Shown here: piece by piece, positions 1 through 64,000 of the stretch
Numbering within the stretch: position 1 is the stretch's first letter
Layout of the letters: the number at the start of each line of letters is the position of its first letter
NCBI GenBank assembly: GCA_945892985.1
Contig: CAMDDU010000023.1
Location: 2,003-66,002 of the forward strand
Length of the DNA: 64,000 bases
Source of the DNA: Bordetella parapertussis
GTDB taxonomy: Bacteria > Pseudomonadota > Gammaproteobacteria > Burkholderiales > SG8-39
Reading direction: 5' to 3'
Program-made: the position numbers and the translations under genes
Notes under the pieces: model-generated
Databases searched by the model: none
Seen by the model: only the letters and a program-made list of their open reading frames with translations
What the model was told of the DNA's origin: nothing

Positions 1-14
1 CGGTGGCAGCGGCG

Positions 15-551
15 TCAGAACCGCGATCCGGGCTGTTTTAGGAAGGCGATTTCCTGCGCGCTCGATGCGCGGCCGAGGATGGCATTGCGGTGCGGGTAGC
101 GGCCGAAGCGCTCGATGATGGCCTTGTGGCGTAGTTCGAAGTCATGGTTGTCCTTGGGCGCGTATTCGCGGAAAAGCGCTTCCGCCTGCCGGTGTATCAG
201 CGCCGATTCGCTGTGCATGTATGGCATGAAAAGGAATGCGCACTCGATAGGCGTGAGCGCGCGATGTGCGCCGGCGGCGAGCGCCTCCTGCGACAGCGCC
301 AGCGCCATCGGGTCTTGCGCAAATGCCGCGGGTGTATCGCGAAAGGCGTTCCGGGAGAACTGGTCGAGCACCAGGATCTCGGCCAGGCGGCCCCCGGGGC
401 TGGCGCGCCAGTCGGAAAACTCGCCCTGTGCGGCCCGGCGCAATACGTCCCCGAACCTCGCTCGCACCAGCGCGTCAAACTCAGGCGCAGCGCTCCACCA
501 TGACTTGGGCGCGGTTTCTGCAAACCAGAATGTGAGTATGTCCTGGTACAT
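15..551 (-). CDS. DUF924 family protein
   Basis: Motifs ILTFWF, LDQFSRNAFR, FLFMPYMHSE and IIERFGRYPHRNAILGR. Start moved to ATG 551 (MYQDIL). Confidence 0.9.
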   Translation of the reverse strand: MYQDILTFWFAETAPKSWWSAAPEFDALVRARFGDVLRRAAQGEFSDWRASPGGRLAEILVLDQFSRNAFRDTPAAFAQDPMALALSQEALAAGAHRALTPIECAFLFMPYMHSESALIHRQAEALFREYAPKDNHDFELRHKAIIERFGRYPHRNAILGRASSAQEIAFLKQPGSRF

Positions 552-628
552 GATCGATTCCTTGCGCTGGGCGCCGCTATGCGCCTTCGCCTGCGTCGCA
601 TTGCCGGGCAAAGGCCATAGACTATAGG

Positions 629-1240
629 CTAACGCGGACCCGGCGGAACGGTCGCCGCGAGCGACGGGCGAACTGCGATGTGCTCAAACCAGGCGGACAG
701 CCGCGGGTGTCCGGGTCGCCATTGGCAATCGGGCACCCAGGCTGCGAAGCCAAAGGCACATGCGAGCGTTAGCTGCGCCATATTAAGCGCGCCGCGCATC
801 AGCGGATGGTCGATCTCCGCCTCCCAGAGATCAAGCAGCCGTTCGCTACGGCCCGCCTCGTGCAGGAGGACGGTGGGCGAACGCTCGTTTTGAGGCCGCG
901 TGACCTCGCGCGCCCAAACCGCGAGTCCGTCGAGCATGCTTCTGGCCAGCGCTTCGAGACGCCGCCCCTCCCATGCCTGCTCTCCCTCGGGCCAATCGAA
1001 AACAGGTTTGCCCTCGAGCTGATCAAGAAAGGCGCAGATTACGGAGGATTCCTCCAGGCCGACACCGTCATCACGAATCAGGTAGGGCACGCGGCCTGAA
1101 GGATTGATCTTGAAGTACGGACTGCCGGCAAGACGGGTCTGCGCGCTGATGATCTCGACGCGGGCCTGCAATTGCTTCTCGATGACGACGACACGCGCGA
1201 TGCGTGCGTAGGGTGAGGCCGGGGTGATATACAGTTTCAT
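629..1240 (-). CDS. Glutathione S-transferase family protein
   Basis: N-terminal SPYARIARV, INPSGRVPYL and EESSVIC (GST N-domain). Confidence 0.88.
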   Translation of the reverse strand: MKLYITPASPYARIARVVVIEKQLQARVEIISAQTRLAGSPYFKINPSGRVPYLIRDDGVGLEESSVICAFLDQLEGKPVFDWPEGEQAWEGRRLEALARSMLDGLAVWAREVTRPQNERSPTVLLHEAGRSERLLDLWEAEIDHPLMRGALNMAQLTLACAFGFAAWVPDCQWRPGHPRLSAWFEHIAVRPSLAATVPPGPR

Positions 1241-1531
1241 GGGGTAGGGTGCTGCCGCTTCCGTAGCGCCGTTCGACGGATATTGCCCGATTTTTCACTG
1301 CTCAGGCTTTCGCTTGTGCATCGTCCATTTTGCGCCGGGTATCGCCCGGACTCAAGTGACAATGCGCCAATGCGAAAATGCAACAGTAGGCGATAGCGTT
1401 AGTGTGGCAGTGGTTTTGACTTTCCTCCCCGTCGGCACCGCCGAGCAACGCCGGCGAAGCGGGAGGTGTCCGGCACCTATGTTTGAGCCCCGCGGTTTCT
1501 TGCGGGGCGAGTTTATGCGTCGGCCCGCTTT

Positions 1532-1684
1532 GCCGTTCCGCGCAACTTCGCCTCGCTCCGCGAGACGCGTTTTCGCGGGAATGAGGAGATACCGTAGGCT
1601 GGGTGCATCACGGTATGCGAAAAGATTGCCGCGTCGGCTTCGCCTCCTCGCAATGACGGACTGGGCGATATGCTGGAAACCCGC
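1532..1684. repeat. 153-bp composite REP-like repeat, copy 1
   Basis: Near-identical to 1770-1922 (offset 238). Contains TTTTCGCGGGAATGA, GTAGGCTGGG and AGATTGCCGCGTCGG...GCAATGAC palindromic units. Confidence 0.9.
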
Positions 1685-1769
1685 CGGGGCGAGACCCGGC
1701 ATGGTCGTATTGGGAGGCTCTCACCCTCTCAGGTCAAGCTAGAGCGCGAACCCCATGGATTCCCCCGTG

Positions 1770-1942
1770 GCCGTTCCTCGCAACTTCGCCTCGCTCCGCG
1801 AGACGCGTTTTCGCGGGAATGACGAGATACCGTAGGCTGGGTGCATCACGGTATGCGAAAAGATTGCCGCGTCGGCTTCGCCTCTTCGCCATGACGGACT
1901 GGGCGATAGGCTGGAAACCCGCACCAGACGGGCGTTTCCAGC
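1770..1942. repeat. 153-bp composite REP-like repeat, copy 2, ending in a GCTGGAAAC...GTTTCCAGC palindrome
   Basis: Direct repeat of 1532-1684, with a hairpin at 1909-1942 just after the livF-like stop. Confidence 0.9.
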
Positions 1943-1953
1943 TTATTGTCCGG

Positions 1954-2673
1954 CTACAAACCGAGATAAGCCTGGCGCACCCGCGGGTCGTTTCCCAGTT
2001 CGTCGGTGCTGCCATGCATGGCGACCTTGCCGGTCTCGATGACGTAGGCGCGGTCGGCGAGGTCGAAGGCGGTGAAGACGTCTTGTTCTACCACCAGGAT
2101 GGCGAGGCCCTTCTTGTTGATGGCCGTCAGCGATTCGCTTAGCAACTCCACGGCGCGCGGGGCGAGCCCCAGCGACAGCTCGTCTATCATCAAGAGCTGC
2201 GGGCGCGACATGATGCCGCGGCCGATGGCGCACATTTGCTGTTCGCCGCCTGAGAGCGTGGTGGCGTCCTGGCTTTCGCGTTCTTTGAGGCGCGGGAACA
2301 TTGTGAACACCTCGTCGAGGTCGCGGGCGATTTCGGCGCGGCCGACGTTGCGGCTGTAGGCGCCGATCAACAGGTTGTCGCGCACCGACATGCCGCGGAA
2401 CAGGCGCCGCCCCTCGGGCACATGGGCGATACCCGCTTCGAGCACGATATCCGGATCGGCGGCGGTGATGGCCTTGCCACCCAGTGTGACGCTGCCGGCC
2501 TTGGCCTTGACGAGGCCCGAGATCGTGCGCAAGAGCGTGGACTTGCCCGCGCCGTTGGAGCCGACGATGCAGGTGATTTCGCCGGGGCGCACCTCAAGGT
2601 CTATGCCCCAGAGCACCTGCACGTCGCCGTAGCCGGCGGTGAGGCCTTCGATTTTCAGCAAGGGGGCGGTCAT
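1954..2673 (-). CDS. Branched-chain amino acid-type ABC transporter ATP-binding protein (LivF-like)
   Basis: Walker A GSNGAGKS, signature LSGGEQQM and IDELSLGLAP. Confidence 0.93.
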   Translation of the reverse strand: MTAPLLKIEGLTAGYGDVQVLWGIDLEVRPGEITCIVGSNGAGKSTLLRTISGLVKAKAGSVTLGGKAITAADPDIVLEAGIAHVPEGRRLFRGMSVRDNLLIGAYSRNVGRAEIARDLDEVFTMFPRLKERESQDATTLSGGEQQMCAIGRGIMSRPQLLMIDELSLGLAPRAVELLSESLTAINKKGLAILVVEQDVFTAFDLADRAYVIETGKVAMHGSTDELGNDPRVRQAYLGL

Positions 2674-3461
2674 GGTGCGGCTCCGGCCAGTTGCTTTTGT
2701 CTTGCGGCAAACTTGCTGCCAAGGTAGGCCTCGATGACCTTGGGATCGTTGACCACTTCTTGCGGGTCGCCCGAGCTGATCAGCTCGCCGTGGTGCAGCA
2801 CCAGTATGCGCTGCGACAGCGACAGCACCACCTTCATCAGGTGTTCGATGATGATGATGGTGACGCCGCGTGCGGCGATGGCGCGGATGAGCGCCAGCGC
2901 CTGGTCGATCTCGGAGGTGTTGAGTCCGGCGTTCACTTCGTCGAGCAACAGCACCTTGGGTTTCATGGCGAGGCTTTTGGCAAGTTCGAGGCGCTTGCGC
3001 GATGGCAGGGTGAGGGAAGCGGCCGGCCGCAGGGCATCTGCGCCGAGGCCGACAAATTCGAGGTGGGCCATGGCTTCGGCATCGGCCTGCGCGCGGTCGG
3101 CGGCGGCGCCGGCAAACAGCGCGCCGGCCGATACGTTCTCGAGCACGGTCATGGCCGGAAAGGGCTGCACGATCTGGAAGGTGCGGGCGATGCCGCGCCT
3201 TGCCGCCTGGAAGGGGCGCTGGCGTGAGATGTCCTCGCCGCGGAACACCACGCTGCCGCCACTGGCCGGGAACACGCCGGTAATGAGATTGACGAGTGTG
3301 GTCTTGCCCGCACCATTGGGGCCGATGAGGCCGACGATCTCGCCCTCTTTCAGCGTAAAGGACACGTCCTTGACCGCCTGTATGCCGCCAAAGGACTTGG
3401 ATAGGCGGTCAACCTTGAGCAGGACTTCACCCGGGCTACCCGAGCCAACGGCGCCGCTCAT
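2670..3461 (-). CDS. ABC transporter ATP-binding protein (LivG-like)
   Basis: GPNGAGKTT, GIARTFQ, LLLDE and IEAYLG. Start at ATG 3461 overlaps the permease stop; the upstream part of the track ORF is spurious. Confidence 0.92.
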   Translation of the reverse strand: MSGAVGSGSPGEVLLKVDRLSKSFGGIQAVKDVSFTLKEGEIVGLIGPNGAGKTTLVNLITGVFPASGGSVVFRGEDISRQRPFQAARRGIARTFQIVQPFPAMTVLENVSAGALFAGAAADRAQADAEAMAHLEFVGLGADALRPAASLTLPSRKRLELAKSLAMKPKVLLLDEVNAGLNTSEIDQALALIRAIAARGVTIIIIEHLMKVVLSLSQRILVLHHGELISSGDPQEVVNDPKVIEAYLGSKFAARQKQLAGAAP

Positions 3462-4390
3462 GCCGAACCCTTGCGCCAGCGCAGGCGCAGCAGGCCACCG
3501 GGCAGGAAAAAGATCAGCACCACGATGACCAAGCCGAGTACGCCCTGGTTGTAATCGAGGAATTTCGCCCAGATGGTCTCTTCCATCAACACGAACAGCG
3601 CCGAACCGACCACCGGTCCGAACACCGTGCCCGGGCCGCCGAGCAGCACCATCACCGGCGCCTTGAGCGTGAGCAGTATCGAGAACGAGTCGGTGGGCGA
3701 GATATAGGCTACCCAGGACGAGTAGGCCGCGCCGACGGCGCCGCAGAACACCGCCGAGAGCACGAAGGCGTAGATCTTGTAGCGTGTGGTGTCTATGCCC
3801 ACCATGTCTGCGGCATCCTCGTTTTGCTGGATGCAGCGCAGGCCGAAGCCAAGCTTGCCCTTGTCGACCAGCACGGTGGCGATAAAGGCGAGCAGCATGA
3901 TGACGATCATCGTGTAGAGGAACACCCGTCCGATGAAGTCCGGGCCGCCGGCAAGGAACTTGACGTTGAGGCCCTCGCCGCCGCCGGTGAGGCTCGACCA
4001 CGAGGAGGCAAGCTGCGACAGCACCTCTACGATGGCGATCGAACCGATGGCGAAGTAATGGCCCTTCATGCGCAGGATGATGAGGCCGATGATTGCCGAG
4101 AACAGTGCGACCACTGCGGCGCCGCCCAGCCAGGCGAGAGGCAGCAGCGCGCCCGAGACACCGGCGTTTTGCAGCAGCGCGCCCGAATACGAGCCGAGGC
4201 CGACAAAGGCCGCGGTGGCAAACGACGGGTAGCCGGTAAAGCCGCCGATGAAGTTCCACGACAGCGCGATGGCGCCGTACATGGCGAGGAAGGTGGCGAT
4301 CTTGACGATGTAGTTGCTGGCCACCCAGGGCGTGGAAGCGAGGGCGAGCACCCAGAGGGCGAACAAAATGTAGGGCAGGCGCGCTTTCAT
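3458..4390 (-). CDS. ABC transporter permease (LivM-like)
   Basis: Hydrophobic; LRMKGHYFAI, LTGGGEG and LLGGPGTVFGP. Start MKARLPY at 4390. Confidence 0.92.
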   Translation of the reverse strand: MKARLPYILFALWVLALASTPWVASNYIVKIATFLAMYGAIALSWNFIGGFTGYPSFATAAFVGLGSYSGALLQNAGVSGALLPLAWLGGAAVVALFSAIIGLIILRMKGHYFAIGSIAIVEVLSQLASSWSSLTGGGEGLNVKFLAGGPDFIGRVFLYTMIVIMLLAFIATVLVDKGKLGFGLRCIQQNEDAADMVGIDTTRYKIYAFVLSAVFCGAVGAAYSSWVAYISPTDSFSILLTLKAPVMVLLGGPGTVFGPVVGSALFVLMEETIWAKFLDYNQGVLGLVIVVLIFFLPGGLLRLRWRKGSA

Positions 4391-5247
4391 TCGTAACCCT
4401 TCTTGCCCATCAGGCCGGTCGGGCGCACCACCAGCAGCACCAGCATGATGACAAAGCCGATGAGGATGGCGTTTTGCGGGCCCCACCAGTGGCCGGCAAA
4501 GCTCTCGATTACGCCGAGGGCCAGCCCGCCTACCAGCGCGCCGGGCACCGTGCCGAGGCCGCCGATGACGCAAATGACAAAGGCCTTGCCAAGGAATAAT
4601 CCGGTGACGCTGGTGGTGATGGGGAATACCACCGACACCAGCGCGCCGCAGGCGCCGGCCATGAAGGCGCCGAGGCCGAAGGTGATGGCGTAGACCTTGT
4701 TGACCTTGATGCCCATCAGCGCCGCGGCATCGCGGTCCATGCGCACGGCGACAATGGCGCGGCCGGTGCGCGAGGTGCGCAGGGTCAGGTACAAGATACC
4801 GGTAAGGGCAAGGGCGAGCACCATGGCGGCGACACGGTCGAGGGACATGATCACGCCGCCGATATCAATGCGCCCCAGGTCAAGCACCACGCGCCGCGGC
4901 GTGGCGGTGAAGGCGATGTTCATTGCGTTGTACAGGATCATGTCCAGGCCGAAGGTGAGCGTCAGTGTGGTGAGTACCGGGCGCATGATGACGCGGTTGA
5001 TGATGCCGTACTGGATCATGTAGCCGAGCAGGAACAGCAGCATGGCGATAGGCAGCATCATCACGAAGGGATTGATTCCCAGGTGCAGCCAGGCGAAAAA
5101 CGCGATGTAGCCGCCGAGGATGATGAAGGCGCCGTGCATCATGTTGATGACGTTGAGCACGCCCCAGACGAGCGAAAAACCGACCGCTATGCACGCGTAC
5201 AACGCGCCCAACATCAGGCCGTTGGCGAGGACTTGACCGTATACCAT
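4387..5247 (-). CDS. ABC transporter permease (LivH-like)
   Basis: ANGLMLGALYA..GFSLVWGV..INMMHG and IGGLGTVPGA. Confidence 0.93.
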   Translation of the reverse strand: MVYGQVLANGLMLGALYACIAVGFSLVWGVLNVINMMHGAFIILGGYIAFFAWLHLGINPFVMMLPIAMLLFLLGYMIQYGIINRVIMRPVLTTLTLTFGLDMILYNAMNIAFTATPRRVVLDLGRIDIGGVIMSLDRVAAMVLALALTGILYLTLRTSRTGRAIVAVRMDRDAAALMGIKVNKVYAITFGLGAFMAGACGALVSVVFPITTSVTGLFLGKAFVICVIGGLGTVPGALVGGLALGVIESFAGHWWGPQNAILIGFVIMLVLLVVRPTGLMGKKGYE

Positions 5248-5315
5248 GGATTTTTCTGCGTAGGGATCGAGCGTGAATAAACTCTACTGCGGCGAAAAGG
5301 CTGCCGTGTAAAACA

Positions 5316-5343
5316 TCATGGGCGGCGCGCTGCACCGCCCATG
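5316..5343 (-). terminator. Intergenic hairpin after the solute-binding protein gene (mRNA stabiliser or attenuator)
   Basis: CATGGGCGG...CCGCCCATG inverted repeat between the SBP and permease genes. Confidence 0.5.
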
Positions 5344-5357
5344 TCTGGCAAAGGAAA

Positions 5358-6557
5358 TTACTTGACCGCCTGCAGCGCGCTCTGCTTAACGCTGTCCGGG
5401 TACACCATCACAACCTTGCCGCCCTGCACCTGGATGATGGGCAGCACGCGCGTGCCGTTCATGCCGTTGGGGCCGAACTTGATCGGGCCGTAGAAGGTCA
5501 TGATATCGAGCGATGCGAGCGCATCGCGCACCTTGGCCTTGTCGATGGTGCCGGCCTTTTCGATGGCTTTTTGCAGCGCTACCAGGCAGGCGGCCGATGA
5601 GGCGTGCACGTAGTCAGGGTCGGCCTTTTCGCGCGCGACGAACTCGTCGTAGAAGGCCTTGGTCGAGCCCCACGGATCGTCACCCTTGAATTGCGCGCCG
5701 TGGTACCACCAGGTCGCGCTGGTGATGCCCTCGGCGAGAGGGCCGACGGCGTCGATGTATTCCCTGTAGACCGGGCCGGTGATCATGGTGACGACCGGCG
5801 CCTTGAGGTTGAGGTCGGCCATTTGTTTGCGCGCGAGCACCAAATCCTTGCTGTAACCGGTGATGTAAATCCAGTCCGGGTTGAGCGATTTGATCTTGGC
5901 GATGGGCGTGGCGAGGTCAAGTGCGCCGACAGGGTAGAACTCCATCGACACCACCTGCAGGCCGGCTTTTTTGGCCGAGTCGTCCATGATGGTGGCCATG
6001 GACTTGGGGAACACGTCCTCGCGGCCCAGGATGGCGACTTTTTTCACCTTGGGGAACTGCTTGGTCACCGCGGCGAGCAGGTTGTCGATGCTGCCGCCGT
6101 TGGGCGCCAGCGTGCCAAACAGGTATTTGTAGCCCTGGTTGAAAATCGACTCCGAGGAGGCGCTGGTGGCGAGAACCGGCACGCCGTAGCGCTCGGCCAC
6201 GCCGGCCACGACCTTGGTGTGGCCCGAACCGAAGGGGGCGAGGAGGAAATCCACTTTGTCATCGACGATCAGCTTTTCCGCGAGCTGCTGCACGCGCTGC
6301 TCGTTGGTCTGGTAGTCGTACTGGATGATTTCGACGCGCATTTTCTTGCCGCCGACGCTGATGCCGCCCTGCGCGTTGACGCGCTTCAACCACATGTCAT
6401 AGGCGATCTGCTGTTTCTTGCCCTCATCGGCGAGACCGCCGGTGAGCGCCAGCGGCGCGCCGATCTTGATCGTCTGGGCCTGTGCCGCGCCGGCGACAAG
6501 GCCGACGGAGACCAACAGCGCCGAGGCGAACTGTGCAATTGTCTTGAATCGTTTCAT
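5358..6557 (-). CDS. Liv-type ABC substrate-binding protein
   Basis: Signal peptide, IKIGAPLALTG, VNAQGGI and LLAPFGSG. Confidence 0.92.
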   Translation of the reverse strand: MKRFKTIAQFASALLVSVGLVAGAAQAQTIKIGAPLALTGGLADEGKKQQIAYDMWLKRVNAQGGISVGGKKMRVEIIQYDYQTNEQRVQQLAEKLIVDDKVDFLLAPFGSGHTKVVAGVAERYGVPVLATSASSESIFNQGYKYLFGTLAPNGGSIDNLLAAVTKQFPKVKKVAILGREDVFPKSMATIMDDSAKKAGLQVVSMEFYPVGALDLATPIAKIKSLNPDWIYITGYSKDLVLARKQMADLNLKAPVVTMITGPVYREYIDAVGPLAEGITSATWWYHGAQFKGDDPWGSTKAFYDEFVAREKADPDYVHASSAACLVALQKAIEKAGTIDKAKVRDALASLDIMTFYGPIKFGPNGMNGTRVLPIIQVQGGKVVMVYPDSVKQSALQAVK

Positions 6558-6592
6558 GGTGCCCTCCCGAGTAAAGTCGTTATTGTACTTAC

Positions 6593-6602
6593 TAGTATAC
6601 TA
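6593..6602. promoter_or_regulatory. Palindromic operator candidate TAGTATACTA (GntR-like)
   Basis: Perfect 10-bp palindrome in the AT-rich stretch 36 bp upstream of the SBP start. Confidence 0.45.
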
Positions 6603-7260
6603 ACAATTTTCTGCGCAAGGTGCAGTAAAAGGCGGCGAGCATATTAAAAATCGCAATGTCGGCCAATTAGCCCGCTTGCAGCGAAACGCTATCGGCCCCC
6701 AGGCCTAGCGCCCGCGACAATTCAGTCGGCGTTGCGGATCAGGATGCGGCTCAAGTGTCCGGTGTCCGGCCTTCGCTTCTGGGTGGATGAGGCAATCGGG
6801 TGGATGAGGCAATCATCAAAGGCATCCCGTATCCGGAATGCGACAGGGGCACGGCAAACATTTTTTGCATCGCGGCCTAGAGTGCGGCGCAGCGCAGCGG
6901 TGGCGCTCTACTGCAAGCGGCACGGGTTTTGCCTACGGTACAACTGTACGGCGGTACGGCGCGCTGCGCATTTGCCCGAAGAGGTCATCGCGCGCGTGTC
7001 GGTCAGGCAAGAGGTGCTGTCGTTTCCAATGTAAAATAAAAGCATGGAGAAAAAGGTGGTTTGAATTCTCTACGCGCGCACGGATTGCGCACGGATTGTC
7101 GAACACCGGGGGAACACCGGGGAAGCGCAGAGGCCCTCCTGCCGAGACTGCTCGTACTTTTATGTGCGAGCCGGTAAGGCAACAACGGTAAGGCAACAAT
7201 ACGGCTGCCCACCGATCGGCGCGCAGCCGCTTTAAGCTCATTACGGAATAGGGGCAATGC

Positions 7261-8238
7261 ATGAAGGCTGCTGTCATCGAACGCCAGGGTGGCCTGGAAA
7301 ATCTGGTCTATCGGGACTGGCCCGACCCTGAGCCGCGATCCGGCGAGGTAGTGGTCCGGATTCGCGGGTGCGGCCTGAACCACCTGGATATTTTTGTTCG
7401 CCGCGGCATGCCGGGGTTTCCGGTGCCGATGCCCTTTATTTCAGGCGGTGACATGGCGGGCGAAATCGCAGTCATCGGTCCGGGGGTGAGCGGTTGGGCG
7501 ACTGGCGACCGCGTTGCGCTGCATCCGGTCACGCACGAGGGCATGATGGGCGAGGAGATACCCGGCGGCATGGCCGAGTACGTTCGCGTACCTACCGAGA
7601 ACCTGATCAGGCTTGCCCCGCACGTTGATTTTGTCACCGCAGCCGCGGTACCGATCGCGTACGGCACCGCAATCCGCATGCTCTTTGAAATCGGTTCGGT
7701 AAAAGCCGGCGACCTGGTCCTCATCCTTGGAGCCAGCGGCGGCGTCGGCATTGCCTGCCTTCAACTCTGCAAGATGATCGGGGCCAAGGTCATCGCCGCC
7801 GCCGGATCGGCGGAAAAATGCCGGCGCCTTGCCGAATTGGGCGCCGACCATACGATCGACTATGTGAAAGAGGATTTCAGTAAGGCCGCCTGGCTGCTGT
7901 CCGGGAAAAAAGGCGTCGATGTCGTGGTGAACTATACCGGGGGCGACACCTGGAACCCGTCACTGCGCGCCCTCAAGCCCCGCGGGAAACTGCTCACCTG
8001 CGGTGCGACCGCAGGCTACGAGACCCAAAATGACATGCGCCTGCTATGGGTGCGCGAACTGCAACTGCTCGGATCAAACGGCTACTCCAAGGCCGACGTT
8101 GCGGCCGGCCTGGAACACGTGGCCCAAGGACGATGCAAGCCGGAAGTAAGCCGCGTCATGCCCTTGTCTGAAGCGCGCGAGGCCGAGCGACTGATCGAGT
8201 CAAGAGACTTCGTCGGCAAGATTGTCCTGGTGCCCTGA
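7261..8238 (+). CDS. MDR-family NAD(P)H:quinone oxidoreductase-like dehydrogenase
   Basis: GLNHLDIFVRRG, GASGGVG and GKIVL; lacks the structural-Zn Cys4 lobe. Confidence 0.88.
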   Translation: MKAAVIERQGGLENLVYRDWPDPEPRSGEVVVRIRGCGLNHLDIFVRRGMPGFPVPMPFISGGDMAGEIAVIGPGVSGWATGDRVALHPVTHEGMMGEEIPGGMAEYVRVPTENLIRLAPHVDFVTAAAVPIAYGTAIRMLFEIGSVKAGDLVLILGASGGVGIACLQLCKMIGAKVIAAAGSAEKCRRLAELGADHTIDYVKEDFSKAAWLLSGKKGVDVVVNYTGGDTWNPSLRALKPRGKLLTCGATAGYETQNDMRLLWVRELQLLGSNGYSKADVAAGLEHVAQGRCKPEVSRVMPLSEAREAERLIESRDFVGKIVLVP

Positions 8239-8302
8239 ACTAAGACCAAGCGCGCTGCAGCCGCTTTCGCTGCAGCCGCTTTCGCAACGGGCGCTTGCCG
8301 GC

Positions 8303-9850
8303 TTATCCGCCGGCAAGCGTGGCGCGAATAAGCGCCTTATCCGGTTTGCCCGCCAAGCCGATAGGGATGGCATCGACGATCATGATTTTGCGCGGATGCG
8401 CATACGCCGGGCCGTTTGCGAGCGTACACGCCTTCAACGCCTCGACGCCAACCGATGCGCCTGGCCGCAACACCACCATGGCGGCGGGCACGTAGCCCTT
8501 GACCTCATGGGGGATGGGAACAACGCAGGCATCGGTGACGTCCTGGTGGTCAAGTAACAGGCTCTCCACCTCGCGCGGATAGATGTTCTCCCCGCCGCAG
8601 CTGAACATGTCGTCAACGCGGCCGCGAAAAAAGAAAAAACCATCCGCATCGACGCGGAACAGGTCGCCGGTACGAAGCCAGCCCTCGACGATGCGTTCGC
8701 GCGTGAGTTCGGGCAGATTCTGGTAGCCGTCGGTGACGCATGGACTGCGCGTCCACAATTCGCCCTCTGGCGTGTTGTCACGTCCGTCGGCCGTCACCAA
8801 CTTCACCTCGTAGCCGCTTGCGATCAGCCCCGCGCTGCCCGCCGGCGTTTTGCGACCGTCGGTTGGCACGCGAAGCGGCCCGCCGGCTTCAGTCAGCCCG
8901 TAACTCTCCTTTACCTTTACCCCGGGGAACAAACGTTCCAGGTTGCGTACCAGCTCGGTCGGCACCACCGCGGAGCCGATGACAAACAGTTTGAGCGCGC
9001 TGAAATCAAGCGATCGGATGAGGTCCTCGTGCTGAAGAATTATCGAAAAAATCGCCGGCACACCGCCGCAGAACGTGGCCTTTTCGCTTGAAAGCGCGGC
9101 GAGAAACGCCTTGGGCTCGTAACGCGGCAGCAGCACTGCGCTCGCCCCGGCAAACAGATTGGGCTTGATCGTTCCCCGCATGGCGTTTTTGTGGAACAGC
9201 GGCACGGTCACAAGTCCGACTTCGCCAGTGCCGGTGGGCCAGGCCGCCTCGGTTGAGCGAATGCTCCAGAGCATTCCGCTATGGGTCAGCCTCGCCCCCT
9301 TGGGCTTCCCGGTCGATCCGGCGGTGTACGGTTGAAACGCAATGCCATCGGGTGACAGCCGCGCCACCGCCTGCGGCAGGCCCGCGTCAAGCGCCGACGC
9401 ATAGCCAAGCCATCCGGCCGGCGGCGACTGGTCGAGAATAACCCGGTGTCTCAAACCCAGCCGTTCGGCCAGGGCAAGCCCAAGCGGACAGGCCTCGGGA
9501 TCCAGGATCACCGCACTCGCACCGGAATCGAGCAACATGAACTCCAGGTTCGCCTCGACCTGGCGCACATTCAGCGGAACGGCAACCAGACCGGCGCGCA
9601 TTACCCCGAAGAACGCTTCCAGATATTCGCAGCGATTGCCCACAAGAATGGCGACGCGTTCCCCGGCTTGCATGCCAAGTGATTGCATCAGTGCGGCGAC
9701 AGCCTGCGTGCGGCGTTCCAGCTCGGCATAGGTGAATACGCGACGCTGCGCGTCCCACAAGTCGACGACGGCCGTATTTGCAGGCAGGCGCGCAGCGGTG
9801 CCTGCGAAAAAATAACCAAGATTGTCCTGTACGGCATTGAACACCAGCAT
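8303..9850 (-). CDS. Class I adenylate-forming acyl-CoA ligase
   Basis: YTAGSTGKPKG, SYGLTE, RTGDL and GGENIYP. Confidence 0.92.
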   Translation of the reverse strand: MLVFNAVQDNLGYFFAGTAARLPANTAVVDLWDAQRRVFTYAELERRTQAVAALMQSLGMQAGERVAILVGNRCEYLEAFFGVMRAGLVAVPLNVRQVEANLEFMLLDSGASAVILDPEACPLGLALAERLGLRHRVILDQSPPAGWLGYASALDAGLPQAVARLSPDGIAFQPYTAGSTGKPKGARLTHSGMLWSIRSTEAAWPTGTGEVGLVTVPLFHKNAMRGTIKPNLFAGASAVLLPRYEPKAFLAALSSEKATFCGGVPAIFSIILQHEDLIRSLDFSALKLFVIGSAVVPTELVRNLERLFPGVKVKESYGLTEAGGPLRVPTDGRKTPAGSAGLIASGYEVKLVTADGRDNTPEGELWTRSPCVTDGYQNLPELTRERIVEGWLRTGDLFRVDADGFFFFRGRVDDMFSCGGENIYPREVESLLLDHQDVTDACVVPIPHEVKGYVPAAMVVLRPGASVGVEALKACTLANGPAYAHPRKIMIVDAIPIGLAGKPDKALIRATLAGG

Positions 9851-10163
9851 CTCCCTTAATTTTATTTATGAGCCAATACGCTTTCAGCGCCCTTGCCGCA
9901 GTTGCAATGCCACCGATTCGAACGGCATCGCAACATGTTAGTATTTCAGCGGAACGTGAAGGTGCGCGATGTGCACCTTAGCGATTACCGGTCACCCGCC
10001 TTTCAATCCTGATTTTACGCCGGAAGCGTACGCGAAGACGACAATCCGGCACAACCCCAAGCATGCCAGCGCCCGCCCGATCCAGTCGCGCTACAGAAAA
10101 ATTCTCCACCAGAAACGGCTTCCCGTCCACGGCGGTCTGGCAGCACGGTGAAAGAATTACGCT

Positions 10164-12524
10164 ATGACACGCCCTAACGATAGCAGCCTGATCGGTCAGT
10201 CGATCGCCCGGCCCAAGGCCCGACAATTCACATCGGGCCGCGGCCGCTACACCGACGATGTGCGCGTTCCGGGCCTGTTGCACGCGGCCTTTTTGCGCAG
10301 CCCCCATGCGCACGCACGCATCGTTTCGATCGCGCTGGACCAGGCCCGTCTGTTGCCTGGGGTCAGTGCGGTGTACACGGCCGATGAGATTCTCTCCGTC
10401 TGCAAGCCCTGGACTACGACCTTCAAACTGATACCGGGTCACCGCTCCCCGCCCCAACCGGCGCTGGCTCAGGAAAGGGCACTCTGGCAGGGACAACCGG
10501 TTGCGCTGGTTGTCGCCGCATCGCGCGCAATCGCCGAGGACGCGGTCGCCTTGATCGAGGTCGAATGGGAAAGCTATCCGGCGCTCACGTGCGCCGCCGA
10601 CGCGCTCGCCGAGGGCGCGGCGGTGCTGCACCCCGAACTGGGGTCCAATCTGCTCTTCGAGCACCGGATCCGCAGCGCAGACGCGCAGACGGCCTTTGAC
10701 AAGGCTGACCATGTGGTACGCCGTCAACTGCGTTTCCCGCGCCACACCGGCGTTCCGCTTGAGGGTCGCGCGATCCTGGCTGAATTCGACCCGACACAAG
10801 AAACCCTGACCGTCCACGCATCGACGCAGATTCCCCACCAGATGCGCGCCATCCTTGCGGCGCAACTTGGCCTGGGTGAACACCGCGTGCGTGTTCTGGT
10901 ACCCGACGTCGGCGGCGGTTTCGGTATCAAGCTTCATGCCTATGACGACGAGATGGCGGTTTGCGCCGCCGCCGTGCTGCTTGGCAGGCCGGTTAAATTT
11001 ATCTGTGACCGCCTCGAAGCGTTCGCGAGCGACAACCATGCCCGGGGGCATCAGGTCAGCGCGGCGATCGCCTGCGATGAGCAGGGCATCATCCGCGGCT
11101 TTTCCACCGACGACGTCATGGAAGCCGGCGCTTTTTCCGCCTATCCACGCACCAGCGTACTCGAGGGACTTCACGCCATCTCTATGGTCGGCGCCCCCTA
11201 TGCCGCGCATTCACTGGACGCGCATCTTCGCATTGCCTTCCAAAACAAGCCCCATGTCGGATCTTACCGGGGCGTCGGGCAACCGATAGGCTGCGCGGTT
11301 ACCGAGATGCTGGTGGATGCCGCTGCGCGAAAACTCCAAATCGATCCGGCCGAATTCAGGCGGCGCAACTATCGCAACGCCGCGGTTTCCGGAAACATCT
11401 CTGCGGGCGGCGTTGACATGGGTGGTGAGCTGACGTTTATCGCCTGCCACGACCGGCTGCTGGAGATGATGAACTACCCGCAATTGCGCACCGAACAGGC
11501 AGAGGCACGGCGGATGGGGCGGCATCTGGGCATCGGCTTCGCGTGCTTTGTCGAGGCATCGGCAACCGGGCCGATGTTTTACGGCAACGCCGGCATAGCG
11601 ATAGCAGCCAGCGACGGCTGCAGCGTCCGGCTGGAGCCAACCGGCTCTGTCACCTGTATCACCAGTTCGCAATTTCAGGGCCAGGGCCTTGAGGTCGGCC
11701 TCGCACAACTTGTTGCGCAAACGCTTGGCGTACCGTTCGATTCGGTCAGCATCGTGCACGGGGACACCGCAGTCACCCCGATGGGTGGCGGCACTTACGC
11801 TTCGCGCGGCCTTGCCATCGGCGGAGAGGCCGCGCTGCTCGCAGCGCGAGGATTGCGCGAACGCATTCTTGCTGCGGGGGCAAGCATGCTCGAGTCGTCG
11901 GTGGATGATCTGGAGCTGATCGACAGTCAGGTGCGCATACGCGGCACCGACCGTGCGCTCACGCTCGCCGAGATCGGCTTCACAATGCATTATCGGCAGC
12001 ATCTCATGCCCCCTGATGTTCCGACCGATCCCATGGTCACCGGGCACTACGCTTCGAAACGCCCCTACCTCGTGTCCAACGGCATTCAGGCAAGCCTTGT
12101 CGAGATTGATCCAGAATCGGGGTTTGTGCGCCTTCTTCGCCATTGGGTCGTCGAGGATTGCGGGCGTGTCGTCAACCCGATGCTGGTTGACGAACAGATT
12201 CGCGGCGCCGTCGTCCAGGGCATAGGTGCGGCGCTGTTTGAGGAGTGCCTCTATGACGAGCAGGGCCAGCTGCTGTCGGCCACGATGGCCGATTACCTCG
12301 TACCGATGGCCGCAGACATGCCGGATATCGAAATCGGACATATTGAGACGCCAGTGCCGGACACCTTGCTTGGCGGTAAGGGTGTGGGTGAGTCGGGCAT
12401 TGTCGGGGCCGCTGCTGCGGTGGCAAATGCCGTCAATGACGCCCTGGCGCCCCTGGGGGCGGAAATAAGCGACTTGCCGATCACACCTGAACGCCTGTTG
12501 CGCGCCCTAGGCCGGGTGCCGTAA
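10164..12524 (+). CDS. Xanthine dehydrogenase/CoxL-family molybdopterin-binding subunit
   Basis: GRGRYTDD, RSPHAHARI, DVGGGFGIK, SYRGVG and KGVGESG. Confidence 0.93.
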   Translation: MTRPNDSSLIGQSIARPKARQFTSGRGRYTDDVRVPGLLHAAFLRSPHAHARIVSIALDQARLLPGVSAVYTADEILSVCKPWTTTFKLIPGHRSPPQPALAQERALWQGQPVALVVAASRAIAEDAVALIEVEWESYPALTCAADALAEGAAVLHPELGSNLLFEHRIRSADAQTAFDKADHVVRRQLRFPRHTGVPLEGRAILAEFDPTQETLTVHASTQIPHQMRAILAAQLGLGEHRVRVLVPDVGGGFGIKLHAYDDEMAVCAAAVLLGRPVKFICDRLEAFASDNHARGHQVSAAIACDEQGIIRGFSTDDVMEAGAFSAYPRTSVLEGLHAISMVGAPYAAHSLDAHLRIAFQNKPHVGSYRGVGQPIGCAVTEMLVDAAARKLQIDPAEFRRRNYRNAAVSGNISAGGVDMGGELTFIACHDRLLEMMNYPQLRTEQAEARRMGRHLGIGFACFVEASATGPMFYGNAGIAIAASDGCSVRLEPTGSVTCITSSQFQGQGLEVGLAQLVAQTLGVPFDSVSIVHGDTAVTPMGGGTYASRGLAIGGEAALLAARGLRERILAAGASMLESSVDDLELIDSQVRIRGTDRALTLAEIGFTMHYRQHLMPPDVPTDPMVTGHYASKRPYLVSNGIQASLVEIDPESGFVRLLRHWVVEDCGRVVNPMLVDEQIRGAVVQGIGAALFEECLYDEQGQLLSATMADYLVPMAADMPDIEIGHIETPVPDTLLGGKGVGESGIVGAAAAVANAVNDALAPLGAEISDLPITPERLLRALGRVP

Positions 12525-12620
12525 CCGTTCCAATGCAAGTTTCACCTTGAGCACCGACCGCGGTAATCCGCGTGCGATACGCGTATGCGCAACTTTTTTT
12601 GACCTGCGCAACTTTTTCTG

Positions 12621-12735
12621 ACCCTACTGCCTCGCGCGGGTACATCTCGCGACGTTTCTTGCCGAAGTCAGGGGCGGGGGTGTCGCGAGCCTGAGCCGGT
12701 TTGTCAAAGACGAGTTCGAGGCCTTTATGCGCCAG
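12621..12735 (+). mobile_element. IS91-family transposase N-terminal remnant
   Basis: From 12643 reads HLATFLAEVRGGGVASLSRFVKDEFEAFMR, resembling the IS91-family zinc-binding-domain lead-in (LPxFVKDEFxAFL). No start codon and no continuation. Confidence 0.6.
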
Positions 12736-12805
12736 TCTTTGCCAGGGCTTCGGCACGGGGCGGCAAAAAGACGGGCCGGAGCGTGCGGTAGTAGAATCGG
12801 TCGCC

Positions 12806-14896
12806 ATGAACGCGCGCATCCCGATTATCGACCGCAAAGTAGTGCGTGGCGCCTGCCCGCACGACTGCCCCGACACCTGCGCGCTCGCCGTGACGGTGGA
12901 AAACGGCGTCGCCATCAAGGTCGAGGGCGGGGACATGCCCTTCACCGCCGGCACGCTTTGCACCAAGGTGGCGAAATACCTTGAGCGCACCTATTCGCCC
13001 GACCGCGTCACCCATCCGATGCGGCGCGTCGGCGGCAAGGGTCCGGGCCGGGGCGGCTGGGAGCGTATCAGCTGGGAAGAGGCCCTCACTATCATCGTGG
13101 CGCGGTTCAAGGCGGTCTGCGCCGAGGATCCGCAGGGCGTGCTGCCCCTCGATTACGCCGGCACCATGGGCCAGGTGCAATGGCATTCCATGGGCAGGCG
13201 CCTGTTCAGCCGCATGGGCGCCTCGTTGCTGGACCGCACCTTTTGTTCCTCCGCGGGGAAGGCCGGTTTCAAGATTTCACTTGGTGGTACGGTGGGCATG
13301 GATCCGGAGCGTTTCGAGGATGCCAGGCTGATTATCATCTGGGGTTCCAACCCCATCGTCTCCAACCTGCATTTGTGGACGCGCATCCAGGAAGCCAAGC
13401 GCCGCGGCGCCAAGCTCATCGCCATCGATCCGTATCGCAGCCTTAGCGCCGAGAAATGCCACCAGCATCTCGCGCCACTGCCCGGCACCGATGGTGCGCT
13501 CGCCCTGGGCTTGATGCACGTCATCATTGGTGAGGGACTGCACGACCGCGACTATGTCGCCAGTCATACGCTGGGTTTTGAGCCCTTGGCCGAACGGGTG
13601 AAGGCATTCACGCCCGACAGGGTTGCCGCCATCACCGGCCTTGCGGCGCAGGACATCATTGCTCTTGCGCGTGAATATGCCGCGACCAAAACCGCGGCCA
13701 TACGCCTCAATTACGGCATGCAGCGGCACTCGGGCGGCGGCATGGCGGCGCGCAACATCGCCTGCCTGCCCGCGCTCACCGGGGCCTGGCGTGAGGCGGC
13801 TGGAGGCGTCACCATCGGCACCGGCGGGTTTTTTGGCATCAACGAGGCGGCGGTGCAGCGCCCCGATTTGCTCCAGTTGTCGGCGCAGCCCACGCCGCGC
13901 ACCATTAATATGAGCGCGGTGGGCAATGCGCTGCTCGCGGCCGATCCGCCGGTGCGCGCCACCTATGTTTACAACACCAACCCGGTTGCGGTCGCGCCCG
14001 ATTCGAGCAAGGTCATCGCCGGGTTTTCGCGCGCCGACTTGTTCACGGTCGTGCATGACGTGTTCATCACCGACACCGCCGAGTATGCCGATATCTTTTT
14101 GCCGGCGACGACGCAGCTCGAGCACTATGATGTGCACACCGCCTACGGTCATCTTTACGTCACCGCCAATAACCCGGCGATCGCGCCGGTGGGTGAATCG
14201 CTGCCCAACTCCGAGGTGTTCCGGCGCATCGCCGCGGGCATGGGCTATACCGAAGCGTGCTTCCGCGATTCGGACGAGGATATTTGCCGGCAGGCGCTCG
14301 ATTCGAAAAATCCGCGCATGCAGGGCATTGAGTGGGACGCGCTCAAGCTTGCGGGCTGGATGCGCTTGAACGTGCCGGTGATATTCGCGCCCTTTGCGCA
14401 AGGCAATTTCCCCACACCCTCGGGTAAATGCGAGTTCTACAGCGAGACGGCAAAACAGCAGGGCCTAGACCCGCTGCCGGCGTGGACGCCGCCGCGCGAA
14501 TCGGTAGGCTCCAATCCGGAACTGGCGAAGCGCTTTCCGCTCGCGATGATCTCGCCGCCCAACCGTCATTTCCTTAATTCGACTTTTGCCAACCTGCCTT
14601 TCGCGCTGGCCGAGGCGAAAGAGCCGATGCTCGACATCCATCCGGAGGACGCTTTTGAGCGCGATATCGTTGATGGCGCAATGTTGCGCATCCACAACGA
14701 CCGCGGTTCCTTTCAGGCGCGCGCCCGCGTCAGCGACAAGGCGCGCCGCGGCGTGGTCATCGCACTTTCGGTGTGGTGGAGAAAACTCACACCGGACGGA
14801 AAAAATGCCAACGAGGTGACCTCACAGGCCACCGCCGATATGGGCGGCGCGGCGACCTTTTACGATTGCCTTGTTGAGGTGGAGTGCGTGGCATGA
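12806..14896 (+). CDS. Mo-bisPGD oxidoreductase family protein with N-terminal 4Fe-4S
   Basis: CPHDCPDTC...GTLCTK, IWGSNP, ADIFLPATTQLE and TPSGKCEF. Start moved to MNARIP. Confidence 0.92.
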   Translation: MNARIPIIDRKVVRGACPHDCPDTCALAVTVENGVAIKVEGGDMPFTAGTLCTKVAKYLERTYSPDRVTHPMRRVGGKGPGRGGWERISWEEALTIIVARFKAVCAEDPQGVLPLDYAGTMGQVQWHSMGRRLFSRMGASLLDRTFCSSAGKAGFKISLGGTVGMDPERFEDARLIIIWGSNPIVSNLHLWTRIQEAKRRGAKLIAIDPYRSLSAEKCHQHLAPLPGTDGALALGLMHVIIGEGLHDRDYVASHTLGFEPLAERVKAFTPDRVAAITGLAAQDIIALAREYAATKTAAIRLNYGMQRHSGGGMAARNIACLPALTGAWREAAGGVTIGTGGFFGINEAAVQRPDLLQLSAQPTPRTINMSAVGNALLAADPPVRATYVYNTNPVAVAPDSSKVIAGFSRADLFTVVHDVFITDTAEYADIFLPATTQLEHYDVHTAYGHLYVTANNPAIAPVGESLPNSEVFRRIAAGMGYTEACFRDSDEDICRQALDSKNPRMQGIEWDALKLAGWMRLNVPVIFAPFAQGNFPTPSGKCEFYSETAKQQGLDPLPAWTPPRESVGSNPELAKRFPLAMISPPNRHFLNSTFANLPFALAEAKEPMLDIHPEDAFERDIVDGAMLRIHNDRGSFQARARVSDKARRGVVIALSVWWRKLTPDGKNANEVTSQATADMGGAATFYDCLVEVECVA

Positions 14897-15255
14897 AGGC
14901 CCGCGTCAGCGCGCTTGCACGCACCGGGGCGCGCGCCGGTACGCAATTTGGCGCCCGGGTCCACGCTTTTGCGCGCCGCAGCCTCGATGGCGAGGCGCAT
15001 TTGTGGAAGGTATGGTGGCTGGGCGGTATCCCGGTCGCGCTCTCCGCCAGCGCCATCACCATTGCGGCGGAACTGGCGCGCGAAGAAACCCATCACGGCA
15101 CCGGTGCGCTGCTCGATACGGTGAAACTGCTGATTTACCTCCTCTGGTTTTGCGCCGCCTGGCGCTGCGCCCGCAATGTCGAGCGTCCGCTCTGGACGCC
15201 GGTGGGGCAGTTGGCCATCGCCACCTGCCTTGTCCTGACCGCCATCACCTTCTGA
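14893..15255 (+). CDS. Small hypothetical membrane protein
   Basis: ATGA overlap with the upstream stop; about three hydrophobic segments (LWKVWWLGG, WRCARN). Confidence 0.65.
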   Translation: MKARVSALARTGARAGTQFGARVHAFARRSLDGEAHLWKVWWLGGIPVALSASAITIAAELAREETHHGTGALLDTVKLLIYLLWFCAAWRCARNVERPLWTPVGQLAIATCLVLTAITF

Positions 15256-15456
15256 GCGGGCAATAGCAAGCGTTTCATGCGCCGGTAAAACGCGCGCATG
15301 GCCTTGCCTTGATTTAACAATCAAGATTGATCAATTAAGGTATATCCAATACAGTGCGCTGCACACAAAAAAACTTTGCCGCCGCGGCGAGTGCGCCTGT
15401 GCAAGTGTGCACACTTGCAGCCAAGATCGGGCGACCTGAAAACAGGAGGATTCACC

Positions 15457-16452
15457 ATGCTGCACTTTCAGTTATTGCTACGCCGTCGTGCCCTTGCCGC
15501 AGCGCTCGCCTGCGTGTTCGTCTCGCTGCTTTCGCCCTCGGCCGCCTGGTCGCAGGCCTGGCCGAGCAAGACGGTGAAGATCGTCGTGCCCTATCCGGCC
15601 GGCGGCGGCACCGACGTGATGGCGCGCTTTCTCGCGCAAAAATTCTCCGAAATGTGGGGCCAGCCTGTGGTGGTTGAGAACAAGGGCGGGGCCGGCGGCA
15701 ACATCGGCGCCGACCAGGTCGCCAAGTCAACGCCAGACGGCTACACGCTGGTGATGATGCCCAGCAACCTGTCCATCAACCCCTCGTTGTTTGACAAGAC
15801 GCCCTGGGACGCGGTCAAGGATTTTTCGCCCATAGGAACCGTGGCCACCTCACCTATCATGGTCGGGGTCAGCGCCGGCGTGCCGGCCAACTCGATTCGC
15901 GAACTGATTGCGCTCGCCAAGGCCAAGCCGGGTACGCTCAATTACATTTCCTGCGGCGGCGGCTCACCCCAGCACATCGCCGGCGAAATGTTCAACGCCA
16001 TGGCTGGCGTGCAGATGCAGCATGTGCCCTACAAGGGCTGCGGCGCGGCGATTCCCGACGCGGTGGCTGGCGTGGTGCAGGTCTTGTTCAGCACGGTCGC
16101 GAACATGAATCCCCACATCAAGTCGGGCAAGTTGAAGGGCTTTGCCGTGGCCGGCGCCAGACGCAGTGAACTGGTGCCCGATGTGCCGACGGTTTCCGAG
16201 GCCGGCTTGCCCGGATACAACTTCGATGTCTGGTTCGGCCTGCTCGCACCGGCCAAGACGCCGCGCGATGTCATCGTCAAGATCAACCGCGACATCAACA
16301 CGCTGCTGGCGCAAAAAGACGTGAAGGAGCGCCTGCAGGGGCAGTTCTACGACGTGCTGCCGGGCACGCCCGAGCAGTTCGCGACGCTGATCGAAAAAGA
16401 CCTCGTCCGCTTTGGCAAGGTTATTCGCGACGTTGGCATCAAGCCCGAGTAA
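15457..16452 (+). CDS. Bug/TctC tripartite tricarboxylate transporter substrate-binding protein
   Basis: WPSKTVKIVVPYPAGGGTD, VENKGGAGG, PDGYTL and HVPYKG; AGGAGG RBS upstream. Confidence 0.93.
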   Translation: MLHFQLLLRRRALAAALACVFVSLLSPSAAWSQAWPSKTVKIVVPYPAGGGTDVMARFLAQKFSEMWGQPVVVENKGGAGGNIGADQVAKSTPDGYTLVMMPSNLSINPSLFDKTPWDAVKDFSPIGTVATSPIMVGVSAGVPANSIRELIALAKAKPGTLNYISCGGGSPQHIAGEMFNAMAGVQMQHVPYKGCGAAIPDAVAGVVQVLFSTVANMNPHIKSGKLKGFAVAGARRSELVPDVPTVSEAGLPGYNFDVWFGLLAPAKTPRDVIVKINRDINTLLAQKDVKERLQGQFYDVLPGTPEQFATLIEKDLVRFGKVIRDVGIKPE

Positions 16453-16463
16453 GGGGCGGGCGC

Positions 16464-17243
16464 ATGGGAGAGAAGCGATTCGATGTGGCGGGCCGGGTGG
16501 TGATCGTGACCGGCGGTGCGTCGGGCATAGGCCGGGTGTATTGCGAGGCGCTGGTCGCCGTGGGCGCCAAGGCTGTGCTGGCCGATCTCGATGGCGAGCT
16601 CGCCGCCGCGACGGCAACGGCATTGAGTGCTGATGGCAGACTCGCGCTCGGCGCCGGTTGCGATGTCGCGGATGCGAAATCGGTGCAGGCCATGGTCGAT
16701 GCCACGGTAAAAAAATTCGGCCGCATCGACGGCCTCGTCAACAACGCCGCATTGATGAGCACGCTGCCGCGCGGCCCCTGGCATGCCATCGAGGAAACCG
16801 ATTGGGATCGCGTCATGGGCGTGAACCTGCGCGGCCTCTTCCTGTGCAGTCGCGCCGTCTACCCGCACATGAAAAAAGCCGGCGGCGGGCGCATCGTCAA
16901 TATTTCTTCCAACCGCGTATGGGAAGGCACGCCCAACCGGCTGCACTACACCACCTCCAAGGCGGGCGTGATCGGCTTTACGCGGGCGCTGGCGCGCGAG
17001 GTCGGCGATGACAACATCACGGTCAACGCCATCACGCCGGGTTTTACCGCCAGCGAAACGCAGGTGGGCGGCAGCGACCCGGCCTACATGGCGCGCATGG
17101 CCGCCATGAACGAGCGCAAGGCGCTCAAGCGCACGCAAATGCCCGAGGACCTGGTCGGGGTGCTGCTGTTTTTGTTGTCGGACGCGAGCGCCTACATCAC
17201 CGGCCAGACCGTCAATGTCGACGGCGGCGCGATGATGCATTGA
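16464..17243 (+). CDS. SDR family oxidoreductase
   Basis: TGGASGIG, NNA, YTTSK and ITGQTVNVDGG. Confidence 0.93.
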   Translation: MGEKRFDVAGRVVIVTGGASGIGRVYCEALVAVGAKAVLADLDGELAAATATALSADGRLALGAGCDVADAKSVQAMVDATVKKFGRIDGLVNNAALMSTLPRGPWHAIEETDWDRVMGVNLRGLFLCSRAVYPHMKKAGGGRIVNISSNRVWEGTPNRLHYTTSKAGVIGFTRALAREVGDDNITVNAITPGFTASETQVGGSDPAYMARMAAMNERKALKRTQMPEDLVGVLLFLLSDASAYITGQTVNVDGGAMMH

Positions 17244-17298
17244 GAAATGCATTGAGCAAAAATCGGCAAATCGACGGGTAGGGAAACAAGGAGGCGGC

Positions 17299-18147
17299 AT
17301 GAACACAGTGGCGGCGGCAGGCATACAGGTAAAGCCGGTTTCCCCGGCAATTGGTTCGGAGGTGAGCGGCGTTGATTTGTCGCAGCCGCTCAGCGATGCC
17401 GAGTTCAGGCAGATAGAGCAGGCCTGGCATGACGGCCTGATCCTGCTCTTTCACGGCCAGCATCTCGAAGAGGAAGAGCAGGTGCGATTTGCCGAACGCT
17501 TTGGCACCCTCGCCGGCGTGCTCAACAAGCACACCGGGCGCGGCCACCATCCGTCGGTGATGTACATCTCCAATATCCGGGAAAACGGGCAGTTGATTGG
17601 CGCGCTGCCCGACGGCGAAATGTTTTTCCATTCCGACCAGTGTTACGTCGAGCAGCCGGCCATGGCGACCATGCTTTACGCTATGGAAATACCGTCAAAG
17701 GGCGGCGACACGCTGTTCGCCAACATGGTCAAGGCCTACGACACGCTGCCCGCCGAGCTGAAGAAAAAACTCGAAGGCCTCAAGGCCGAGAACGTTTATG
17801 ACTACGAGGCGAGCGGCACCACGCGCGGCTCCAAGATCAAGGAGGGCGTGAAACACTTTGCCCATCCGGTGTTCCGCACCCACCCTGTGACCGGCCGCAA
17901 GGCGCTTTACGTCAACCGCCTGATGAGCGACCACATCGTCGGGATGCCGATCGAGGAGAGCAACGAGATACTGAATTTTCTGTTCGATCACGCCGAAAAG
18001 CCCGAGTTCGTCCATGCACACCAGTGGAAGGTCGGCGACCTCATCCTGTGGGACAATCGCTGCAGCCTGCACGCGCGCAGCGATTTTGACGCGAGCGAGC
18101 GCCGCAAGTTGCGGCGCATTACCGTGCTGGGTGAAAAGCCGTATTAG
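17299..18147 (+). CDS. TauD/TfdA family Fe(II)/2-oxoglutarate dioxygenase
   Basis: HSD facial triad, GGDTLFAN, HPVFRTHP and WDNRCSLHAR. Confidence 0.93.
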   Translation: MNTVAAAGIQVKPVSPAIGSEVSGVDLSQPLSDAEFRQIEQAWHDGLILLFHGQHLEEEEQVRFAERFGTLAGVLNKHTGRGHHPSVMYISNIRENGQLIGALPDGEMFFHSDQCYVEQPAMATMLYAMEIPSKGGDTLFANMVKAYDTLPAELKKKLEGLKAENVYDYEASGTTRGSKIKEGVKHFAHPVFRTHPVTGRKALYVNRLMSDHIVGMPIEESNEILNFLFDHAEKPEFVHAHQWKVGDLILWDNRCSLHARSDFDASERRKLRRITVLGEKPY

Positions 18148-18170
18148 GCGTGAGGATTCAGTTAGTACGT

Positions 18171-18285
18171 CCCTCCCCCTTGGCGGGGGAGGGACAGGGA
18201 GAGGGGGCTTGGCGCGAGTTCGTGTATCGTCGCGCTTGCGCAGATTCACCCTCTCCCCAGCCCTCCCCCGTCAAGGGGGAGGGAG
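18171..18285. repeat. Inverted pair of CCCTCCCCC-N4-GGGGGAGGG REP-like palindromes
   Basis: Two hairpin units in opposite orientation; same family as 58083-58120 and ~23255-23280. Confidence 0.8.
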
Positions 18286-18383
18286 TAAGACGCAGGAATC
18301 GGGCGGCGTCCTATTTGCCGTTCCCGGTTTGAAACCAGAATAAAACCCGAACCAAACCCGAACCAACGAAAGACGTAACCCCC

Positions 18384-19373
18384 ATGTCCAACATTAAACT
18401 CAGTCTCGCCATCGGCGATTACGACCATGTTCGCGACCTGCTCGATGGCAGCGTCCGCGCCGAGGGCATAGACCTCACCGTGCTGCGCCTGCCGATCGAG
18501 GAGATTTTTTATCGCTTTGTGAAAAACCGCGAATGGGATGTGTCGGAGACCTCTTTCGGCAAGGTGGTGTCGCTCGTCTCCCAGGATGACAAGGGCCTGG
18601 TGGCCATCCCGGTGTTCCCTTCCCGCGTGTTCCGCCACTCGTCGATTTACGTGCGCAGCGAAACGGGCATTACCAAGCCGGAGGAGCTCAACGGCAAGCG
18701 CATCGGTGTGCCCGAGTGGGCGCAGACCGCCTCGGTCTACTCGCGCGGCATGTTGGCGCACGAATACGGCGTCGACCTCAAGTCCATCCACTGGCACCAG
18801 GGCGGCGTCAACGAGGCCGGCCGCATCGAGAAGGTCAAGCTGAAGCTGCCAGAGGGCATGAAGTACACCGTGGTGAAAGACAAGTCGCTGTCCGACATGC
18901 TGCTGGCCGGGGAACTCGACGCGGTGCTTTCGGCACGACCGCCGCATCCGTATGCCAGCGGTGACCAGCGCGTGCGCCGCATGTTCGAGGATTACCGCAC
19001 GGTCGAACTGGCTTACTGGAAAAAAACCGGCATATTCCCCATCATGCACGTCGTGACCATGCGCCGTGAAGTCTATGAGGCCAACCACTGGGTGGCGATG
19101 AACCTGCTAAAGGCCTTCACCGAGTCGAAGGATCGCAGCCTCAAGCGCATGGCCGATATCACCGTTTCGTTTTATCCGCTGCCCTGGATGGACCAGAACA
19201 CCAACATCTCGCGCGAACTGCTGGGCGAGGACTTCTGGCCCTACGGCATAGAGGGCAGCCGCAAGACCCTGGAGGCCTTTACGCAATACGCCTTCGAGCA
19301 GGGCGTGTGCCATCGCAAGGTCGCGGTGGATGAAATGTTTGCGCCTGAAGTGCTGACTACGTTCAAGGTGTAA
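18384..19373 (+). CDS. 4,5-dihydroxyphthalate decarboxylase-like protein (PhtD/OphC family, SBP fold)
   Basis: GDYDHVRDL, AIPVFPSRVFRHS, IGVPEWAQTA, IFPIMH and DFWPYG. Confidence 0.85.
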   Translation: MSNIKLSLAIGDYDHVRDLLDGSVRAEGIDLTVLRLPIEEIFYRFVKNREWDVSETSFGKVVSLVSQDDKGLVAIPVFPSRVFRHSSIYVRSETGITKPEELNGKRIGVPEWAQTASVYSRGMLAHEYGVDLKSIHWHQGGVNEAGRIEKVKLKLPEGMKYTVVKDKSLSDMLLAGELDAVLSARPPHPYASGDQRVRRMFEDYRTVELAYWKKTGIFPIMHVVTMRREVYEANHWVAMNLLKAFTESKDRSLKRMADITVSFYPLPWMDQNTNISRELLGEDFWPYGIEGSRKTLEAFTQYAFEQGVCHRKVAVDEMFAPEVLTTFKV

Positions 19374-19375
19374 TC

Positions 19376-19408
19376 GGCTGAAACCCGCGCCAGGCGCGGG
19401 TTTTCAGC
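19376..19408. repeat. GCTG(G)AAACCCG...CGGGTTT(T/C)CAGC palindrome
   Basis: Inverted repeat immediately after the stop codon; member of a five-copy family. Confidence 0.75.
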
Positions 19409-19478
19409 TAATGCTGTGCCCGTTCAAGTCGCCCGCAGGGGCTTTTAATCCGTGTCAATCATCCAGTCTGAGGATTCC

Positions 19479-20471
19479 ATGTCAAAGCTGAAACTTACGA
19501 TGGCCTGTTGGGACTACGACCGCACCAAGGCCATCGCAGACGGTACCGTGCAGCCCGACGGTATCGATGTCAATTACCTGAACCTGCCGGTGGAGGAGAC
19601 CTTCTTTCGCATGCTGCGCAACCAGGAGTTCGACTGCGCCGAAATGTCGCTCTCTTCGTACAGCGTTTCGTTGATGCGTGAAAAGCAGCCCTTCATCGCC
19701 ATACCGGTCTTCCCCTCGCGCATGTTCCGCCACAGTGCCATCTACGTGTCCGCTAAAAGTGGCATCCGCGAGCCCAAGGATTTGATTGGCAAAAGGATAG
19801 GCACGCCCGAGTACCAAATGACCGCGCCAGTCTGGATACGCGCCATCCTTGAAGAAGAATACGGCGTCGACCATACCAGTGTGGAATACCACACTGGCGG
19901 CGAAGAGGAGCCCGGTCGCAGCGAAAAGCTCAAGCTGGACCTGCCGCCCGCGGTGAAAATCCGCCCCATCGGGCCGACACAGACGCTCTCCCAGATGATT
20001 CTTGACGGTGACATCGACGCGCTGGAAACCGCGCGCGCACCCTCGACTTTTTATTCACATCCGGACCGCGTCAAGCGCCTGTTCCCGGATTTTCACACCG
20101 TCGAGCGCGACTACTACCGCAAGACGCGCATTTTCCCGATCATGCACACCTTTGTAATCCGCCGCGAGCTCTACGAAGCCAACCCCTGGATCGCGCAGTC
20201 GCTGTACAAGGCGTTTGTCCAGGCGCAGCGCATCACCTACGATTCGCTGCGCGAAACGGCCGCGCTCAAGACCATGCTGCCCTGGTTGGGCGCGCATGTG
20301 GACGACCTGGTTGCCGATTTTGGCCCCGACTGGTGGGCCTATGGCCTTGAACCCAATCGCCACGTACTCGAGACCTTTTTGCGCCATCACCACCGCCAGG
20401 GGCTGTCAAAGCGCCTGCTCAAGCCCGAAGACTTGTTCGCGCCGGAGACGTTTGAGGCGTTCAAGATATAA
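19479..20471 (+). CDS. Second 4,5-dihydroxyphthalate decarboxylase-like protein
   Basis: CWDYDRT, AIPVFPSRMFRHS, IGTPEYQMTA and IFPIMH. Start MSKLKL. Confidence 0.87.
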   Translation: MSKLKLTMACWDYDRTKAIADGTVQPDGIDVNYLNLPVEETFFRMLRNQEFDCAEMSLSSYSVSLMREKQPFIAIPVFPSRMFRHSAIYVSAKSGIREPKDLIGKRIGTPEYQMTAPVWIRAILEEEYGVDHTSVEYHTGGEEEPGRSEKLKLDLPPAVKIRPIGPTQTLSQMILDGDIDALETARAPSTFYSHPDRVKRLFPDFHTVERDYYRKTRIFPIMHTFVIRRELYEANPWIAQSLYKAFVQAQRITYDSLRETAALKTMLPWLGAHVDDLVADFGPDWWAYGLEPNRHVLETFLRHHHRQGLSKRLLKPEDLFAPETFEAFKI

Positions 20472-20480
20472 GGGGTGGGT

Positions 20481-20514
20481 GGCTGGAAACCCGCTCCTGG
20501 TGCGGGTTTCCAGC
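20481..20514. repeat. GCTGGAAACCCGC...GCGGGTTTCCAGC palindrome between convergent genes
   Basis: Perfect long stem; same family as 1909, 19376, 26898 and 56721. Confidence 0.8.
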
Positions 20515-20521
20515 ATATTTG

Positions 20522-21478
20522 CTAATCTATTTTAACGCCGACGTCTTTGACGACCTTGCCGTACTTCTCATAGTCGGCTTTCACCATCGCGGCGAATTCC
20601 TCGGCCGTGGTGACCAGCGGCTCGAGCGCGCCCGAGCGGGCGAATTTTTCTTTCACATCGGGCAGGGCGAGCGCCTTGTTCACTTCGGCGCGCAGCCTGG
20701 CAAGCACCGGTTCCGGTGTCCCTTTGGGCGCGCACAGTCCGAGCCAGATGCTGTTGGCAAAGCCCGGATAGAACTCGCCTATTGTCGGCACGTCGGGAAA
20801 GCCCGCGAGGCGTTTTTTGCCCGCAACGGCGAGGGCGCGCAGCTTGCCGGCGCGAATTTGCGGTCCTGCGGTTGACCCGGCGAATTCGATAGTCACTTCT
20901 CCGGCCATGGTGGCGGTGGTGGCTGGCGCCGCGCCCTTGTAGGGGATGTGCACAAGATGGATGCCGGCGCGTGTCTTGAGCATTTCCATTGATAACTGGT
21001 GCTGGCTGCCGTTGCCGCCCGAGGCGTAGGCGAGCGGCGGGTTGGCCTGCTTGGCGAACGCGATGAATTCCTGGAAGGTCCTGAACGGCGCATCCGGATT
21101 GGCGGCGAGAAAAAATTCGTTTGAGGCGATGCTCACAACGTGCGCGAGGTCCTTCATCGGATCGAAGGGCATCTTGCTGTAGACATGCGGGTTGATGACG
21201 ATCTGGCTGTCGGCGCACAGCAGCAGCGTGTAGCCATCGGGCGCGGCCTTGGCGACGATATCGCCGGCGATGTTGCCGTTCGATCCGGTGCGATTCTCTA
21301 TCACCACCGGCTGGCCGAAAACTTCGCCCAGTTTTTCGCCAATGACGCGGGCGGTGATGTCCGGCGCGCCGCCCGGTGGGATGTGCACGAGAATGCGAAT
21401 CGGCCGGGTCGGCCAGCTTTGCGCTTGTGCGCCGCCCGCGGCGAGCGCGAGTAGCAGGACTGCCAGCAGCTGCCTCAT
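20522..21478 (-). CDS. Bug/TctC substrate-binding protein
   Basis: WPTRPIRILV..PPGGAPD, PDGYTLL and HIPYKG. Confidence 0.93.
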   Translation of the reverse strand: MRQLLAVLLLALAAGGAQAQSWPTRPIRILVHIPPGGAPDITARVIGEKLGEVFGQPVVIENRTGSNGNIAGDIVAKAAPDGYTLLLCADSQIVINPHVYSKMPFDPMKDLAHVVSIASNEFFLAANPDAPFRTFQEFIAFAKQANPPLAYASGGNGSQHQLSMEMLKTRAGIHLVHIPYKGAAPATTATMAGEVTIEFAGSTAGPQIRAGKLRALAVAGKKRLAGFPDVPTIGEFYPGFANSIWLGLCAPKGTPEPVLARLRAEVNKALALPDVKEKFARSGALEPLVTTAEEFAAMVKADYEKYGKVVKDVGVKID

Positions 21479-22203
21479 GCGCAGCGCCGCTTGAGGGCGC
21501 CTTCATCCGCGCCCTTCATGTTGTAAAAAGTCCACATCTTGGCGATGACCTTGGGGTGCCAGATCTGGCTTTTCGCATCAGCCAGTTCCTGTCCGCTTAT
21601 GGCTTGCGGCGTGCCGATCTGGCTGGCGCGGAACAGGCGCAGCGCGTTGTCCTCGAGCATCACCGAGGCGGCGAATGCCTGCTCTATGCTGCTGCCAACG
21701 ATGACGGCGCCGTGGCCGCGCAGCATCATCGCCTGGTTTGATCCGAGGGTGCGCGCCAGCGCTTCGCCCTGTTCGGGACGCTGTATCAGCGTCGGGTCCG
21801 GATCCACCGGCACTGTTTCGCCGAAGGGCGCGCCGGTCACCCCGACCGCGAACAGCGGCTTGCCGACGATGCTGAACAGTGTGGCGTAGGCGAGGTGCAG
21901 GTGGAACACCGCCATGACGTCGGGGCGCGCCTTGAACACGCCGGTGAAAATGGGGGTTTCGCTTGGCGGATTGTTGCCGCCCTCGAGCTTGTTGCCATCC
22001 GGATCGACGACGACAAAATCATCGCCCTCCAGCAACCCGGGATGGCGGCCCTGGGTGCCGCGCATCTCGCGTGGATTGAGCAGCAGGTTGCCGGTCTCAG
22101 GAATACGGGCGCCGACCAGGCCGCCGTGGTCCATCAGGCCTTCCATGTAGAGCAGCCGGCAGGCATCGGCCAGTTGGTCGCGCAGTTCCTTGCTTCCTTG
22201 CAT
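21475..22203 (-). CDS. Class II aldolase/adducin family protein
   Basis: PSE, ARPDVMAVFHLH and LRGHG (metal ligands). Confidence 0.88.
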   Translation of the reverse strand: MQGSKELRDQLADACRLLYMEGLMDHGGLVGARIPETGNLLLNPREMRGTQGRHPGLLEGDDFVVVDPDGNKLEGGNNPPSETPIFTGVFKARPDVMAVFHLHLAYATLFSIVGKPLFAVGVTGAPFGETVPVDPDPTLIQRPEQGEALARTLGSNQAMMLRGHGAVIVGSSIEQAFAASVMLEDNALRLFRASQIGTPQAISGQELADAKSQIWHPKVIAKMWTFYNMKGADEGALKRRCA

Positions 22204-22232
22204 GGTTTTTCCTTGTTGGGTCGGTGTGGTGT

Positions 22233-23219
22233 TCAGTCTATGGTGGCGCCAACTTCTTTGACCACCTTGCCGTACTTGTCGTAGTCGCGACGCATCATGG
22301 CGGAGAATTCCCCCGGCGTGCTGATGTAGGGTTCCAGGCCGCCGGCACCATGCAGCCTTTGTTTTATTTCAGGCTTGGCCAGTAATTTGTTTATTTCGGC
22401 ACGCAGTTTGGCGAGCACGGGTTCGGCCATGCCCGGCGGGCCGTACAGCGCCAGCCAGATGGTCACTTCATAGCCCGGATAGAACTGGCCGATGGTCGGT
22501 AACTCGGGGAAGGTGTCGGAGCGGTGTGCGCCGGTCACGGCGAGGGCGCGCAGGCGCCCCGATTTGATCTGCGCGGCGTTAGAGGTGCCCGAGAACACCG
22601 CCATGGTTTCGCCGGCGACGGTGGCGGTCGCCGCCGGCGTGCCGCCCTTGTAGGGAACGTGCAAGAGCTCGATGCCGGCGCGCGCTTTGAGCATTTCCAT
22701 CGACAAGTGGTGCTGGCTGCCGTTGCCACCCGAGGCGTAGGCGAGGGGCGGGCTGGCCTTCTTGGCGTAGGCGATGAATTCCTCGAAGGTCTTCACCGGC
22801 AGCGCAGGATTCACCGCCAGGGCGAACTGGTTGGAGGCGATGGTGGCCACCGGGGTGAGGTCCTTGAGCGTATCGAGTGGCATTCTGTTTTTGTACAGAT
22901 GCGGGTTGATGACGATCTGGCTGTCGGCGCAAAGCAGCAGCGTGTAACCGTCCGGCGCCGCTTTGGCGGTCACTTCAGAGGCGATGTTGCCGTTGGAACC
23001 AACGCGGTTTTCCACCACCACCGGCTGGCCCATGGCCTCGGACAAGGCCTGCCCGAGCACGCGTGCGACGATGTCGGGCGCGCCACCGGGCGGGATAGGC
23101 ACCAGCAGTTTGATCGGGCGCGAAGGGTAGGACTGGGCCAGCGTGCCGGTTGTGAACAACGCCGTGCCAAGCAAAGCGATGGTCGTAGCGGCAGCCCACG
23201 CAAAAAAGCCTCTGTTCAT
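22233..23219 (-). CDS. Bug/TctC substrate-binding protein (paralogue of 20522-21478)
   Basis: [19 protein letters not shown]; shares [14 protein letters not shown] and [10 protein letters not shown]. Confidence 0.93.
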
Positions 23220-23344
23220 GCGGCCTCCTCGTTTGTCATTCTCTTTGGTCGCCGGTCTCCCCTCCCGCCAAGGGAGGGGGTGCCTGCTGTGCTGTTCTTT
23301 CTGGAACCGGTTTTGCCCCTGCTTAAGTGCTTACTCTTAACTGT

Positions 23345-24079
23345 TTATTTTTTTGCGCGCGCCGCTTCGGCGACGCGTTCTTTCCACAAAGCCCATGGGC
23401 GCTCGACGGTGTCGTCGTTGGCCTTGCTCGAACCCATGGCCTCGCCTTCTGTGAGAAAGGTGACATCGCCCAGTTTCATCGCCTCGACCTGGATGCGGGC
23501 GTTGACCTCGGCGTAAATGCCGCGGTAGACCGCCTGCTTGATCGAGTTGCCAACGGCAACCGAGCCGTGGCCGCGCATTAGCGCGAAATTGGATTTGCCC
23601 AGCACCCTGGCGAGGGCCGCGCCCTGCGTGTTGTTCTGCACCAGCATGTTGGTGTCGGGACCGCTCTCGTCGCGGATTTCGTACACCGGTGTCGAGAAGC
23701 CGAGAAAGCCGCTCATGTGGCACACCGGCAGCAACTTGGCCTTGGTGATGCCAAAGGGGATCACCGCAAGCGAGTGGCTGTGGATCACCGACTGCACCTC
23801 GGGCCGGGTGCGGTAGATTTCGCTGTGTATAAAGCGCTCGAGGTAGGACTTCCTGCCCTGCGCATCGACCGGCTGTCCGTCGGCGACCTTGTATTCAAGG
23901 ATGTCTGCTGCGGTGACCGTGGCCGGCGCGATGCTGCGTGACAGGAAAAAAGTGTCCGGATTGTGGTTGTTGCGCACGCTGATGTGGCCGTAGCCGTCAA
24001 CGACGCCTTCGAGAAACAGAATGTGGTTGGCGGTGACGAGATCATCGATCAGCGCGGGATCGGGGGTTGCTGTGCTCAC
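23345..24079 (-). CDS. Class II aldolase/adducin family protein (decarboxylase-like subgroup)
   Basis: GVVDGYGHISVR, YLERFIHSEIY, IHSHS and MRGHG. GTG start at 24079 follows AGGAGG. Confidence 0.9.
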   Translation of the reverse strand: MSTATPDPALIDDLVTANHILFLEGVVDGYGHISVRNNHNPDTFFLSRSIAPATVTAADILEYKVADGQPVDAQGRKSYLERFIHSEIYRTRPEVQSVIHSHSLAVIPFGITKAKLLPVCHMSGFLGFSTPVYEIRDESGPDTNMLVQNNTQGAALARVLGKSNFALMRGHGSVAVGNSIKQAVYRGIYAEVNARIQVEAMKLGDVTFLTEGEAMGSSKANDDTVERPWALWKERVAEAARAKK

Positions 24080-24326
24080 TGAGCCTCCTATGGCATTTTG
24101 ATGTTGCGGGATTCCGGCAGCGCGTGAAATGCGTGCGACGGGTGCGCAATTATGCGCCATGCCGGCCGCAAGGGCATGGTTGAGCATCGAATCAACATGC
24201 ACGCAGGGCGGCTGCGCCATGGGCTTGAGAAAATCACCGGCCGCCGGAGCCTAATTCTCCTAAAATGACAGCCTTGAAATTCTCAGACCGGCGATGCCCG
24301 CCAAGGTGTCGCGCGCGCACGTTCCC

Positions 24327-25976
24327 ATGTCCGCACAATCCCCGGTAGATTCCCCATTGTTGAGTGCGGCGGTCATCGTTGTCGGTGCCGGCCCGGTCGG
24401 CCTGACGCTTGCCAATGTGCTGGGCCAGGCGGGCATTCACACTATCGTCATTGACCGTGAGGAGGGCACCGTCGCCGAGGCGCGTGCGGTGTCTATAGAC
24501 GACGAGTCGCTGCGCTCCATGCAGGCCATCGGCCTGGGGCCGGAGATACTCAAGGATGTGGTGCCCGGTTACGGCAGTCATTACTACACCGGGCCGCGCG
24601 GCCGCCAGTTCGCCATGGTCGAGCCGACGGTCAGCGACTACGGCTTTCCGCGGCGCAACGCCTTTCGTCAGCCCTTGTTCGAGGCCTCGCTGTTGCACGG
24701 TTTGCTGCGCTTTCCCTGCGTGCGTGTTTTGTTCGGGCATACGCTCGAGACGATCGCCCAGGACGCCGGTGGTGTGATTGCCGGCGTCACGGCGCCCGAT
24801 GGAACAAGCCTGCGCATTGGCGCGCACTGGCTCGCCGCCTGCGACGGTGGCCGCAGCACAGTGCGCAAGCTGCTTGGCGTGGAAATGGCCGGTTCGAGTT
24901 TCCGCGCGCGTTGGCTGGTGCTGGACACCGAAAACGACAATGACAGCTACCGCCATTCGCGCGTGTACTGCAATGCCGCGCGCGCGGTGCTCGATATTCC
25001 CGGGCCGCACCATACGCGCCGCTTCGAGTTTTTGCTCAAGGAGGGCGAGGACGAAGAGGCGATCATGGCGCCCGATTGCGTGCGTGAACTGCTGCGTCCC
25101 TACCGCGGCGAGCAAGCCACCAACATCGTGCGCAAGATCGTCTATACCTTTCATGCGCGCATGGCGGAAAAATGGCGCATCGGCCGCGTCTTTCTTGCCG
25201 GTGATGCCGCCCACCTCACCCCGCCCTATGCGGGGCAGGGCCTGAACAGCGGCGTGCGCGATGCGCATAACCTTGGCTGGAAGCTTGCGGCCGCGTGTCG
25301 CGGACTGCTTGGCGACAAGGCCCTCGACTCCTACGAGTCCGAACGCCGCGACCACGCCTGGTCGCTGATTCAACTCGCGCTCAATCTGGGTGTGGTGATG
25401 GCGCCGAAAAACCGCCTGCATGCGGCCGCCGTGGTGTGGTTTTTTACGTTGGTGGGCTTGATTCCGCCGTTGCGCGATTATTTTTTGCAGATGCGCTTCA
25501 AGCCGAAACCACGGTTTGAGCAAGGCCTGATCCTTGCTGATGCGGCTGCGGGCAAGGCCTCTTTGGTCGGGCGCATGCTGCCCCAGCCCATGGTGTGCGG
25601 CGCCGACGGCCGCAGCCAGTTGCTTGACGAGTTCATCGGCGCGGGTTTTGCGATCATTGCCATCGGGACGGCCGGTGAGGCGGCGCTGGCGGCCCTGGTT
25701 GATCCCCTGTGGATCCGCCTGGGCGTCCGGCGCATCGTCATCGTCGAAGCCGGTGAAATTTCAGGCGGGATGGTTGCAAACAATGCGCCCGCGACCGTCG
25801 ACTGCCAGCGCGTTGTTGATAGCGCCGGCGCGATGGCCGGCGTGCGCGCCGCCGCAGGCGGGCGCCTGATCCTCGTGCGTCCCGACCGCTATGTCGCCGG
25901 TGTTTTTGAGGCTGCCGATGAGGCGGCCTTTGCCCTCCGCTTCCGGCGCCTGCTCGATGGCAGCGCCACAGTTTGA
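24327..25976 (+). CDS. MhpA-like FAD-dependent aromatic monooxygenase
   Basis: GAGPVG, CDGGRS, LAGDAAH..PP.AGQGLNSGVRDA and C-terminal LVRPDRYV. Confidence 0.9.
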   Translation: MSAQSPVDSPLLSAAVIVVGAGPVGLTLANVLGQAGIHTIVIDREEGTVAEARAVSIDDESLRSMQAIGLGPEILKDVVPGYGSHYYTGPRGRQFAMVEPTVSDYGFPRRNAFRQPLFEASLLHGLLRFPCVRVLFGHTLETIAQDAGGVIAGVTAPDGTSLRIGAHWLAACDGGRSTVRKLLGVEMAGSSFRARWLVLDTENDNDSYRHSRVYCNAARAVLDIPGPHHTRRFEFLLKEGEDEEAIMAPDCVRELLRPYRGEQATNIVRKIVYTFHARMAEKWRIGRVFLAGDAAHLTPPYAGQGLNSGVRDAHNLGWKLAAACRGLLGDKALDSYESERRDHAWSLIQLALNLGVVMAPKNRLHAAAVVWFFTLVGLIPPLRDYFLQMRFKPKPRFEQGLILADAAAGKASLVGRMLPQPMVCGADGRSQLLDEFIGAGFAIIAIGTAGEAALAALVDPLWIRLGVRRIVIVEAGEISGGMVANNAPATVDCQRVVDSAGAMAGVRAAAGGRLILVRPDRYVAGVFEAADEAAFALRFRRLLDGSATV

Positions 25977-26878
25977 AACAGCCGAAAGCCACGATCATGT
26001 CCCGACTGCAGACTTCCACTCCGGCGCGCCTTCACCACCTGCATCTGACCAGCGAGGATCCGAAAGCCCTTGCGCGTTTTTATGTCGAGCTGATGGACCT
26101 TACCCCGACTGAAATTGAGGGCGGCGCGATCTTGCTGCGGGGCGCTCTGCGCAGCCTTCAGGTGAGCCGTGGGCCGTCGCGCGCGCTGGCCTGGAGCGCC
26201 TACGCCCTTGCCGACGATGCCGCCCTGGCCCGGCTGCGTGCGCGGCTCGCGGCGGAAGGTTTCGGTGCAAGGGACATGCACAGCATGCAGCTTATTAAGG
26301 CCCCGCTTTTTTGTGATGGTGCGTTTGTCGTCGCCGACCCGCAGGGCAGGCGCGTGGTGTTCGGCGTCCCGGCCGACGATAGCGCCAGCCCTGTGCGCGG
26401 CGATGCGCGCCGAGATGCGCGCCCTGCGCGCATGCAGCACGTGGTGTTCCAGACCACGGAGCTGGACGCCATGGTGGCGTTTTACTCGGGCAGGCTTGGC
26501 TTCACGGTTTCGGACCGCGTGGTGGAGGAGGATGGCAGCCTCGCCGTGTGTTTCATGCGCTCGGATGACGAGCACCATAGCGTGGCCTTTTTCCGCGGCG
26601 CGCGCAACGAGCTCGACCATCATTGCTATGAGACCAGCGGCTGGATGGACATACGCGACTGGGGTGATCGATTCGCCAGGGTTCGCATTCCGATATTTTT
26701 CGGCCCCGGCCGCCACGGCCCCGGTGACAACCTGTTCTTCATGGTCAATGATCCGGATGGCAATAAGGTGGAGTTGTCCGCCGAGATCGAGATCGTCAAG
26801 GCCGACAAACCGGCAGGAGTCTGGCCGCAAAGCGAATACACACTCAATAGCTGGGGCCGTGCCTGGAAGCGCAGCTAA
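25973..26878 (+). CDS. VOC-family extradiol (catechol 2,3-type) dioxygenase
   Basis: QHVV, EHHSVAF, LDHHCYE and GPGRHGPGDN.F....DPDGNKVE. Alternative start ATG 25997. Confidence 0.85.
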   Translation: MKQPKATIMSRLQTSTPARLHHLHLTSEDPKALARFYVELMDLTPTEIEGGAILLRGALRSLQVSRGPSRALAWSAYALADDAALARLRARLAAEGFGARDMHSMQLIKAPLFCDGAFVVADPQGRRVVFGVPADDSASPVRGDARRDARPARMQHVVFQTTELDAMVAFYSGRLGFTVSDRVVEEDGSLAVCFMRSDDEHHSVAFFRGARNELDHHCYETSGWMDIRDWGDRFARVRIPIFFGPGRHGPGDNLFFMVNDPDGNKVELSAEIEIVKADKPAGVWPQSEYTLNSWGRAWKRS

Positions 26879-26897
26879 GAGGTGGCGCAGATGGGGT

Positions 26898-26932
26898 GGC
26901 TGAAAAGCCGCGCCGGATAAGGGTTTCCAGCC
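26898..26932. repeat. Degenerate GGCTG(G)AAA...TTTCCAGCC palindrome
   Basis: Lies between convergent genes; same family as 20481. Confidence 0.6.
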
Positions 26933-26949
26933 GATACCGGTGGGTTTTG

Positions 26950-27576
26950 CTAGAAGCGTCCGCCCAGCGCGTAAAAAGCCAGCTTGGCTATTTCGAGCAG
27001 TACGTTTCTTGCGGCCTGCTGGTCGGCCCACCACTTTTCCGGGAATTCTTCAAAGCGTGTGGCGACGATACGGATGTCGGCCCCGGGCAGGGCGCGGTGA
27101 AATATGATGCCGGTGCGCCGGGTGTGGTAGGGCGAGGTGATGACCAGAATGCGGCGTTCGCCGCGTGCAACCAGCGCCTTGGCCGCCTGCGCTTCAGCGG
27201 CCGTACTGACCATGTCCTTGGCCAGCCAAGCTATCGCGTCCGCCGGCACGCCTTTTTTCAGCAGGATCTGACGGCTGATGTCGTCCATGTTCGGAAATGC
27301 GATGCCTTCGTTGTCAAGCAGACGCAATGACGGGTCGCGCACCGCGGCGCTGATATACACTCTGGGGGCATAACCTTCGCGATATAGTTGGGCCGCCTCG
27401 AAAACACGTGTCAAATCGCCGGACAGCAGGACGATGGCATCGGCTTTTTGTGGCGCGTCGGCATGATGCAACCAGCGCCCGGCAGAATAGAGTGCCGCCG
27501 ATGCGACGAACGATGCGACAACAACAAGCCCGACAATGAACAGCAGGCAACGCTTGATGCAAGACATGATGGTCAT
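26950..27576 (-). CDS. YdcF/DUF218 family protein
   Basis: N-terminal TM, ADAIVLLSG, ITSPYHTRR and E..KL. Confidence 0.88.
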   Translation of the reverse strand: MTIMSCIKRCLLFIVGLVVVASFVASAALYSAGRWLHHADAPQKADAIVLLSGDLTRVFEAAQLYREGYAPRVYISAAVRDPSLRLLDNEGIAFPNMDDISRQILLKKGVPADAIAWLAKDMVSTAAEAQAAKALVARGERRILVITSPYHTRRTGIIFHRALPGADIRIVATRFEEFPEKWWADQQAARNVLLEIAKLAFYALGGRF

Positions 27577-27603
27577 TTCCTTTTTTCTTTCGCTATTTTA
27601 TCC

Positions 27604-28395
27604 ATGAAGCTGCTGCGCAAGTGGCTCGGTGGCGAATATGTCGAGGTCAGCGAATCGGCGGGCGTGCGCTCGCTGCATCTGGGCGGCGATGCCATACAAA
27701 GCGCGATGCGCTTATCGGCACCGGACAAACTTGAGCTGCATTACACGCAGGCGATGATGGCCTGCCTGCTGTTCCGGCCCGATCCGGGCGCTATCCTGAT
27801 GATCGGCCTCGGGGGCGGATCCTTGGTCAAATACGTGCGCGGCACCCTGCCCAAGGCGCGCATGACCGTGATCGAGATCAGCGCCAAGGTGGTGGCTGCT
27901 GCGCGCAGCTTTTTTTCGCTCCCCGGTGACGATGAAACACTGCGTGTGGTGGTGGACGATGGCGCGAAATACGTCGCCAGGGAGGCGGCCGACGTCGATG
28001 TGCTGCTGCTCGATGGCTTTGACGACGGCGCGCAGGCCAAGCCGCTTTGCACCGCGTCTTTTTACCAGTACGCCTACGAGGCCCTGTCTGCGGACGGGGT
28101 ACTGGTGGTGAACTTCATGGCCGAAGACCCGAAGCTTGAGCTTTACCGTTCGCGCATCGCCCAAACCTTTAACGGCCGCCTGGTGTGCATGCATGCGGCC
28201 GACCGGGTCAATGTCATTTTGTTCGCCTTTCGTGGCGCCGACACCCGCGTCGCCTGGGAGACGCTGCGCAAGCGCGCGAAATCGCTCAAGCGCGGCCATC
28301 CCAACCTGCCGTTGGAAAAATTCATCACCCTGCTGCGCGAGGGCAACGCCCACACCGCAAACTACCTCAGCATCAGGGGAGAATGGGCGGCGTAA
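27604..28395 (+). CDS. Spermidine synthase-like SAM-dependent protein
   Basis: RSLHLG..IQSAM, YTQAMM, IGLGGG and LLLDGFD. Start MKLLRKW. Confidence 0.88.
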   Translation: MKLLRKWLGGEYVEVSESAGVRSLHLGGDAIQSAMRLSAPDKLELHYTQAMMACLLFRPDPGAILMIGLGGGSLVKYVRGTLPKARMTVIEISAKVVAAARSFFSLPGDDETLRVVVDDGAKYVAREAADVDVLLLDGFDDGAQAKPLCTASFYQYAYEALSADGVLVVNFMAEDPKLELYRSRIAQTFNGRLVCMHAADRVNVILFAFRGADTRVAWETLRKRAKSLKRGHPNLPLEKFITLLREGNAHTANYLSIRGEWAA

Positions 28396-28438
28396 GGGCA
28401 GGGCGATTGGCTCCTTTCCTGCGCACGTATTGAAATAT

Positions 28439-28462
28439 GTGCATAGCGCCGGAAGCAGGATT
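28439..28462 (+). repeat. 24-bp direct repeat, left copy (GTGCATAGCGCCGGAAGCAGGATT)
   Basis: Identical to 41398-41421. Confidence 0.9.
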
Positions 28463-28578
28463 TCCGCTACTGCTGGAGGGCGTCTGTGACATGCGTCTGG
28501 TCGCGTAACCTGACTTATCGAGGAGGAAGTCATACGCCGCAACAGCATTGACAGTTTTTGCAATCGAGCAAGAAAAAG

Positions 28579-28734
28579 GGGGTAAATGCGGTCGTCGATT
28601 CGATATTGAATCACACCAACCTCTCGCCCGACATCGTCGCTGCCATTCTTGCCGATGCGCTCCCCAACGGTGCGACACTCTTTGACATCGGGGAGGGTCC
28701 GCTGACGTTATGGGCGGAACAGTCGCGCCATTAG
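28579..28734 (+). pseudogene. C-terminal remnant of a small protein that accompanies serine-recombinase integrative elements
   Basis: Reads SILNHTNLSPDIVAAILADALPNGATLFDIGEGPLTLWAEQ, matching the LAPDIVxAIL...LFD...WxEQ pattern. No start codon. Confidence 0.6.
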
Positions 28735-28934
28735 CCTCGCTGAAGTTTTGATTCCGCGGCGGCTTAAATTATGAATTCGCTACCCGCTGGTCGAGAGCAG
28801 CATATCGCTGCGCTTTTCCAGTCTTGAAATGGCGTCCTGGCTAACCGCCCAAGGCCGTGGCCAAATCGTCCAGATTCCGGTGGCGGCCTGAATTGGCAAT
28901 TCGCCACCCACAGGGCGACGAGGGTGGAATTGAA

Positions 28935-29957
<1,023 letters not shown>

Positions 29958-30149
29958 TTATCGCAAAGACAGAGTTTGCCGCAAAAGGGCGATTAGTGTC
30001 AGCGTTCAGGGCGACGGCAGCGGACAGATAGGAGGCCCCCCCGTCGAAGCGGGCGAAGACCGAAGCCGAGTCAACGCCTGCCAGGATATGACATCACCGT
30101 GAGCCTTCAACCGTGTTCTTGTTCAAAGCACTGAAATCGTGTCACCCCT

Positions 30150-30420
30150 AGGGACGATCACGGTACGGGCAGTCTGATCTGTAGTCCGAGATCGAGAGAT
30201 AGACTAAGGCAGGACTGACGGGATGTACTGCCTTGTATCAATGTCCAGCCTGTCGAGTACATCCGACCCCAGATGTTCGACGGGTGCGCCGGCCCCGCGG
30301 GTGAGTTTCATGAAAAATATTTTTCTTAGACGGCTCGCGCATATCAAGCGCGATGCTCTGCTTGTTCCGATTGAGGCCAAAAATATCGGACTGTCCGCAC
30401 GCTGCTCCCTTCGCGGCCCC
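30150..30420 (-). pseudogene. CaiB/BaiF (family III CoA-transferase) remnant
   Basis: FGLNRNKQSIALDMREP, then after frameshifts VLDRLDI...SPALVYLSISDY...PYRDRP. Confidence 0.75.
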
Positions 30421-30650
30421 GGGGCCCTTAGACTGGCGCCGCGATTTTTTTGATTTCGGCATCAATACTGTGCGTGAAAAATATCCTGGCAAGGTCCGCC
30501 GAAAAGCTTTGCCGTGGCCTCACCCTCGAGTTCGCAGGTTCCTGAAACTTGTTTTTTGTTCAGTTGCTTGGAGTTTATTTTTAAAAGAGTTTTCAGATAA
30601 TCGTCTACGGTCGAAACCGTTTTGATGCTGCAATGCAGAAGGACATTCAC

Positions 30651-30691
30651 TTGACTTGTAAATTAATAGGGATATTGTTAAGTAACAATAT
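30651..30691 (+). promoter_or_regulatory. Sigma70-like promoter overlapped by operator ATATTGTTA-AG-TAACAATAT
   Basis: TTGACT at 30651, TATTGT at 30673, perfect 9-bp inverted repeat at 30672-30691, upstream of the island operon that encodes PadR. Confidence 0.6.
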
Positions 30692-30713
30692 ATAGCGCAC
30701 TGGAGGCTTACCG

Positions 30714-31574
30714 ATGACTGTCAAAATGAATGCCAAGCAAGAGGCCGCGGCGATGGAACCGCCGTCTTGGAAAGAGCGCATGGCCATAGCTTTCGCCCGA
30801 GATATTAACGATGGCGAGCGAATTATTTCTGGCGCGCACACAGAGATTTCTTTTGCGGCGACACTCCTTGCTCAAAAGGTGCACGCGCCAAATATCAAAC
30901 TTCAACTTGGGGGAACATGTTTTCTTGTGAATGTTTCTGACGTGCCAGTTTTTCTCCCCAAAACCTCAACAGAGTATCGGATGATTCGCTGGGCCGAGAT
31001 TGCCTATGATCATATGGAAACATTCATGTACTTCGGCGCGCCTTTGGGGCGCGAGTACTACAAGGGTGGAAGGCCCCAGACAAACAAGTACTTCGTCGCT
31101 GACAAGTTCTTCGCTGGTGGAATTCAGGTGGATGGGAACGGAAATACGAACATGATTGGACTGAAAGGTTCTGGAGATAAAAAGTATAGTTTTCGAGGAC
31201 CAGGTTCTATCGGAATCACTGATATCGTAACAGTAGCCACACCCTATATCTTCGTGACTCACCACGATCGCCGAACCTTGGTCGAAAAGGTTGACTACAT
31301 CTCGATGTTGGGCCCGAAAGGATGGCGTGAGAATAAATATCCGGGCAAGGGTCCTAAGTGGATTATTACGCCGCGGTGCATTTTCACCTTCAACCAGGAC
31401 GGCCATGCTCAACTGGCGGGCGTCTTTGCCGACACGACAGAAGCTTGGGTTCGCGAAAACACTGGATTTGATTTTGAGTTGTCCCCGGATTTCAGCGAAA
31501 TAGTCGAACCCACCTTTGAAGAGCTGTCAATTCTCAGAAACGAAATCGATCGCGACGGCGTGTTGCGTCACTAA
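30714..31574 (+). CDS. Class I CoA-transferase-fold beta subunit (GctB/IpdB-like)
   Basis: MAIAFARDINDGE, HAPN, GGIQVDGNGNTN, LVEKVDYIS and VRENTGF. Confidence 0.88.
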   Translation: MTVKMNAKQEAAAMEPPSWKERMAIAFARDINDGERIISGAHTEISFAATLLAQKVHAPNIKLQLGGTCFLVNVSDVPVFLPKTSTEYRMIRWAEIAYDHMETFMYFGAPLGREYYKGGRPQTNKYFVADKFFAGGIQVDGNGNTNMIGLKGSGDKKYSFRGPGSIGITDIVTVATPYIFVTHHDRRTLVEKVDYISMLGPKGWRENKYPGKGPKWIITPRCIFTFNQDGHAQLAGVFADTTEAWVRENTGFDFELSPDFSEIVEPTFEELSILRNEIDRDGVLRH

Positions 31575-31589
31575 TCAAGGAAGTGCGAA

Positions 31590-32756
31590 ATGGCTAGCGT
31601 GCATATCGCAGGTGTTGGATCGACTTCATTCGGTAGCCATCCGTCACAATCGCTACAGAATCTTGCGGTTATCGCGGCAAAGGCCGCGATTGCGGATTCC
31701 AACATTCCGATCGAACGGATTGGCGCCGTATTTGTCGGCAACTTCGTAGGTGGCATCATGATGGGGCAGGAACTGTTGGGGCCCATCGTTGCCGCTAATC
31801 TAGGTATTTCTTCTGTGCCTGCTTTGAAGATCGAGGCTGCCTGCGCCTCAAGTAGCGCCGCGGTTCACCTCGCCCATGAACTTATCCGCGGTGAAACTCA
31901 CGATGCAATAGTGGTTGTGGGTGTGGAACGCCTTACGGGCGTGCCACGAGAAGCGTTTACCTCGGCAATGACTGCCGCGATTGATCAGCAACAAGAGGGT
32001 ATTCACGGACTGACCTTTCCTGGATTCTGGGGGCTTGTGATGAATCGCCACATGCACCTATACGGGACCACCAGAGCGCAGGTTGGATCCGTTACCGTAA
32101 AAAACAGACAGTTTGGAATCACCAATCCGCTCGCGCAGTTTCGGAAATCCATTACGCTTGATGAAGTAGTCAATTCGGCGCTTATTGCTGATCCAGTTCG
32201 AAAATTCGATTGCTGTCCGTCTACAGACGGTGCAGCTGCCGTTGTGCTCACCTCCGAAGCTCTTGCGCGTCGTTACAGATCACCTTCAATCAAAGTGGCC
32301 GCATCGATACTGGTAAGTGCCCCAGTTCGGATAACGGACTATGCCGAATTAACTATCCATGATGGCACGGTTGAAGCAGCGCGCCGCGCTTATGAGAGAG
32401 CTGGGATAGGGCCAGCAGACGTCGATGTGGCCGAATTGCACGATTGCTTCTCAATTGCGGAGATAGTAGACAGTGAGGATTTGGGGTTCTTCGCGAAGGG
32501 TGATGGTGGTCCTGGCGTAGTAGCCGCGACGTCCGGATCGCCCATGGCTCGTGTGGTGATTAACCCCAGCGGTGGGCTTTTGTCAAAGGGGCACCCCACA
32601 GGTGCCACGGGTTGTGGCCAATTGTACGAAATCGTCATGCAACTTCGTGATATTCACCCGAACCAAGTTCCCGGTGCGCGGATTGGTCTGACACACAACG
32701 GTGGGGGAACTGCGGCAGCCGTAACTGTTCATATCCTCGAGGCAGTTCAGCAATGA
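31590..32756 (+). CDS. Thiolase family protein (SCP2/lipid-transfer-protein type)
   Basis: EAACASSS, DGAAAVV, ELHDCFSIAE and NPSGGLLSKGHPTGATG. Confidence 0.92.
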   Translation: MASVHIAGVGSTSFGSHPSQSLQNLAVIAAKAAIADSNIPIERIGAVFVGNFVGGIMMGQELLGPIVAANLGISSVPALKIEAACASSSAAVHLAHELIRGETHDAIVVVGVERLTGVPREAFTSAMTAAIDQQQEGIHGLTFPGFWGLVMNRHMHLYGTTRAQVGSVTVKNRQFGITNPLAQFRKSITLDEVVNSALIADPVRKFDCCPSTDGAAAVVLTSEALARRYRSPSIKVAASILVSAPVRITDYAELTIHDGTVEAARRAYERAGIGPADVDVAELHDCFSIAEIVDSEDLGFFAKGDGGPGVVAATSGSPMARVVINPSGGLLSKGHPTGATGCGQLYEIVMQLRDIHPNQVPGARIGLTHNGGGTAAAVTVHILEAVQQ

Positions 32757-32989
32757 TTGACAACGGAATGATAGAAGGCAGGGTGGTTAGCCATACCGTG
32801 ATACGCATAGCCGGCAAGCTTCACATGGATCGAGTGCCTTTCGTTTTATTGCTGACAGCGACAAAAGATGGAACGCACTTGCTAGGTCATTTTGATGGGA
32901 TCGAGCCGCCTCCTATCGGAACAGCGGTCACCGCTCACCTAAATACCGGAAGCACCCTCATTTTCACTACAGCCAAGGAGCAGTTATGA
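32753..32989 (+). CDS. Short DUF35-type OB-fold protein (no Zn ribbon)
   Basis: G.VVSHTVI...PFVLLL...G..LLG......IGTAV pattern; ATGA-coupled to the thiolase. Confidence 0.72.
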   Translation: MIDNGMIEGRVVSHTVIRIAGKLHMDRVPFVLLLTATKDGTHLLGHFDGIEPPPIGTAVTAHLNTGSTLIFTTAKEQL

Positions 32990-33918
32990 AACTAGATCCA
33001 ATCACGCGCGACGCTCGTCCCGAGCGCAAGAAGGTACTGATGAGTGAAGAAGAGGCCATCGAGCTGATTCATGACGGCGAAACCGTAATCGTGGGTGGAT
33101 TTGGTACTGTCAATCATCCAATGCCGATTATCCGTGGATTGATACGGAGAAAGGTCAAAAATCTGACGGTAATCGGAGCAGCCACTGCTGGTCTCGAGAT
33201 CGATATGTTAATCGGCGCCGGGTGCGTAAAAAAGGTAATTGCGCCTTATGTCGGAGCCGAACTTTATGCTCCGATCGGACACTGCTATAGACGTGCGGCT
33301 GAACGTGGCGAAATTGAAGTGTACGAAACAACGGAATACCTTCTCTATTCACAACTCGATGCGGCGGCCCGCGGGCTAGGTTTTCTTCCTTGGCGTGGGG
33401 GAGTTGGTACGGATTTACCCAAACTAAACCCCGATTACGTCCCCTTTAATGATCCGATCAACGGTGAGCCCTACCTTGCGGCGCCCGCCCTTCATGCTCA
33501 TTGGGCAATCATCCATGTTGGGCAAGCTGATGAATTTGGAAACGGCCAGCACGGTGGAGCCCGCTTTGGCGATCGCTTGTTATCGAGGGCAGCCGAGCGC
33601 GTAATACTCACCGCGGAGCGGATCGTGCCAAACAGTGAAATTCGTAAAGACCCGTGGGCTACGTCAATCGCATATGCGGACGCTGTTGTCGAGGCTCCTT
33701 ACGGATGCCATCCATACGCCAGTCATGGGTTTTATGTGGAAGATGAAGAGGCCATTCGTGCTTATGTGCAAGCATCGATTAGCTACCGCAAGGATGAGAT
33801 GAAAGAGTGGAATGCGTACCTTGACGAATGGGTAACGGGCCCGAAGTCCCAGATGGAATACCTTGAGAAAATTTCAGCGGGTAGGTTGGCCCAATTGCAA
33901 AACGCGGTTCATGCCTAA
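32986..33918 (+). CDS. Class I CoA-transferase-fold alpha subunit (GctA/IpdA-like)
   Basis: IHDGETVIVGGF, IHVGQADEFGN, ILTAERIV and VVEAPYGCHP. Confidence 0.9.
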   Translation: MKLDPITRDARPERKKVLMSEEEAIELIHDGETVIVGGFGTVNHPMPIIRGLIRRKVKNLTVIGAATAGLEIDMLIGAGCVKKVIAPYVGAELYAPIGHCYRRAAERGEIEVYETTEYLLYSQLDAAARGLGFLPWRGGVGTDLPKLNPDYVPFNDPINGEPYLAAPALHAHWAIIHVGQADEFGNGQHGGARFGDRLLSRAAERVILTAERIVPNSEIRKDPWATSIAYADAVVEAPYGCHPYASHGFYVEDEEAIRAYVQASISYRKDEMKEWNAYLDEWVTGPKSQMEYLEKISAGRLAQLQNAVHA

Positions 33919-34660
33919 GAAACGCGAAGAGCGTCCTGTTCGAAGCGTTGCTCAGGCTTCCAGTAATGGATTACGCGAAGCGCTCTTGGGGCTGTTGGCA
34001 ATTCGGCCTATGTCTGGTTATGACTTAACGCGCTCCTATATCCGAGCGCTGCAGCAAATATGGTATGCCCCGCAGGGGCAGGTATATCCGACCTTACGAA
34101 AAATGCATGCCGAGGGGCTACTTGCGGTGGGGATTGAGGTTCAGCACGATCGGCCAAATCGCAAAATTTATAGCCTCACGGAGAACGGTCGCCAAAATCT
34201 GATCGAATGGCTATCGCATCCGGCCACGCTGCCGCGTATGCACCATGAATTTATCCATAAGCTCTTCCTTTTAAATCAGGTTGACTTAGCGAAGCGGCGT
34301 GAATTAGTAAAATCTTATGCAGAGCGGAGCCACAAGTGGTGTGATGAATTGCGCTGTGTTGAAAAAAAACTTAGCTCCGCACTCAATGGTGAGTACGGAG
34401 AAAGCGCTTGGTATCAACTGCTTGCTCTCCAGCATCTCATTCGAATTGTCGAATGTGATGCGAAATCTGCGCAATTGATCGCGACCCAGCTTGGCAATCG
34501 GTCAAAAGTGAAAGCGGGTAAAAAGTCTGTGCGTAAGCGCGAAGACCGGACTGATACAACTGCATTCGCCGGGTTTTCGTTGTCACCAATTCAGGGTGTG
34601 GTTGAGACTTTGATGGACTGGGATCGATTGCCACAGAGACAAAAGGGCAGTCGGTGTTGA
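33911..34660 (+). CDS. PadR family transcriptional regulator
   Basis: LLGLLAIRPMSGYDL, W.A..GQVYPTL and RPNRKIYSLTENG. Confidence 0.9.
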   Translation: MPKKREERPVRSVAQASSNGLREALLGLLAIRPMSGYDLTRSYIRALQQIWYAPQGQVYPTLRKMHAEGLLAVGIEVQHDRPNRKIYSLTENGRQNLIEWLSHPATLPRMHHEFIHKLFLLNQVDLAKRRELVKSYAERSHKWCDELRCVEKKLSSALNGEYGESAWYQLLALQHLIRIVECDAKSAQLIATQLGNRSKVKAGKKSVRKREDRTDTTAFAGFSLSPIQGVVETLMDWDRLPQRQKGSRC

Positions 34661-34661
34661 T

Positions 34662-36548
34662 ATGAGTACCCAACATCACCGTGCCAGGGCGAGAGAGCTT
34701 TACGGAAAAAGTATCCCGCAGCTCTTTCTTGAGAAGGCAGCCAGCTTCAGCGGTGAAATTGCGTATCGCCACAAAAAAAACGGCATTTATCGCGAAGTGA
34801 CCTGGGGCTCCTATCGGAAGCGCGTAGAAGCATTTTGTCTGGGCTTGATTGATCTTGGGATGGTCCCCGGCGATCGAGTCGCCTTCATGGGGGATACGTA
34901 TCCTGAATACTTTATTGGTGACCTGGCAGTCCTTTGTGGTGGTGGTGTCACTTACGGAATTTATGCAACCTGTTCTGAGATCGAGACTGAGTATCAGGTA
35001 GCTCATGCCGAAGCGAGTTTCTTCGTTGCTGAGAATCAAGAATACGTTGACAAAATCATACATCGCAAGGCGCATTGCCCAGCGCTTAAGTACATAATAG
35101 TTGCAGACATGAGTTCGATGTTTGGATATTCGGACTCGAAAATTATTTCCTTTGCGCAGATTGAGGAACGCGGTTGCGAGATCGCCAAGTACAGCAGTGA
35201 AGTTTTTCTCGATCGCGCATCCGCTGTGCGGGCCGATGCACTGGCTATCTTAGTCTATACGTCGGGTACGACTGGCGCTCCAAAGGCGGCAATGCACAGC
35301 CACCGAGATGTTATCGTGGGGCAGTCGCATCCTTATCTTGAAGGGTTTCCCGAACTCGATCGGGGTAAGCACCGGCTAGTTACGCATCTGCCACTTGCCC
35401 ATCTAGTCGAGCGGTCGATTCCACTCTACTTGCCATTGATCGCCGATCTGGTCGTACATTTTGGCGAGGACGTAGAGAGCCTGCCGACCACGCTTTATGA
35501 GGTAACACCGACATTTTTTCACGCCGTCCCTCGCATCTGGGAAAAAATGGCATGTCGATTCCTGGTCGGAATAGAGCGTAGCACGCCTCTCAAGCGTCTT
35601 ATTTTCGAGGCAGCAATGAAGGTAGGGAAACGCTACATTCATCGCCTTTGGAAGGGCGAGCGTATCCACCTTCATCTCCGACTAAGCTATGCGCTCGCTC
35701 GGCTCTTGGTCTTTCGTCCAATGTTAATGAAGGCGGGTCTCTCGAGTTTGCAGGGAGGGCTTACTGCTGGAGCCCCAATTTCCGGACGTATCCAGGAACT
35801 TTGGCATATTTGGGGGGTTAACCTCCGGAATATCTATGGCATAACCGAAGGCACCGTCATTTCGTGCCAAATAGGTAACTTTCCACGCCCCGGTGACGCA
35901 GGCGCAATAGTCTATCCAAAGGAAGTCCGACTTGCAGCTGACGGTGAAGTTATGGTTCGCGGGAACGGTATATTTTTAGGCTACTGGAAGGATGAGGCGG
36001 CGTCAGCTGCGGCGCATGACGATGGTTGGTTTAAAACTGGAGACATTGCGCGTTGGACCGAGTCATCAGGGGAAAAGGTTCTAACACTCGTCGATCGCAA
36101 GAAGGATCTGATGATTACGAAAGGTGGGAAAAATATCGCCCCAAGTGAAATTGAGTCGCTTCTGAAAACAAGTCATTACATTAGTGAAGCGATTTTGTTT
36201 GCGGATGACCGCAAATATCCGACGGCTTTGATCGAGATCGACTTTGATACCGTTGCGGAGTGGGCGCGAAAGAATTCTGTTCTCTATAGCGGGTACAGTT
36301 GCCTAGCCACTTCTAAGCAGGTAGAGCGGCTAATTGCTGGAGAGATCGATCACGCAAACGGACAACTTGCACGAGTTGAGCAAGTAAAAAAATTCCAAAT
36401 ATTGCCCAAGGAACTTGATCCGGAAGAAGGCGGAACGACGCCCACGCGAAAAATAAAAAGGAAGCAAATCTACGAGATGTTTAGAGACCGCGTGGAGATG
36501 ATGTACGAGGACAAGGAGCAAGAACGGTTACTAGGTGAGGGTACATAA
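34662..36548 (+). CDS. Long-chain acyl-CoA synthetase (AMP-binding)
   Basis: YTSGTTGAPK, YGITE, FKTGDI, GGKNIAP and TPTRKIKR. Confidence 0.92.
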   Translation: MSTQHHRARARELYGKSIPQLFLEKAASFSGEIAYRHKKNGIYREVTWGSYRKRVEAFCLGLIDLGMVPGDRVAFMGDTYPEYFIGDLAVLCGGGVTYGIYATCSEIETEYQVAHAEASFFVAENQEYVDKIIHRKAHCPALKYIIVADMSSMFGYSDSKIISFAQIEERGCEIAKYSSEVFLDRASAVRADALAILVYTSGTTGAPKAAMHSHRDVIVGQSHPYLEGFPELDRGKHRLVTHLPLAHLVERSIPLYLPLIADLVVHFGEDVESLPTTLYEVTPTFFHAVPRIWEKMACRFLVGIERSTPLKRLIFEAAMKVGKRYIHRLWKGERIHLHLRLSYALARLLVFRPMLMKAGLSSLQGGLTAGAPISGRIQELWHIWGVNLRNIYGITEGTVISCQIGNFPRPGDAGAIVYPKEVRLAADGEVMVRGNGIFLGYWKDEAASAAAHDDGWFKTGDIARWTESSGEKVLTLVDRKKDLMITKGGKNIAPSEIESLLKTSHYISEAILFADDRKYPTALIEIDFDTVAEWARKNSVLYSGYSCLATSKQVERLIAGEIDHANGQLARVEQVKKFQILPKELDPEEGGTTPTRKIKRKQIYEMFRDRVEMMYEDKEQERLLGEGT

Positions 36549-36575
36549 ACGAAGTACGACTGAGGAGGATATACA

Positions 36576-37763
36576 ATGAACTTCGAACTAAAACGAAAGG
36601 CCGTCACTGCCGGCATAGTGATGGGTGTGATGTTGTCTTCACCCGTGCGGGCGGATTACCAGATTGGCTTTATGACTGATCTTTCTGGAGCGTTGTCGGA
36701 TGCGTATACGCCGATCTGGGAAGGATTCGACCTCTATGTCAAGGCACTCAATGCCAAGGGAGGCATTGACGGTGAAAAAATTGTCCTTCACACGGAGGAC
36801 GATGGCCTAAATCTCCAAAAGGCAATTTCCCTTACGAAGAAGCTAGCGCTTCAACAGAAGGTTATCGGAATTTTCGGTCTTAGCGTTAGTAGCATACACG
36901 GGCCTGTCTTTGAAGAGTTACGACGACTCAAGGTGCCCGCCGTTACTGCGTTTAGTGCTACTAGCGATAGTCTGGCACCAGCGAAACCCTTCTCTTTTAG
37001 CACCGGTTCACTGTTTCAGATCGCTGGGGAGGCGATTGGCGAACTTACGCCAAAGCTCGGTGTTAAAGGAAAGGTCGTAGGCATGACCATTGATACGGTC
37101 GGCGGTCGAGCAGCCTTGCGACACAATAAACTCGCGGTCGAGCGCGTAGGATATGGCTGGGATGAAGTCGCGTTTCCAATTCAGTCGGTCGATTTTACGC
37201 CGTTCGCACAAGCCGCTGTTGCGAAGAACCCAGCAATCGTTGTCGGCCATTACGGGACAGCGCAGAACCTTGGCATTATCCCGGCCTTGCGGCGAAGTGG
37301 ATTTGCGGGCCCCTATTTAATTGCAAACTACGGTGTAACTGAAACCGCGATTGAGGGGGCAGCTAAAGCAGCGGGGTCTGGGGAGAACATCTACGTCGTA
37401 TCGCGATATGCACCGCCCCAGGAAAATATCCCGGCCGTGGAGCAAATCCGAGCTGCCGCGAAGGCGCATAACTTGAAAAGGAGCCTTACGCAGGTACACG
37501 TTGAGGGATGGGTTCTAGGAATGGTCATGCATGCGGCTGTTACGAAGTGTGGCAAGGGCTGTACTGCGGAGAAGTTAAACGAGACGCTAGAGAATCTGAA
37601 CGTCAATACTGGCGGCCTAACGGGTGGTCCGATCGTATTCACAAAGGACAATCATTATGGGCCGTCATTTTGGCGGCTTTACAAATGGAACAACGCGAGC
37701 CGTAAGCTGGACTCCGTGAGTGAATGGGTCAGGCGTGACGCTATCGAATTTGGTAGTCCGTAA
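36576..37763 (+). CDS. Liv-type ABC substrate-binding protein
   Basis: Signal peptide, IGFMTDLSG and NAKGGIDG. Confidence 0.88.
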   Translation: MNFELKRKAVTAGIVMGVMLSSPVRADYQIGFMTDLSGALSDAYTPIWEGFDLYVKALNAKGGIDGEKIVLHTEDDGLNLQKAISLTKKLALQQKVIGIFGLSVSSIHGPVFEELRRLKVPAVTAFSATSDSLAPAKPFSFSTGSLFQIAGEAIGELTPKLGVKGKVVGMTIDTVGGRAALRHNKLAVERVGYGWDEVAFPIQSVDFTPFAQAAVAKNPAIVVGHYGTAQNLGIIPALRRSGFAGPYLIANYGVTETAIEGAAKAAGSGENIYVVSRYAPPQENIPAVEQIRAAAKAHNLKRSLTQVHVEGWVLGMVMHAAVTKCGKGCTAEKLNETLENLNVNTGGLTGGPIVFTKDNHYGPSFWRLYKWNNASRKLDSVSEWVRRDAIEFGSP

Positions 37764-37772
37764 TACATTACC

Positions 37773-37808
37773 AATAGGTGCGACATCGCGCCGATGATCG
37801 CACCTATT
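37773..37808 (+). terminator. Hairpin after the SBP gene
   Basis: AATAGGTGCGA...TCGCACCTATT inverted repeat. Confidence 0.6.
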
Positions 37809-37843
37809 CTCACCGGATTTTTTAAAATGTTGATAGCGTTTCT

Positions 37844-38713
37844 ATGATGCAATCGATCCTTACGATCGTCGTGCTAACGAGCATCTACGCAATTTTGGCA
37901 GGTGGCATCGTGGTTCTGTATCGGGGGACGCGCGTGCTAAATCTCGCACACGGGGAGCTAGCAATCCTGCTTGGCTATTTATTTGCCACAGCGGGCATGC
38001 AGGTCACGGGTTCGATACTGGGTGGCATGGCCGTAGTCATGGTTTTTAGCGCGATATTTGGAGCGGGTATTTACTGGCTGCTGATGCGACATTTGATTGC
38101 GCAACCCTTTTATGTGGCGATTCTAGCGACCATCGGAATAGCGATTTTAGCGAAGGCGTCAATCGTCCTGCTCTGGGGTGGCCGCGCCGTAAATATCGAG
38201 TTGGGTGCAAATACGGTGCTATACCCGTATTCCACGGGAGGATGGTTTTCTTATCTGGACGCAATCACGATAGCGACTGCAGTTATTTTCTTCATTCTGT
38301 TGTATTACGCGCTCACGTCGACTCGACTCGGAATTCAGTTTCGTGCCGTGGCTGAGAATCCTCTGCTTGCGAGTCAGCGAGGCGTAAACGTGAATACCAT
38401 AATGATGGTGGCATGGATTGTTGCACTATTTGCAGCGTCGATTGCAGGGGTCCTATATGGATCCAGAAGCGTTCTTAGTCTCCAGGCTGTAGTGATTGGA
38501 ATTGGCGGACTAACTGCGGCGTTAGTCGGAGGACTTGATAGTCTTCGCGGCGCAATTGCAGGGGCATTGTTGGTGGCAACGGTTGAGTATGCGACGGTGC
38601 GTTTGATAGACCCAATTTTGAGTCAGGCGATTCCATTTGTCTTGCTATTGACCGTGATGATGTGGCGGCCATGGGGGATTTTCGGAACCCGAGAGGAAAT
38701 CCAGAGGGTGTGA
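37844..38713 (+). CDS. ABC permease (LivH-like)
   Basis: VLNLAHG, LVGGLDS and RPWGIFG. Confidence 0.9.
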   Translation: MMQSILTIVVLTSIYAILAGGIVVLYRGTRVLNLAHGELAILLGYLFATAGMQVTGSILGGMAVVMVFSAIFGAGIYWLLMRHLIAQPFYVAILATIGIAILAKASIVLLWGGRAVNIELGANTVLYPYSTGGWFSYLDAITIATAVIFFILLYYALTSTRLGIQFRAVAENPLLASQRGVNVNTIMMVAWIVALFAASIAGVLYGSRSVLSLQAVVIGIGGLTAALVGGLDSLRGAIAGALLVATVEYATVRLIDPILSQAIPFVLLLTVMMWRPWGIFGTREEIQRV

Positions 38714-38715
38714 TT

Positions 38716-39792
38716 ATGTTTAACGAAGCCCCTAATTTGGTTACCTCACAGCAGCAACGGGGATTTATCCTTAAACGGAGATATCAACGGGTGTTACTCG
38801 CCGTCGTCGTAGTGATTGCGGCAATCTTGCCTTTTTCAATATCGCAATATCATATTCATCTTTTCAATCTTGCGCTCATTGCAAGTATCGGTGCTCTCTC
38901 ACTCAATTTGCTTACGGGCTTGACCGGCCAGGTATCTTTGGGGCATGCCGCTTTTTTGGCTATCGGCGCTTTTTCTGCGGTAATTGTAGAGCGTATGACG
39001 TCGGTGGGCATAACGCTCGCGTTGCCTGTTGCAGCAATTGCAGGGGGGGTGATCGGATTGCTCGTCGGAATTCCAGCAACGCGTTTTCGCGGTATGTATC
39101 TCGCAGTTACGACGCTAGCAATGCATTACGCCACCGTCTTCGTGGCGAAATGGTATCAGATGAAACTTGGCGTAAGTGCCAGTGAGGGGATTGTCATCCC
39201 AAGTCCGCAGATGTTTGGCTACACGCTTTCGGATGACCGACATTGGTATTTTGTATTGGCCCTGATGGTCGGAATAGTAATGTGGCTTTTTCTTAATATT
39301 CTTCGATCACGAACTGGCAGAGCTTGGATAGCGATACGTGATCGGGACATCTCAGCGGAGGCCCTCGGAATCGATGTATTTAAGTTCAAGCTTTCCGCCT
39401 TTGTTATTAGTTCTAGCATCGCTAGCTTTGCGGGTGCTTTGCTGGCCTATTACACAAAGAGCGTTAGTTCTGACACTTTCACATTCGATATAGCCGTCGC
39501 GTATCTTGCAATGATTATCATTGGAGGTATGGGTTCGCCTCTTGGCGCGGTGTTAGGTGCGTTCTTTGTGACGTTTCTTCCCTATATCGTCGAGGCAGCA
39601 TTTGATTTTGTTCCGGTCGCGTGGAAAGGGGGAGGGGCCCTCTTTGGGTACCAGCTTGGATCCGTCGGGCTTTGTATTTTAGTATTTGTTATATTCGAGC
39701 CTCGTGGACTCGTTGAGATTTGGCGACGTGTGGAAACCTACTTCGAACGCTGGCCGTTCAGATATCGAGCCCTTGAACCGAATCAGAAGTGA
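38716..39792 (+). CDS. ABC permease (LivM-like)
   Basis: LNLLTGLTGQVSLGHAAF, RGMYLAVTTLA and IIGGMGS. Confidence 0.9.
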   Translation: MFNEAPNLVTSQQQRGFILKRRYQRVLLAVVVVIAAILPFSISQYHIHLFNLALIASIGALSLNLLTGLTGQVSLGHAAFLAIGAFSAVIVERMTSVGITLALPVAAIAGGVIGLLVGIPATRFRGMYLAVTTLAMHYATVFVAKWYQMKLGVSASEGIVIPSPQMFGYTLSDDRHWYFVLALMVGIVMWLFLNILRSRTGRAWIAIRDRDISAEALGIDVFKFKLSAFVISSSIASFAGALLAYYTKSVSSDTFTFDIAVAYLAMIIIGGMGSPLGAVLGAFFVTFLPYIVEAAFDFVPVAWKGGGALFGYQLGSVGLCILVFVIFEPRGLVEIWRRVETYFERWPFRYRALEPNQK

Positions 39793-39802
39793 AGAGACGA
39801 AA

Positions 39803-40597
39803 TTGGCGAATATTCTTGAGGTATCCCAGTTGGAGGTTGTCTACCATAAGGTAGCGACTGCTGTTCAGGGTGTATCAATATCGGTTCCGGAGCATGCCAT
39901 CGTCGCGATTGTTGGAACGAATGGTGCTGGAAAGACGACGACGTTGCGCGCGATCTCCGGATTGCTCCCGGCAGAAGATGTCGCGATCTCAAATGGAGAC
40001 GTGTTTTTTCGTGGAAGTTCTCTATTGAACATGCCGCCGCACGAGATATCTTCCCGCGGGATAGCAATCGTACCGGAGCGCCATAAGGTGTTCGAGACGC
40101 TAACGGTTGCCGAGAACCTCGCGATGGTTGCACCTAACCAAAACAAGGGCGTGAGCATAGAGGAAATTTTCCAGTATTTCCCGAAATTGAGCGAGCGTCA
40201 CAACCAAATTGCTGGATTTATGAGCGGTGGCGAAAAGCAGATGCTCGCAATAGCAATGGCTCTTCTCAACCACCCGCACTTGCTGTTGATCGATGAGCTT
40301 TCACTGGGTTTGGCGCCTGTCGTTGCTATTGATTTGATGCAGATTCTAAAGAAGTTGAACGAAGATTTAGGTGTGGCCATCTTACTTGTTGAGCAAAACG
40401 CGGTTGCGGCGCTTGAGGTCGCCAGTTATGCCTACGTAATGGAGAACGGACGGATTGTTCACAGCGGGCTGTCTTCGGAGCTTTCTAGTCACGCTGATGT
40501 TCAGGAGTTTTACCTAGGGAGCGGTGCAACTGAAAGTGATCCCAAGAGCTATCGTAACGTCAAGCAATATAGTCGCAAGCGCCGTTGGGGAGGGTAG
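39803..40597 (+). CDS. ABC ATP-binding protein (LivF-like)
   Basis: GTNGAGKTT, MSGGEKQM and DELSLGLAP. TTG start inferred. Confidence 0.9.
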   Translation: MANILEVSQLEVVYHKVATAVQGVSISVPEHAIVAIVGTNGAGKTTTLRAISGLLPAEDVAISNGDVFFRGSSLLNMPPHEISSRGIAIVPERHKVFETLTVAENLAMVAPNQNKGVSIEEIFQYFPKLSERHNQIAGFMSGGEKQMLAIAMALLNHPHLLLIDELSLGLAPVVAIDLMQILKKLNEDLGVAILLVEQNAVAALEVASYAYVMENGRIVHSGLSSELSSHADVQEFYLGSGATESDPKSYRNVKQYSRKRRWGG

Positions 40598-40600
40598 GGG

Positions 40601-41377
40601 ATGCCTCCGCTTCTTCGCGTTGACGAACTTGGGCTGTCCTTTGGGGGGCTCATCGCGATTCATCAATTGAGTTTTTCGCTTGGCCACGGCGAACTCCTTG
40701 CGATCGTCGGGCCGAATGGTGCTGGTAAGACGGCGTTGCTCAATTGCATTAACGGTGTCCATCGCGCGAGTTCGGGGAGTATTCATTTTTGCGAACGCGA
40801 CATTACTGGCGCACCCTTACGAGACATGGCAAGCCTAGGTATTAGTCGTGCATTTCAGCATATCGAGCTCTTTAGTCATCTGACAGTAGTTGAAAATATT
40901 CTCCTTGGTCGGCATTGCCGAATGCAGACAGGGATTCTCGGCAATATGATTTATTGGAAATCGACACGGCAAGAGGAGAGTCGGGAACGCGAACGTTCTG
41001 AAGAAATTATTGAGTACTTTGAATTGAATCATTTTCGCGATACATTGATTGGCAATCTTCCTTATGGCATCCAAAAGCTAGTTGGTGTCGCAAGGGCGAT
41101 TGCATCCGAGCCCAAGTTGTTGCTTTTGGATGAGCCGTCGACTGGGCTCGTTCGTGAAGAAAAGGAGCATCTTGCACGTTTCCTACTGCGTTTACGGAAT
41201 GATCATGCACCGGGAATTATTTGGATAGAACATGATATGCAAATGGTGGCGGATCTTGCTGATCGTGTAATTGTTTTAAGTTACGGACAAAAAATTGCTG
41301 AAGGTTCGCCTCAAGAGATTCGTTGCAATCCCGAAGTTATAAAATCCTATCTAGGGTCCGGGCTGTCATCTAAATAG
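40601..41377 (+). CDS. ABC ATP-binding protein (LivG-like)
   Basis: GPNGAGKT, LPYGIQK, LLLDEP and IEHDM. Confidence 0.9.
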   Translation: MPPLLRVDELGLSFGGLIAIHQLSFSLGHGELLAIVGPNGAGKTALLNCINGVHRASSGSIHFCERDITGAPLRDMASLGISRAFQHIELFSHLTVVENILLGRHCRMQTGILGNMIYWKSTRQEESRERERSEEIIEYFELNHFRDTLIGNLPYGIQKLVGVARAIASEPKLLLLDEPSTGLVREEKEHLARFLLRLRNDHAPGIIWIEHDMQMVADLADRVIVLSYGQKIAEGSPQEIRCNPEVIKSYLGSGLSSK

Positions 41378-41397
41378 TTGAACAACTGCGCTTCGAC

Positions 41398-41421
41398 GTG
41401 CATAGCGCCGGAAGCAGGATT
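41398..41421 (+). repeat. 24-bp direct repeat, right copy
   Basis: Identical to 28439-28462; 21 bp after the last island gene. Confidence 0.9.
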
Positions 41422-41476
41422 CCGGCAGCGGTTACAGGACGTTCATGAGATGCGCTTGGGGCCTGAGCAATTTGGG

Positions 41477-41884
41477 CTAGGCTGCCTTGATTTCTTCCAG
41501 AAGCTCAGGATGCCGGTCCAATACCTTGAGTAGTTTTAGGAGCGCCAATGGTGGCTTCGTTTTGCCATTTTCGTATCGAGAGAACGCATTGACGCCGCCG
41601 CCGAATATTTCTGCGGCCTCGCGCTGATCGAGGTGGAGTTTTTTCCGCACGCCGACAATGAATGACGGATCAACGATCGCGACATTCACTTGCTTGTTGA
41701 ATTCGAGCATCAACGTACTGGTGCGCACAGACTCGCCCCTGTCAAGAACAGCCTCCGCACACGCTGGGCAATAGTCGCCGGTTACCGCCGCAATTGTGGT
41801 TTTTTCGCCCTTGTAGGTGTAGGGCATGTCACGCGTGTCATGCACCAGTTTCGCTGCGCCGCAATTTGGGCATTTCATGGTCAC
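41477..41884 (-). CDS. mqsA: MqsA antitoxin (Zn finger plus HTH)
   Basis: CPNCG...CPAC and LDQREAAEIFGGGVNAFSRYENGK. Confidence 0.93.
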   Translation of the reverse strand: MTMKCPNCGAAKLVHDTRDMPYTYKGEKTTIAAVTGDYCPACAEAVLDRGESVRTSTLMLEFNKQVNVAIVDPSFIVGVRKKLHLDQREAAEIFGGGVNAFSRYENGKTKPPLALLKLLKVLDRHPELLEEIKAA

Positions 41885-42177
41885 AACTCCCTGAACGAAA
41901 CGATGAGAACATCATCGATAACAGTCAACTTCAGCTACACCCCGCCCGCATCTGTGGTCGGCCGATACACGTCCTGCCCAATCCGGGGATCGGCGTGGGT
42001 CGTCATGCTCTTGTAGAAGTCCTTCGGCGTGAGGGCCATGATGACCGCGACAATTTCCTCAAAATTGAACCCCATGGCCGCCGCGCCAACGAGCGCCGAT
42101 TGGGTCGAGCGCACCTTGCCGGCTTCGATTAGCGTCCTAACGACTGCCAGCTTTCAGTGAGGAGTAGCTTTTTCCAC
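41881..42177 (-). pseudogene. mqsR: MqsR toxin with two in-frame stops
   Basis: MEKATPH*KLAVV...DFYKSMTTHAD...QDVYRP...V*LKLTVIDDVLIVSFREL; 99 codons, TGA at codon 8 and TAG at codon 81. Confidence 0.9.
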
Positions 42178-42186
42178 ACGGCATAT

Positions 42187-42201
42187 TAACCTAGTTGGTT
42201 A
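42187..42201. promoter_or_regulatory. MqsA-type operator palindrome TAACC-TAGTT-GGTTA
   Basis: Lies directly upstream of mqsR and resembles the TAACCT...AGGTTA MqsA box. Confidence 0.65.
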
Positions 42202-42259
42202 TATTTGGTAAGTAGGTTAATTTCACGGCACTAAAGGTGGACGTGACGCCCGTCAGAGT

Positions 42260-42283
42260 GTCTCAATCCCTTTGATTTCAGGG
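42260..42283. CRISPR. Isolated, degenerate CRISPR-repeat relic GTCTCAATCCCTTTGATTTCAGGG
   Basis: Has a CCCT..AGGG stem and resembles GTCTCAATCCCTTTG..CAGGG repeats of betaproteobacterial type III loci. About 1 kb from cas2-cas1-cas2. Its first 15 nt recur at 42550-42564. Not an array. Confidence 0.5.
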
Positions 42284-42590
42284 TGGGGAAACGGTGGGTC
42301 GAGCCGGTGGCCGGGGTGGGGGACTTTGAACCGCCGAGCCGATGGCCACGCTGGGGAAATTTGAATTTCGTCCGCCCACCCGCCGGGCCAGACTGCGGCT
42401 GATCTTGCGATCCACGCGAGTGATATGGGCGATCTCGTGCTGACTCTTGTTCGCGGCCAGCAGCGTGAGGATGGTGGTTTGCAAATGCGGCTTCAAGACG
42501 TTCACTCCAAGTTCCCTCGACGATCGAGGGAGAAGCGCCATGCAGCGGCGTCTCAATCCCTTTGCTCCGTCCTGCTGCGTCGTGCATGGC
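42284..42590 (-). mobile_element. IS21-family remnant (istA 5' end)
   Basis: From GTG 42505: VNVLKPHLQTTILTLLAANKSQHEIAHITRVDRK...NFPSVAIG...PPPRPPA (HTH start of IstA). Truncated, with no DDE domain and no istB. Confidence 0.75.
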
Positions 42591-42645
42591 AAGCTTGCCG
42601 TGTGGTGAGATGTGCGGCTACGCTACAAGGGGCCGCGGTTCCGAC

Positions 42646-42981
42646 TCATGCGTGCCGAGCCGCTTCTTTCAATACTTCCGCCGCCCATTGGTTCAGGCTT
42701 TTCCCCGCCGCCTGGGCGGCGATCAGGGCCGAGCCGTGCACTTCGGGCGGAACGCGCAACATCATTTTCCCGCTGGCGGGTTTTTCAGGCTCGATGCCCT
42801 TTGCCTTGCAGTCTTCGATCATAAAATCAATGGCAGCTTTGAAGTCGGCGCGCAACTTTGCGACCGTTTCGCCATGAAAGCCGATGATGGCGCGAACGCC
42901 AAGCACGCGCCCGACAAAAATGTTGTCGCGCTCGTCAAAATCGATGCGGGCCGTATAACCCCTGTATGTCATGCTGCTCAT
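42646..42981 (-). CDS. hicB: HicB antitoxin
   Basis: MTYRGY.A.I.FD, FHGETV and SGKMMLRVPPEVH...GKSLNQW. Confidence 0.93.
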   Translation of the reverse strand: MSSMTYRGYTARIDFDERDNIFVGRVLGVRAIIGFHGETVAKLRADFKAAIDFMIEDCKAKGIEPEKPASGKMMLRVPPEVHGSALIAAQAAGKSLNQWAAEVLKEAARHA

Positions 42982-43232
42982 GGCTTAATCCCCAGTCGCT
43001 GAAGAAATTCGCGTGCACTTTCCACCTGGTACTTCTTCGCCTCCTTGCCCGGGTGCGGTCGGTGCGCATGCCATTCTTCCACGCCGAGGGTAAATTTCAC
43101 CCGCGAGCCTTCGCGTTCATGCAATGTTGCGCCAAGGCCGAGTAACAGGCTTTCGATATCGGCAAAGGCGAGTGTTGCCGGTGTTGGCTTGGTGAATACG
43201 CTGCGAAGTGTTTTGGCATGCTTGCTTTTCAC
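42978..43232 (-). CDS. hicA: HicA toxin
   Basis: KHAKTL, EREGSRV and HRPHPGKEAKKYQV. GTG start; 4-bp overlap with hicB. Confidence 0.92.
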   Translation of the reverse strand: MKSKHAKTLRSVFTKPTPATLAFADIESLLLGLGATLHEREGSRVKFTLGVEEWHAHRPHPGKEAKKYQVESAREFLQRLGIKP

Positions 43233-43240
43233 GTTTCGAA

Positions 43241-43261
43241 TGATAGCAAATAGTGCAATCA
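43241..43261. promoter_or_regulatory. hicAB operator-like inverted repeat TGATAGCA-N5-TGCAATCA
   Basis: One-mismatch inverted repeat just upstream of the hicA start. Confidence 0.5.
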
Positions 43262-43307
43262 TAAGCAATCAGTTTCTGCAATCACGACGTCCCATGTCGG
43301 TCGCGCC

Positions 43308-43601
43308 TTATGCAATGCCCGCCGGCAAGCCCGTCCACTGGATGCCGGCGGGCAGGCTGGCGCGGCCGACGCGGCCCTGAAAACCGCGAACTGGCAGCGG
43401 GTAGCAACGTACGTCATCTTCGCCGTCTTTGATCAGGGACGCCATTTTCTCCAGGCAGCGGTCTTTGTCGGCATCATCACCGACCAGCAAAAACACGCTG
43501 TATTCGAGCGGCGTGGCGTGCTTGCACATTTCGCGATGCACGCGCTGCAACCGGCGCGGGTTGGCGATGTCATAGCCAATGACAAAGGCGCGCTCGCTCA
43601 C
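43308..43601 (-). CDS. cas2: CRISPR-associated Cas2 (second copy)
   Basis: FVIGYDIANPRRLQRV, YSVF and DDVRCY. Confidence 0.93.
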   Translation of the reverse strand: MSERAFVIGYDIANPRRLQRVHREMCKHATPLEYSVFLLVGDDADKDRCLEKMASLIKDGEDDVRCYPLPVRGFQGRVGRASLPAGIQWTGLPAGIA

Positions 43602-43603
43602 GC

Positions 43604-44593
43604 TCAGAATGGCACCGCGTCCGGGGCGGTGGTGGCGGCGTTAACCGTTGTCGCCGCTGCGCCAGTCTGCACGAGCGCCGCGGTCAGGTCCGAGCCGGCT
43701 TCCGAGAGTTTTTTGCGCAGTCGCTCGGCCAGGGGCTCCCACTCGGCATAAAAGCGCGCGCGGCTGGCCTTGCCCAGCCAGCAGCCGCCATCCACCTTGG
43801 AAAAATCATCGGCACGCAGCTTTTCAATGCGAAAAAGATGCTGCATGTGGCGATCGATCTCCACCCGCAGCGGCTCGACCACGTCGCAGGCGAGTGATTC
43901 GCGACCAAAGTCGAGGCTGTGATAAAAACCGATGAACGGGTCAAAGCCGGTTCCGTAAAGGGCAAGCACTGCCTCGGCGCGCAGCTGCGTATAGCCAAGG
44001 GAGAGCGCCGCGTTGACCGGGTCTTTGGGCGGGCGCCGGTTTCGTGTGGAAAACTTCAGCCGTTCGGGCAACAGATCGCCAAACCCCTCAAAGTAAGCCG
44101 CCGCACCCGCACCCTCCAGGCCGCGCAGCGAACCGACCGACATTTGCTGACCGACTGCGGCAATGGCGTTTTCAATCCGGCGCAACGAGTGGTTCAAAAG
44201 GTAGTGCGAACGCGGCTCGTCATCGCGCCGTTCGGCCAGGAAGGCCGCTTGCGAGCGCAGCTTGGCTTCAACAACACTGTGTGCAAAACGCAGACAAAAG
44301 CCCGTGTCTTGCGACAGCCGGTACTGCTCAACCCGTCGTGCCGCGTCGTTGTGCGGCCGGCCAAGCAGCAGGGTCGGTTCCGCTTTGCGGCCAGAGAGCA
44401 CCACCACGCCAATGCTGCGTTCGCCGAGCCTGCCAAGCAGTGAAGATAACAGCGTCACATCGCCACGCAGGAAGACGCGCGACAAAGGCGCGAGCGGAAC
44501 CGTGCCGACGCGTTTGCCATTCTCGTAGAACATCAGGGCCTCGCCGTCGGCCTTTAGCGTTACCCCGCGTCTATCCACATACAAACTGGTCAT
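43604..44593 (-). CDS. cas1: CRISPR-associated integrase Cas1
   Basis: LRGLEG..A..YF, RNRRPPKDPVNAALSLGY, GFDPFIGFYH and SLACDVVEPLR; catalytic E/H/D-E present. Confidence 0.96.
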   Translation of the reverse strand: MTSLYVDRRGVTLKADGEALMFYENGKRVGTVPLAPLSRVFLRGDVTLLSSLLGRLGERSIGVVVLSGRKAEPTLLLGRPHNDAARRVEQYRLSQDTGFCLRFAHSVVEAKLRSQAAFLAERRDDEPRSHYLLNHSLRRIENAIAAVGQQMSVGSLRGLEGAGAAAYFEGFGDLLPERLKFSTRNRRPPKDPVNAALSLGYTQLRAEAVLALYGTGFDPFIGFYHSLDFGRESLACDVVEPLRVEIDRHMQHLFRIEKLRADDFSKVDGGCWLGKASRARFYAEWEPLAERLRKKLSEAGSDLTAALVQTGAAATTVNAATTAPDAVPF

Positions 44594-44608
44594 TGCGCTA
44601 TCCGTTCA

Positions 44609-44896
44609 TCAGACGATCGTGAATACGTTGGTCACCGGCTCGGTCGCACGCCCCAGCCCCTCGCTTTTCATGCGCGGGTCAAGCTGGAATATATGCGCCC
44701 GGTCTTCCGTGGGCTCAAGCAGGCGATCGAGCGTCTGCCGTACTTCGTGCAACTCCGCTGGCGTCAGCCAGCACTCAAAGAATGATTTTTGCCCGCCCAC
44801 CCGATAGCCGAGCAAATATTTGTGTACCCGATAGAGTCGCCTCGGGTTGCAGATGTCGTAGCACACCAAGAAAAGGGTTCTCGCTGCATCACTCAT
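44609..44896 (-). CDS. cas2: CRISPR-associated Cas2
   Basis: FLVCYDICNPRRL, QKSFFEC and EDR. Confidence 0.93.
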   Translation of the reverse strand: MSDAARTLFLVCYDICNPRRLYRVHKYLLGYRVGGQKSFFECWLTPAELHEVRQTLDRLLEPTEDRAHIFQLDPRMKSEGLGRATEPVTNVFTIV

Positions 44897-45276
44897 GCAT
44901 CAACGATAGATTGGACACGGTTATTGCGCCAGACTGGCAAGCTTGTCGTGGAGCAATGGTTTGATGCGGTTGCACGGTACCGGCACATACGGAGCGCTCT
45001 GAACTGCCAGGGGATGTGCGGATCGGCAAAGTACACCTTTACGAAACAGGTACAAGATCAGGCGGAGCTGGGGCGGGACATGTCCCGTATGGTCAAAAAA
45101 CCGGAAGCTACTGAAGCTGCGGTCGTTTTGGGCTGCGAGGGCTCTCAGGGGCAGGAGGGAATGCGCGGAGGCAAGATTTGCGGAGTTTTAGGAAATGTCG
45201 CGCATGGAACGCATACAGCTTTGCCCGGACTCGAACCCGGGACCTGCGGATGAACAGAACAGGTCCGTGCTGTCCT

Positions 45277-45762
45277 TCAGTTGCGCAGCGCCGCGCGCAG
45301 CCGCCGCACCAGTTCGGCCGGCTCCATGGCGACATCCAGTTCGATGGCCTCAGCCGGTGTTTCAAGAATGGCGAACTGTGAGTCGAGCAGCGCCGGGTTC
45401 ATGTAGTGGCCCTGGCGCGGCAGCAGGCGGCTGCGGATTAGCGCCTTGTCGCCGGCAAGAAAGGCAAAACGCAGGCTGGGGCATCGCGCCGATAAGCGGT
45501 CGCGGTAGGCTTGCTTGAGTGCGGAGCAGGCCAGTACCACGCTCTTGCCCTTTGTCTCGTGCTCGGCGAGCAGCGTACCTAGCCGCTCCAGCCACGGCCC
45601 GCGGTCTTGGTCGTTGAGCGCTTCGCCGCGACGCATTTTCTCGACATTCTGCGGCGGATGAAAATCATCGGCGTCGAAAAAATGCGAGCCGCAGGCGCCG
45701 GCCAGCATTGCGCCCACCGTGGTCTTGCCGCAGCCGGTGACGCCCATCACCACAACAATCAT
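45277..45762 (-). CDS. gntK: Gluconokinase
   Basis: MGVTGCGKTT, DADDFHP..N..KM, ACSALK and LLDSQF..LE. Confidence 0.92.
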   Translation of the reverse strand: MIVVVMGVTGCGKTTVGAMLAGACGSHFFDADDFHPPQNVEKMRRGEALNDQDRGPWLERLGTLLAEHETKGKSVVLACSALKQAYRDRLSARCPSLRFAFLAGDKALIRSRLLPRQGHYMNPALLDSQFAILETPAEAIELDVAMEPAELVRRLRAALRN

Positions 45763-45809
45763 CGCCCGCTTCCCCAATCATGGCCCGCCGTCATTACAAC
45801 AGAACGGCG

Positions 45810-46186
45810 GCCGGACGTGAGCGGCTCAGTTGGTCTGCGCCGGTTCCGGCGCGGACCGGTTTTTATGCGAGCGCGGCTTGCGCCTCGATATCAAGATGGA
45901 ACTGGGGAGCAACGAGGCGATCAAGCAGGCCGTGGCCGGCGGACTGGGCCTGTCCTTTCTTTCCCTGCACGCGCTGGGCCCGGATGCCGCGCCGCGTTCG
46001 CTGGTGGCTTTGAATGTGGAAGCTCTTCCCATACGCCGGCACTGGTATATCGTCTATCCGGCCGGCAAGCGCCTTTCCGTCGTCGCGCAGGCGTTTTTCG
46101 CCCACCTCAAAGCCGAGGGCAGTCAGATCAAGTTGCCGTCCCTGGCGTGGTTTTCACCCCGCGGTGGCACGGTGCAGCGCGCGTAG
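45810..46186 (+). pseudogene. C-terminal fragment of a CbbR/CysL-like LysR regulator
   Basis: MELGSNEAIKQAVAGGLGLS.LS.H and R.WYIV...GKRLS.VAQAF; no N-terminal HTH. Confidence 0.8.
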
Positions 46187-46300
46187 CGCCCGGTTTGTCC
46201 GCAATGCAGCCATGAAATTTCATGCTGTTGTGACAGGAAGCCGCATCGGCGCCGGTGGCGGCCGATATAATGCGCATATCGTTCACGCAGGAGTCTGAAA

Positions 46301-47890
46301 TTGCAACGCGATTTGATGGCACCTCCTGTCATTGATGCCGGCACCGAGCCTGTGCCGGGTAACATCCCGCCCGACCAGGTTGCGCCGGACGCGCTCGTTG
46401 GCATCCGCCGACTGCAGACCAATCCCAAACGCTGGGAAGGGCGCAATTGGACGGGTTTCGTTGCGGCCTTGCACGATGCCGGGGTGGAGTGCCTGGAGCA
46501 GGTGCCCGTTGGCGGCACCTTTTGTTCGGATGCAGGCGGTATGGCATATGGCATGCCCCATGGTGTGGTGATCGCGCGCAGCGCGCAGCAGATTGCCGCG
46601 CTACTCAAGGCGGCGCAATCGCACGCCGTTCCTGTCACGGTGCGCGGCGGCGGTCTTACGACCGAGGGCGAGTCGGTGGCCTTCGGCGGCGTGCTGCTCG
46701 ACATGACCGGCATGAGCAAAGTGATCGCGGTCGACAAGGCGGCGCTGACGGTGCGCACCCAGGCCGGTATTTTCTGGCACAGCCTGGCCGAGTCCTTGCG
46801 CCGTCATGGCATGGACTATCTCTCGGCGCCGCTCAACCTGACCTCGTCGGTGGGTGGCTCCATCAATGTCGGCGGCATCGACGTCAATTCAGCGCGCCTT
46901 GGTTGCAGCGCGGATCAGGCGCTGGCGCTGCAGGTGGTCACGCCCACCGGCGACATCGTCGAGTGCTCGGATACGCTGAATCCGGAGTTTTTCCAGCGCG
47001 TGATCCTCGGCTACGGCCAGTTTGGCGTGATCACTGAGGCGACGTTGCGCATCCGGCCCTACACGCCGCTCAGGATGCATTATTTTTACTACACGTCGCT
47101 GCGCACGGCCATCGAGGATTTGCAGCTGCTCGATCGCAATGACGCGTCCGATTACTCGGGTATTCTTACCATGATGGATACGGTGGTGAATCTGTTAGTG
47201 GCATTTGATTCGGACGAGCGTGAGGCCGCTTTCATGGGGAAATGGAAGGCGCAGTTGCGCGGTTACGGCGAGGCGGCTTTTACGCCGCGCATGATCGCCT
47301 TTTTCGCGTTGCGACCGTGGCGGCTGCGCGAGGCGCTGTGGCTGAAAAAGCGCAAAAGCCAGCTGTTTCCCGAATTTCGTCGGCCCGAGCATGTGCGTGA
47401 GGGCAAGATGTCCGACCGCACCGTCGTGTTCTCGCGCGCGGTTTGGAAATACTGGGGTGGTCGCCAGGTGGTGATTCCTGATCTGGCCACCTCGGAACAG
47501 AAATTTATCGAGGCGGTGGAGCGCGGCAACGCCGTGTGCAGGAAATATTTTCGCTATTACACCTTGTACTGCGTCGGTATCAAACTGCGCGAGGATCACA
47601 GGCCGCATTACGAAATGAGCTGCATCCCGCCCGATGCCCAAGGCCGCGCCTATGGCTGCGAATTCGAACCTGTGATTGGTGACGACATCATCAGCCGCGA
47701 CACGCTGCAATCGTTCAAAAACGAGATCTATGACATCGGTGTCGACATCGGTGCCAGTTATTACCGTTTCGGCGGCATGATGAAGGGTTATATCCGGCGG
47801 GTGTTCGGTGACGCGGTGGTGGACCGGCACCTGGCGATGAAGCGCGCGGCCGACCCGGCGATGATACTTAACCGCAATGTGATTTTCTGA
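46301..47890 (+). CDS. FAD-binding oxidoreductase (VAO/PCMH fold)
   Basis: PVTVRGGG, GGVLLDM, SVGGSINVGG, GYGQFGVITEATL and DPAMILN. AGGAG RBS before the TTG start. Confidence 0.88.
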   Translation: MQRDLMAPPVIDAGTEPVPGNIPPDQVAPDALVGIRRLQTNPKRWEGRNWTGFVAALHDAGVECLEQVPVGGTFCSDAGGMAYGMPHGVVIARSAQQIAALLKAAQSHAVPVTVRGGGLTTEGESVAFGGVLLDMTGMSKVIAVDKAALTVRTQAGIFWHSLAESLRRHGMDYLSAPLNLTSSVGGSINVGGIDVNSARLGCSADQALALQVVTPTGDIVECSDTLNPEFFQRVILGYGQFGVITEATLRIRPYTPLRMHYFYYTSLRTAIEDLQLLDRNDASDYSGILTMMDTVVNLLVAFDSDEREAAFMGKWKAQLRGYGEAAFTPRMIAFFALRPWRLREALWLKKRKSQLFPEFRRPEHVREGKMSDRTVVFSRAVWKYWGGRQVVIPDLATSEQKFIEAVERGNAVCRKYFRYYTLYCVGIKLREDHRPHYEMSCIPPDAQGRAYGCEFEPVIGDDIISRDTLQSFKNEIYDIGVDIGASYYRFGGMMKGYIRRVFGDAVVDRHLAMKRAADPAMILNRNVIF

Positions 47891-48879
47891 TGATGACTGC
47901 GCTGTCGGTTACAACGGATACAAGGGTGACAAGCTTGAGTGGGGGCCGAACAAAAGGTTTTGAGGCCTGCACCGGCTGCAGTTTGTGCCTGCTCGCCTGC
48001 CCGGTGTGGCGCTCGACGCACGACATACGCCTGACGCCCCACGGTCGCGCCAAGGCGATGCAGCACGGCGCAGGCGCCGGTGATCTCGCCGCGTCCATTG
48101 ATTCGTGCACCTTGTGCGGCGCCTGCGAGCCGGCCTGTCCGGAGGATATCGCGCTGGTTGACTTGATTGTCGCGTTGCGCGCGCCATCGCAGCCTGCGGG
48201 TATGGCGAGGCAGGCGGCGATGCCGCCGGGCGCGCGCCAGGGCGAAGCGGTGTTGCTGGCTGACGCGGCGCTGGCGGCCAACGCCGGGGTACTGGCACAA
48301 ACCGTGGCACTGCTGGGCGGCATGGCTGTGGCGTCCGACAAGGGCGCAGATATTGCGCTCGCGCTCGAGTCGGGCGCGGCCATAGCGCCCGCGCGTCTGG
48401 AGGCATTTTTGTCGCCGCTGCGCGGCGCGCAAGCCCTGGTCGTTGCCGACGGCCTGCTACTGCGCGCATTGCGCGGCTGGCTGCCGTCCTCGTCCTCGTA
48501 CTTAAGGGTGCAAAGCCTGGGAGAGGCCGCGAGCCGCACTGTCGCCGTGCGTGCCGCGCTGGGGCGCGGGGATTTTTATGTCATCGAACCGCGTGCTTAT
48601 CACGCCGACCGCGAGCGCCTGGTCGGCCATTACGACGAGCTGCGCCACGCCACGGGCTGCGGCATCAACCTTGACATGCAACGGCTGGCCGTTCCGACCA
48701 CCGCCAACAGCCTGCCGCAACGCGCCGGACGCAACCGCGTCGATGTGTCGGCGCAGGCGCGCTGGATAGTCGAAGGCAAGGCATTTTCCCGTATCGTTGT
48801 CGAAGATATCAATGATGTTGCGGCATTCCGGACCATTACCGACAAGCCGGTGCTGCACGTCGCGCAGCTCGCGGCCTGA
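47890..48879 (+). CDS. 4Fe-4S dicluster protein (GlcF-like N-terminus)
   Basis: CTGCSLCLLACP and CTLCGACEPACP. Confidence 0.85.
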   Translation: MMTALSVTTDTRVTSLSGGRTKGFEACTGCSLCLLACPVWRSTHDIRLTPHGRAKAMQHGAGAGDLAASIDSCTLCGACEPACPEDIALVDLIVALRAPSQPAGMARQAAMPPGARQGEAVLLADAALAANAGVLAQTVALLGGMAVASDKGADIALALESGAAIAPARLEAFLSPLRGAQALVVADGLLLRALRGWLPSSSSYLRVQSLGEAASRTVAVRAALGRGDFYVIEPRAYHADRERLVGHYDELRHATGCGINLDMQRLAVPTTANSLPQRAGRNRVDVSAQARWIVEGKAFSRIVVEDINDVAAFRTITDKPVLHVAQLAA

Positions 48880-48895
48880 GCGGGCAAGGAAACCC

Positions 48896-50104
48896 ATGCG
48901 AACCACAGATGTCATCATCGTCGGGGCGAGCCTCGCGGCTGCGGCTGCGGCCAAGCGCCTCGTTGACGCCGGCCTTGAGACGCTCATACTCGAGCGCCAG
49001 GCCTTGCCGCGTCACAAAATATGCAGCGGCATTCTGTCGCCGCGAGGACACCGCTTTCTGATAGAAAATTTCGGCCCGCTGCCGCGTGAAGTGCTGCACG
49101 AACCGACCTGGTGTCGCGGCGTGACGTTTCACTTTCCCAGCATGGTTTCCCTGAGCATGGATTTTTTCGGCGGCACCACGCCGCACCTGCACCGCAAGTA
49201 TTCCGACCATTGGGCGATCAAACGCAGCGGCGCGGAGGTGCACGACAAGACCTCGTTTGTCGGGCTGGAGCAGCATGAGGGTCATGTCATCGTCACGGCG
49301 CGCAAGGACGGCGAGGATGTGGTCTACCGCGCGCGCCACATCATTGGCGCAGACGGCCCCAGTTCGCCGGTCATACGCGCGCTGTATCCGGACTACCCGA
49401 AGCAGATCCCGTGGTTTTTTGTCGGGCAGAAGTTCCACAACATCATCGCGTGCCCGCTCGATCACGCGTATTTCCACTTCTGGTTCAATCCTGATCTCGG
49501 GCATTACACTTGGAGCCACGCGCGCGACGGCCAGCAGATTGTCGGCGTGGGCTTCAAGGCCGGCGATAATTTCGACGCGAAACACAAAAACGTCGTGCGC
49601 TACTTCGAGGAAAAGCACGGCGTCAAACTCGACCCCCACTCCACGCATGAGGGCTGCGCCGAGAACTTCGGGCCTTCGCTTATCAACCGCTACGTTTTCG
49701 GCAAAGGCAATGTGCTGGTCACCGGCCAGGCGGCGGGTTTTTTGAACATGATAGGAGAGGGCATGAGTTGCGCCCTGCATTCGGGGGCGATAGCCGGGGA
49801 GGCCATTGTCGAGGCGCGCCTGCGTAAGCGGCCGGTGCAGGAGATGTACCGGAAAATGATCGCATCAGAGGTCAGGCGCACCACCGACCAGTGGAATCCG
49901 CTGAAAATTGCGTTTGACCGGCCGCACGAGGCCGACTTTCCGGCGGCGCTGATGAAGCTGTCCTGGCGCGAGCGCGGCCTGGTGATGCGCGACATGTGGC
50001 GTTTCATCGTGCTGTACAAGGAATTCAAGTGGGGCCGGCAAATTTTTCAGTCTGCCATGAGCCGCATAGGGGCCGCCGGTTACCCGACCGGACGCTGGGG
50101 CTGA
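48896..50104 (+). CDS. Geranylgeranyl reductase-like FAD-dependent oxidoreductase
   Basis: DVIIVGAS, PRHKICSG, IGADG and GQAAGF....GEGM..A..SG. Start MRTTDV. Confidence 0.85.
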   Translation: MRTTDVIIVGASLAAAAAAKRLVDAGLETLILERQALPRHKICSGILSPRGHRFLIENFGPLPREVLHEPTWCRGVTFHFPSMVSLSMDFFGGTTPHLHRKYSDHWAIKRSGAEVHDKTSFVGLEQHEGHVIVTARKDGEDVVYRARHIIGADGPSSPVIRALYPDYPKQIPWFFVGQKFHNIIACPLDHAYFHFWFNPDLGHYTWSHARDGQQIVGVGFKAGDNFDAKHKNVVRYFEEKHGVKLDPHSTHEGCAENFGPSLINRYVFGKGNVLVTGQAAGFLNMIGEGMSCALHSGAIAGEAIVEARLRKRPVQEMYRKMIASEVRRTTDQWNPLKIAFDRPHEADFPAALMKLSWRERGLVMRDMWRFIVLYKEFKWGRQIFQSAMSRIGAAGYPTGRWG

Positions 50105-50348
50105 GCCTCCCGGTATCGCGCAGTTCTTGCGGTCGGGAATAGGCTGGCAGCAGGCTCACCGGACTGCTTGCGAATAAGCCAGATCCGGGCGGTTGAGGCT
50201 GGCTCGCGCCGGGGGTATGGCGCGCAAATGCCCGACTGGCGCGGCTTTCGGGGTGGTGGCTGGTTTGCGCTATGTCCTTTCAGGTAATTGCAGGTGGCCG
50301 CGGAATCGCCCATACTGCGGCGACCAATAACTCAAAAGGGGATGGACT

Positions 50349-50726
50349 GTGGCGACCGTCGAGCTGACCAAGGAAAACTTCGAGCAAGTTGTCGCCGGGA
50401 ACGACATGGTGGTGGTCGATTTTTGGGCGCCCTGGTGCGGTCCGTGCCGGGCCTTCGCGCCGACTTACGAGGCCGAGTCCGAGAAGCACGCCGATGTGGT
50501 GTTCGCCAAGCTCAACACCGAAGACGAGCAGGAGGTCGCCGCCGCCTTCAATATCCGCTCCATTCCGACCTTGATGATCTTTCGGGAAAAGGTGGTGTTG
50601 TTTTCTGAGGCCGGTGCATTGCCGGCATCGGCGCTCGGGCAGGTGCTGGCGCAGGCCAAGACCATAGATATGGCCAAGGTTCATCTGGAAATTGCACAGC
50701 AGCAGGGCCAGCAGGCCGCGAACTAG
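50349..50726 (+). CDS. Thioredoxin
   Basis: DFWAPWCGPC and SIPT. Confidence 0.95.
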   Translation: MATVELTKENFEQVVAGNDMVVVDFWAPWCGPCRAFAPTYEAESEKHADVVFAKLNTEDEQEVAAAFNIRSIPTLMIFREKVVLFSEAGALPASALGQVLAQAKTIDMAKVHLEIAQQQGQQAAN

Positions 50727-50746
50727 CACCACATGCCCGTCGTCGC

Positions 50747-52771
50747 ATGCCAAACTCGCCGGTGACCGACCCGCAGCAGCAGGTCAGCACGTTGAAGCGC
50801 AGCGAGGACCTGCCGACACCTTCTGGCGCCGTGCCCTCTACTCTCGCCGAACGCATAGACGCCGAACGCGTCCGTATGCTTTATTCGGTGGCGCCGTTCA
50901 ATATTCTCATTCATTTACTCGCCTCCTCGCTGCTCGCCTATGCGATATGGGGGACGGTGGACGGGTCGCTTCTCGCCGGCTGGTATGCGGTGATGCTGCT
51001 GGTGTGTGCCTGCTGCTGGGCGTTGCAACACGGCTACCACGACACGGACAAGCTTGCGGGTCAGGCGCGGGGCTGGGAGCTCCGTTTCGCCGCCGCGGCT
51101 TTTGTCACTGCGCTGGTCTGGTCGGCGCTGCTACTGTTTCTTTTTCCTGCGCACAGCGTGCCCCACCAGATATTGATTATTCTTGTCATTTGCAGCCTCG
51201 CTTTCGGCAGCGCCGGCGCGGTGCAGGCGAGCATGATCAGCTTTGTCGCCTTTGTGGCGACGACGCTGTTGGCCTTGTTTTTGCGGCTTATGCTGAATGG
51301 ACAGGAGCTCGATATGTATGCCGGGCTCCTGCTTGCGGCGAGTTTTCCAGTCTGGGCCGGCATTTTTTTTCGCTTGCACAAAACGATCCGGCAGTCACTG
51401 CTGGTCCGCTTCGAAAAAGAGTCTCTCGTGGAAGAGTTGCAGCGTGTCGAGTCGCAGATGAAGCAGGCCCTTAGCGAAGAGGCTGTCATCCTGGACACCG
51501 CGCTTGTTGGCATCGTATTCATCCAGGAGCGGCGCATTTTGCGCTGCAACCGGCGCATGGAGGAGTTGTTTGGATTTGGTCCCGGCGAGCTCGCCGCGTG
51601 CTCGACGAGGGTGCTGTACGGTTCGGACCAGATCTGGCATGAGGCGCTCAGGCGCATCGAGGCCAACCTGCTCAGGGACGGGCTGCATGATGAGGAAATG
51701 GCGTTTTCCCGCCGTGACGGTGCCCCGATCTGGTGCCGCTACGCCGGCCGTGCCCTGGAGCCGGGCGATATGTCGCGCGGTGCGGTGTGGATTTTTTCTG
51801 ATGTGACCAAGCGGCGGCAGGCGGAACAGGGACTGTCGCGCGCCAACGCCATTCTTATTGACGCGATCGAGGGCATTCCTGATGCGTTTGCAATTTTCGA
51901 CCGCGAGGACCGGCTGGTGCAGTGCAATCTGCGCTATCTGGAGGGCGTCGGGCTTGGTGTCAGCCGTGCTGAGGCGAAGGGCATGTCTTTTGAGCAGTTG
52001 GTGCGTAACGCCATTTCGCGCGGTGAACCGATTCCGCCCGAGTATGGTGGCAATGTCGAGGCCTGGGTGGTCGAGCGTGTTCGCCGCCACCGCCAGCCTG
52101 ACGGGGATTTTGTGCAGGAGTTTGTTGACGGGCGATGGATACATGCGCGCGACCGGCGTACCGCCGAGGGTGGGATAGTGTCGGTGCGCACCGATATCAC
52201 CGAGTTGCGCCGCAACCAGGCGCGCGCGGAATTTCTGGCCAACCACGACCCGCTTACTGCGTTGCCCAATCGCCGCCTGCTGGAGGACCGCCTGCGACAG
52301 GCGCTGATCCAGGCAAGGCGTAAGCAGAACATGGTGGCGTTAATGATGGTTGATCTTGACCGCTTCAAGACCATCAATGACAGATTCGGCCACCGCTTTG
52401 GCGACGCGGTGCTGCTCGAGGCGGCGCGCCGGCTGTGCGCCTGTGTGCGCGAAGTCGACACCGTGTCACGCATGGGCGGGGACGAATTTGTCATCTTGTT
52501 ATCCGAATTGCGCCAGGCGCAGGATGCCGCACTGGTGGCGCAGAAAATACTGGATGCCATGTCCAGGCCCGTCGAAGCGGAGGGCGAAGTGCTGCGCATA
52601 ACTTGCAGCATAGGCATTGCCGAGCAGCATGCCAACGGCGATGACGCCCAAGCGCTGCTCAAAGCCGCCGATATCGCGATGTACGCTGCCAAGGAGAGCG
52701 GGCGCAATGCTTATAAATTTGCGGCTGCGACGGTCGCAGCCGTTGCAGGTGGCCGGTTTGAACGACATTGA
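50747..52771 (+). CDS. Membrane PAS-PAS diguanylate cyclase
   Basis: N-terminal TMs, two PAS domains, HDPLT.LPNR, DLDRFK.IND, REVD I-site and GGDEF. Confidence 0.93.
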   Translation: MPNSPVTDPQQQVSTLKRSEDLPTPSGAVPSTLAERIDAERVRMLYSVAPFNILIHLLASSLLAYAIWGTVDGSLLAGWYAVMLLVCACCWALQHGYHDTDKLAGQARGWELRFAAAAFVTALVWSALLLFLFPAHSVPHQILIILVICSLAFGSAGAVQASMISFVAFVATTLLALFLRLMLNGQELDMYAGLLLAASFPVWAGIFFRLHKTIRQSLLVRFEKESLVEELQRVESQMKQALSEEAVILDTALVGIVFIQERRILRCNRRMEELFGFGPGELAACSTRVLYGSDQIWHEALRRIEANLLRDGLHDEEMAFSRRDGAPIWCRYAGRALEPGDMSRGAVWIFSDVTKRRQAEQGLSRANAILIDAIEGIPDAFAIFDREDRLVQCNLRYLEGVGLGVSRAEAKGMSFEQLVRNAISRGEPIPPEYGGNVEAWVVERVRRHRQPDGDFVQEFVDGRWIHARDRRTAEGGIVSVRTDITELRRNQARAEFLANHDPLTALPNRRLLEDRLRQALIQARRKQNMVALMMVDLDRFKTINDRFGHRFGDAVLLEAARRLCACVREVDTVSRMGGDEFVILLSELRQAQDAALVAQKILDAMSRPVEAEGEVLRITCSIGIAEQHANGDDAQALLKAADIAMYAAKESGRNAYKFAAATVAAVAGGRFERH

Positions 52772-52784
52772 AGGTGTCCGGCCC

Positions 52785-54002
52785 ATGAGTTGTTTTCGCA
52801 GTTTTGGCCCCCGTCGCTACCTGAGCAAGCTGCTGTCGTGGTGCTGCCTGCTGTACGCCGTGCTGCCGGCGGCTGCGGGCGCGGCGCCGTTTGTTCCGGC
52901 CGATGACGCGCAGGTGCTCGAGCGCCTGCCCGTTCGCGCCGGCGATCCGGTGGCGCGTGAATTGCGCGCCTTGCGCGCGGTGCTTGCCGGTGACCCGAAC
53001 AGCCAGTCCGCGGCGCTCGATCTGGCGTGGCGCTATTTCGAACTGGCCATGTCCGAGGGCGACCCGCGTTATATCGGCTACGCCGAGGCTGCGCTGCGGC
53101 CCTGGTGGACGCTGCCTGCGCCGCCTGCGCCGGTGTTGACGCTGCGCGGCGTGCTGCGCCAGTACAAGCACGAGTTCGCGCCGGCGCTGGCCGATCTGGG
53201 CGCTGCCACGGCCATCGACCCCTCCGATGTGAACGCCTGGTCCTGGCGCGCGGCCATTCACCTGGTGCAGGCCGATTACGCCGCTTCACGCACCGACTGC
53301 GAGGGTCTGCGCCCGCACGCGTCCGCGCTGCGCCTTGCCGGATGCTTCGCTTCGGTGGATGGCGCGAGCGGCCGCGCAAGCGAGGCCTATCGCATGCTGT
53401 CGGCGGCGCTGGCTGCCGAAAAAGATGCTTCGCCCGCGACCCGTTTGTGGATGCACACCCGGCTGGCGGAATTTTCGCTGCGCTTGGGCGAGCGCGCCCA
53501 GGCCGAGCGCCATTTCAAGCTGGCGCTGGCGCAGGGGGTGACCGACCAGTTCATCCTGGCCGAGTACGCCGACTTCCTGCTCGACGCCGGACGCAACGCC
53601 GAGGTGCTGGCCATGCTCAAGGGCTGGGCGCGCTCGGATGTACTGCTGCTGCGTCTCGCGCTGGCCGCCAAGGCCGTCGGGGCGGGCGAACTCGCGGCCC
53701 ATGCCGAAGCGATGCAGGCGCGCTTTGAGGCGGCGGCACTGCGCGGCGACAAGCTGCACTTGCAGGAGGAAGCGCGCTTTTTGCTTTATGTGCGGGGCAA
53801 GCCGCGCGAGGCGCTGGCCGTCGCCAGGGAGAACTGGCAGGCGGAGCAGCGCGAGCCGCGGGATGCGCGCATCCTGCTGGAGGCGGCGCTGGCTGCCGGC
53901 GATCGGGCCGCTGCCGCGCCGGCGCTGCAATGGCTGGATAACAGCCGGCACGAAGATGCCTTGCTGCGCGACCTGGCGGCGCGCCTGGGCAGGCTCAAAT
54001 GA
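52785..54002 (+). CDS. Exported TPR-repeat protein
   Basis: Signal peptide, APFVP..D..VLE.LP, GDPRY.G.A and helical repeats; coupled to the HupE-like gene. Confidence 0.78.
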   Translation: MSCFRSFGPRRYLSKLLSWCCLLYAVLPAAAGAAPFVPADDAQVLERLPVRAGDPVARELRALRAVLAGDPNSQSAALDLAWRYFELAMSEGDPRYIGYAEAALRPWWTLPAPPAPVLTLRGVLRQYKHEFAPALADLGAATAIDPSDVNAWSWRAAIHLVQADYAASRTDCEGLRPHASALRLAGCFASVDGASGRASEAYRMLSAALAAEKDASPATRLWMHTRLAEFSLRLGERAQAERHFKLALAQGVTDQFILAEYADFLLDAGRNAEVLAMLKGWARSDVLLLRLALAAKAVGAGELAAHAEAMQARFEAAALRGDKLHLQEEARFLLYVRGKPREALAVARENWQAEQREPRDARILLEAALAAGDRAAAAPALQWLDNSRHEDALLRDLAARLGRLK

Positions 54003-55168
54003 CAAGACTGTCTCGCAGGGGCCTGCCCCTGCTGCTGTGGCTGCTGGGGCTGCTTGTCTCGTCGTCGGCGGCGCTGGCACACAAGGCGAGCGACAGCTAT
54101 CTCGCGCTCAAAGTCGAGGGCGCGAAAATACAAGGCCAATGGGATATTGCATTGCGTGACCTTGATTTCGCCATCGGCCTGGATACCAACGGCGATGGCG
54201 AAATCACCTGGGGCGAGTTGCGCGCCCGCCATGCCGCTATCGATGCGTATGCGCTGGCGCGGCTGAGCCTGAACGCTGGAACGTCACCCTGTCCCCTGCG
54301 CGTGACAGAGCACCTGGTTGACAGGCATACCGACGGCGCGTACACGGTGTTGCGCCTTGCGGCCGATTGCGCGCGCGCGATCAGCACGCTGGATGTGCGC
54401 TATACGCTGCTGTTTGACCTCGACCCGCAGCACAAGGGGCTGTTGCGCTTCGAATATCCGGGCGAGGGAGGCACGGCCGCGGTGAAGACGGCGATTTTTT
54501 CGCCCGACAAGCCGCAGCAGGCGCTGGTCGCGGCCGCGACCCCGGCCTCGGCCATCGGCCAGTTCATTGATTACGCACGCGCCGGCGTCTGGCACATCTG
54601 GATCGGCTTTGACCACATCCTGTTCCTGCTGTCGCTGCTGCTGCCGGCGGTGTTGTACCGGGTGCGCGACCGCTGGCAGGCGGTGGCGCGCTTCAACCCG
54701 GCCTTCTGGGATGTGTTTCGCATCGTCACCTCATTCACGGTGGCGCACTCGATCACGCTGTCACTGGCCACGCTGGGCCTGATCGCGCTGCCCTCGCGGC
54801 TGGTGGAGTCGGCCATCGCCGCGTCGGTAGTGCTGGCCGCGCTGAACAACCTGTTCCCGCTGTTCCAGGGGCGCCGCTGGATGGTGGCCTTTTGTTTCGG
54901 GCTGATTCACGGTTTCGGCTTTGCCAGCGTGCTTGCCGACCTGGGACTGCCGCGCGGCGCGCTGGCGCTGGCCCTGGTGGGCTTCAACCTGGGCGTTGAG
55001 CTGGGGCAGTTGAGCATTGTCGCGGCCTTCTTGCCGACGGCCTACCTGCTGCGCCACGGCTGGTTCTATCGCCGCCTGGTGTTCACCGCCGGATCATGGC
55101 TGATCGCGCTGGTGGCGTTGATCTGGTTTGTCGAGCGGGCTTTTGACCTCAAGCTTATTACCGCCTGA
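53999..55168 (+). CDS. HupE/UreJ family membrane protein
   Basis: AHKASDSY, HIWIGFDHILF, FTVAHSITL, FGLIHGFGFA and FNLGVELGQ. Confidence 0.9.
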   Translation: MTRLSRRGLPLLLWLLGLLVSSSAALAHKASDSYLALKVEGAKIQGQWDIALRDLDFAIGLDTNGDGEITWGELRARHAAIDAYALARLSLNAGTSPCPLRVTEHLVDRHTDGAYTVLRLAADCARAISTLDVRYTLLFDLDPQHKGLLRFEYPGEGGTAAVKTAIFSPDKPQQALVAAATPASAIGQFIDYARAGVWHIWIGFDHILFLLSLLLPAVLYRVRDRWQAVARFNPAFWDVFRIVTSFTVAHSITLSLATLGLIALPSRLVESAIAASVVLAALNNLFPLFQGRRWMVAFCFGLIHGFGFASVLADLGLPRGALALALVGFNLGVELGQLSIVAAFLPTAYLLRHGWFYRRLVFTAGSWLIALVALIWFVERAFDLKLITA

Positions 55169-55189
55169 ACCGGCGGCCTGAACCCGCGG

Positions 55190-55374
55190 TCTGAGTGGGC
55201 GGTCTGATCCGGTGTTAGCAGGCCGAAGGAGCGTGTGGCTAGGTTGCGCGAGGTGTCGCCTAGGGCGACGGCGCGATGGGCCTGGACTGTTCGCTCTTTC
55301 GCGGCGCGGGTGTCGCGGCGGGCAATGGCGGCTAGCACTTGCGAGGTAGCCGGGGTCAGCGTGCTTGTGGACAT
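55190..55374 (-). pseudogene. YhaJ-like LysR regulator remnant with a large internal deletion
   Basis: LTP...QVLAAIARR..AAKE (HTH start) joined to HRAVALGDTSRNL..RS.GLL (substrate domain); divergent from pirin. Confidence 0.65.
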
Positions 55375-55519
55375 AAGATTGATTTAATTGAGATAAATAA
55401 AAATTTATCTTTTTCTTTTAATTTGAATGAAATGATTAAAATTCTTCGCTTTTATAGCGCCATGCGTAAGCTTATATTCTGCTCCACCGTATTCAATAAA
55501 ACAGGACAAGGACACTGAC

Positions 55520-56218
55520 ATGATGCAAGTTCGCAAGGGCAATGAGCGTGGTTTCGGTGACCATGGCTGGTTGCGTTCCTTTCATAGTTTTTCGTTCGCT
55601 GATTACTACGACGCAGCCAACATGGGCTTTGGCGCGCTGCGCGTGATCAATGAAGACCGCGTCACGCCGGGCATGGGCTTCGGTACCCACGGCCACAGCG
55701 ACATGGAAATCATCAGCTATGTGCTTGAGGGCGCGGTCGAGCACAAGGACTCCATGGGCAACGGCTCGGTCATCCGGCCGGGCGATGTGCAGCGCATGAG
55801 CGCGGGCACCGGCGTACGCCATTCGGAATTTAATCCGTCCAAGACCGATGGCGTGCATTTTTTGCAGATATGGATAGAGCCGGGCGTGAAGGGTATTGCG
55901 CCAAGCTACGAAGAAAAGCATTTCGATGCGGCGTCCAAGCGCGGCAAGCTGCGCCTCGTCGCCTCGTCCGATGCGCGCGAGGGTTCGGTGAAACTCCACC
56001 AGGACGCCAGCCTTTACGCCGCGCTCGTTGATGGCGCCGAGAAAGTCACGCACACGCTGGCCGCCGGGCGCCGCGCCTATGTGCATGTCGCGCGCGGCAG
56101 CGTGAGTGTCAACGCTCAGGCCCTGGCCGCAGGCGATGCGCTCAAGCTGAGCGAGTTGTCCGAGATCACGCTCGAGCACGGCGACAAGGCCGAGGTGTTG
56201 TTGTTCGATCTGGCCTGA
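55520..56218 (+). CDS. Pirin family protein (YhhW-like)
   Basis: DHGWL.S.HSFSFA.Y, GFGTHGH.DMEI, MSAGTGVRHSE and LQIWI. Confidence 0.95.
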   Translation: MMQVRKGNERGFGDHGWLRSFHSFSFADYYDAANMGFGALRVINEDRVTPGMGFGTHGHSDMEIISYVLEGAVEHKDSMGNGSVIRPGDVQRMSAGTGVRHSEFNPSKTDGVHFLQIWIEPGVKGIAPSYEEKHFDAASKRGKLRLVASSDAREGSVKLHQDASLYAALVDGAEKVTHTLAAGRRAYVHVARGSVSVNAQALAAGDALKLSELSEITLEHGDKAEVLLFDLA

Positions 56219-56347
56219 ATCCCGAAACGATTTTTTTCTTAGCGAAGGAATGCGGCATGCGTCCGTCGTTGCAGAACTGCGTTTGCACCGCTCGCGTACC
56301 CGGGCTTCATCATCGCGCCCACCGGCTATGCCGACAGTTCGCTGTTC

Positions 56348-56713
56348 ATGGCGCACAACGGCTTGCTGATCGCATCGCCCGAGAACAAGGCCTCCATATC
56401 TGCAATGTTGAAGAACACCCTCGACTGGGTATCGCGCCCCGACGTCGGCCAGAACGGCCTGGTGCCCTACCAGAATAAGGTCGCGGGCCTGGTGTCCGCC
56501 TCACCCGGGGCGCTGGGTGGCACGCGGGGGTTGGTACACCTGCGCGCTATCTTGCAGACGCTCAAGGTGCAGGTGATATCCGAGCAGTTCGCATTGGGCC
56601 GCGCGCATGAAGCCTTTGATGAATCTGGGAAGATCAAGGACGCCAGGCAGCAGGCCATGCTATCGGGAACGATGCAGCGGCTGGTGGATGTGACGGCGCC
56701 GCTGGCCAGGTAG
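56348..56713 (+). pseudogene. N-terminally truncated NADPH-dependent FMN reductase
   Basis: LIASPE(N)K, LKNTLDWVSRP and SASPGALGG; the N-terminal GSxR FMN loop is missing and PEYN is degenerate. Confidence 0.72.
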
Positions 56714-56720
56714 GGCATGT

Positions 56721-56754
56721 GCTGGAAATGCCCGTCTGGCGCGCGTTTTCAGCC
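56721..56754. repeat. GCTGGAAA...TTTTCAGC palindrome
   Basis: Between convergent genes; same family as 20481. Confidence 0.6.
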
Positions 56755-56790
56755 GATCCGTTCTGAAAATTGTAGTCTGCCCTCTGAGGG

Positions 56791-57015
56791 CTAGACAGCT
56801 TGCGGCCACTTGATTTGCAGCTTGCGATTGTGAGCCAGGCAGTCACGCAGGTACAAGTTAATGAGGCTCTGGTATGGAACGCCACTTTCTTCGGCCATGC
56901 CTTTGAAGTACGCCACAACGTCTTCAGACAGTCGCATGGTGACGGGCTTTTTTAACTTTGAGGCATACGGATTTTTGCGGGATTTCATTTTGGAGAGATC
57001 GTATTCAGGTTTCAT
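56791..57015 (-). CDS. brnA: BrnA-type antitoxin
   Basis: MKPEYDLS...KNPY...KKPVTMRL..DVV.YFK...G.PYQ.LIN.YL. Confidence 0.88.
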   Translation of the reverse strand: MKPEYDLSKMKSRKNPYASKLKKPVTMRLSEDVVAYFKGMAEESGVPYQSLINLYLRDCLAHNRKLQIKWPQAV

Positions 57016-57298
57016 TTCGTTCACCTTGATAGAACGCGCTTTCGCGCCTGGTTGCCTTGCGGGCTGAGATGATGCGAATGACTTCGCCATGGTCACGCTC
57101 GCAATGACAGACGATGAGTAGTTTGGCGCCGGAACGCATGCCCAGTAGCAGAAAGCGATCTTCGTCGGATGCGTGGGCTTCATCGAAGAATTGAATGGCG
57201 AATTCATCGTAAAAGACTGATTGCGCCTCCGCGAGGGAGATCTGATGCTTTTTGAGGTTGGCTGCCGCCTTGGACGGGTTCCATTCAAACTTGATCAT
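57005..57298 (-). CDS. brnT: BrnT toxin
   Basis: FEWN..KA..N.KKH, EDRF..LG and IRIISARKAT. Confidence 0.93.
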   Translation of the reverse strand: MIKFEWNPSKAAANLKKHQISLAEAQSVFYDEFAIQFFDEAHASDEDRFLLLGMRSGAKLLIVCHCERDHGEVIRIISARKATRRESAFYQGERNET

Positions 57299-57299
57299 A

Positions 57300-57312
57300 A
57301 ATACATTGTATT
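57300..57312. promoter_or_regulatory. brnTA operator-like palindrome AATACA-T-TGTATT
   Basis: Abuts the brnT start codon. Confidence 0.55.
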
Positions 57313-57499
57313 TATGATTGGTGATGTGTCAAGTCGGGTTATCGGCGCTTCATCAGTCAAAATGCGCGGTCACAGGCAGTCTGCTGAAAAGCCTTTAGTG
57401 GCCACCAGGGGGGGCGTTTTCAGTCGGCACGCCTATGTAGAACGCACGATTTTTATCCTGCGAATTTTCCGGTATTTTCATCGCGTCCCGCCGCGCCAT

Positions 57500-58016
57500 C
57501 CGGAGTTTTCAATGCATATGCCCGAACAGACAGCCATATTTCGCCTTACCGCCGTGCTGTTGGTGCCACTGATCGGCGATGCCGCCTATGCCTAGGTGTC
57601 GCGCCTCCTGATGGCGCGGCAGGTGCCGGACGATGTGATTGCCCGCCTCAAGCCCTGGGCGGCGCTGGCCAACCTGACGGTGACGCCGGCCGGCTAGCAA
57701 AGCGAGACGCTGGACCAGTTGCTCTACGGCATGGCGCTCCGGCGAGGCATGGAACTGCACGGAACCGCACGGCCTTGAGGGCATTGACCCGCAGGTGGTG
57801 GTGTTCGACAGCATTCCGATGGACAGCCAGGTCGCGCTGCTAAACCACGCGATGGCCGAGCGCGCATATTTTGTTGCGAGGCTGGAGACCATCCTACAAG
57901 CCTGGTTGCGCCGCGACCTCGCAGCCTTGTGGCGCGCCAGGAGCTTTGTCGCCGTTGGTGTCTTGCATCTGTACGGCCGCAAGGGCTTGCTGCAGTTGCT
58001 GCGGGAGCAGGGTTAA
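57500..58016 (+). pseudogene. TraB/GumN family remnant
   Basis: RLKPWAALANL, LDQLLY, FDSIPMDSQVALL and FVAVGVLHLYG.KGLL.LLREQG, broken by stops, frameshifts and deletions. Confidence 0.75.
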
Positions 58017-58082
58017 GGCGTGATGCGGCTGTATTGATAGTTTCGTAATCCGTGACATTTTCAAGGCCGTGACGATTCCGCT

Positions 58083-58120
58083 TCCTCCCCCTTGACGGGG
58101 GAGGGTTGGGGAGAGGGTGA
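58083..58120. repeat. CCTCCCCC-TTGAC-GGGGGAGG REP-like palindrome
   Basis: Same family as 18171-18285; partial partner near 58246-58268. Confidence 0.75.
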
Positions 58121-58365
58121 ATGCTTGCAAAAGCGAATCTGCTGCCATTCCCCCCCTCCCTTCCTCTGCCTTGCAGGGCGCGCATCGGCCGGTAGGCCGA
58201 TGCCGTTCAGCCGGCGCGGCGCTTCACTCCGCGAAACCCCGGCTTCACCCCGCAGGGGGAGAGGGGACGTACTGCCGAGAACGTCATGGCAATTGGGCGT
58301 TCGGTGAGGGCCGCCTAGCTCGGGAGAGCCGTTTGTCCGCCCCCAGAGCAGAGTAAAATGCCGGG

Positions 58366-58995
58366 GTGAAAGCTATCGTCATCCTCATTTCCGGCCGCGG
58401 CAGCAATATGCAGGCACTGGTTGAAGCCGGCCTGCCTGTGCGCGCGGTGATTTCCAACCGCCCCGATGCGGCCGGGCTGGCCTGGGCTGCGGCGCGCGGC
58501 ATCACCACCGCAACGCTTGATCACAAGGCCTTTGCCGGGCGTGAAGCTTTTGACGCGGCGCTGGCCGAGGCCATTGATGCGCACAAGCCGGACCTGGTTG
58601 TGCTGGCCGGATTCATGCGCATTCTTTCGCCGGGTTTTGTACAGCACTACGCCGGCCGCATGCTCAACATCCACCCCGCGCTGCTGCCGGCCTTTACCGG
58701 ACTGGATACGCATGCGCGGGCGCTGGCGGCGGGCGTGAAGTTGCATGGCTGCACGGTGCATTTTGTTACTGCGGAGCTCGATCACGGCCCCATCGTCATT
58801 CAGGCGGCGGTGCCAGTGCGCCCCGGCGACGATGAAGTCGCGCTGGCGGCGCGCGTGCTGGCGCAGGAGCACCGTATTTACGCCAGGGCCGTGCGCTGGT
58901 TTATCGCCGGGCGTCTGGTCATCGAAATGGGGCTTGTGCGCGTTAAAGAAGGGGAGGGCGACGATGGCGTGCAAACGCTATTCGATGCCACCTGA
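58366..58995 (+). CDS. purN: Phosphoribosylglycinamide formyltransferase
   Basis: LISGRGSNMQA, LAGFMRIL, NIHPALLP and HFVT.ELDHGP. Confidence 0.97.
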   Translation: MKAIVILISGRGSNMQALVEAGLPVRAVISNRPDAAGLAWAAARGITTATLDHKAFAGREAFDAALAEAIDAHKPDLVVLAGFMRILSPGFVQHYAGRMLNIHPALLPAFTGLDTHARALAAGVKLHGCTVHFVTAELDHGPIVIQAAVPVRPGDDEVALAARVLAQEHRIYARAVRWFIAGRLVIEMGLVRVKEGEGDDGVQTLFDAT

Positions 58996-59042
58996 GTCAC
59001 ACCTCACTAGCCTGATGCCTCAAATTTAAAGACGCTAAAAAC

Positions 59043-59762
59043 ATGAAGCCAATCCGATTTGTCCCGAGCTTGTGCTGCGCCCTGCTGGCGGCGGTTTCGC
59101 TGGGTGCGCGCGCGGCGCCGCCGCAAAAGCTCACGCTGCAATACGATGTCAGCCGCAACGGCACCGTCATGGTCGAGATTGTCGAGCGCCTCGAGCACGA
59201 GGGCAAAAGCTACTCGCTCACGTCGGACGCCAAGGGCAAGGGCATTTACGCGATGGTGCGTTCGGGCACGGTCAAGCGCTCGAGCAAGGGGGCGGTGATT
59301 GCCACCGGCCTGCGCCCGGAAGAGTTTCATGACAAGCGCGGCGATCGCCCTGAAAGGACGGCGCGCTTTGACTGGGGCAAGGTGACGGTGCTGCACGGCG
59401 AAGGCGGCAAACTTGAGACCAAGCCCATAGCGTCACCCGAGCGTGTCAGCGACCGGCTTGCGATGTACTGGACCTTCGCCTTTCGCCCCTTGCCGGCCAA
59501 GGATGCATCGGTGTCGCTGGCTGTGGCCGACGGCGGGCAGTTCGATGATTTTCGTTTCGTATCCGCGGGCACCGAGACCGTCAAGACGGGCGCCGGGGAT
59601 ATCGAGGCGTTAAAGCTGGTCAAGGTGCCCGATCCGGGCGACGAGCGCGGCACGGTCATCTGGCTGGGCATCAAGCATGGCTATGTACCAGTGCGCATTC
59701 TGGTCGTTGAGAAAGACGGTACGCGCATCGACCAGGTCGTCACCGCGATCAGCACACAATAA
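59043..59762 (+). CDS. DUF3108 family exported protein
   Basis: Signal peptide, S.G....GLRP, FDW, G.E...T..G and Y.PVRI; usual position between purN and rsmB. Confidence 0.8.
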   Translation: MKPIRFVPSLCCALLAAVSLGARAAPPQKLTLQYDVSRNGTVMVEIVERLEHEGKSYSLTSDAKGKGIYAMVRSGTVKRSSKGAVIATGLRPEEFHDKRGDRPERTARFDWGKVTVLHGEGGKLETKPIASPERVSDRLAMYWTFAFRPLPAKDASVSLAVADGGQFDDFRFVSAGTETVKTGAGDIEALKLVKVPDPGDERGTVIWLGIKHGYVPVRILVVEKDGTRIDQVVTAISTQ

Positions 59763-59888
59763 GCGCAGGCCAAGGTTTGCATTCGGGTCATCAACCACAC
59801 ATCAACCACAACGGGTGCGTTCTGCACAGGGGCGCCCGAGATTCGCGTTTCCGATCCAAAAGCGCGCAACGCGAATGAAAGCCCAAAT

Positions 59889-61169
59889 ATGAAATTGTCC
59901 CCCAACCTGATTGATCACGCCGCCGAGGCGCTCGCCACGGTAATGCGCTTTGAGTATCCGGCCGACGGCGTGATGTCGCGTTATTTTCGTGCACATGAAA
60001 AACTCGGCCAGCAGGATCGCGCGTTCATCGCCGAGACCGTGTTCGCGGTGCTGCGGCGCAAACGCCTGCTCGACTACCTGCTCGGGGACACCGGTGCGCG
60101 GGACATGATCCTGGCCTGTCTTGCCGTGCTGCGCGGCCATAATCTGCGTGAACTGGAGTCCGTCTGCACCCCGCCAGAGCTTGAAAAGCTGGGGGCCATC
60201 AAACAGCGCGCGCACGAAGCGCTGCCTTTCGAAATCGAATGCGACCTGCCCGACTGGGTCATAGAAAAGCTGCGCGCCGGCGGTTACTCTGACGAGGCCC
60301 TGTTGGCGCTGGCCAGATCGCTGCAGCGCCCGGCGCCGCTTGATTTGCGCGTCAACCTTTCCAAAACCTCACGCGAGGATGCGCTCGCGGTGCTGGCCTC
60401 CAGCGGCGTCGAGGGCGCGGCGATGAGCTATTCGCCAGCGGGCATACGGCTCAAGGAAAAACCGGCGCTGTCGCGTCACTCGCTGTATGTCGAGGGCGCG
60501 ATCGAGGTGCAGGACGAGGGCAGCCAGTTGCTGTGTTACCTGCTCGGTCCCAAGCGTGGCGAGATGGTGGTGGATTTTTGCGCGGGAGCGGGCGGCAAGA
60601 CGCTTGGCCTTGGCATGCTGATGCGCTCGACCGGCCGCTTGTACGCGTTTGATATTTCGACCTCGCGCCTGACCAAGTTGAAGCCGCGACTGGCCCGTTC
60701 GGGATTGTCCAACGTGCATCCGCAGCACATCGACAGCGAGCGCGATCCGCGCATCGGGCGTTTGGTTGGCAAGATAGACCGTGTACTGATCGACGCGCCC
60801 TGCAGCGGCATGGGCACCCTCAGGCGCAACCCCGACCTGAAGTGGCGACAGACTGCCGCGGGCGTCGACGAGCTCGCGGCCAAGCAAACGCGCATTCTCG
60901 AATCGGCGGCGCGCCTGCTCAAACCCGGCGGGCAGCTTGTGTACGCGACCTGCAGCATTCTTGCCGAGGAAAACGAGCGCGTTGTTGAGGATTTTCTGTC
61001 GCGCCATCCGGAGTTCAAGGTGGTGCCTGCCGTTGCGGAGCTCGTGCGCCGGGACATCGCGCTGCCGGAAAACGCCGATGCCGGCCCCTACCTTAAGCTC
61101 GCGCCCGACTCGCACCAAACCGACGGCTTTTTCGCTGCGCTGTTGGAAAAGGTGAAGGTGGCATCCTGA
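59889..61169 (+). CDS. RsmB/NOP family RNA m5C methyltransferase
   Basis: EVQDEGSQL, DFCAGAGGKT, DAPCSG.GT.RRNPD and YATCS. Confidence 0.94.
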   Translation: MKLSPNLIDHAAEALATVMRFEYPADGVMSRYFRAHEKLGQQDRAFIAETVFAVLRRKRLLDYLLGDTGARDMILACLAVLRGHNLRELESVCTPPELEKLGAIKQRAHEALPFEIECDLPDWVIEKLRAGGYSDEALLALARSLQRPAPLDLRVNLSKTSREDALAVLASSGVEGAAMSYSPAGIRLKEKPALSRHSLYVEGAIEVQDEGSQLLCYLLGPKRGEMVVDFCAGAGGKTLGLGMLMRSTGRLYAFDISTSRLTKLKPRLARSGLSNVHPQHIDSERDPRIGRLVGKIDRVLIDAPCSGMGTLRRNPDLKWRQTAAGVDELAAKQTRILESAARLLKPGGQLVYATCSILAEENERVVEDFLSRHPEFKVVPAVAELVRRDIALPENADAGPYLKLAPDSHQTDGFFAALLEKVKVAS

Positions 61170-61777
61170 TAAGGCGTTTAATAGCGGCGGGTTTTGCGGG
61201 GTGTCTGGCGCTCGGATTGTTCGCCGCGGCGCATGCGCAGTCGTCGCAGTCGCGCCCGGTCGCGGCGACGGGGACGATGCAAGTGGCTTTCCCGCCCTGG
61301 GACAACGCCGAGCGCTTGGTGATAGATGCGATTGACGCCGCGCGCAAGCAGGTGTTGGTGCAGGCCTACGTCTTCACCAGTCGCGGTATTGCCAATGCGC
61401 TGATCGCGGCGCGCAGGCGCGGCGTTGATGTGCAGGTGACGGCCGACCGTGGGCAGGCGATGAGCGGCGACAACAGCCGGATTCCCGAGATCGCCGCAGC
61501 GGGAATTGCTGTTTATCTCGAAGTGCGCTACGCCTCTGCGCACAACAAGACCATGGTGATCGATGCGGGAACCAGTGAACCGGTGGTGCTCACCGGCAGC
61601 TTCAACTGGACATGGGGGGCGCAGCACCGTAATGCTGAAAACCTGCTGATTCTGCGGCGCAATCCCGAGCTCACGCGTGCTTACCATGACAACTGGCGGC
61701 GGCATCTTGCCGATGCGCTGCCGTATTCTGCCGGCGCCCCGGGTTCCGGCCAGGGTTTCGCCCATCAGGCACCCTGA
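61166..61777 (+). CDS. Exported phospholipase D-family (Nuc-like) endonuclease
   Basis: Single HKD motif HNKTMVID..TGSFNW and NAENL. Start uncertain (CTG 61166 or TTG 61217). Confidence 0.88.
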   Translation: MIRRLIAAGFAGCLALGLFAAAHAQSSQSRPVAATGTMQVAFPPWDNAERLVIDAIDAARKQVLVQAYVFTSRGIANALIAARRRGVDVQVTADRGQAMSGDNSRIPEIAAAGIAVYLEVRYASAHNKTMVIDAGTSEPVVLTGSFNWTWGAQHRNAENLLILRRNPELTRAYHDNWRRHLADALPYSAGAPGSGQGFAHQAP

Positions 61778-61786
61778 TAACGTGAA

Positions 61787-63085
61787 GTGTGGGTGGTGAC
61801 TGTGAACAAAGAACCGATCAATAATCTGCTGCGTGAAGCCTGGATAGACCTGACCGACCTGGCCAATTATCCGGAGTTCATCGCCCTTGCTATTGCGCTC
61901 GGACTGGCCTTGTTCCTGAGCCGCCTTGCGCGCAGCTCCGATTCGCTGCGCAGCTGGGGCAGCTTCGGTGCCGGCGGCGTCAAGCGCATGCTGTTCCCCC
62001 TTGCGGGCTTGCTGATGGTGTCGGTCAGCATCGCCGTGCTCAAGCCCTCGTTCGAGGTGGATTTACTGCGCCTCGCGCTGCCCTTGCTCGGGTCGCTGGC
62101 GATCGTCAGAGCCGTGTTTTATCTGTTGCGCCAGGCCATCCCCGAGGGCAGCGCGCTGGCCAGTTTCGAGCGGACCATCGCCGCGGCGGTGTGGATCGCG
62201 CTCGCCTTGCATCTGTTTGGCGTGCTGCCCGATGCGGTGGATGTTCTTGACGACATCAGCTTTCATATAGGCAAGCAAAAACTCAGTCTCTGGGTGTTGT
62301 TGCAGGGGCTGTTCTGGGTTGCGATGACATTGCTTGTGGCGATGTGGTTTGGACGCTTGGCAGAGGGCAGGCTGCTGCGGGCGGAGCATCTGGATTCAAA
62401 CCTGCGCGTCGCATTTGCGCGTCTGGTGAATGCGCTGCTGGTGGTGATTGCGGTGCTGATCACGCTGCCGCTTGTCGGCATAGACCTTACGGTGCTGTCT
62501 ATTTTTGGCGGTGCGCTGGGGGTGGGACTTGGTTTCGGGCTGCAGAAAATCGCCAGCAATTACATGAGCGGTTTCATCATTCTGGTCGAGCGCTCGATTC
62601 GTCATGGCGACATGGTCACTGCAGATAATTTTTATGGCCAGGTGCAGGCGATTACCACGCGCAGTGTCATCGTCAAGGCGCTGGATGGCCGCGAAGCCAT
62701 CATCCCGAATGAGACCTTCATCACGCAAACGGTGCTCAATCACTCCTTGAGCAACCGCAAGGTGCGCATAGGCCTGCCGGTGCAGATCAGTTACGGTTCC
62801 GATCTTGAGAAGGCCATGGTGTTGATGGCAGTTGCGGCGAAGGCCAATCCACGCGTGCTCGATGATCCCCAGCCGGCGACCTATCTGGTGCGCTTTGCCG
62901 ACAGCGGCATTGACCTCGAGTTGGGCTTCTGGATAGGCGACCCCGAGTCAGGGCAGTTGAACGTGCGTTCTGAGCTCAATCTGGCGATCTGGCGGGACTT
63001 CCGGCGCGAGGGCATCGAGATGCCCTATACGCGCCGGGAAGTGCGTCTGCTTTCATCGCTGGAAAACGAGGCTAAACCCCTATAG
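61787..63085 (+). CDS. MscS-family mechanosensitive channel
   Basis: Multiple TMs, GGALGVGLGFGLQKIASN, IIPNE and ISYGSD. Confidence 0.93.
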   Translation: MWVVTVNKEPINNLLREAWIDLTDLANYPEFIALAIALGLALFLSRLARSSDSLRSWGSFGAGGVKRMLFPLAGLLMVSVSIAVLKPSFEVDLLRLALPLLGSLAIVRAVFYLLRQAIPEGSALASFERTIAAAVWIALALHLFGVLPDAVDVLDDISFHIGKQKLSLWVLLQGLFWVAMTLLVAMWFGRLAEGRLLRAEHLDSNLRVAFARLVNALLVVIAVLITLPLVGIDLTVLSIFGGALGVGLGFGLQKIASNYMSGFIILVERSIRHGDMVTADNFYGQVQAITTRSVIVKALDGREAIIPNETFITQTVLNHSLSNRKVRIGLPVQISYGSDLEKAMVLMAVAAKANPRVLDDPQPATYLVRFADSGIDLELGFWIGDPESGQLNVRSELNLAIWRDFRREGIEMPYTRREVRLLSSLENEAKPL

Positions 63086-63177
63086 AACAGGCGCTTATAT
63101 TTTTGCCGCAGACACTTTCTCCGGATGTTACGGAATTAGCGTAAAATATACCCAATTTTACTTACTCAGGCGATTAA

Positions 63178-64000
63178 ATGTCCTTCGTCGAAATCCGTGA
63201 TATTCCTGTGCTGTTTTCAGGCATTTATGATCTTGAATGGTGGCAGTTTGCGCTGATTTCACTGGCGTTGACGCACGTGACGATCGCTGCAGTGACAATA
63301 TTCCTGCACCGGCACCAGGCGCATCGCGCACTGGAACTGCATCCGATCGCCAGTCATTTTTTCCGTTTCTGGCTGTGGATGACCACCGGCATGGTGACCA
63401 AGGAATGGGCTTCTATCCATCGCAAGCATCACGCCAAATGTGAAACGGTTGATGATCCGCACAGCCCGCAAATCCTCGGCATCAATCGTGTGCTCTGGGG
63501 CGGCGTGCTTCTTTATGTCAAAGAGTCACGCATCAAGGACACGATCGAGCGTTACGGCCATGGTACGCCGGACGACTGGCTCGAACACAATCTGTACAGC
63601 AAGTACCAGACCCTGGGTCTGACGATCATGGGCACGATCAATGTGTCGCTGTTTGGCATCGTACCCGGCCTGATCATCCTGCTTACGCAGATCATCTGGA
63701 TTCCGTTCTGGGCGGCCGGGGTCATCAACGGCATCGGCCATTACTTCGGTTATCGCAATTTCGATTGCGCGGACGCGAGCACCAACATCGTTCCGTGGGG
63801 CATCCTGATTGGCGGTGAGGAGTTGCACAACAACCATCACACCTATGCCACGTCGGCCAAGCTGTCGAACAAATGGTACGAGTTTGATATTGGCTGGATG
63901 TACATCTGCATGATGCAGGCATTCGGCCTGGCCACCGTCAAGAAGATCGCCCCGACGGCGAAGATGGCCGGCGCCAAGGCGGTTGCCGATGCCGATATGC
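63178..64000 (+). CDS. DesA-type acyl-CoA (delta-9) desaturase, 3' truncated by the window
   Basis: Absent from the ORF track because it has no stop. His boxes HRHQAH, HRKHH and ELHNNHH. Start ATG 63178 or GTG 63208. Confidence 0.93.
   Translation, partial: MSFVEIRDIPVLFSGIYDLEWWQFALISLALTHVTIAAVTIFLHRHQAHRALELHPIASHFFRFWLWMTTGMVTKEWASIHRKHHAKCETVDDPHSPQILGINRVLWGGVLLYVKESRIKDTIERYGHGTPDDWLEHNLYSKYQTLGLTIMGTINVSLFGIVPGLIILLTQIIWIPFWAAGVINGIGHYFGYRNFDCADASTNIVPWGILIGGEELHNNHHTYATSAKLSNKWYEFDIGWMYICMMQAFGLATVKKIAPTAKMAGAKAVADADM

Follow-up and report, generated by a model that had tools for sequence, protein, structure and literature searches.

A CoA-Transferase-Fold Pair Lacking the Canonical Catalytic Glutamate, Encoded around an SCP2-Type Thiolase and an OB-Only DUF35 Protein: A Candidate C–C-Cleaving Acyl-CoA System

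In class-I CoA-transferases, Glu54 of GctB is the residue that forms the enzyme–CoA thioester. What reaction might a pair of this fold catalyze when that residue is missing and its two genes enclose those of a thiolase and a DUF35 protein? The question is raised by a four-gene block in the window, the 64,000-nucleotide stretch of DNA analyzed here. To our knowledge, pairs of this fold without the catalytic Glu have been assigned just two functions, those of IpdAB and AibAB.

Organization of the operon

The features of the locus are as follows.

30672..30691, no strand: perfect 9+9 nt inverted repeat ATATTGTTA-AG-TAACAATAT, 100% complementary, candidate operator
30714..31574, + strand: β subunit, 286 aa, GctB-like class-I CoA-transferase fold (Pfam PF01144, 27.8 bits)
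31590..32756, + strand: thiolase, 388 aa, SCP2/archaeal-type (PF22691, E 1e-35; PF00108, E 1e-24)
32753..32989, + strand: mini-DUF35, 78 aa, OB fold only (PF01796, 27.8 bits versus a cutoff of 27.1)
32986..33918, + strand: α subunit, 310 aa, GctA/IpdA-like (PF01144, E 9e-30)
33911..34660, + strand: PadR-family regulator (PF03551, E 7e-15)
34662..36548, + strand: AMP-forming acyl-CoA ligase, 628 aa, FadD11-like (PF00501, E 5e-49; NF038343, 288 bits, below its cutoff)
36576..37763, + strand: periplasmic solute-binding protein of a Liv-type ABC importer (PF13458, E 1e-48)
37844-38713 and about 38662-39792, + strand: two Liv-type permease genes (PF02653, E 1e-23 and 3e-43)
about 39686-40597 and 40601-41377, + strand: two ABC ATPase genes (PF00005, E 2e-25 and 8e-30; PF12399)

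The operon spans 10.7 kb, with the four-gene block at its head, followed by the genes for PadR, the acyl-CoA ligase, and the Liv-type ABC importer. An earlier, sequence-only reading had given the order as β–thiolase–mini-DUF35–α, with the last three genes translationally coupled. This order holds from 30714 to 33918, entirely on the + strand, and the coupling is borne out by ATGA overlaps, one at the thiolase/DUF35 junction and one at the DUF35/α junction. The likely start of PadR, an ATG at 33911, gives an 8-nt overlap with the α stop; the genes from thiolase through PadR overlap, and those for the ligase and importer are co-operonic. GGAGG lies 8–9 nt 5′ of the β ATG, and the 15-nt gap between β and thiolase holds a Shine–Dalgarno-like AAGGAAG. 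The starts of the second permease gene and the first ATPase gene are uncertain. The operon sits on a low-GC island and is horizontally acquired. It contains no dehydrogenase or hydratase genes that would account for a β-keto or enoyl substrate, a point against the mechanism proposed below. Solved structures related to the binding protein and the ligase gave no clue to the substrate.

The inverted repeat lies 23 nt 5′ of the β start codon and may serve as an operator. Its reading as a conserved operator was rejected: the core pattern is absent upstream of β in 78 of 79 loci, the sole match being the window's own copy. With ≤2 mismatches allowed, chance alone should give about 0.5 matches to the core per window.

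Active-site residues of the α and β subunits

Both subunits show PF01144 homology, but β lacks the catalytic Glu of an ESG/SENG-type motif. In its motif, HAPNIKLQLGGT, Gly66 occupies the position of the catalytic Glu54 of GctB (IIVESG). This match was obtained from three independent alignments: phmmer against 1poi_B, the family profile against 1poi_B, and an HMM-based alignment that includes Glu-bearing representatives (FEAG/YESG). None of them places a Glu opposite Glu54, in agreement with the earlier claim that β is without the GctB-type residue. Similarity to PDB 1poi_B is significant for β alone (E 1.5e-14) and when the family profile is used (5e-34). In the AF2 model of β (mean pLDDT 71), residues 67–77 and 84–127, including the loop after Gly66, fall below 50; Gly66 is placed by sequence alignment. 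KLQLGG is kept in all 62 β genes of set 1, the set to which the window's genes belong, and none has Glu at that column. Gly is also invariant there in the β genes (31/31) of set 2, a second, paralogous α/β/thiolase set found in most relatives. Loss of this Glu is not unusual in itself. Of the 103 superfamily representatives aligned, 6 have Glu at this column, such that its absence (97/103) is the rule in this sample.

The α subunit carries the motif YETTEYLL, in which ETTEY aligns by HMMER with EMDEG of IpdA in 6co6_A and with EMDAG in the variant 6coj_A. The latter alignment places Glu117 on the residue changed in 6coj (Glu105, Ala there), as the sequence-only reading had proposed by eye. The same column holds Gln in GctA and Gly in AibA. 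ETTEY is kept in all 41 set-1 α genes that cover the site, and the Glu is invariant in 33/33 set-2 α genes. The invariance of KLQLGG (62/62) and ETTEY (41/41) rules out chance for both signatures. Among α/β pairs sampled from the same order, each Glu-bearing α is paired with a Glu-less β wherever a β was found; the sole Glu-bearing β type (3 loci) pairs with an α lacking the Glu.

GctAB of Acidaminococcus fermentans (1poi) is the top-scoring solved homologue of both subunits, with nearly full-length alignment, although it differs at both columns (GctB Glu54 versus Gly66; GctA Gln versus α Glu117). IpdAB of M. tuberculosis and R. jostii RHA1 (PDB 6co6/6co9/6coj/6con) is a steroid COCHEA-CoA ring-C hydrolase whose partner thiolase is FadA6. 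The window's pair resembles IpdAB in its two-subunit class-I CoA-transferase fold, its Glu-less β, its α Glu at the same column, and a proposed transfer of product to a thiolase. According to a passage of PMC5380842, the catalytic-Glu site is Gly57 in IpdB of R. jostii RHA1, and no CoA-transfer activity was seen with IpdAB. Sequence similarity, however, does not place the window's pair closer to IpdAB: α scores 123 bits against GctA (1poi_A, E 1.4e-34) and 102 bits against IpdA (6co6_A, E 4.9e-28), and β scores 57 bits against GctB and 15 bits against IpdB (HMMER E for IpdAB about 5e-28 for α and 0.085 for β). Given that GctAB outscores IpdAB for each subunit, the shared α Glu could be convergent or incidental. 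Two further differences from IpdAB are the order β…α with genes in between and a thiolase of SCP2/archaeal type with a DUF35 partner.

The second Glu-less comparator is AibAB of Myxococcus xanthus (PDB 5mzw and others), a 3-methylglutaconyl-CoA decarboxylase. Among solved β homologues, AibB ranks second (E 2e-7 for β by itself and 1e-21 when the profile is used). AibAB belongs to the same fold but has Gly at the α-Glu column, lacks a β segment common to GctB and this family, and has no thiolase/DUF35 linkage; no genes of an isovaleryl-CoA pathway lie near the window's operon. The resemblance to IpdAB drawn earlier is upheld for the IpdA-type α Glu and the Glu-less β, whereas in overall sequence GctAB is closer to the pair than IpdAB or AibAB is.

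The steroid C/D-ring context of IpdAB is likewise missing. In accordance with the earlier reading, the window's operon shows no IpdC/FabK-like reductase, EchA20-type crotonase, acyl-CoA dehydrogenase, or KstR2. It differs in appearance from a canonical betaproteobacterial steroid-type cluster (L079), whose IpdA-type α is 33% identical to the window's α and has the same Glu. A partial precedent is found in Sterolibacterium denitrificans, where the legend to a figure in the review PMC6678751 lists SEDNCHOL_10317-10321 as IpdA-like, IpdB-like, BbsA-like, SCPx-type thiolase, and IpdC-like. Compared by this annotation, IpdAB-like genes there adjoin DUF35-type and SCPx-type thiolase genes, but in another gene order and amid enoyl-CoA hydratase, acyl-CoA dehydrogenase, and IpdC-like steroid genes.

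Thiolase, mini-DUF35, and related loci

The thiolase is, judged from alignment, a catalytically intact SCP2-type enzyme: the nucleophilic Cys85, the HDCF Cys286, and the GHP His335 are all present. These motifs follow the definitions in a passage of PMC12329534, in which the HDCF Cys is the proton donor. HDCF is found in 33/33 relatives and the Cys motif in 36/36, and matches include PRK06064 (385.7 bits) and, among the best solved relatives, 7yvy_A (E 2.5e-67) and 6esq_A (E 1.3e-66). Full-length DUF35 proteins align with the mini-DUF35 over their OB half; the C-terminal OB fold of the PF01796/PF12172 architecture is present and the N-terminal rubredoxin-like zinc ribbon is absent. The AF2 model of the mini-DUF35 (pLDDT 84.4) retrieves DUF35 partners of thiolase-fold enzymes at Foldseek ranks 1–10, with matches including 6ok1_B, 9vbt_L, 7pxp_A, 9myr_B, and 6esq_F (TMq 0.71). 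These results support the earlier assignment of an SCP2-type thiolase with a DUF35 partner. The same two families occur in DUF35-scaffolded complexes, namely archaeal thiolase/HMGCS/DUF35 (6esq), BbsAB (7pxp), Ltp2-ChsH2(DUF35) (6ok1), Sal-Shy(DUF35) (9myr), and PhlABC (5m3k). In contrast, the DUF35 protein here is ribbon-less, and a CoA-transferase-fold pair would take the place of the HMGCS/KAS-III-like or MaoC protein as third component.

Related loci were used to examine synteny. Each readable locus has at least one thiolase/DUF35 pair beside the α/β genes, which bears out the association. The placement between β and α is less general: in 11 of 55 readable loci, β and α are directly adjacent and lack the thiolase1/DUF35 genes between them, indicating that the insert is not obligatory. 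In 44 of 63 loci, set 2 and an aldehyde dehydrogenase (ALDH) gene lie directly upstream of set 1. Set 2 includes a thiolase without the acid/base Cys, an SRPBCC protein, and the aldehyde dehydrogenase, and its DUF35 proteins are full-length with the zinc ribbon. Set 2 and ALDH are absent from this genome, so the pathway here may be partial. A FabK-like gene adjoins only 5 related loci.

Identity to relatives is 66–83% for the catalytic genes and 37–59% for the accessory genes. The α and β subunits are 75–83% identical across Hyphomicrobiales, Thermoleophilaceae, and a betaproteobacterial MAG, with invariant polar motifs. Family members all come from uncultured organisms, and the pathway genes recur in many soil metagenome contigs. 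Within the same order, 0 of 29 loci with α homologues have a thiolase/DUF35 match within about 1.5 kb, and the three best α matches (40–49% identity) have none within about 8 kb. The α/β paralogues of Pseudolabrys-type MAGs (30–40% identical) were rejected as the same system, having a GFO/IDH/MocA oxidoreductase context, no thiolase, and Cys at the α column. Literature searches found no description of a Glu-less α/β plus thiolase/DUF35 family, and none of the papers listed by full-text searches contained both 'glutaconate CoA-transferase' and 'DUF35'.

Proposed mechanism and alternatives

The occurrence of a thiolase, a DUF35 protein, a ligase, and an importer alongside a Glu-less pair with an IpdA-type Glu makes C–C cleavage in an organic acid probable. 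The mechanism that fits best is a C–C cleavage of the IpdAB kind followed by thiolysis, and we assign a probability of roughly 0.5 to α/β being an IpdAB-like, non-transferase, C–C-cleaving enzyme whose 3-oxoacyl-CoA product is removed by the thiolase. The Liv-type ABC system would import an organic acid, and the FadD-like ligase would activate it to a CoA thioester, which would be handed to the α/β pair. The substrate would probably be a cyclic or branched β-keto or enoyl acyl-CoA. Glu117 of α would act as the general base for water addition and C–C bond breakage, opening a ring or branch by retro-aldol/retro-Claisen-type chemistry and yielding a 3-oxoacyl-CoA. The SCP2-type thiolase, stabilized by the OB-only DUF35, would cleave this product at once to acetyl-CoA and a shorter acyl-CoA. 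In this proposal, immediate cleavage would pull an otherwise unfavorable equilibrium forward. A rationale for such operon-level coupling is that IpdAB turnover is reported only with FadA6 present, as stated in a passage of bioRxiv 10.1101/2021.06.08.447645 that cites a 2018 PNAS paper. The pathway would run in the catabolic direction, and a physical complex of the encoded proteins may form. The earlier proposal of a new C–C-cleaving system is supported in part. It is tempered by three results: loss of the β Glu is common, IpdAB-like genes beside SCPx-thiolase/DUF35 genes are already annotated in S. denitrificans, and 11 of 55 readable loci have no thiolase/DUF35 insert.

The locus could also encode an ordinary β-ketoacid module of the Ato/Sco/PcaIJ-PcaF type, in which a working CoA-transferase uses a relocated nucleophile, such as β Glu44 or α Glu117, and the thiolase then cleaves the 3-oxoacyl-CoA. 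Class-I CoA-transferase and thiolase are a classic pairing, known from ato, sco, and pca operons; no solved homologue is closer than GctAB; and β Glu44 in SGAHTEI, a second, family-specific and conserved Glu, could be that nucleophile. However, P0152 and P0155 are examples of close relatives without Glu44, every set-1 β gene has Gly in place of the canonical Glu, and both characterized Glu-less relatives, IpdAB and AibAB, are non-transferases. Moreover, the dedicated AMP-forming ligase in the same operon would make a transferase redundant. We consider this module unlikely. The pair might also be a decarboxylase like AibAB, or some other lyase or isomerase, with a glutaconyl-type or β-keto-dicarboxyl CoA ester as its substrate and the thiolase acting before or after it; this would fit the standing of AibB, also Glu-less, as a near β homologue. 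This explanation seems rather improbable in light of the Gly of AibA at the α-Glu column and the absence of HMG-CoA synthase, dehydratase, and reductase genes beside the operon, both in the window and in relatives.

The thiolase might instead work in the condensing direction, as in the archaeal thiolase/HMG-CoA-synthase/DUF35 complex, making a 3-oxoacyl-CoA that α/β would draw off by hydrolysis or conversion. The archaeal acetoacetyl-CoA thiolase 6esq_A is among the best solved relatives of the thiolase, and the mini-DUF35 model matches 6esq_F, but the operon, with its importer, ligase, and ligand-type repressor, has a catabolic layout, relatives add ALDH, and there are no downstream biosynthetic genes. 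Such a biosynthetic channel is improbable. Loss of the catalytic Glu might also suggest that α/β is a catalytically dead scaffold or a pseudoenzyme presenting substrate to the thiolase. The very high identity and the invariant polar motifs described above argue against this idea, as does the persistence of β and α in the 11 loci without thiolase1/DUF35 between them, and we regard it as highly improbable.

IpdAB-like cleavage coupled to thiolysis allows a more tentative extension. The α/β pair may represent a third functional type on the Glu-less fold. Coupled to the thiolase, it would work as a hydratase and retro-aldolase (or as a hydrolase), open a cyclic or branched acyl-CoA that is not a steroid, and be physically channeled to the SCP2-type thiolase through the ribbon-less DUF35. 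Together with set 2 of the relatives, it might then constitute a catabolic pathway that is widespread, yet wholly uncharacterized, among uncultured bacteria of soil and freshwater. The family is a sharply defined case, expressible and testable, of an IpdA-type Glu outside steroid catabolism, and the operon's own ligase, importer, regulator, and thiolase can provide leads to its substrate. If the proposed mechanism is correct, it would extend thiolase-pulled C–C cleavage to new substrates and would give a name to the pathway encoded repeatedly across many contigs of soil metagenomes.

The operon and its genomic setting

The alpha and beta subunits, a class-I CoA-transferase-fold pair, lie in an unbroken run of plus-strand genes in the window that extends from beta to the second ATPase of an ABC importer. 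Gene families across the operon were assigned with Pfam and NCBIfam.

Genes of the operon (coordinates, strand, product)
30714-31574, +, beta subunit
31590-32756, +, thiolase
32753-32989, +, 78-residue DUF35 protein (Pfam PF01796, barely passing)
32986-33918, +, alpha subunit
33911 (likely start) to 34660, +, PadR regulator
34662-36548, +, AMP-forming acyl-CoA ligase
36576-37763, +, binding protein of a Liv-type ABC importer
up to 41377, +, remainder of the importer (two permease and two ATPase genes)

These coordinates bear out the order beta, thiolase, mini-DUF35, alpha that had been read from the sequence alone. They also agree with the proposed translational coupling of the last three genes, as ATGA overlaps occur at the thiolase/DUF35 and DUF35/alpha junctions. 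The gap from beta to the thiolase is 15 nt, and alpha shares its last 8 nt with PadR if the latter begins at its probable start. In four lake or freshwater metatranscriptome libraries, parts of the operon (within positions 30884-41397) are matched by short contigs of ≥95% identity. Some of these contigs cross the beta/thiolase (31351-31618), DUF35/alpha (e.g., 32924-33183), alpha/PadR (33838-34177), and PadR/ligase (34529-34781) junctions. Such contigs, which cannot prove a single transcript and may include DNA carry-over, give a weak hint that the operon genes are expressed; to judge by their SNP patterns, they come from closely related strains.

The G+C content of the operon is 50.7%, as compared to ~62% on either flank, whereas the same genes in related genomes have a G+C content matching that of their host. 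A tally over 401 genomes sampled from the order, two of them flagged as unpublished (G205 and G294), found an alpha of >50% identity in the window's genome alone. Based on these three observations, the block was very probably acquired horizontally, as an island. The source name of the 90%-identity cluster of beta is ‘MAG: CoA-transferase [Betaproteobacteria bacterium]’. The low-G+C region containing the operon spans 28500-42000 (0.50-0.56 versus about 0.62 on the flanks) and also holds a gene for a TRAP DctP-type binding protein (28935-29933, minus strand). Directly downstream of the island is an MqsA-type antitoxin gene (41477-41884, minus strand; PF15731, E 1.6e-62), and a Cas1 gene (43604-44593, minus strand; PF01867, E 1.7e-70) follows ~2 kb beyond it. 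No tRNA gene was found in the 64-kb window. Upstream of the island, in the high-G+C host region, genes for an FAD-dependent aromatic-ring hydroxylase (PF01494) and then an extradiol-dioxygenase-type protein (glyoxalase fold) occupy 24294-26878 on the plus strand.

Proposed active-site residues of the alpha/beta pair

Residues 20-280 of beta align with GctB of glutaconate CoA-transferase (1poi_B), placing LQLGGT opposite IIVESG and Gly66 at the position of the catalytic Glu54. The same register is repeated by the family profile (E 5e-34) and by an HMM alignment containing superfamily members in which this site reads FEAG or YESG. The sequence-only reading held that beta lacks the canonical catalytic Glu, a claim that turned on the Glu54 position; all three alignments have Gly66 there and uphold it. 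KLQLGG is present in 62 of 62 betas of set 1 (the window-type beta, thiolase, DUF35, and alpha), and the combined SGAHTEI and KLQLGG signature defines a narrow subfamily with 14 representatives, of which many are fragmentary. When 1.84 billion representatives were searched with a profile, 2955 beta-like proteins scored at E ≤0.001. Among the best 150 of these, 103 have an aligned residue at the Glu54 column (Gly in 46, Leu in 18, Ser in 13, and Glu in only 6), a sample biased by a query profile itself made from Glu-less proteins; judged from this sample, the missing Glu is not unusual in the superfamily. A 2017 mBio paper (PMC5380842) describes Gly57 at the transferase-Glu position in IpdB of RHA1 and states that no CoA-transferase activity was seen with IpdAB.

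The alpha subunit matches GctA with an E value of 1.4e-34 and IpdA (6co6_A), from the steroid ring-C hydrolase IpdAB, with 4.9e-28. Its ETTEY motif aligns onto EMDEG of IpdA, in agreement with the correspondence that had been drawn by eye. The deposited variant 6coj_A reads EMDAG at the same place; therefore, Glu117 of alpha falls on the residue altered in that variant, which we take to be the catalytic Glu105. The 2018 PNAS paper on IpdAB reportedly assigns a catalytic role to Glu105. At this column, GctA has Gln and AibA, from the Glu-less decarboxylase AibAB, has Gly. ETTEY is found in all 41 set-1 alphas that cover the site.

A natural IpdA reference is provided by a canonical steroid C/D-ring-type cluster in a complete genome of the same order (L079; G154:C1:2850000-2868000). 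Its gene order is extradiol dioxygenase, alpha (IpdA/ScdL1-like), beta (IpdB/ScdL2-like), crotonase, FabK-like, crotonase, two acyl-CoA dehydrogenases, and thiolase. The alpha of this cluster, 33% identical to that of the window, has EIDEG at the Glu117 place. In alpha/beta pairs sampled within this taxonomic order, Glu at the IpdA column of alpha is a feature of the window family, of the steroid-type groups, and of two other groups, and each such alpha is accompanied by a Glu-less beta wherever a beta was found. The sole beta type with the catalytic Glu occurs in three loci, with a partner alpha lacking Glu; one of the three (L053) lies in G205, a genome flagged unpublished, and the statement stands on the other two. 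Several other Glu-less groups in this sample have Cys at the alpha column. Pseudolabrys-type MAGs carry alpha/beta paralogues of 30-40% identity (L015 6947-9703 and L033 6958-9662), with Cys at the IpdA-type Glu column and a Glu-less beta, beside GFO/IDH/MocA oxidoreductase genes. By these residues, they are another uncharacterised Glu-less family.

The thiolase/DUF35 pair and its conservation

The window thiolase has, by alignment, the nucleophilic Cys85, Cys286 of the HDCF motif, and His335. Among set-1 thiolases, the nucleophilic Cys motif is conserved in 36/36 and HDCF in 33/33. As given in the Sal paper (PMC12329534), HDCF is the SCP2-thiolase motif, and Gly replaces the nucleophile in thiolase-fold aldolases. 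Because Cys85 and HDCF are present, the protein is a thiolase, and an Ltp2/Sal-type aldolase identity was ruled out. Among solved structures, it is closest to acetyl-CoA acetyltransferases, one of them the archaeal enzyme from the thiolase/HMGCS/DUF35 complex (6esq_A, E 1.3e-66); SCP2 thiolases and BbsB come next. The 78-residue protein corresponds, by alignment, to the OB half of a full-length DUF35 protein and lacks the zinc ribbon. Its model has a confident fold (pLDDT 84.4), and in Foldseek every one of the ten top hits is a DUF35 chain in complex with a thiolase-fold enzyme.

Close relatives were found at 64 loci in genome and metagenome collections, counted without removing duplicates shared by the two. 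Identity to the window is highest in beta (75-81%), alpha (76-83%), and the thiolase (66-74%) and drops in DUF35 (43-55%), PadR (52-59%), the ligase (54-57%), and the binding protein (37-54%). A set-1 beta is present in 63 loci; the remaining one (L129) was found through the beta of a paralogous second set (54% identity). The gene after beta is readable in 55 of the 63. It is a window-like thiolase in 41 and alpha, without the set-1 thiolase and DUF35, in 11. In one of the other three loci a split beta is followed by alpha, and in two nothing recognisable comes after beta. In one related MAG (L007 8855-10272), about 1.4 kb separates beta from the thiolase. The set-2 thiolase/DUF35 pair is present in all nine of the 11 beta-alpha loci that are readable upstream. 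The existence of loci without the insert weakens, on gene content, the earlier proposal of a four-protein complex.

An SRPBCC gene lies immediately upstream of beta in 44/63 loci and heads a divergent second operon with the order SRPBCC (Polyketide_cyc2), full-length DUF35, thiolase2, alpha2, beta2, and aldehyde dehydrogenase (e.g., L002 3900-7772, minus strand; likewise most of L003-L012 and L082-L130). In a Thermoleophilaceae MAG (L013), the second set is downstream instead. Both residue signatures are kept in set 2 (alpha2, 33/33; beta2, 31/31). In thiolase2, the nucleophilic Cys and the His are retained, but HDAM replaces HDCF in 37/37 (e.g., L002 5713-6894, minus strand); the enzyme therefore lacks the SCP2 proton-donor Cys and may catalyse something other than thiolysis. 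The gene after alpha in relatives is usually TetR, with PadR in some loci only, and a FabK-like gene (the family of IpdC) is adjacent in five related loci. Two loci, that of the window and its twin at 97% identity (L080), stand apart in that they carry set 1 alone and have a gene for a TRAP binding protein upstream; queries with alpha and beta found no second set in the window's genome (94.65% complete).

Proposed reaction and relation to known systems

The residue signatures of alpha and beta, the ligase in the operon, and the consistent presence of a thiolase/DUF35 pair alongside them best fit an IpdAB-like reaction, of which we infer the chemistry, the direction, and the substrate. With a ligase in the same operon, a CoA-transferase would be unnecessary. 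Alpha and beta would add water to a CoA thioester and cleave a C-C bond, affording a 3-oxoacyl-CoA that would then be removed by thiolysis. A Comamonas preprint (bioRxiv 10.1101/2021.06.08.447645), citing the 2018 PNAS work, states that the ring-opened product of IpdAB appears only with the thiolase FadA6 present, which would explain selection for tight thiolase coupling. The operon contains no dehydrogenase or hydratase gene, and so the imported acid would already be reactive, or other loci would supply these steps. The aldehyde dehydrogenase of the relatives suggests that one cleavage there releases an aldehyde, a step absent from the window's genome.

The linkage of such a pair with DUF35 and thiolase genes has precedent. 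A review figure legend (PMC6678751) lists consecutive loci in Sterolibacterium denitrificans as IpdA-like, IpdB-like, ‘subunit of benzoylsuccinyl-CoA thiolase’, ‘propanoyl-CoA C-acyltransferase’, and IpdC-like, the third being BbsA/DUF35-type. By this annotation, a steroid degrader already links an IpdAB-like gene pair to a DUF35/SCPx-thiolase pair; no biochemical study of this linkage was found in the literature searched. What had been observed from the sequence alone holds and is robust, and the C-C-cleaving acyl-CoA system proposed from it is a reasonable, if unproven, hypothesis. The window family is closest to IpdAB in catalytic signature but to GctAB in overall sequence, and on these comparisons it represents an uncharacterised variant within the Glu-less enzymes already known for the CoA-transferase fold.

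Follow-up and report, generated by a model that had tools for sequence, protein, structure and literature searches.

Genes of the adaptation module

In the window, by which we mean the whole 64-kb stretch of DNA analysed, the minus strand carries cas2a, cas1, cas2b, hicA and hicB in that order (Table 1). A sequence-only reading of this DNA had described three intact, closely spaced cas2-cas1-cas2 genes, and the open reading frames, Pfam matches and conserved columns confirm that description. cas2a and cas1 are 15 nt apart, cas1 and cas2b 2 nt apart, and two distinct Cas2 paralogues flank cas1, one on each side, which is the arrangement that defines the module of this clade. Profile comparison of the two paralogues gave 27% identity (E 2.3e-23). 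The motifs named in that reading were also recovered in full: E160, H225, D237 and E240 of Cas1 are all kept, in columns that at least 90% of 79 relatives conserve, and Y-D-I is kept in both Cas2a and Cas2b. Family-conserved columns are changed at 0/12 positions in cas2a, 2/55 in cas1 (79 relatives: median 1, maximum 6) and 0/14 in cas2b, with no excess of change at conserved sites in any of the three genes compared with relatives. Judged by sequence, the three proteins still appear capable of assembling into a Cas1-Cas2a/Cas2b integrase.

Table 1. Features of the locus, with positions in the window
Feature	Positions	Strand	Details
cas2a	44609-44896	-	95 aa; PF09827, E 3.6e-14; 'GGQKS'-type Cas2 paralogue that precedes cas1 in the clade
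cas1	43604-44593	-	329 aa; PF01867, E 1.7e-70; integrase gene
cas2b	43308-43601	-	97 aa; PF09827, E 4.8e-10; the other, divergent Cas2 paralogue, found after cas1 in the clade
hicA (putative toxin)	42978-43232	-	PF07927, E 5.2e-9; likely GTG start at 43232; longest ORF 42978-43268
hicB (putative antitoxin)	42646-42981	-	PF05534, E 6.3e-20
CRISPR repeat remnant A	42550-42577	-	degenerate; 3' 15-17 nt exact, 5' part gapped
IS21-family istA fragment	42278-42541	-	the initial 74-88 codons or so, without an IS end; between remnants A and B
CRISPR repeat remnant B	42260-42286	-	3' 27 nt of the repeat, 5' end missing
mqsR pseudogene	41881-42177	-	TGA at codon 8, TAG at codon 81; open middle part matches PF15723, E 1.6e-16
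mqsA antitoxin gene, intact	41477-41884	-	PF15731, E 1.6e-62
Upstream homologous stretch	44897-44955	-	59 nt 5' of cas2a, alignable to L026
tRNA 3'-end-like fragment (T-arm)	45215-45245	-	right edge of the island
Insertion relative to same-genus G003	28396-45285	.	16.9 kb; metabolic/transport cluster, mqsRA, array remnant, hicAB, cas module

An assembly chimera or artefact was rejected, because contigs of the independent DNA run X6 bridge both sides of the module, spanning hicA-cas2b-cas1 (42980-43768, 2 differing letters) and cas1-cas2a-gntK (44272-45785, 5 differing letters). In one X6 contig a joint passes over 42329-42474; with a side of 26 letters it is unreliable.

We compared the three genes with those of L026, whose Cas1 is sister to this one (SH-aLRT 96) inside a 28-member clade (SH-aLRT 99) in a quick tree. 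The Cas2a orthologues are 88% identical, and dN/dS was 0.076 over 479 codons of the three genes (about 0.07 overall), a rough value from pairwise NG86 distances at a dS of about 1. Three-taxon, distance-based estimates for the end branch leading to this genome (G000), equally rough, gave dN 0.044-0.050 and dS about 0.69-0.71, a ratio no higher than that of the L026 branch. The three genes look to be under purifying selection, with the limit that dS is near saturation and that a recent loss would escape both the dN/dS and the conserved-site tests. Homology reaches barely past the genes themselves, covering 43312-44897 against the relative G037 and 43305-44955 against L026, so that it ends 59 nt upstream of the module and 3 nt downstream of it. 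Such neat breaks at the edges would be rare under random deletion; they fit either selection for the module or its transfer as a unit.

Type III-A relatives and the CRISPR content of the assembly

The survey covered 80 loci that belong to this Cas1 clade. A cas2a-type gene stands before cas1 in 71 of them, a cas2b-type gene after it in 78, and 70 have both; L029, L076 and L101 also list cas2a and were counted out solely by the adjacency rule. Of the 80 loci, 53 contain an array, 28 contain cas6 or effector genes, and 45 contain csx16, card1 or csm6. Where at least 5 kb is available on both sides, every locus has an array (24/24) and 21/24 have an array together with type III genes. The genes that accompany the clade (csm1-5, cas6, csx16, card1, csm6 and arrays) are those of type III-A. 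G037, with a Cas1 79% identical to this one, carries array-cas2a-cas1-cas2b-csx16-card1-csm6, with csm1-csm5 on another contig. PMC3554606 gives a Gallibacterium anatis type III-A locus as csm1-5-cas6-csx16-csm6-csx1-cas2-cas1-cas2, which shares with the present genes their order and the two different Cas2 genes around a single Cas1. This survey, the csm1-5 genes of G037 and the Gallibacterium locus together uphold the earlier proposal that cas2-cas1-cas2 serves proteobacterial type III loci as an adaptation module. The present Cas1 nests within the type III-A clade, and the repeat remnants beside it are of the clade's type; in contrast to loci such as that of G. anatis, the assembly has no array of this kind, Csm effector, Cas6 or cyclic-oligoadenylate accessory genes.

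The earlier suggestion that the two divergent Cas2 proteins could form a heterodimer agrees with a further pass by a model and with the literature on Vibrio vulnificus YJ016. According to PMC6821258, both Cas2A and Cas2B of the type III-D RT-Cas1-Cas2A-Cas2B system are required for spacer acquisition, and a Cas2A/Cas2B heterodimer has already been proposed. That system likewise has two different Cas2 proteins in one adaptation operon, but there Cas1 is fused to an RT and both cas2 genes follow it, whereas here an RT-free Cas1 is flanked by its cas2 genes.

The absence of effector genes and RT from the 64 kb, as first read from the sequence, held up in tblastn and family searches. Using the genome's own I-C and I-G proteins as queries, tblastn found no cas3, cas4, cas5, cas7 or cas8 in the window, and the single RT match of the assembly lies on another contig. 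Across the whole assembly (94.65% complete), family searches gave no match to RAMP, Cmr2, Csm1 or Cas6, nor to any Cas10/Csm1 and Csm2-5 effector gene, and tblastn with the csm, csx16, card1 and csm6 proteins of G037 gave none. For Cas6, neither PF10040 nor a family search starting from the G018 Cas6 matched the assembly, although Cas6 families are diverse enough for a distant member to escape. With the assembly in 106 contigs, some of the genome may have escaped it, a type III locus or array included. The Csm effector, cas6 and cognate array might then lie in the missing part, roughly 5% of the genome, and the module would not be orphaned at all. Assemblies often break at arrays and repeated loci, and in G037 the effector and the adaptation module do sit on different contigs. 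Here, however, both flanks of the module continue into non-CRISPR DNA, the arrays that adjoined it are visibly destroyed and, the remnants at the locus aside, no fragment of a type III gene or of the repeat turned up on any of the 106 contigs. We regard such a hidden locus as quite improbable.

Type I-C and I-G loci, both complete and with arrays, are present in the assembly, each with its own cas1-cas2 and with cas4 or a cas4-cas1 fusion. Action of the module in trans, with Cas1-Cas2a/Cas2b adding spacers to these resident arrays, would be in keeping with intact genes at low dN/dS and with two arrays elsewhere in the genome, and PMC5294841 discusses remote use of cas1-cas2. All three repeat types, the relic one included, end in ATTGA(A/G)(A/G)C, so cross-use is conceivable. 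Beyond this shared 3' end, however, the repeats are unrelated, the type I loci are equipped with adaptation genes of their own, and the module stands with its own array in all of the well-flanked relatives counted above. On balance trans-acting spacer acquisition seems unlikely. We also think it improbable that, after loss of its type III-A partner, an orphan integrase has been kept by selection as a precise three-gene cassette that now feeds the I-C/I-G arrays or non-immune DNA integration; trans use and recruitment to another role are conceivable but lack support.

Array remnants, hicAB and the surrounding island

The relatives' cognate repeat is of the GTCAG...ATTGAGAC type, and two remnants of it lie just beyond hicB. 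Remnant B agrees with the L027 repeat (positions 9-36) at 27/27 aligned positions, with one 1-nt gap, and with the L026 repeat at 24/24; its local alignment score is 50 (shuffle maximum 31) and its genome-wide E 8.7e-5, with no better match elsewhere in the assembly. Remnant A scores 33 against the G037 repeat (shuffle maximum 31), is identical to the L027 repeat at 16/17 of positions 20-36, and contains a 15-mer with a genome-wide blastn E of 0.084. No cognate repeat was found elsewhere in the assembly by blastn-short. The statement that there is no array was thus correct for an intact array beside the module, but it overlooked these remnants: where complete type III-A loci have an adjacent array, two degenerate or truncated repeats are left.

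On the other side, the blastn alignment with L026 ends at 44955, which corresponds to L026 position 84, right after an L026 repeat (59-82); the last repeat of the L026 upstream array therefore abuts the end of the shared 59 nt. No repeat-like sequence above shuffles was found farther upstream of cas2a in G000, and neither the stretch between hicB and remnant A nor that upstream of 44955 has leader-like homology to relatives.

The istA fragment between the two remnants matches PF00665 proteins of about 525-533 aa with up to 75% identity over 99% of its 74-aa query, some of them named IS21 family transposase, and blastn matches to annotated istA genes span 42301-42523. A further copy was not found in the assembly. 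The 263 nt between the remnants might instead be an oversized spacer integrated by this Cas1-Cas2, as the istA stump lacks an IS end, starts no more than 8-26 nt after remnant A and reaches remnant B. Integration, however, duplicates the whole repeat, whereas remnant B is without its 5' end and remnant A is gapped, and relatives' arrays have ordinary periods of about 70 nt. This origin appears extremely unlikely beside that of an IS scar.

HicA and HicB domains lie in adjacent genes that overlap by 4 nt, which identifies a HicAB pair. As the sequence-only reading had it, the pair follows cas2b closely on the same strand, the likely hicA start lying about 75 nt past the cas2b stop, and it takes the position held by csx16, csm6 or the array in type III-A relatives. 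The functional or recurrent link read into this proximity found no support. A relative of this HicA or HicB occurs in 0/80 cas loci of the clade, and cas genes lie within 1.5 kb of HicB homologues in 0/28 loci. HicB homologues are patchy, occurring in 48/300 other genomes of the order and in 0/7 of the same family. hicAB is a chance neighbour and no partner of the cas genes. The suggestion that HicAB addiction holds the module in place failed on different grounds: a toxin-antitoxin (TA) pair penalises only those deletions that take the pair itself and cannot shield its neighbours from point mutations or small deletions, so addiction would not keep three cas genes. Near-identical contigs for hicA were found in RNA libraries X15 and X17; contigs of the RNA libraries (X15-X17, low depth) cover hicA and hicB and not 43311-44927, and are uninformative on cas transcription. 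A promoter/terminator scan of 42100-45400 returned 0 promoter-like sites.

The shared strand, the short gap and the degenerate repeats beyond hicB might also suggest that cas2a-cas1-cas2b works together with hicAB as a new functional unit, be it an integrase put to another purpose or a cassette stabilised by the TA pair, perhaps using the repeats in the manner of CreTA or Cas13a-HicAB. Coupling of HicAB with CRISPR does exist in type VI-A (PMC13448076), and both Cas13a-HicAB (CCTA) and CreTA (PMC9458426) place a TA element beside cas genes and CRISPR repeats. CCTA and CreTA, however, are reported to depend on an effector (Cas13a and Cascade, respectively) and to recur across genomes. The present assembly has no cognate effector or Cas6 to use or process a repeat RNA, and, with both counts above at zero, no recurrent linkage of a TA pair with effector and repeats. 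TA-looking genes in related cas loci, judged by eye, are of other types and at other positions. We consider a cas-hicAB unit very improbable.

The module lies in an insertion relative to the same-genus genome G003, in which the left flank (~28390) and gntK (45286) are about 14 nt apart. Between 30 and 42 kb the GC content is 50-53%, against about 60% elsewhere, and the 10 island ORFs scanned by Pfam are metabolic or transport genes. The neighbours are decayed, as first described, with two in-frame stops in mqsR, about 74 codons left of istA and a 118-aa C-terminal fragment left of LysR. Homology with the same-genus genome G002 breaks at 45224, inside the tRNA-like fragment, and no tRNA gene that would explain the fragment was found in the window (ARAGORN), G002 or G003. 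The Cas1 proteins of the same-genus genomes G001 and G002 belong to a different lineage (44-45% identity), accompanied by an extra Cas1-like gene. With the module in an insertion that G003 lacks, and another Cas1 lineage in G001 and G002, we conclude that it came in by horizontal transfer.

In casposons, cas1 has a family B polymerase as its neighbour, and terminal inverted repeats enclose the two. A casposon or Cas1-solo shares with this locus a cas1 away from a working CRISPR-Cas system, but was rejected on the two flanking cas2 genes, the type III-A-clade Cas1 and the lack of a polymerase among the 10 island ORFs scanned. As these ORFs also show no transposition genes and the window has no RT, we set aside Tn7-like and RT-linked readings too.

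A probable orphaned type III-A remnant

These data allow us to propose how the locus arose. cas2a-cas1-cas2b is probably an orphaned remnant of a type III-A system, or a partially transferred module, without a cognate target. In relatives, Cas1 and the two Cas2 paralogues would write spacers into the adjoining array that serves the Csm effector, in a system that would also use Cas6 and the cyclic-oligoadenylate accessory nucleases Csx16, Card1 and Csm6. Here the upstream array would have been severed exactly at its last repeat, and the downstream array whittled to two degenerate repeats around the IS21 transposase stump, in a mosaic 16.9-kb island apparently rich in deletion and insertion scars. 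hicAB would be an independently mobile TA cassette, inserted between cas2b and what remains of the array. We infer an origin by loss in place, not by part-locus transfer. Since there is no cognate leader-repeat, the module is most likely idle in immunity at present. As for the counter-evidence that the sequence-only reading had itself named, one half was found, complete type III-A loci without hicAB among the module's relatives; but these are not at the same chromosomal site, and relaxed selection on cas1, the other half, was not found.

On this reading the locus is an ordinary decayed defence locus. It resembles the isolated or orphan cas loci of Zhang and Ye (2017; PMC5294841) in being a cas locus without a companion array; that survey, however, required three or more cas genes, effector types among them, for a locus, whereas the present one has adaptation genes only and visible array scars. 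It offers a textbook picture of CRISPR-Cas decay inside variable islands, and in annotation the three genes should not count as a working system. The double-Cas2 module is widespread in type III-A (at least 70/80 loci), yet we found an experimental test for one RT-Cas1 system only. Over half of the loci also have an extra protein with the Cas1 N-terminal domain alone. The double Cas2 and this N-terminal-only protein raise testable questions about the assembly of type III integrases.

Layout and ancestry of the cas2-cas1-cas2 module

The cas2-cas1-cas2 genes form a type III-A adaptation module that stands orphaned in a scarred island, and the adjoining hicAB pair is an unrelated toxin-antitoxin (TA) neighbour. 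Isolated cas loci are already a known category, as PMC5294841 describes. As the sequence-only reading had stated, the module is intact and followed on the same strand by hicA-hicB. All five genes have Pfam matches. The gaps between cas1 and its flanking Cas2 genes are 15 nt (to cas2a, before it) and 2 nt (to cas2b, after it); cas2b lies ~75 nt from hicA, which overlaps hicB by 4 nt. The Cas1 catalytic residues E160, H225, D237 and E240 are all kept, and NCBIfam assigns the protein to generic Cas1, under every subtype-specific cut-off. An assembly artefact was ruled out, since contigs from a separate DNA run span both joints (hicA-cas2b-cas1 and cas1-cas2a-gntK) with few differences.

Features of the module, its island and the other CRISPR-Cas loci of the genome (window positions unless a contig is named)
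Feature	Position	Strand	Remark
cas2a	44609-44896	minus	Pfam match above curated cut-off
cas1	43604-44593	minus	Pfam match above curated cut-off
cas2b	43308-43601	minus	Pfam match above curated cut-off
hicA	42978-43268 (longest ORF)	minus	likely GTG start 43232; Pfam match above curated cut-off
hicB	42646-42981	minus	Pfam match above curated cut-off
Repeat remnant A	42550-42577	minus (cas strand)	last 15-17 nt exact, 5' half gapped
istA stump, IS21 family	~42278-42541		gene start; between remnants A and B
Repeat remnant B	42260-42286	minus (cas strand)	equals L027 repeat positions 9-36 except 1-nt gap
mqsR pseudogene	41881-42240 region	minus	TGA at codon 8, TAG at codon 81
Island	28396-45285		insertion relative to G003
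Low-GC cluster	28396-41400		left part of island, ~50% GC
tRNA 3'-end-like fragment	45215-45245	minus	island right edge, directly after gntK
Type I-G locus, complete	C51:924-11394		cas7g, csb2, cas3g, cas3-extension, cas4/cas1 fusion, cas2
Type I-C locus, complete	C86:979-9662		cas3, cas5c, cas8c, cas7c, cas4, cas1c, cas2

The reported lack of cas6, cas10, csm and cmr genes in the window extends to the whole assembly (106 contigs, rated 94.65% complete, the window being part of C23), in which no match to the RAMP, Cmr2, Csm1 or Cas6 families was found; the sole reverse-transcriptase match is on contig C29. The type I-G array comprises at least 22 repeats and is followed by an SbcD-like gene and an ORF of 1173 aa without NCBIfam match, and the type I-C array extends into its contig end.

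In a quick maximum-likelihood tree the module's Cas1 is remote from the I-C and I-G Cas1 proteins of the same genome, both of which form long branches. It is instead sister to the Cas1 of locus L026 (SH-aLRT 96), the two falling inside a group of six that also includes a Candidatus Accumulibacter MAG. Cas1 of G037, a genome of the same order and another family, is 79% identical and is encoded on a contig with the order CRISPR array (at least 13 repeats), cas2a, cas1, cas2b, csx16, Card1-type CARF nuclease, csm6; as csm1 to csm5 are also present, on a separate contig, this system is type III-A. In G001 and G002, genomes of the same genus, Cas1 belongs to another lineage of the clade (44-45% identity), so the module was gained horizontally.

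We surveyed 80 loci of the Cas1 clade, one genome per species, marking genes by phmmer (E <= 1e-4) with query proteins from G000 (the genome under study), G037, G001, G002 and G018, a further genome with a related type III-A locus. A cas2a-type gene lies immediately 5' of cas1 in 71/80 loci, L029, L076 and L101 carrying one that is uncounted only by the adjacency rule, and a cas2b-type gene lies 3' in 78/80. Both flank cas1 in 70/80 loci; this bears out the earlier statement that cas2-cas1-cas2 occurs in proteobacterial type III loci, as does the order csm1-csm5-cas6-csx16-csm6-csx1-cas2-cas1-cas2 published for Gallibacterium anatis in PMC3554606. CRISPR arrays were found in 53 of the 80 loci, cas6 or Csm genes in 28, and csx16, card1 or csm6 in 45. 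Each of the 14 loci that show neither an array nor any effector or accessory gene is flanked, on one side or both, by less than 5 kb; where at least 5 kb was available on both sides (n=24), an array is present in 24/24 and an array with type III genes in 21/24.

An extra gene of ~260-330 aa lies between cas1 and cas2b in 45 of the 80 loci (for example L021:747-1556, minus strand, and L009:578-1579, minus strand) and is missing from the G000 sub-clade. Its product matches the Cas1 N-terminal domain only (Pfam positions 9-79 of 283; hhalign residues 3-71, E 7e-7), and neither Pfam nor hhalign detected a Cas1 catalytic domain in it.

Array remnants and the scarred island

The claim that no array accompanies the module holds in that no array of at least three repeats was found near it. 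Across the whole assembly, however, the relatives' repeat matches significantly at two places, both just past hicB and on the cas strand. Remnant B is identical to the L026 repeat over 24/24 nt and scores 50 against a maximum of 31 among 300 shuffles, while remnant A, at 33 against 31, is borderline by itself. Around the istA stump between them no IS end was found, and the stump has no second copy in the assembly. The array of the module has been destroyed and is not simply absent. As a separate observation, the hicB-covering contigs of two RNA-library runs (X16 and X17) both end at 42579-42583, at remnant A, where the DNA contig continues, and an X16 contig covers 42286-42537, nearly the inter-remnant stretch, with 5 differing letters. 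This is a weak hint of RNA ends at the repeats, which breaks in the assembly or a different strain would explain just as well.

The module itself has sharp edges. Upstream of cas2a, 59 nt are still homologous to L026, the closest relative, and this homology ends exactly at the last repeat of the L026 upstream array, with no repeat-like sequence further upstream in G000; downstream, homology ends 3 nt beyond the cas2b stop codon, and content 3' of cas2b varies among relatives (csx16, csm6, array, or nothing). Such edges speak for selection acting on the cassette or, alternatively, for the modular shuffling that is known of adaptation modules.

The island is a 16.9-kb insertion relative to the same-genus genome G003, in which the left-flank gene and gntK are only ~14 nt apart. 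It holds mqsRA, the array scar, hicAB, the cas module and a low-GC cluster, missing in G003, that encodes a TRAP-type solute-binding protein, two CoA-transferase-like proteins, a thiolase, PadR, an acyl-CoA synthetase and a Liv-type ABC transporter. The decay noted earlier in mqsR, IS21 and LysR was confirmed by the two in-frame mqsR stops, the istA stump and a LysR regulator reduced to its C-terminal 118 aa; mqsA is intact. An AACCTA...TAGGTT palindrome, seen by eye upstream of mqsR, is of a kind that we take to be MqsA operators. The remainder of the type III-A locus was either lost at the island or never transferred.

At the right edge, homology to G002 (flank 94% identical) breaks within the tRNA-like fragment, near which there is no full tRNA gene. 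Read from sequence, the fragment in G002 (L112:3985-4255) runs on to a CCA end, followed by an apparent transposase gene start at the contig end; neither is in G003. From gntK to the next conserved gene, G000 has 0.39 kb (45763-46157), holding only the LysR C-terminal fragment, versus ~2.8 kb in G002 (L112:665-3472). This interval is a second deletion scar, on the right island flank.

Selection on the module and its two Cas2 proteins

The putative Cas1-Cas2 integrase genes are still intact. NG86 dN/dS against L026 was 0.076 over 479 codons (cas2a 0.070, cas1 0.079, cas2b 0.072), at a dS of about 1. Estimates from three-taxon distances, for which the outgroup L028 gave no dS values, placed dN at 0.044-0.050 and dS at 0.69-0.71 on the G000 end branch, and dN at 0.027-0.034 and dS at 0.31-0.34 on that of L026. 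Among the columns that at least 90% of relatives conserve, Cas1 differs at 2/55 (other loci: median 1, maximum 6, with 27/79 deviating at two or more), Cas2a at 0/12 and Cas2b at 0/14. By these measures, which average over a long branch and are blind to recent loss, no sign of decay was seen in the three genes, nor the relaxed selection on cas1 that the sequence-only reading had set against itself. The scars around the module are deletions and insertions, possibly recent.

Cas2a and Cas2b belong to distinct paralogue families, with 27% identity in a profile comparison (E 2.3e-23) and separate sets of conserved residues. The predicted Cas2a-Cas2b complex scored 0.70 (best of 3 controls, 0.01), passing a mark that 58/80 solved complexes and 2/110 mismatched pairs reached in calibration; at least 96% of contacts agree over three runs, with partner pLDDT of at least 79. 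Since Cas2 homodimers are already solved structures, this pass may reflect only likeness, and it does not distinguish a heterodimer from a pair of homodimers. The heterodimer idea is already in print: in V. vulnificus, according to PMC6821258, spacer acquisition needed both Cas2A and Cas2B, and a heterodimer was proposed.

The neighbouring hicAB pair

Recurrent linkage of hicAB to cas genes was found from neither side. Relatives of HicA or HicB occur in 0/80 related cas loci by phmmer, which detects relatives of these proteins and not every HicAB family. Of 300 other genomes from the order, 48 contain a HicB relative, and of 7 from the same family none does. One of 29 other loci, from an unpublished genome, was left out; in the 28 that remain no Cas1, Cas2 or type III gene lies within 1.5 kb, and 16 of them have a hicA partner. 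The proposal that addiction through HicAB holds the cas genes in place is likewise unsupported, as a TA pair penalises only deletions that remove it and so leaves the three adjoining cas genes unprotected from point mutations. In each of three runs, RNA-library contigs almost identical to the window extend over hicA and hicB, which indicates presence in those libraries and is no transcript map.

By eye, TA-looking pairs stand among the cas genes of two related loci, a Phd/VapC-like (VapBC-like) pair in G002 (L009:2850-3607, plus strand) and a nucleotidyltransferase/HEPN-like pair in G018 (L022:2386-3815, minus strand). TA cassettes generally tend to settle in defence loci, and these pairs fit such general settling rather than a specific cas-hicAB partnership.
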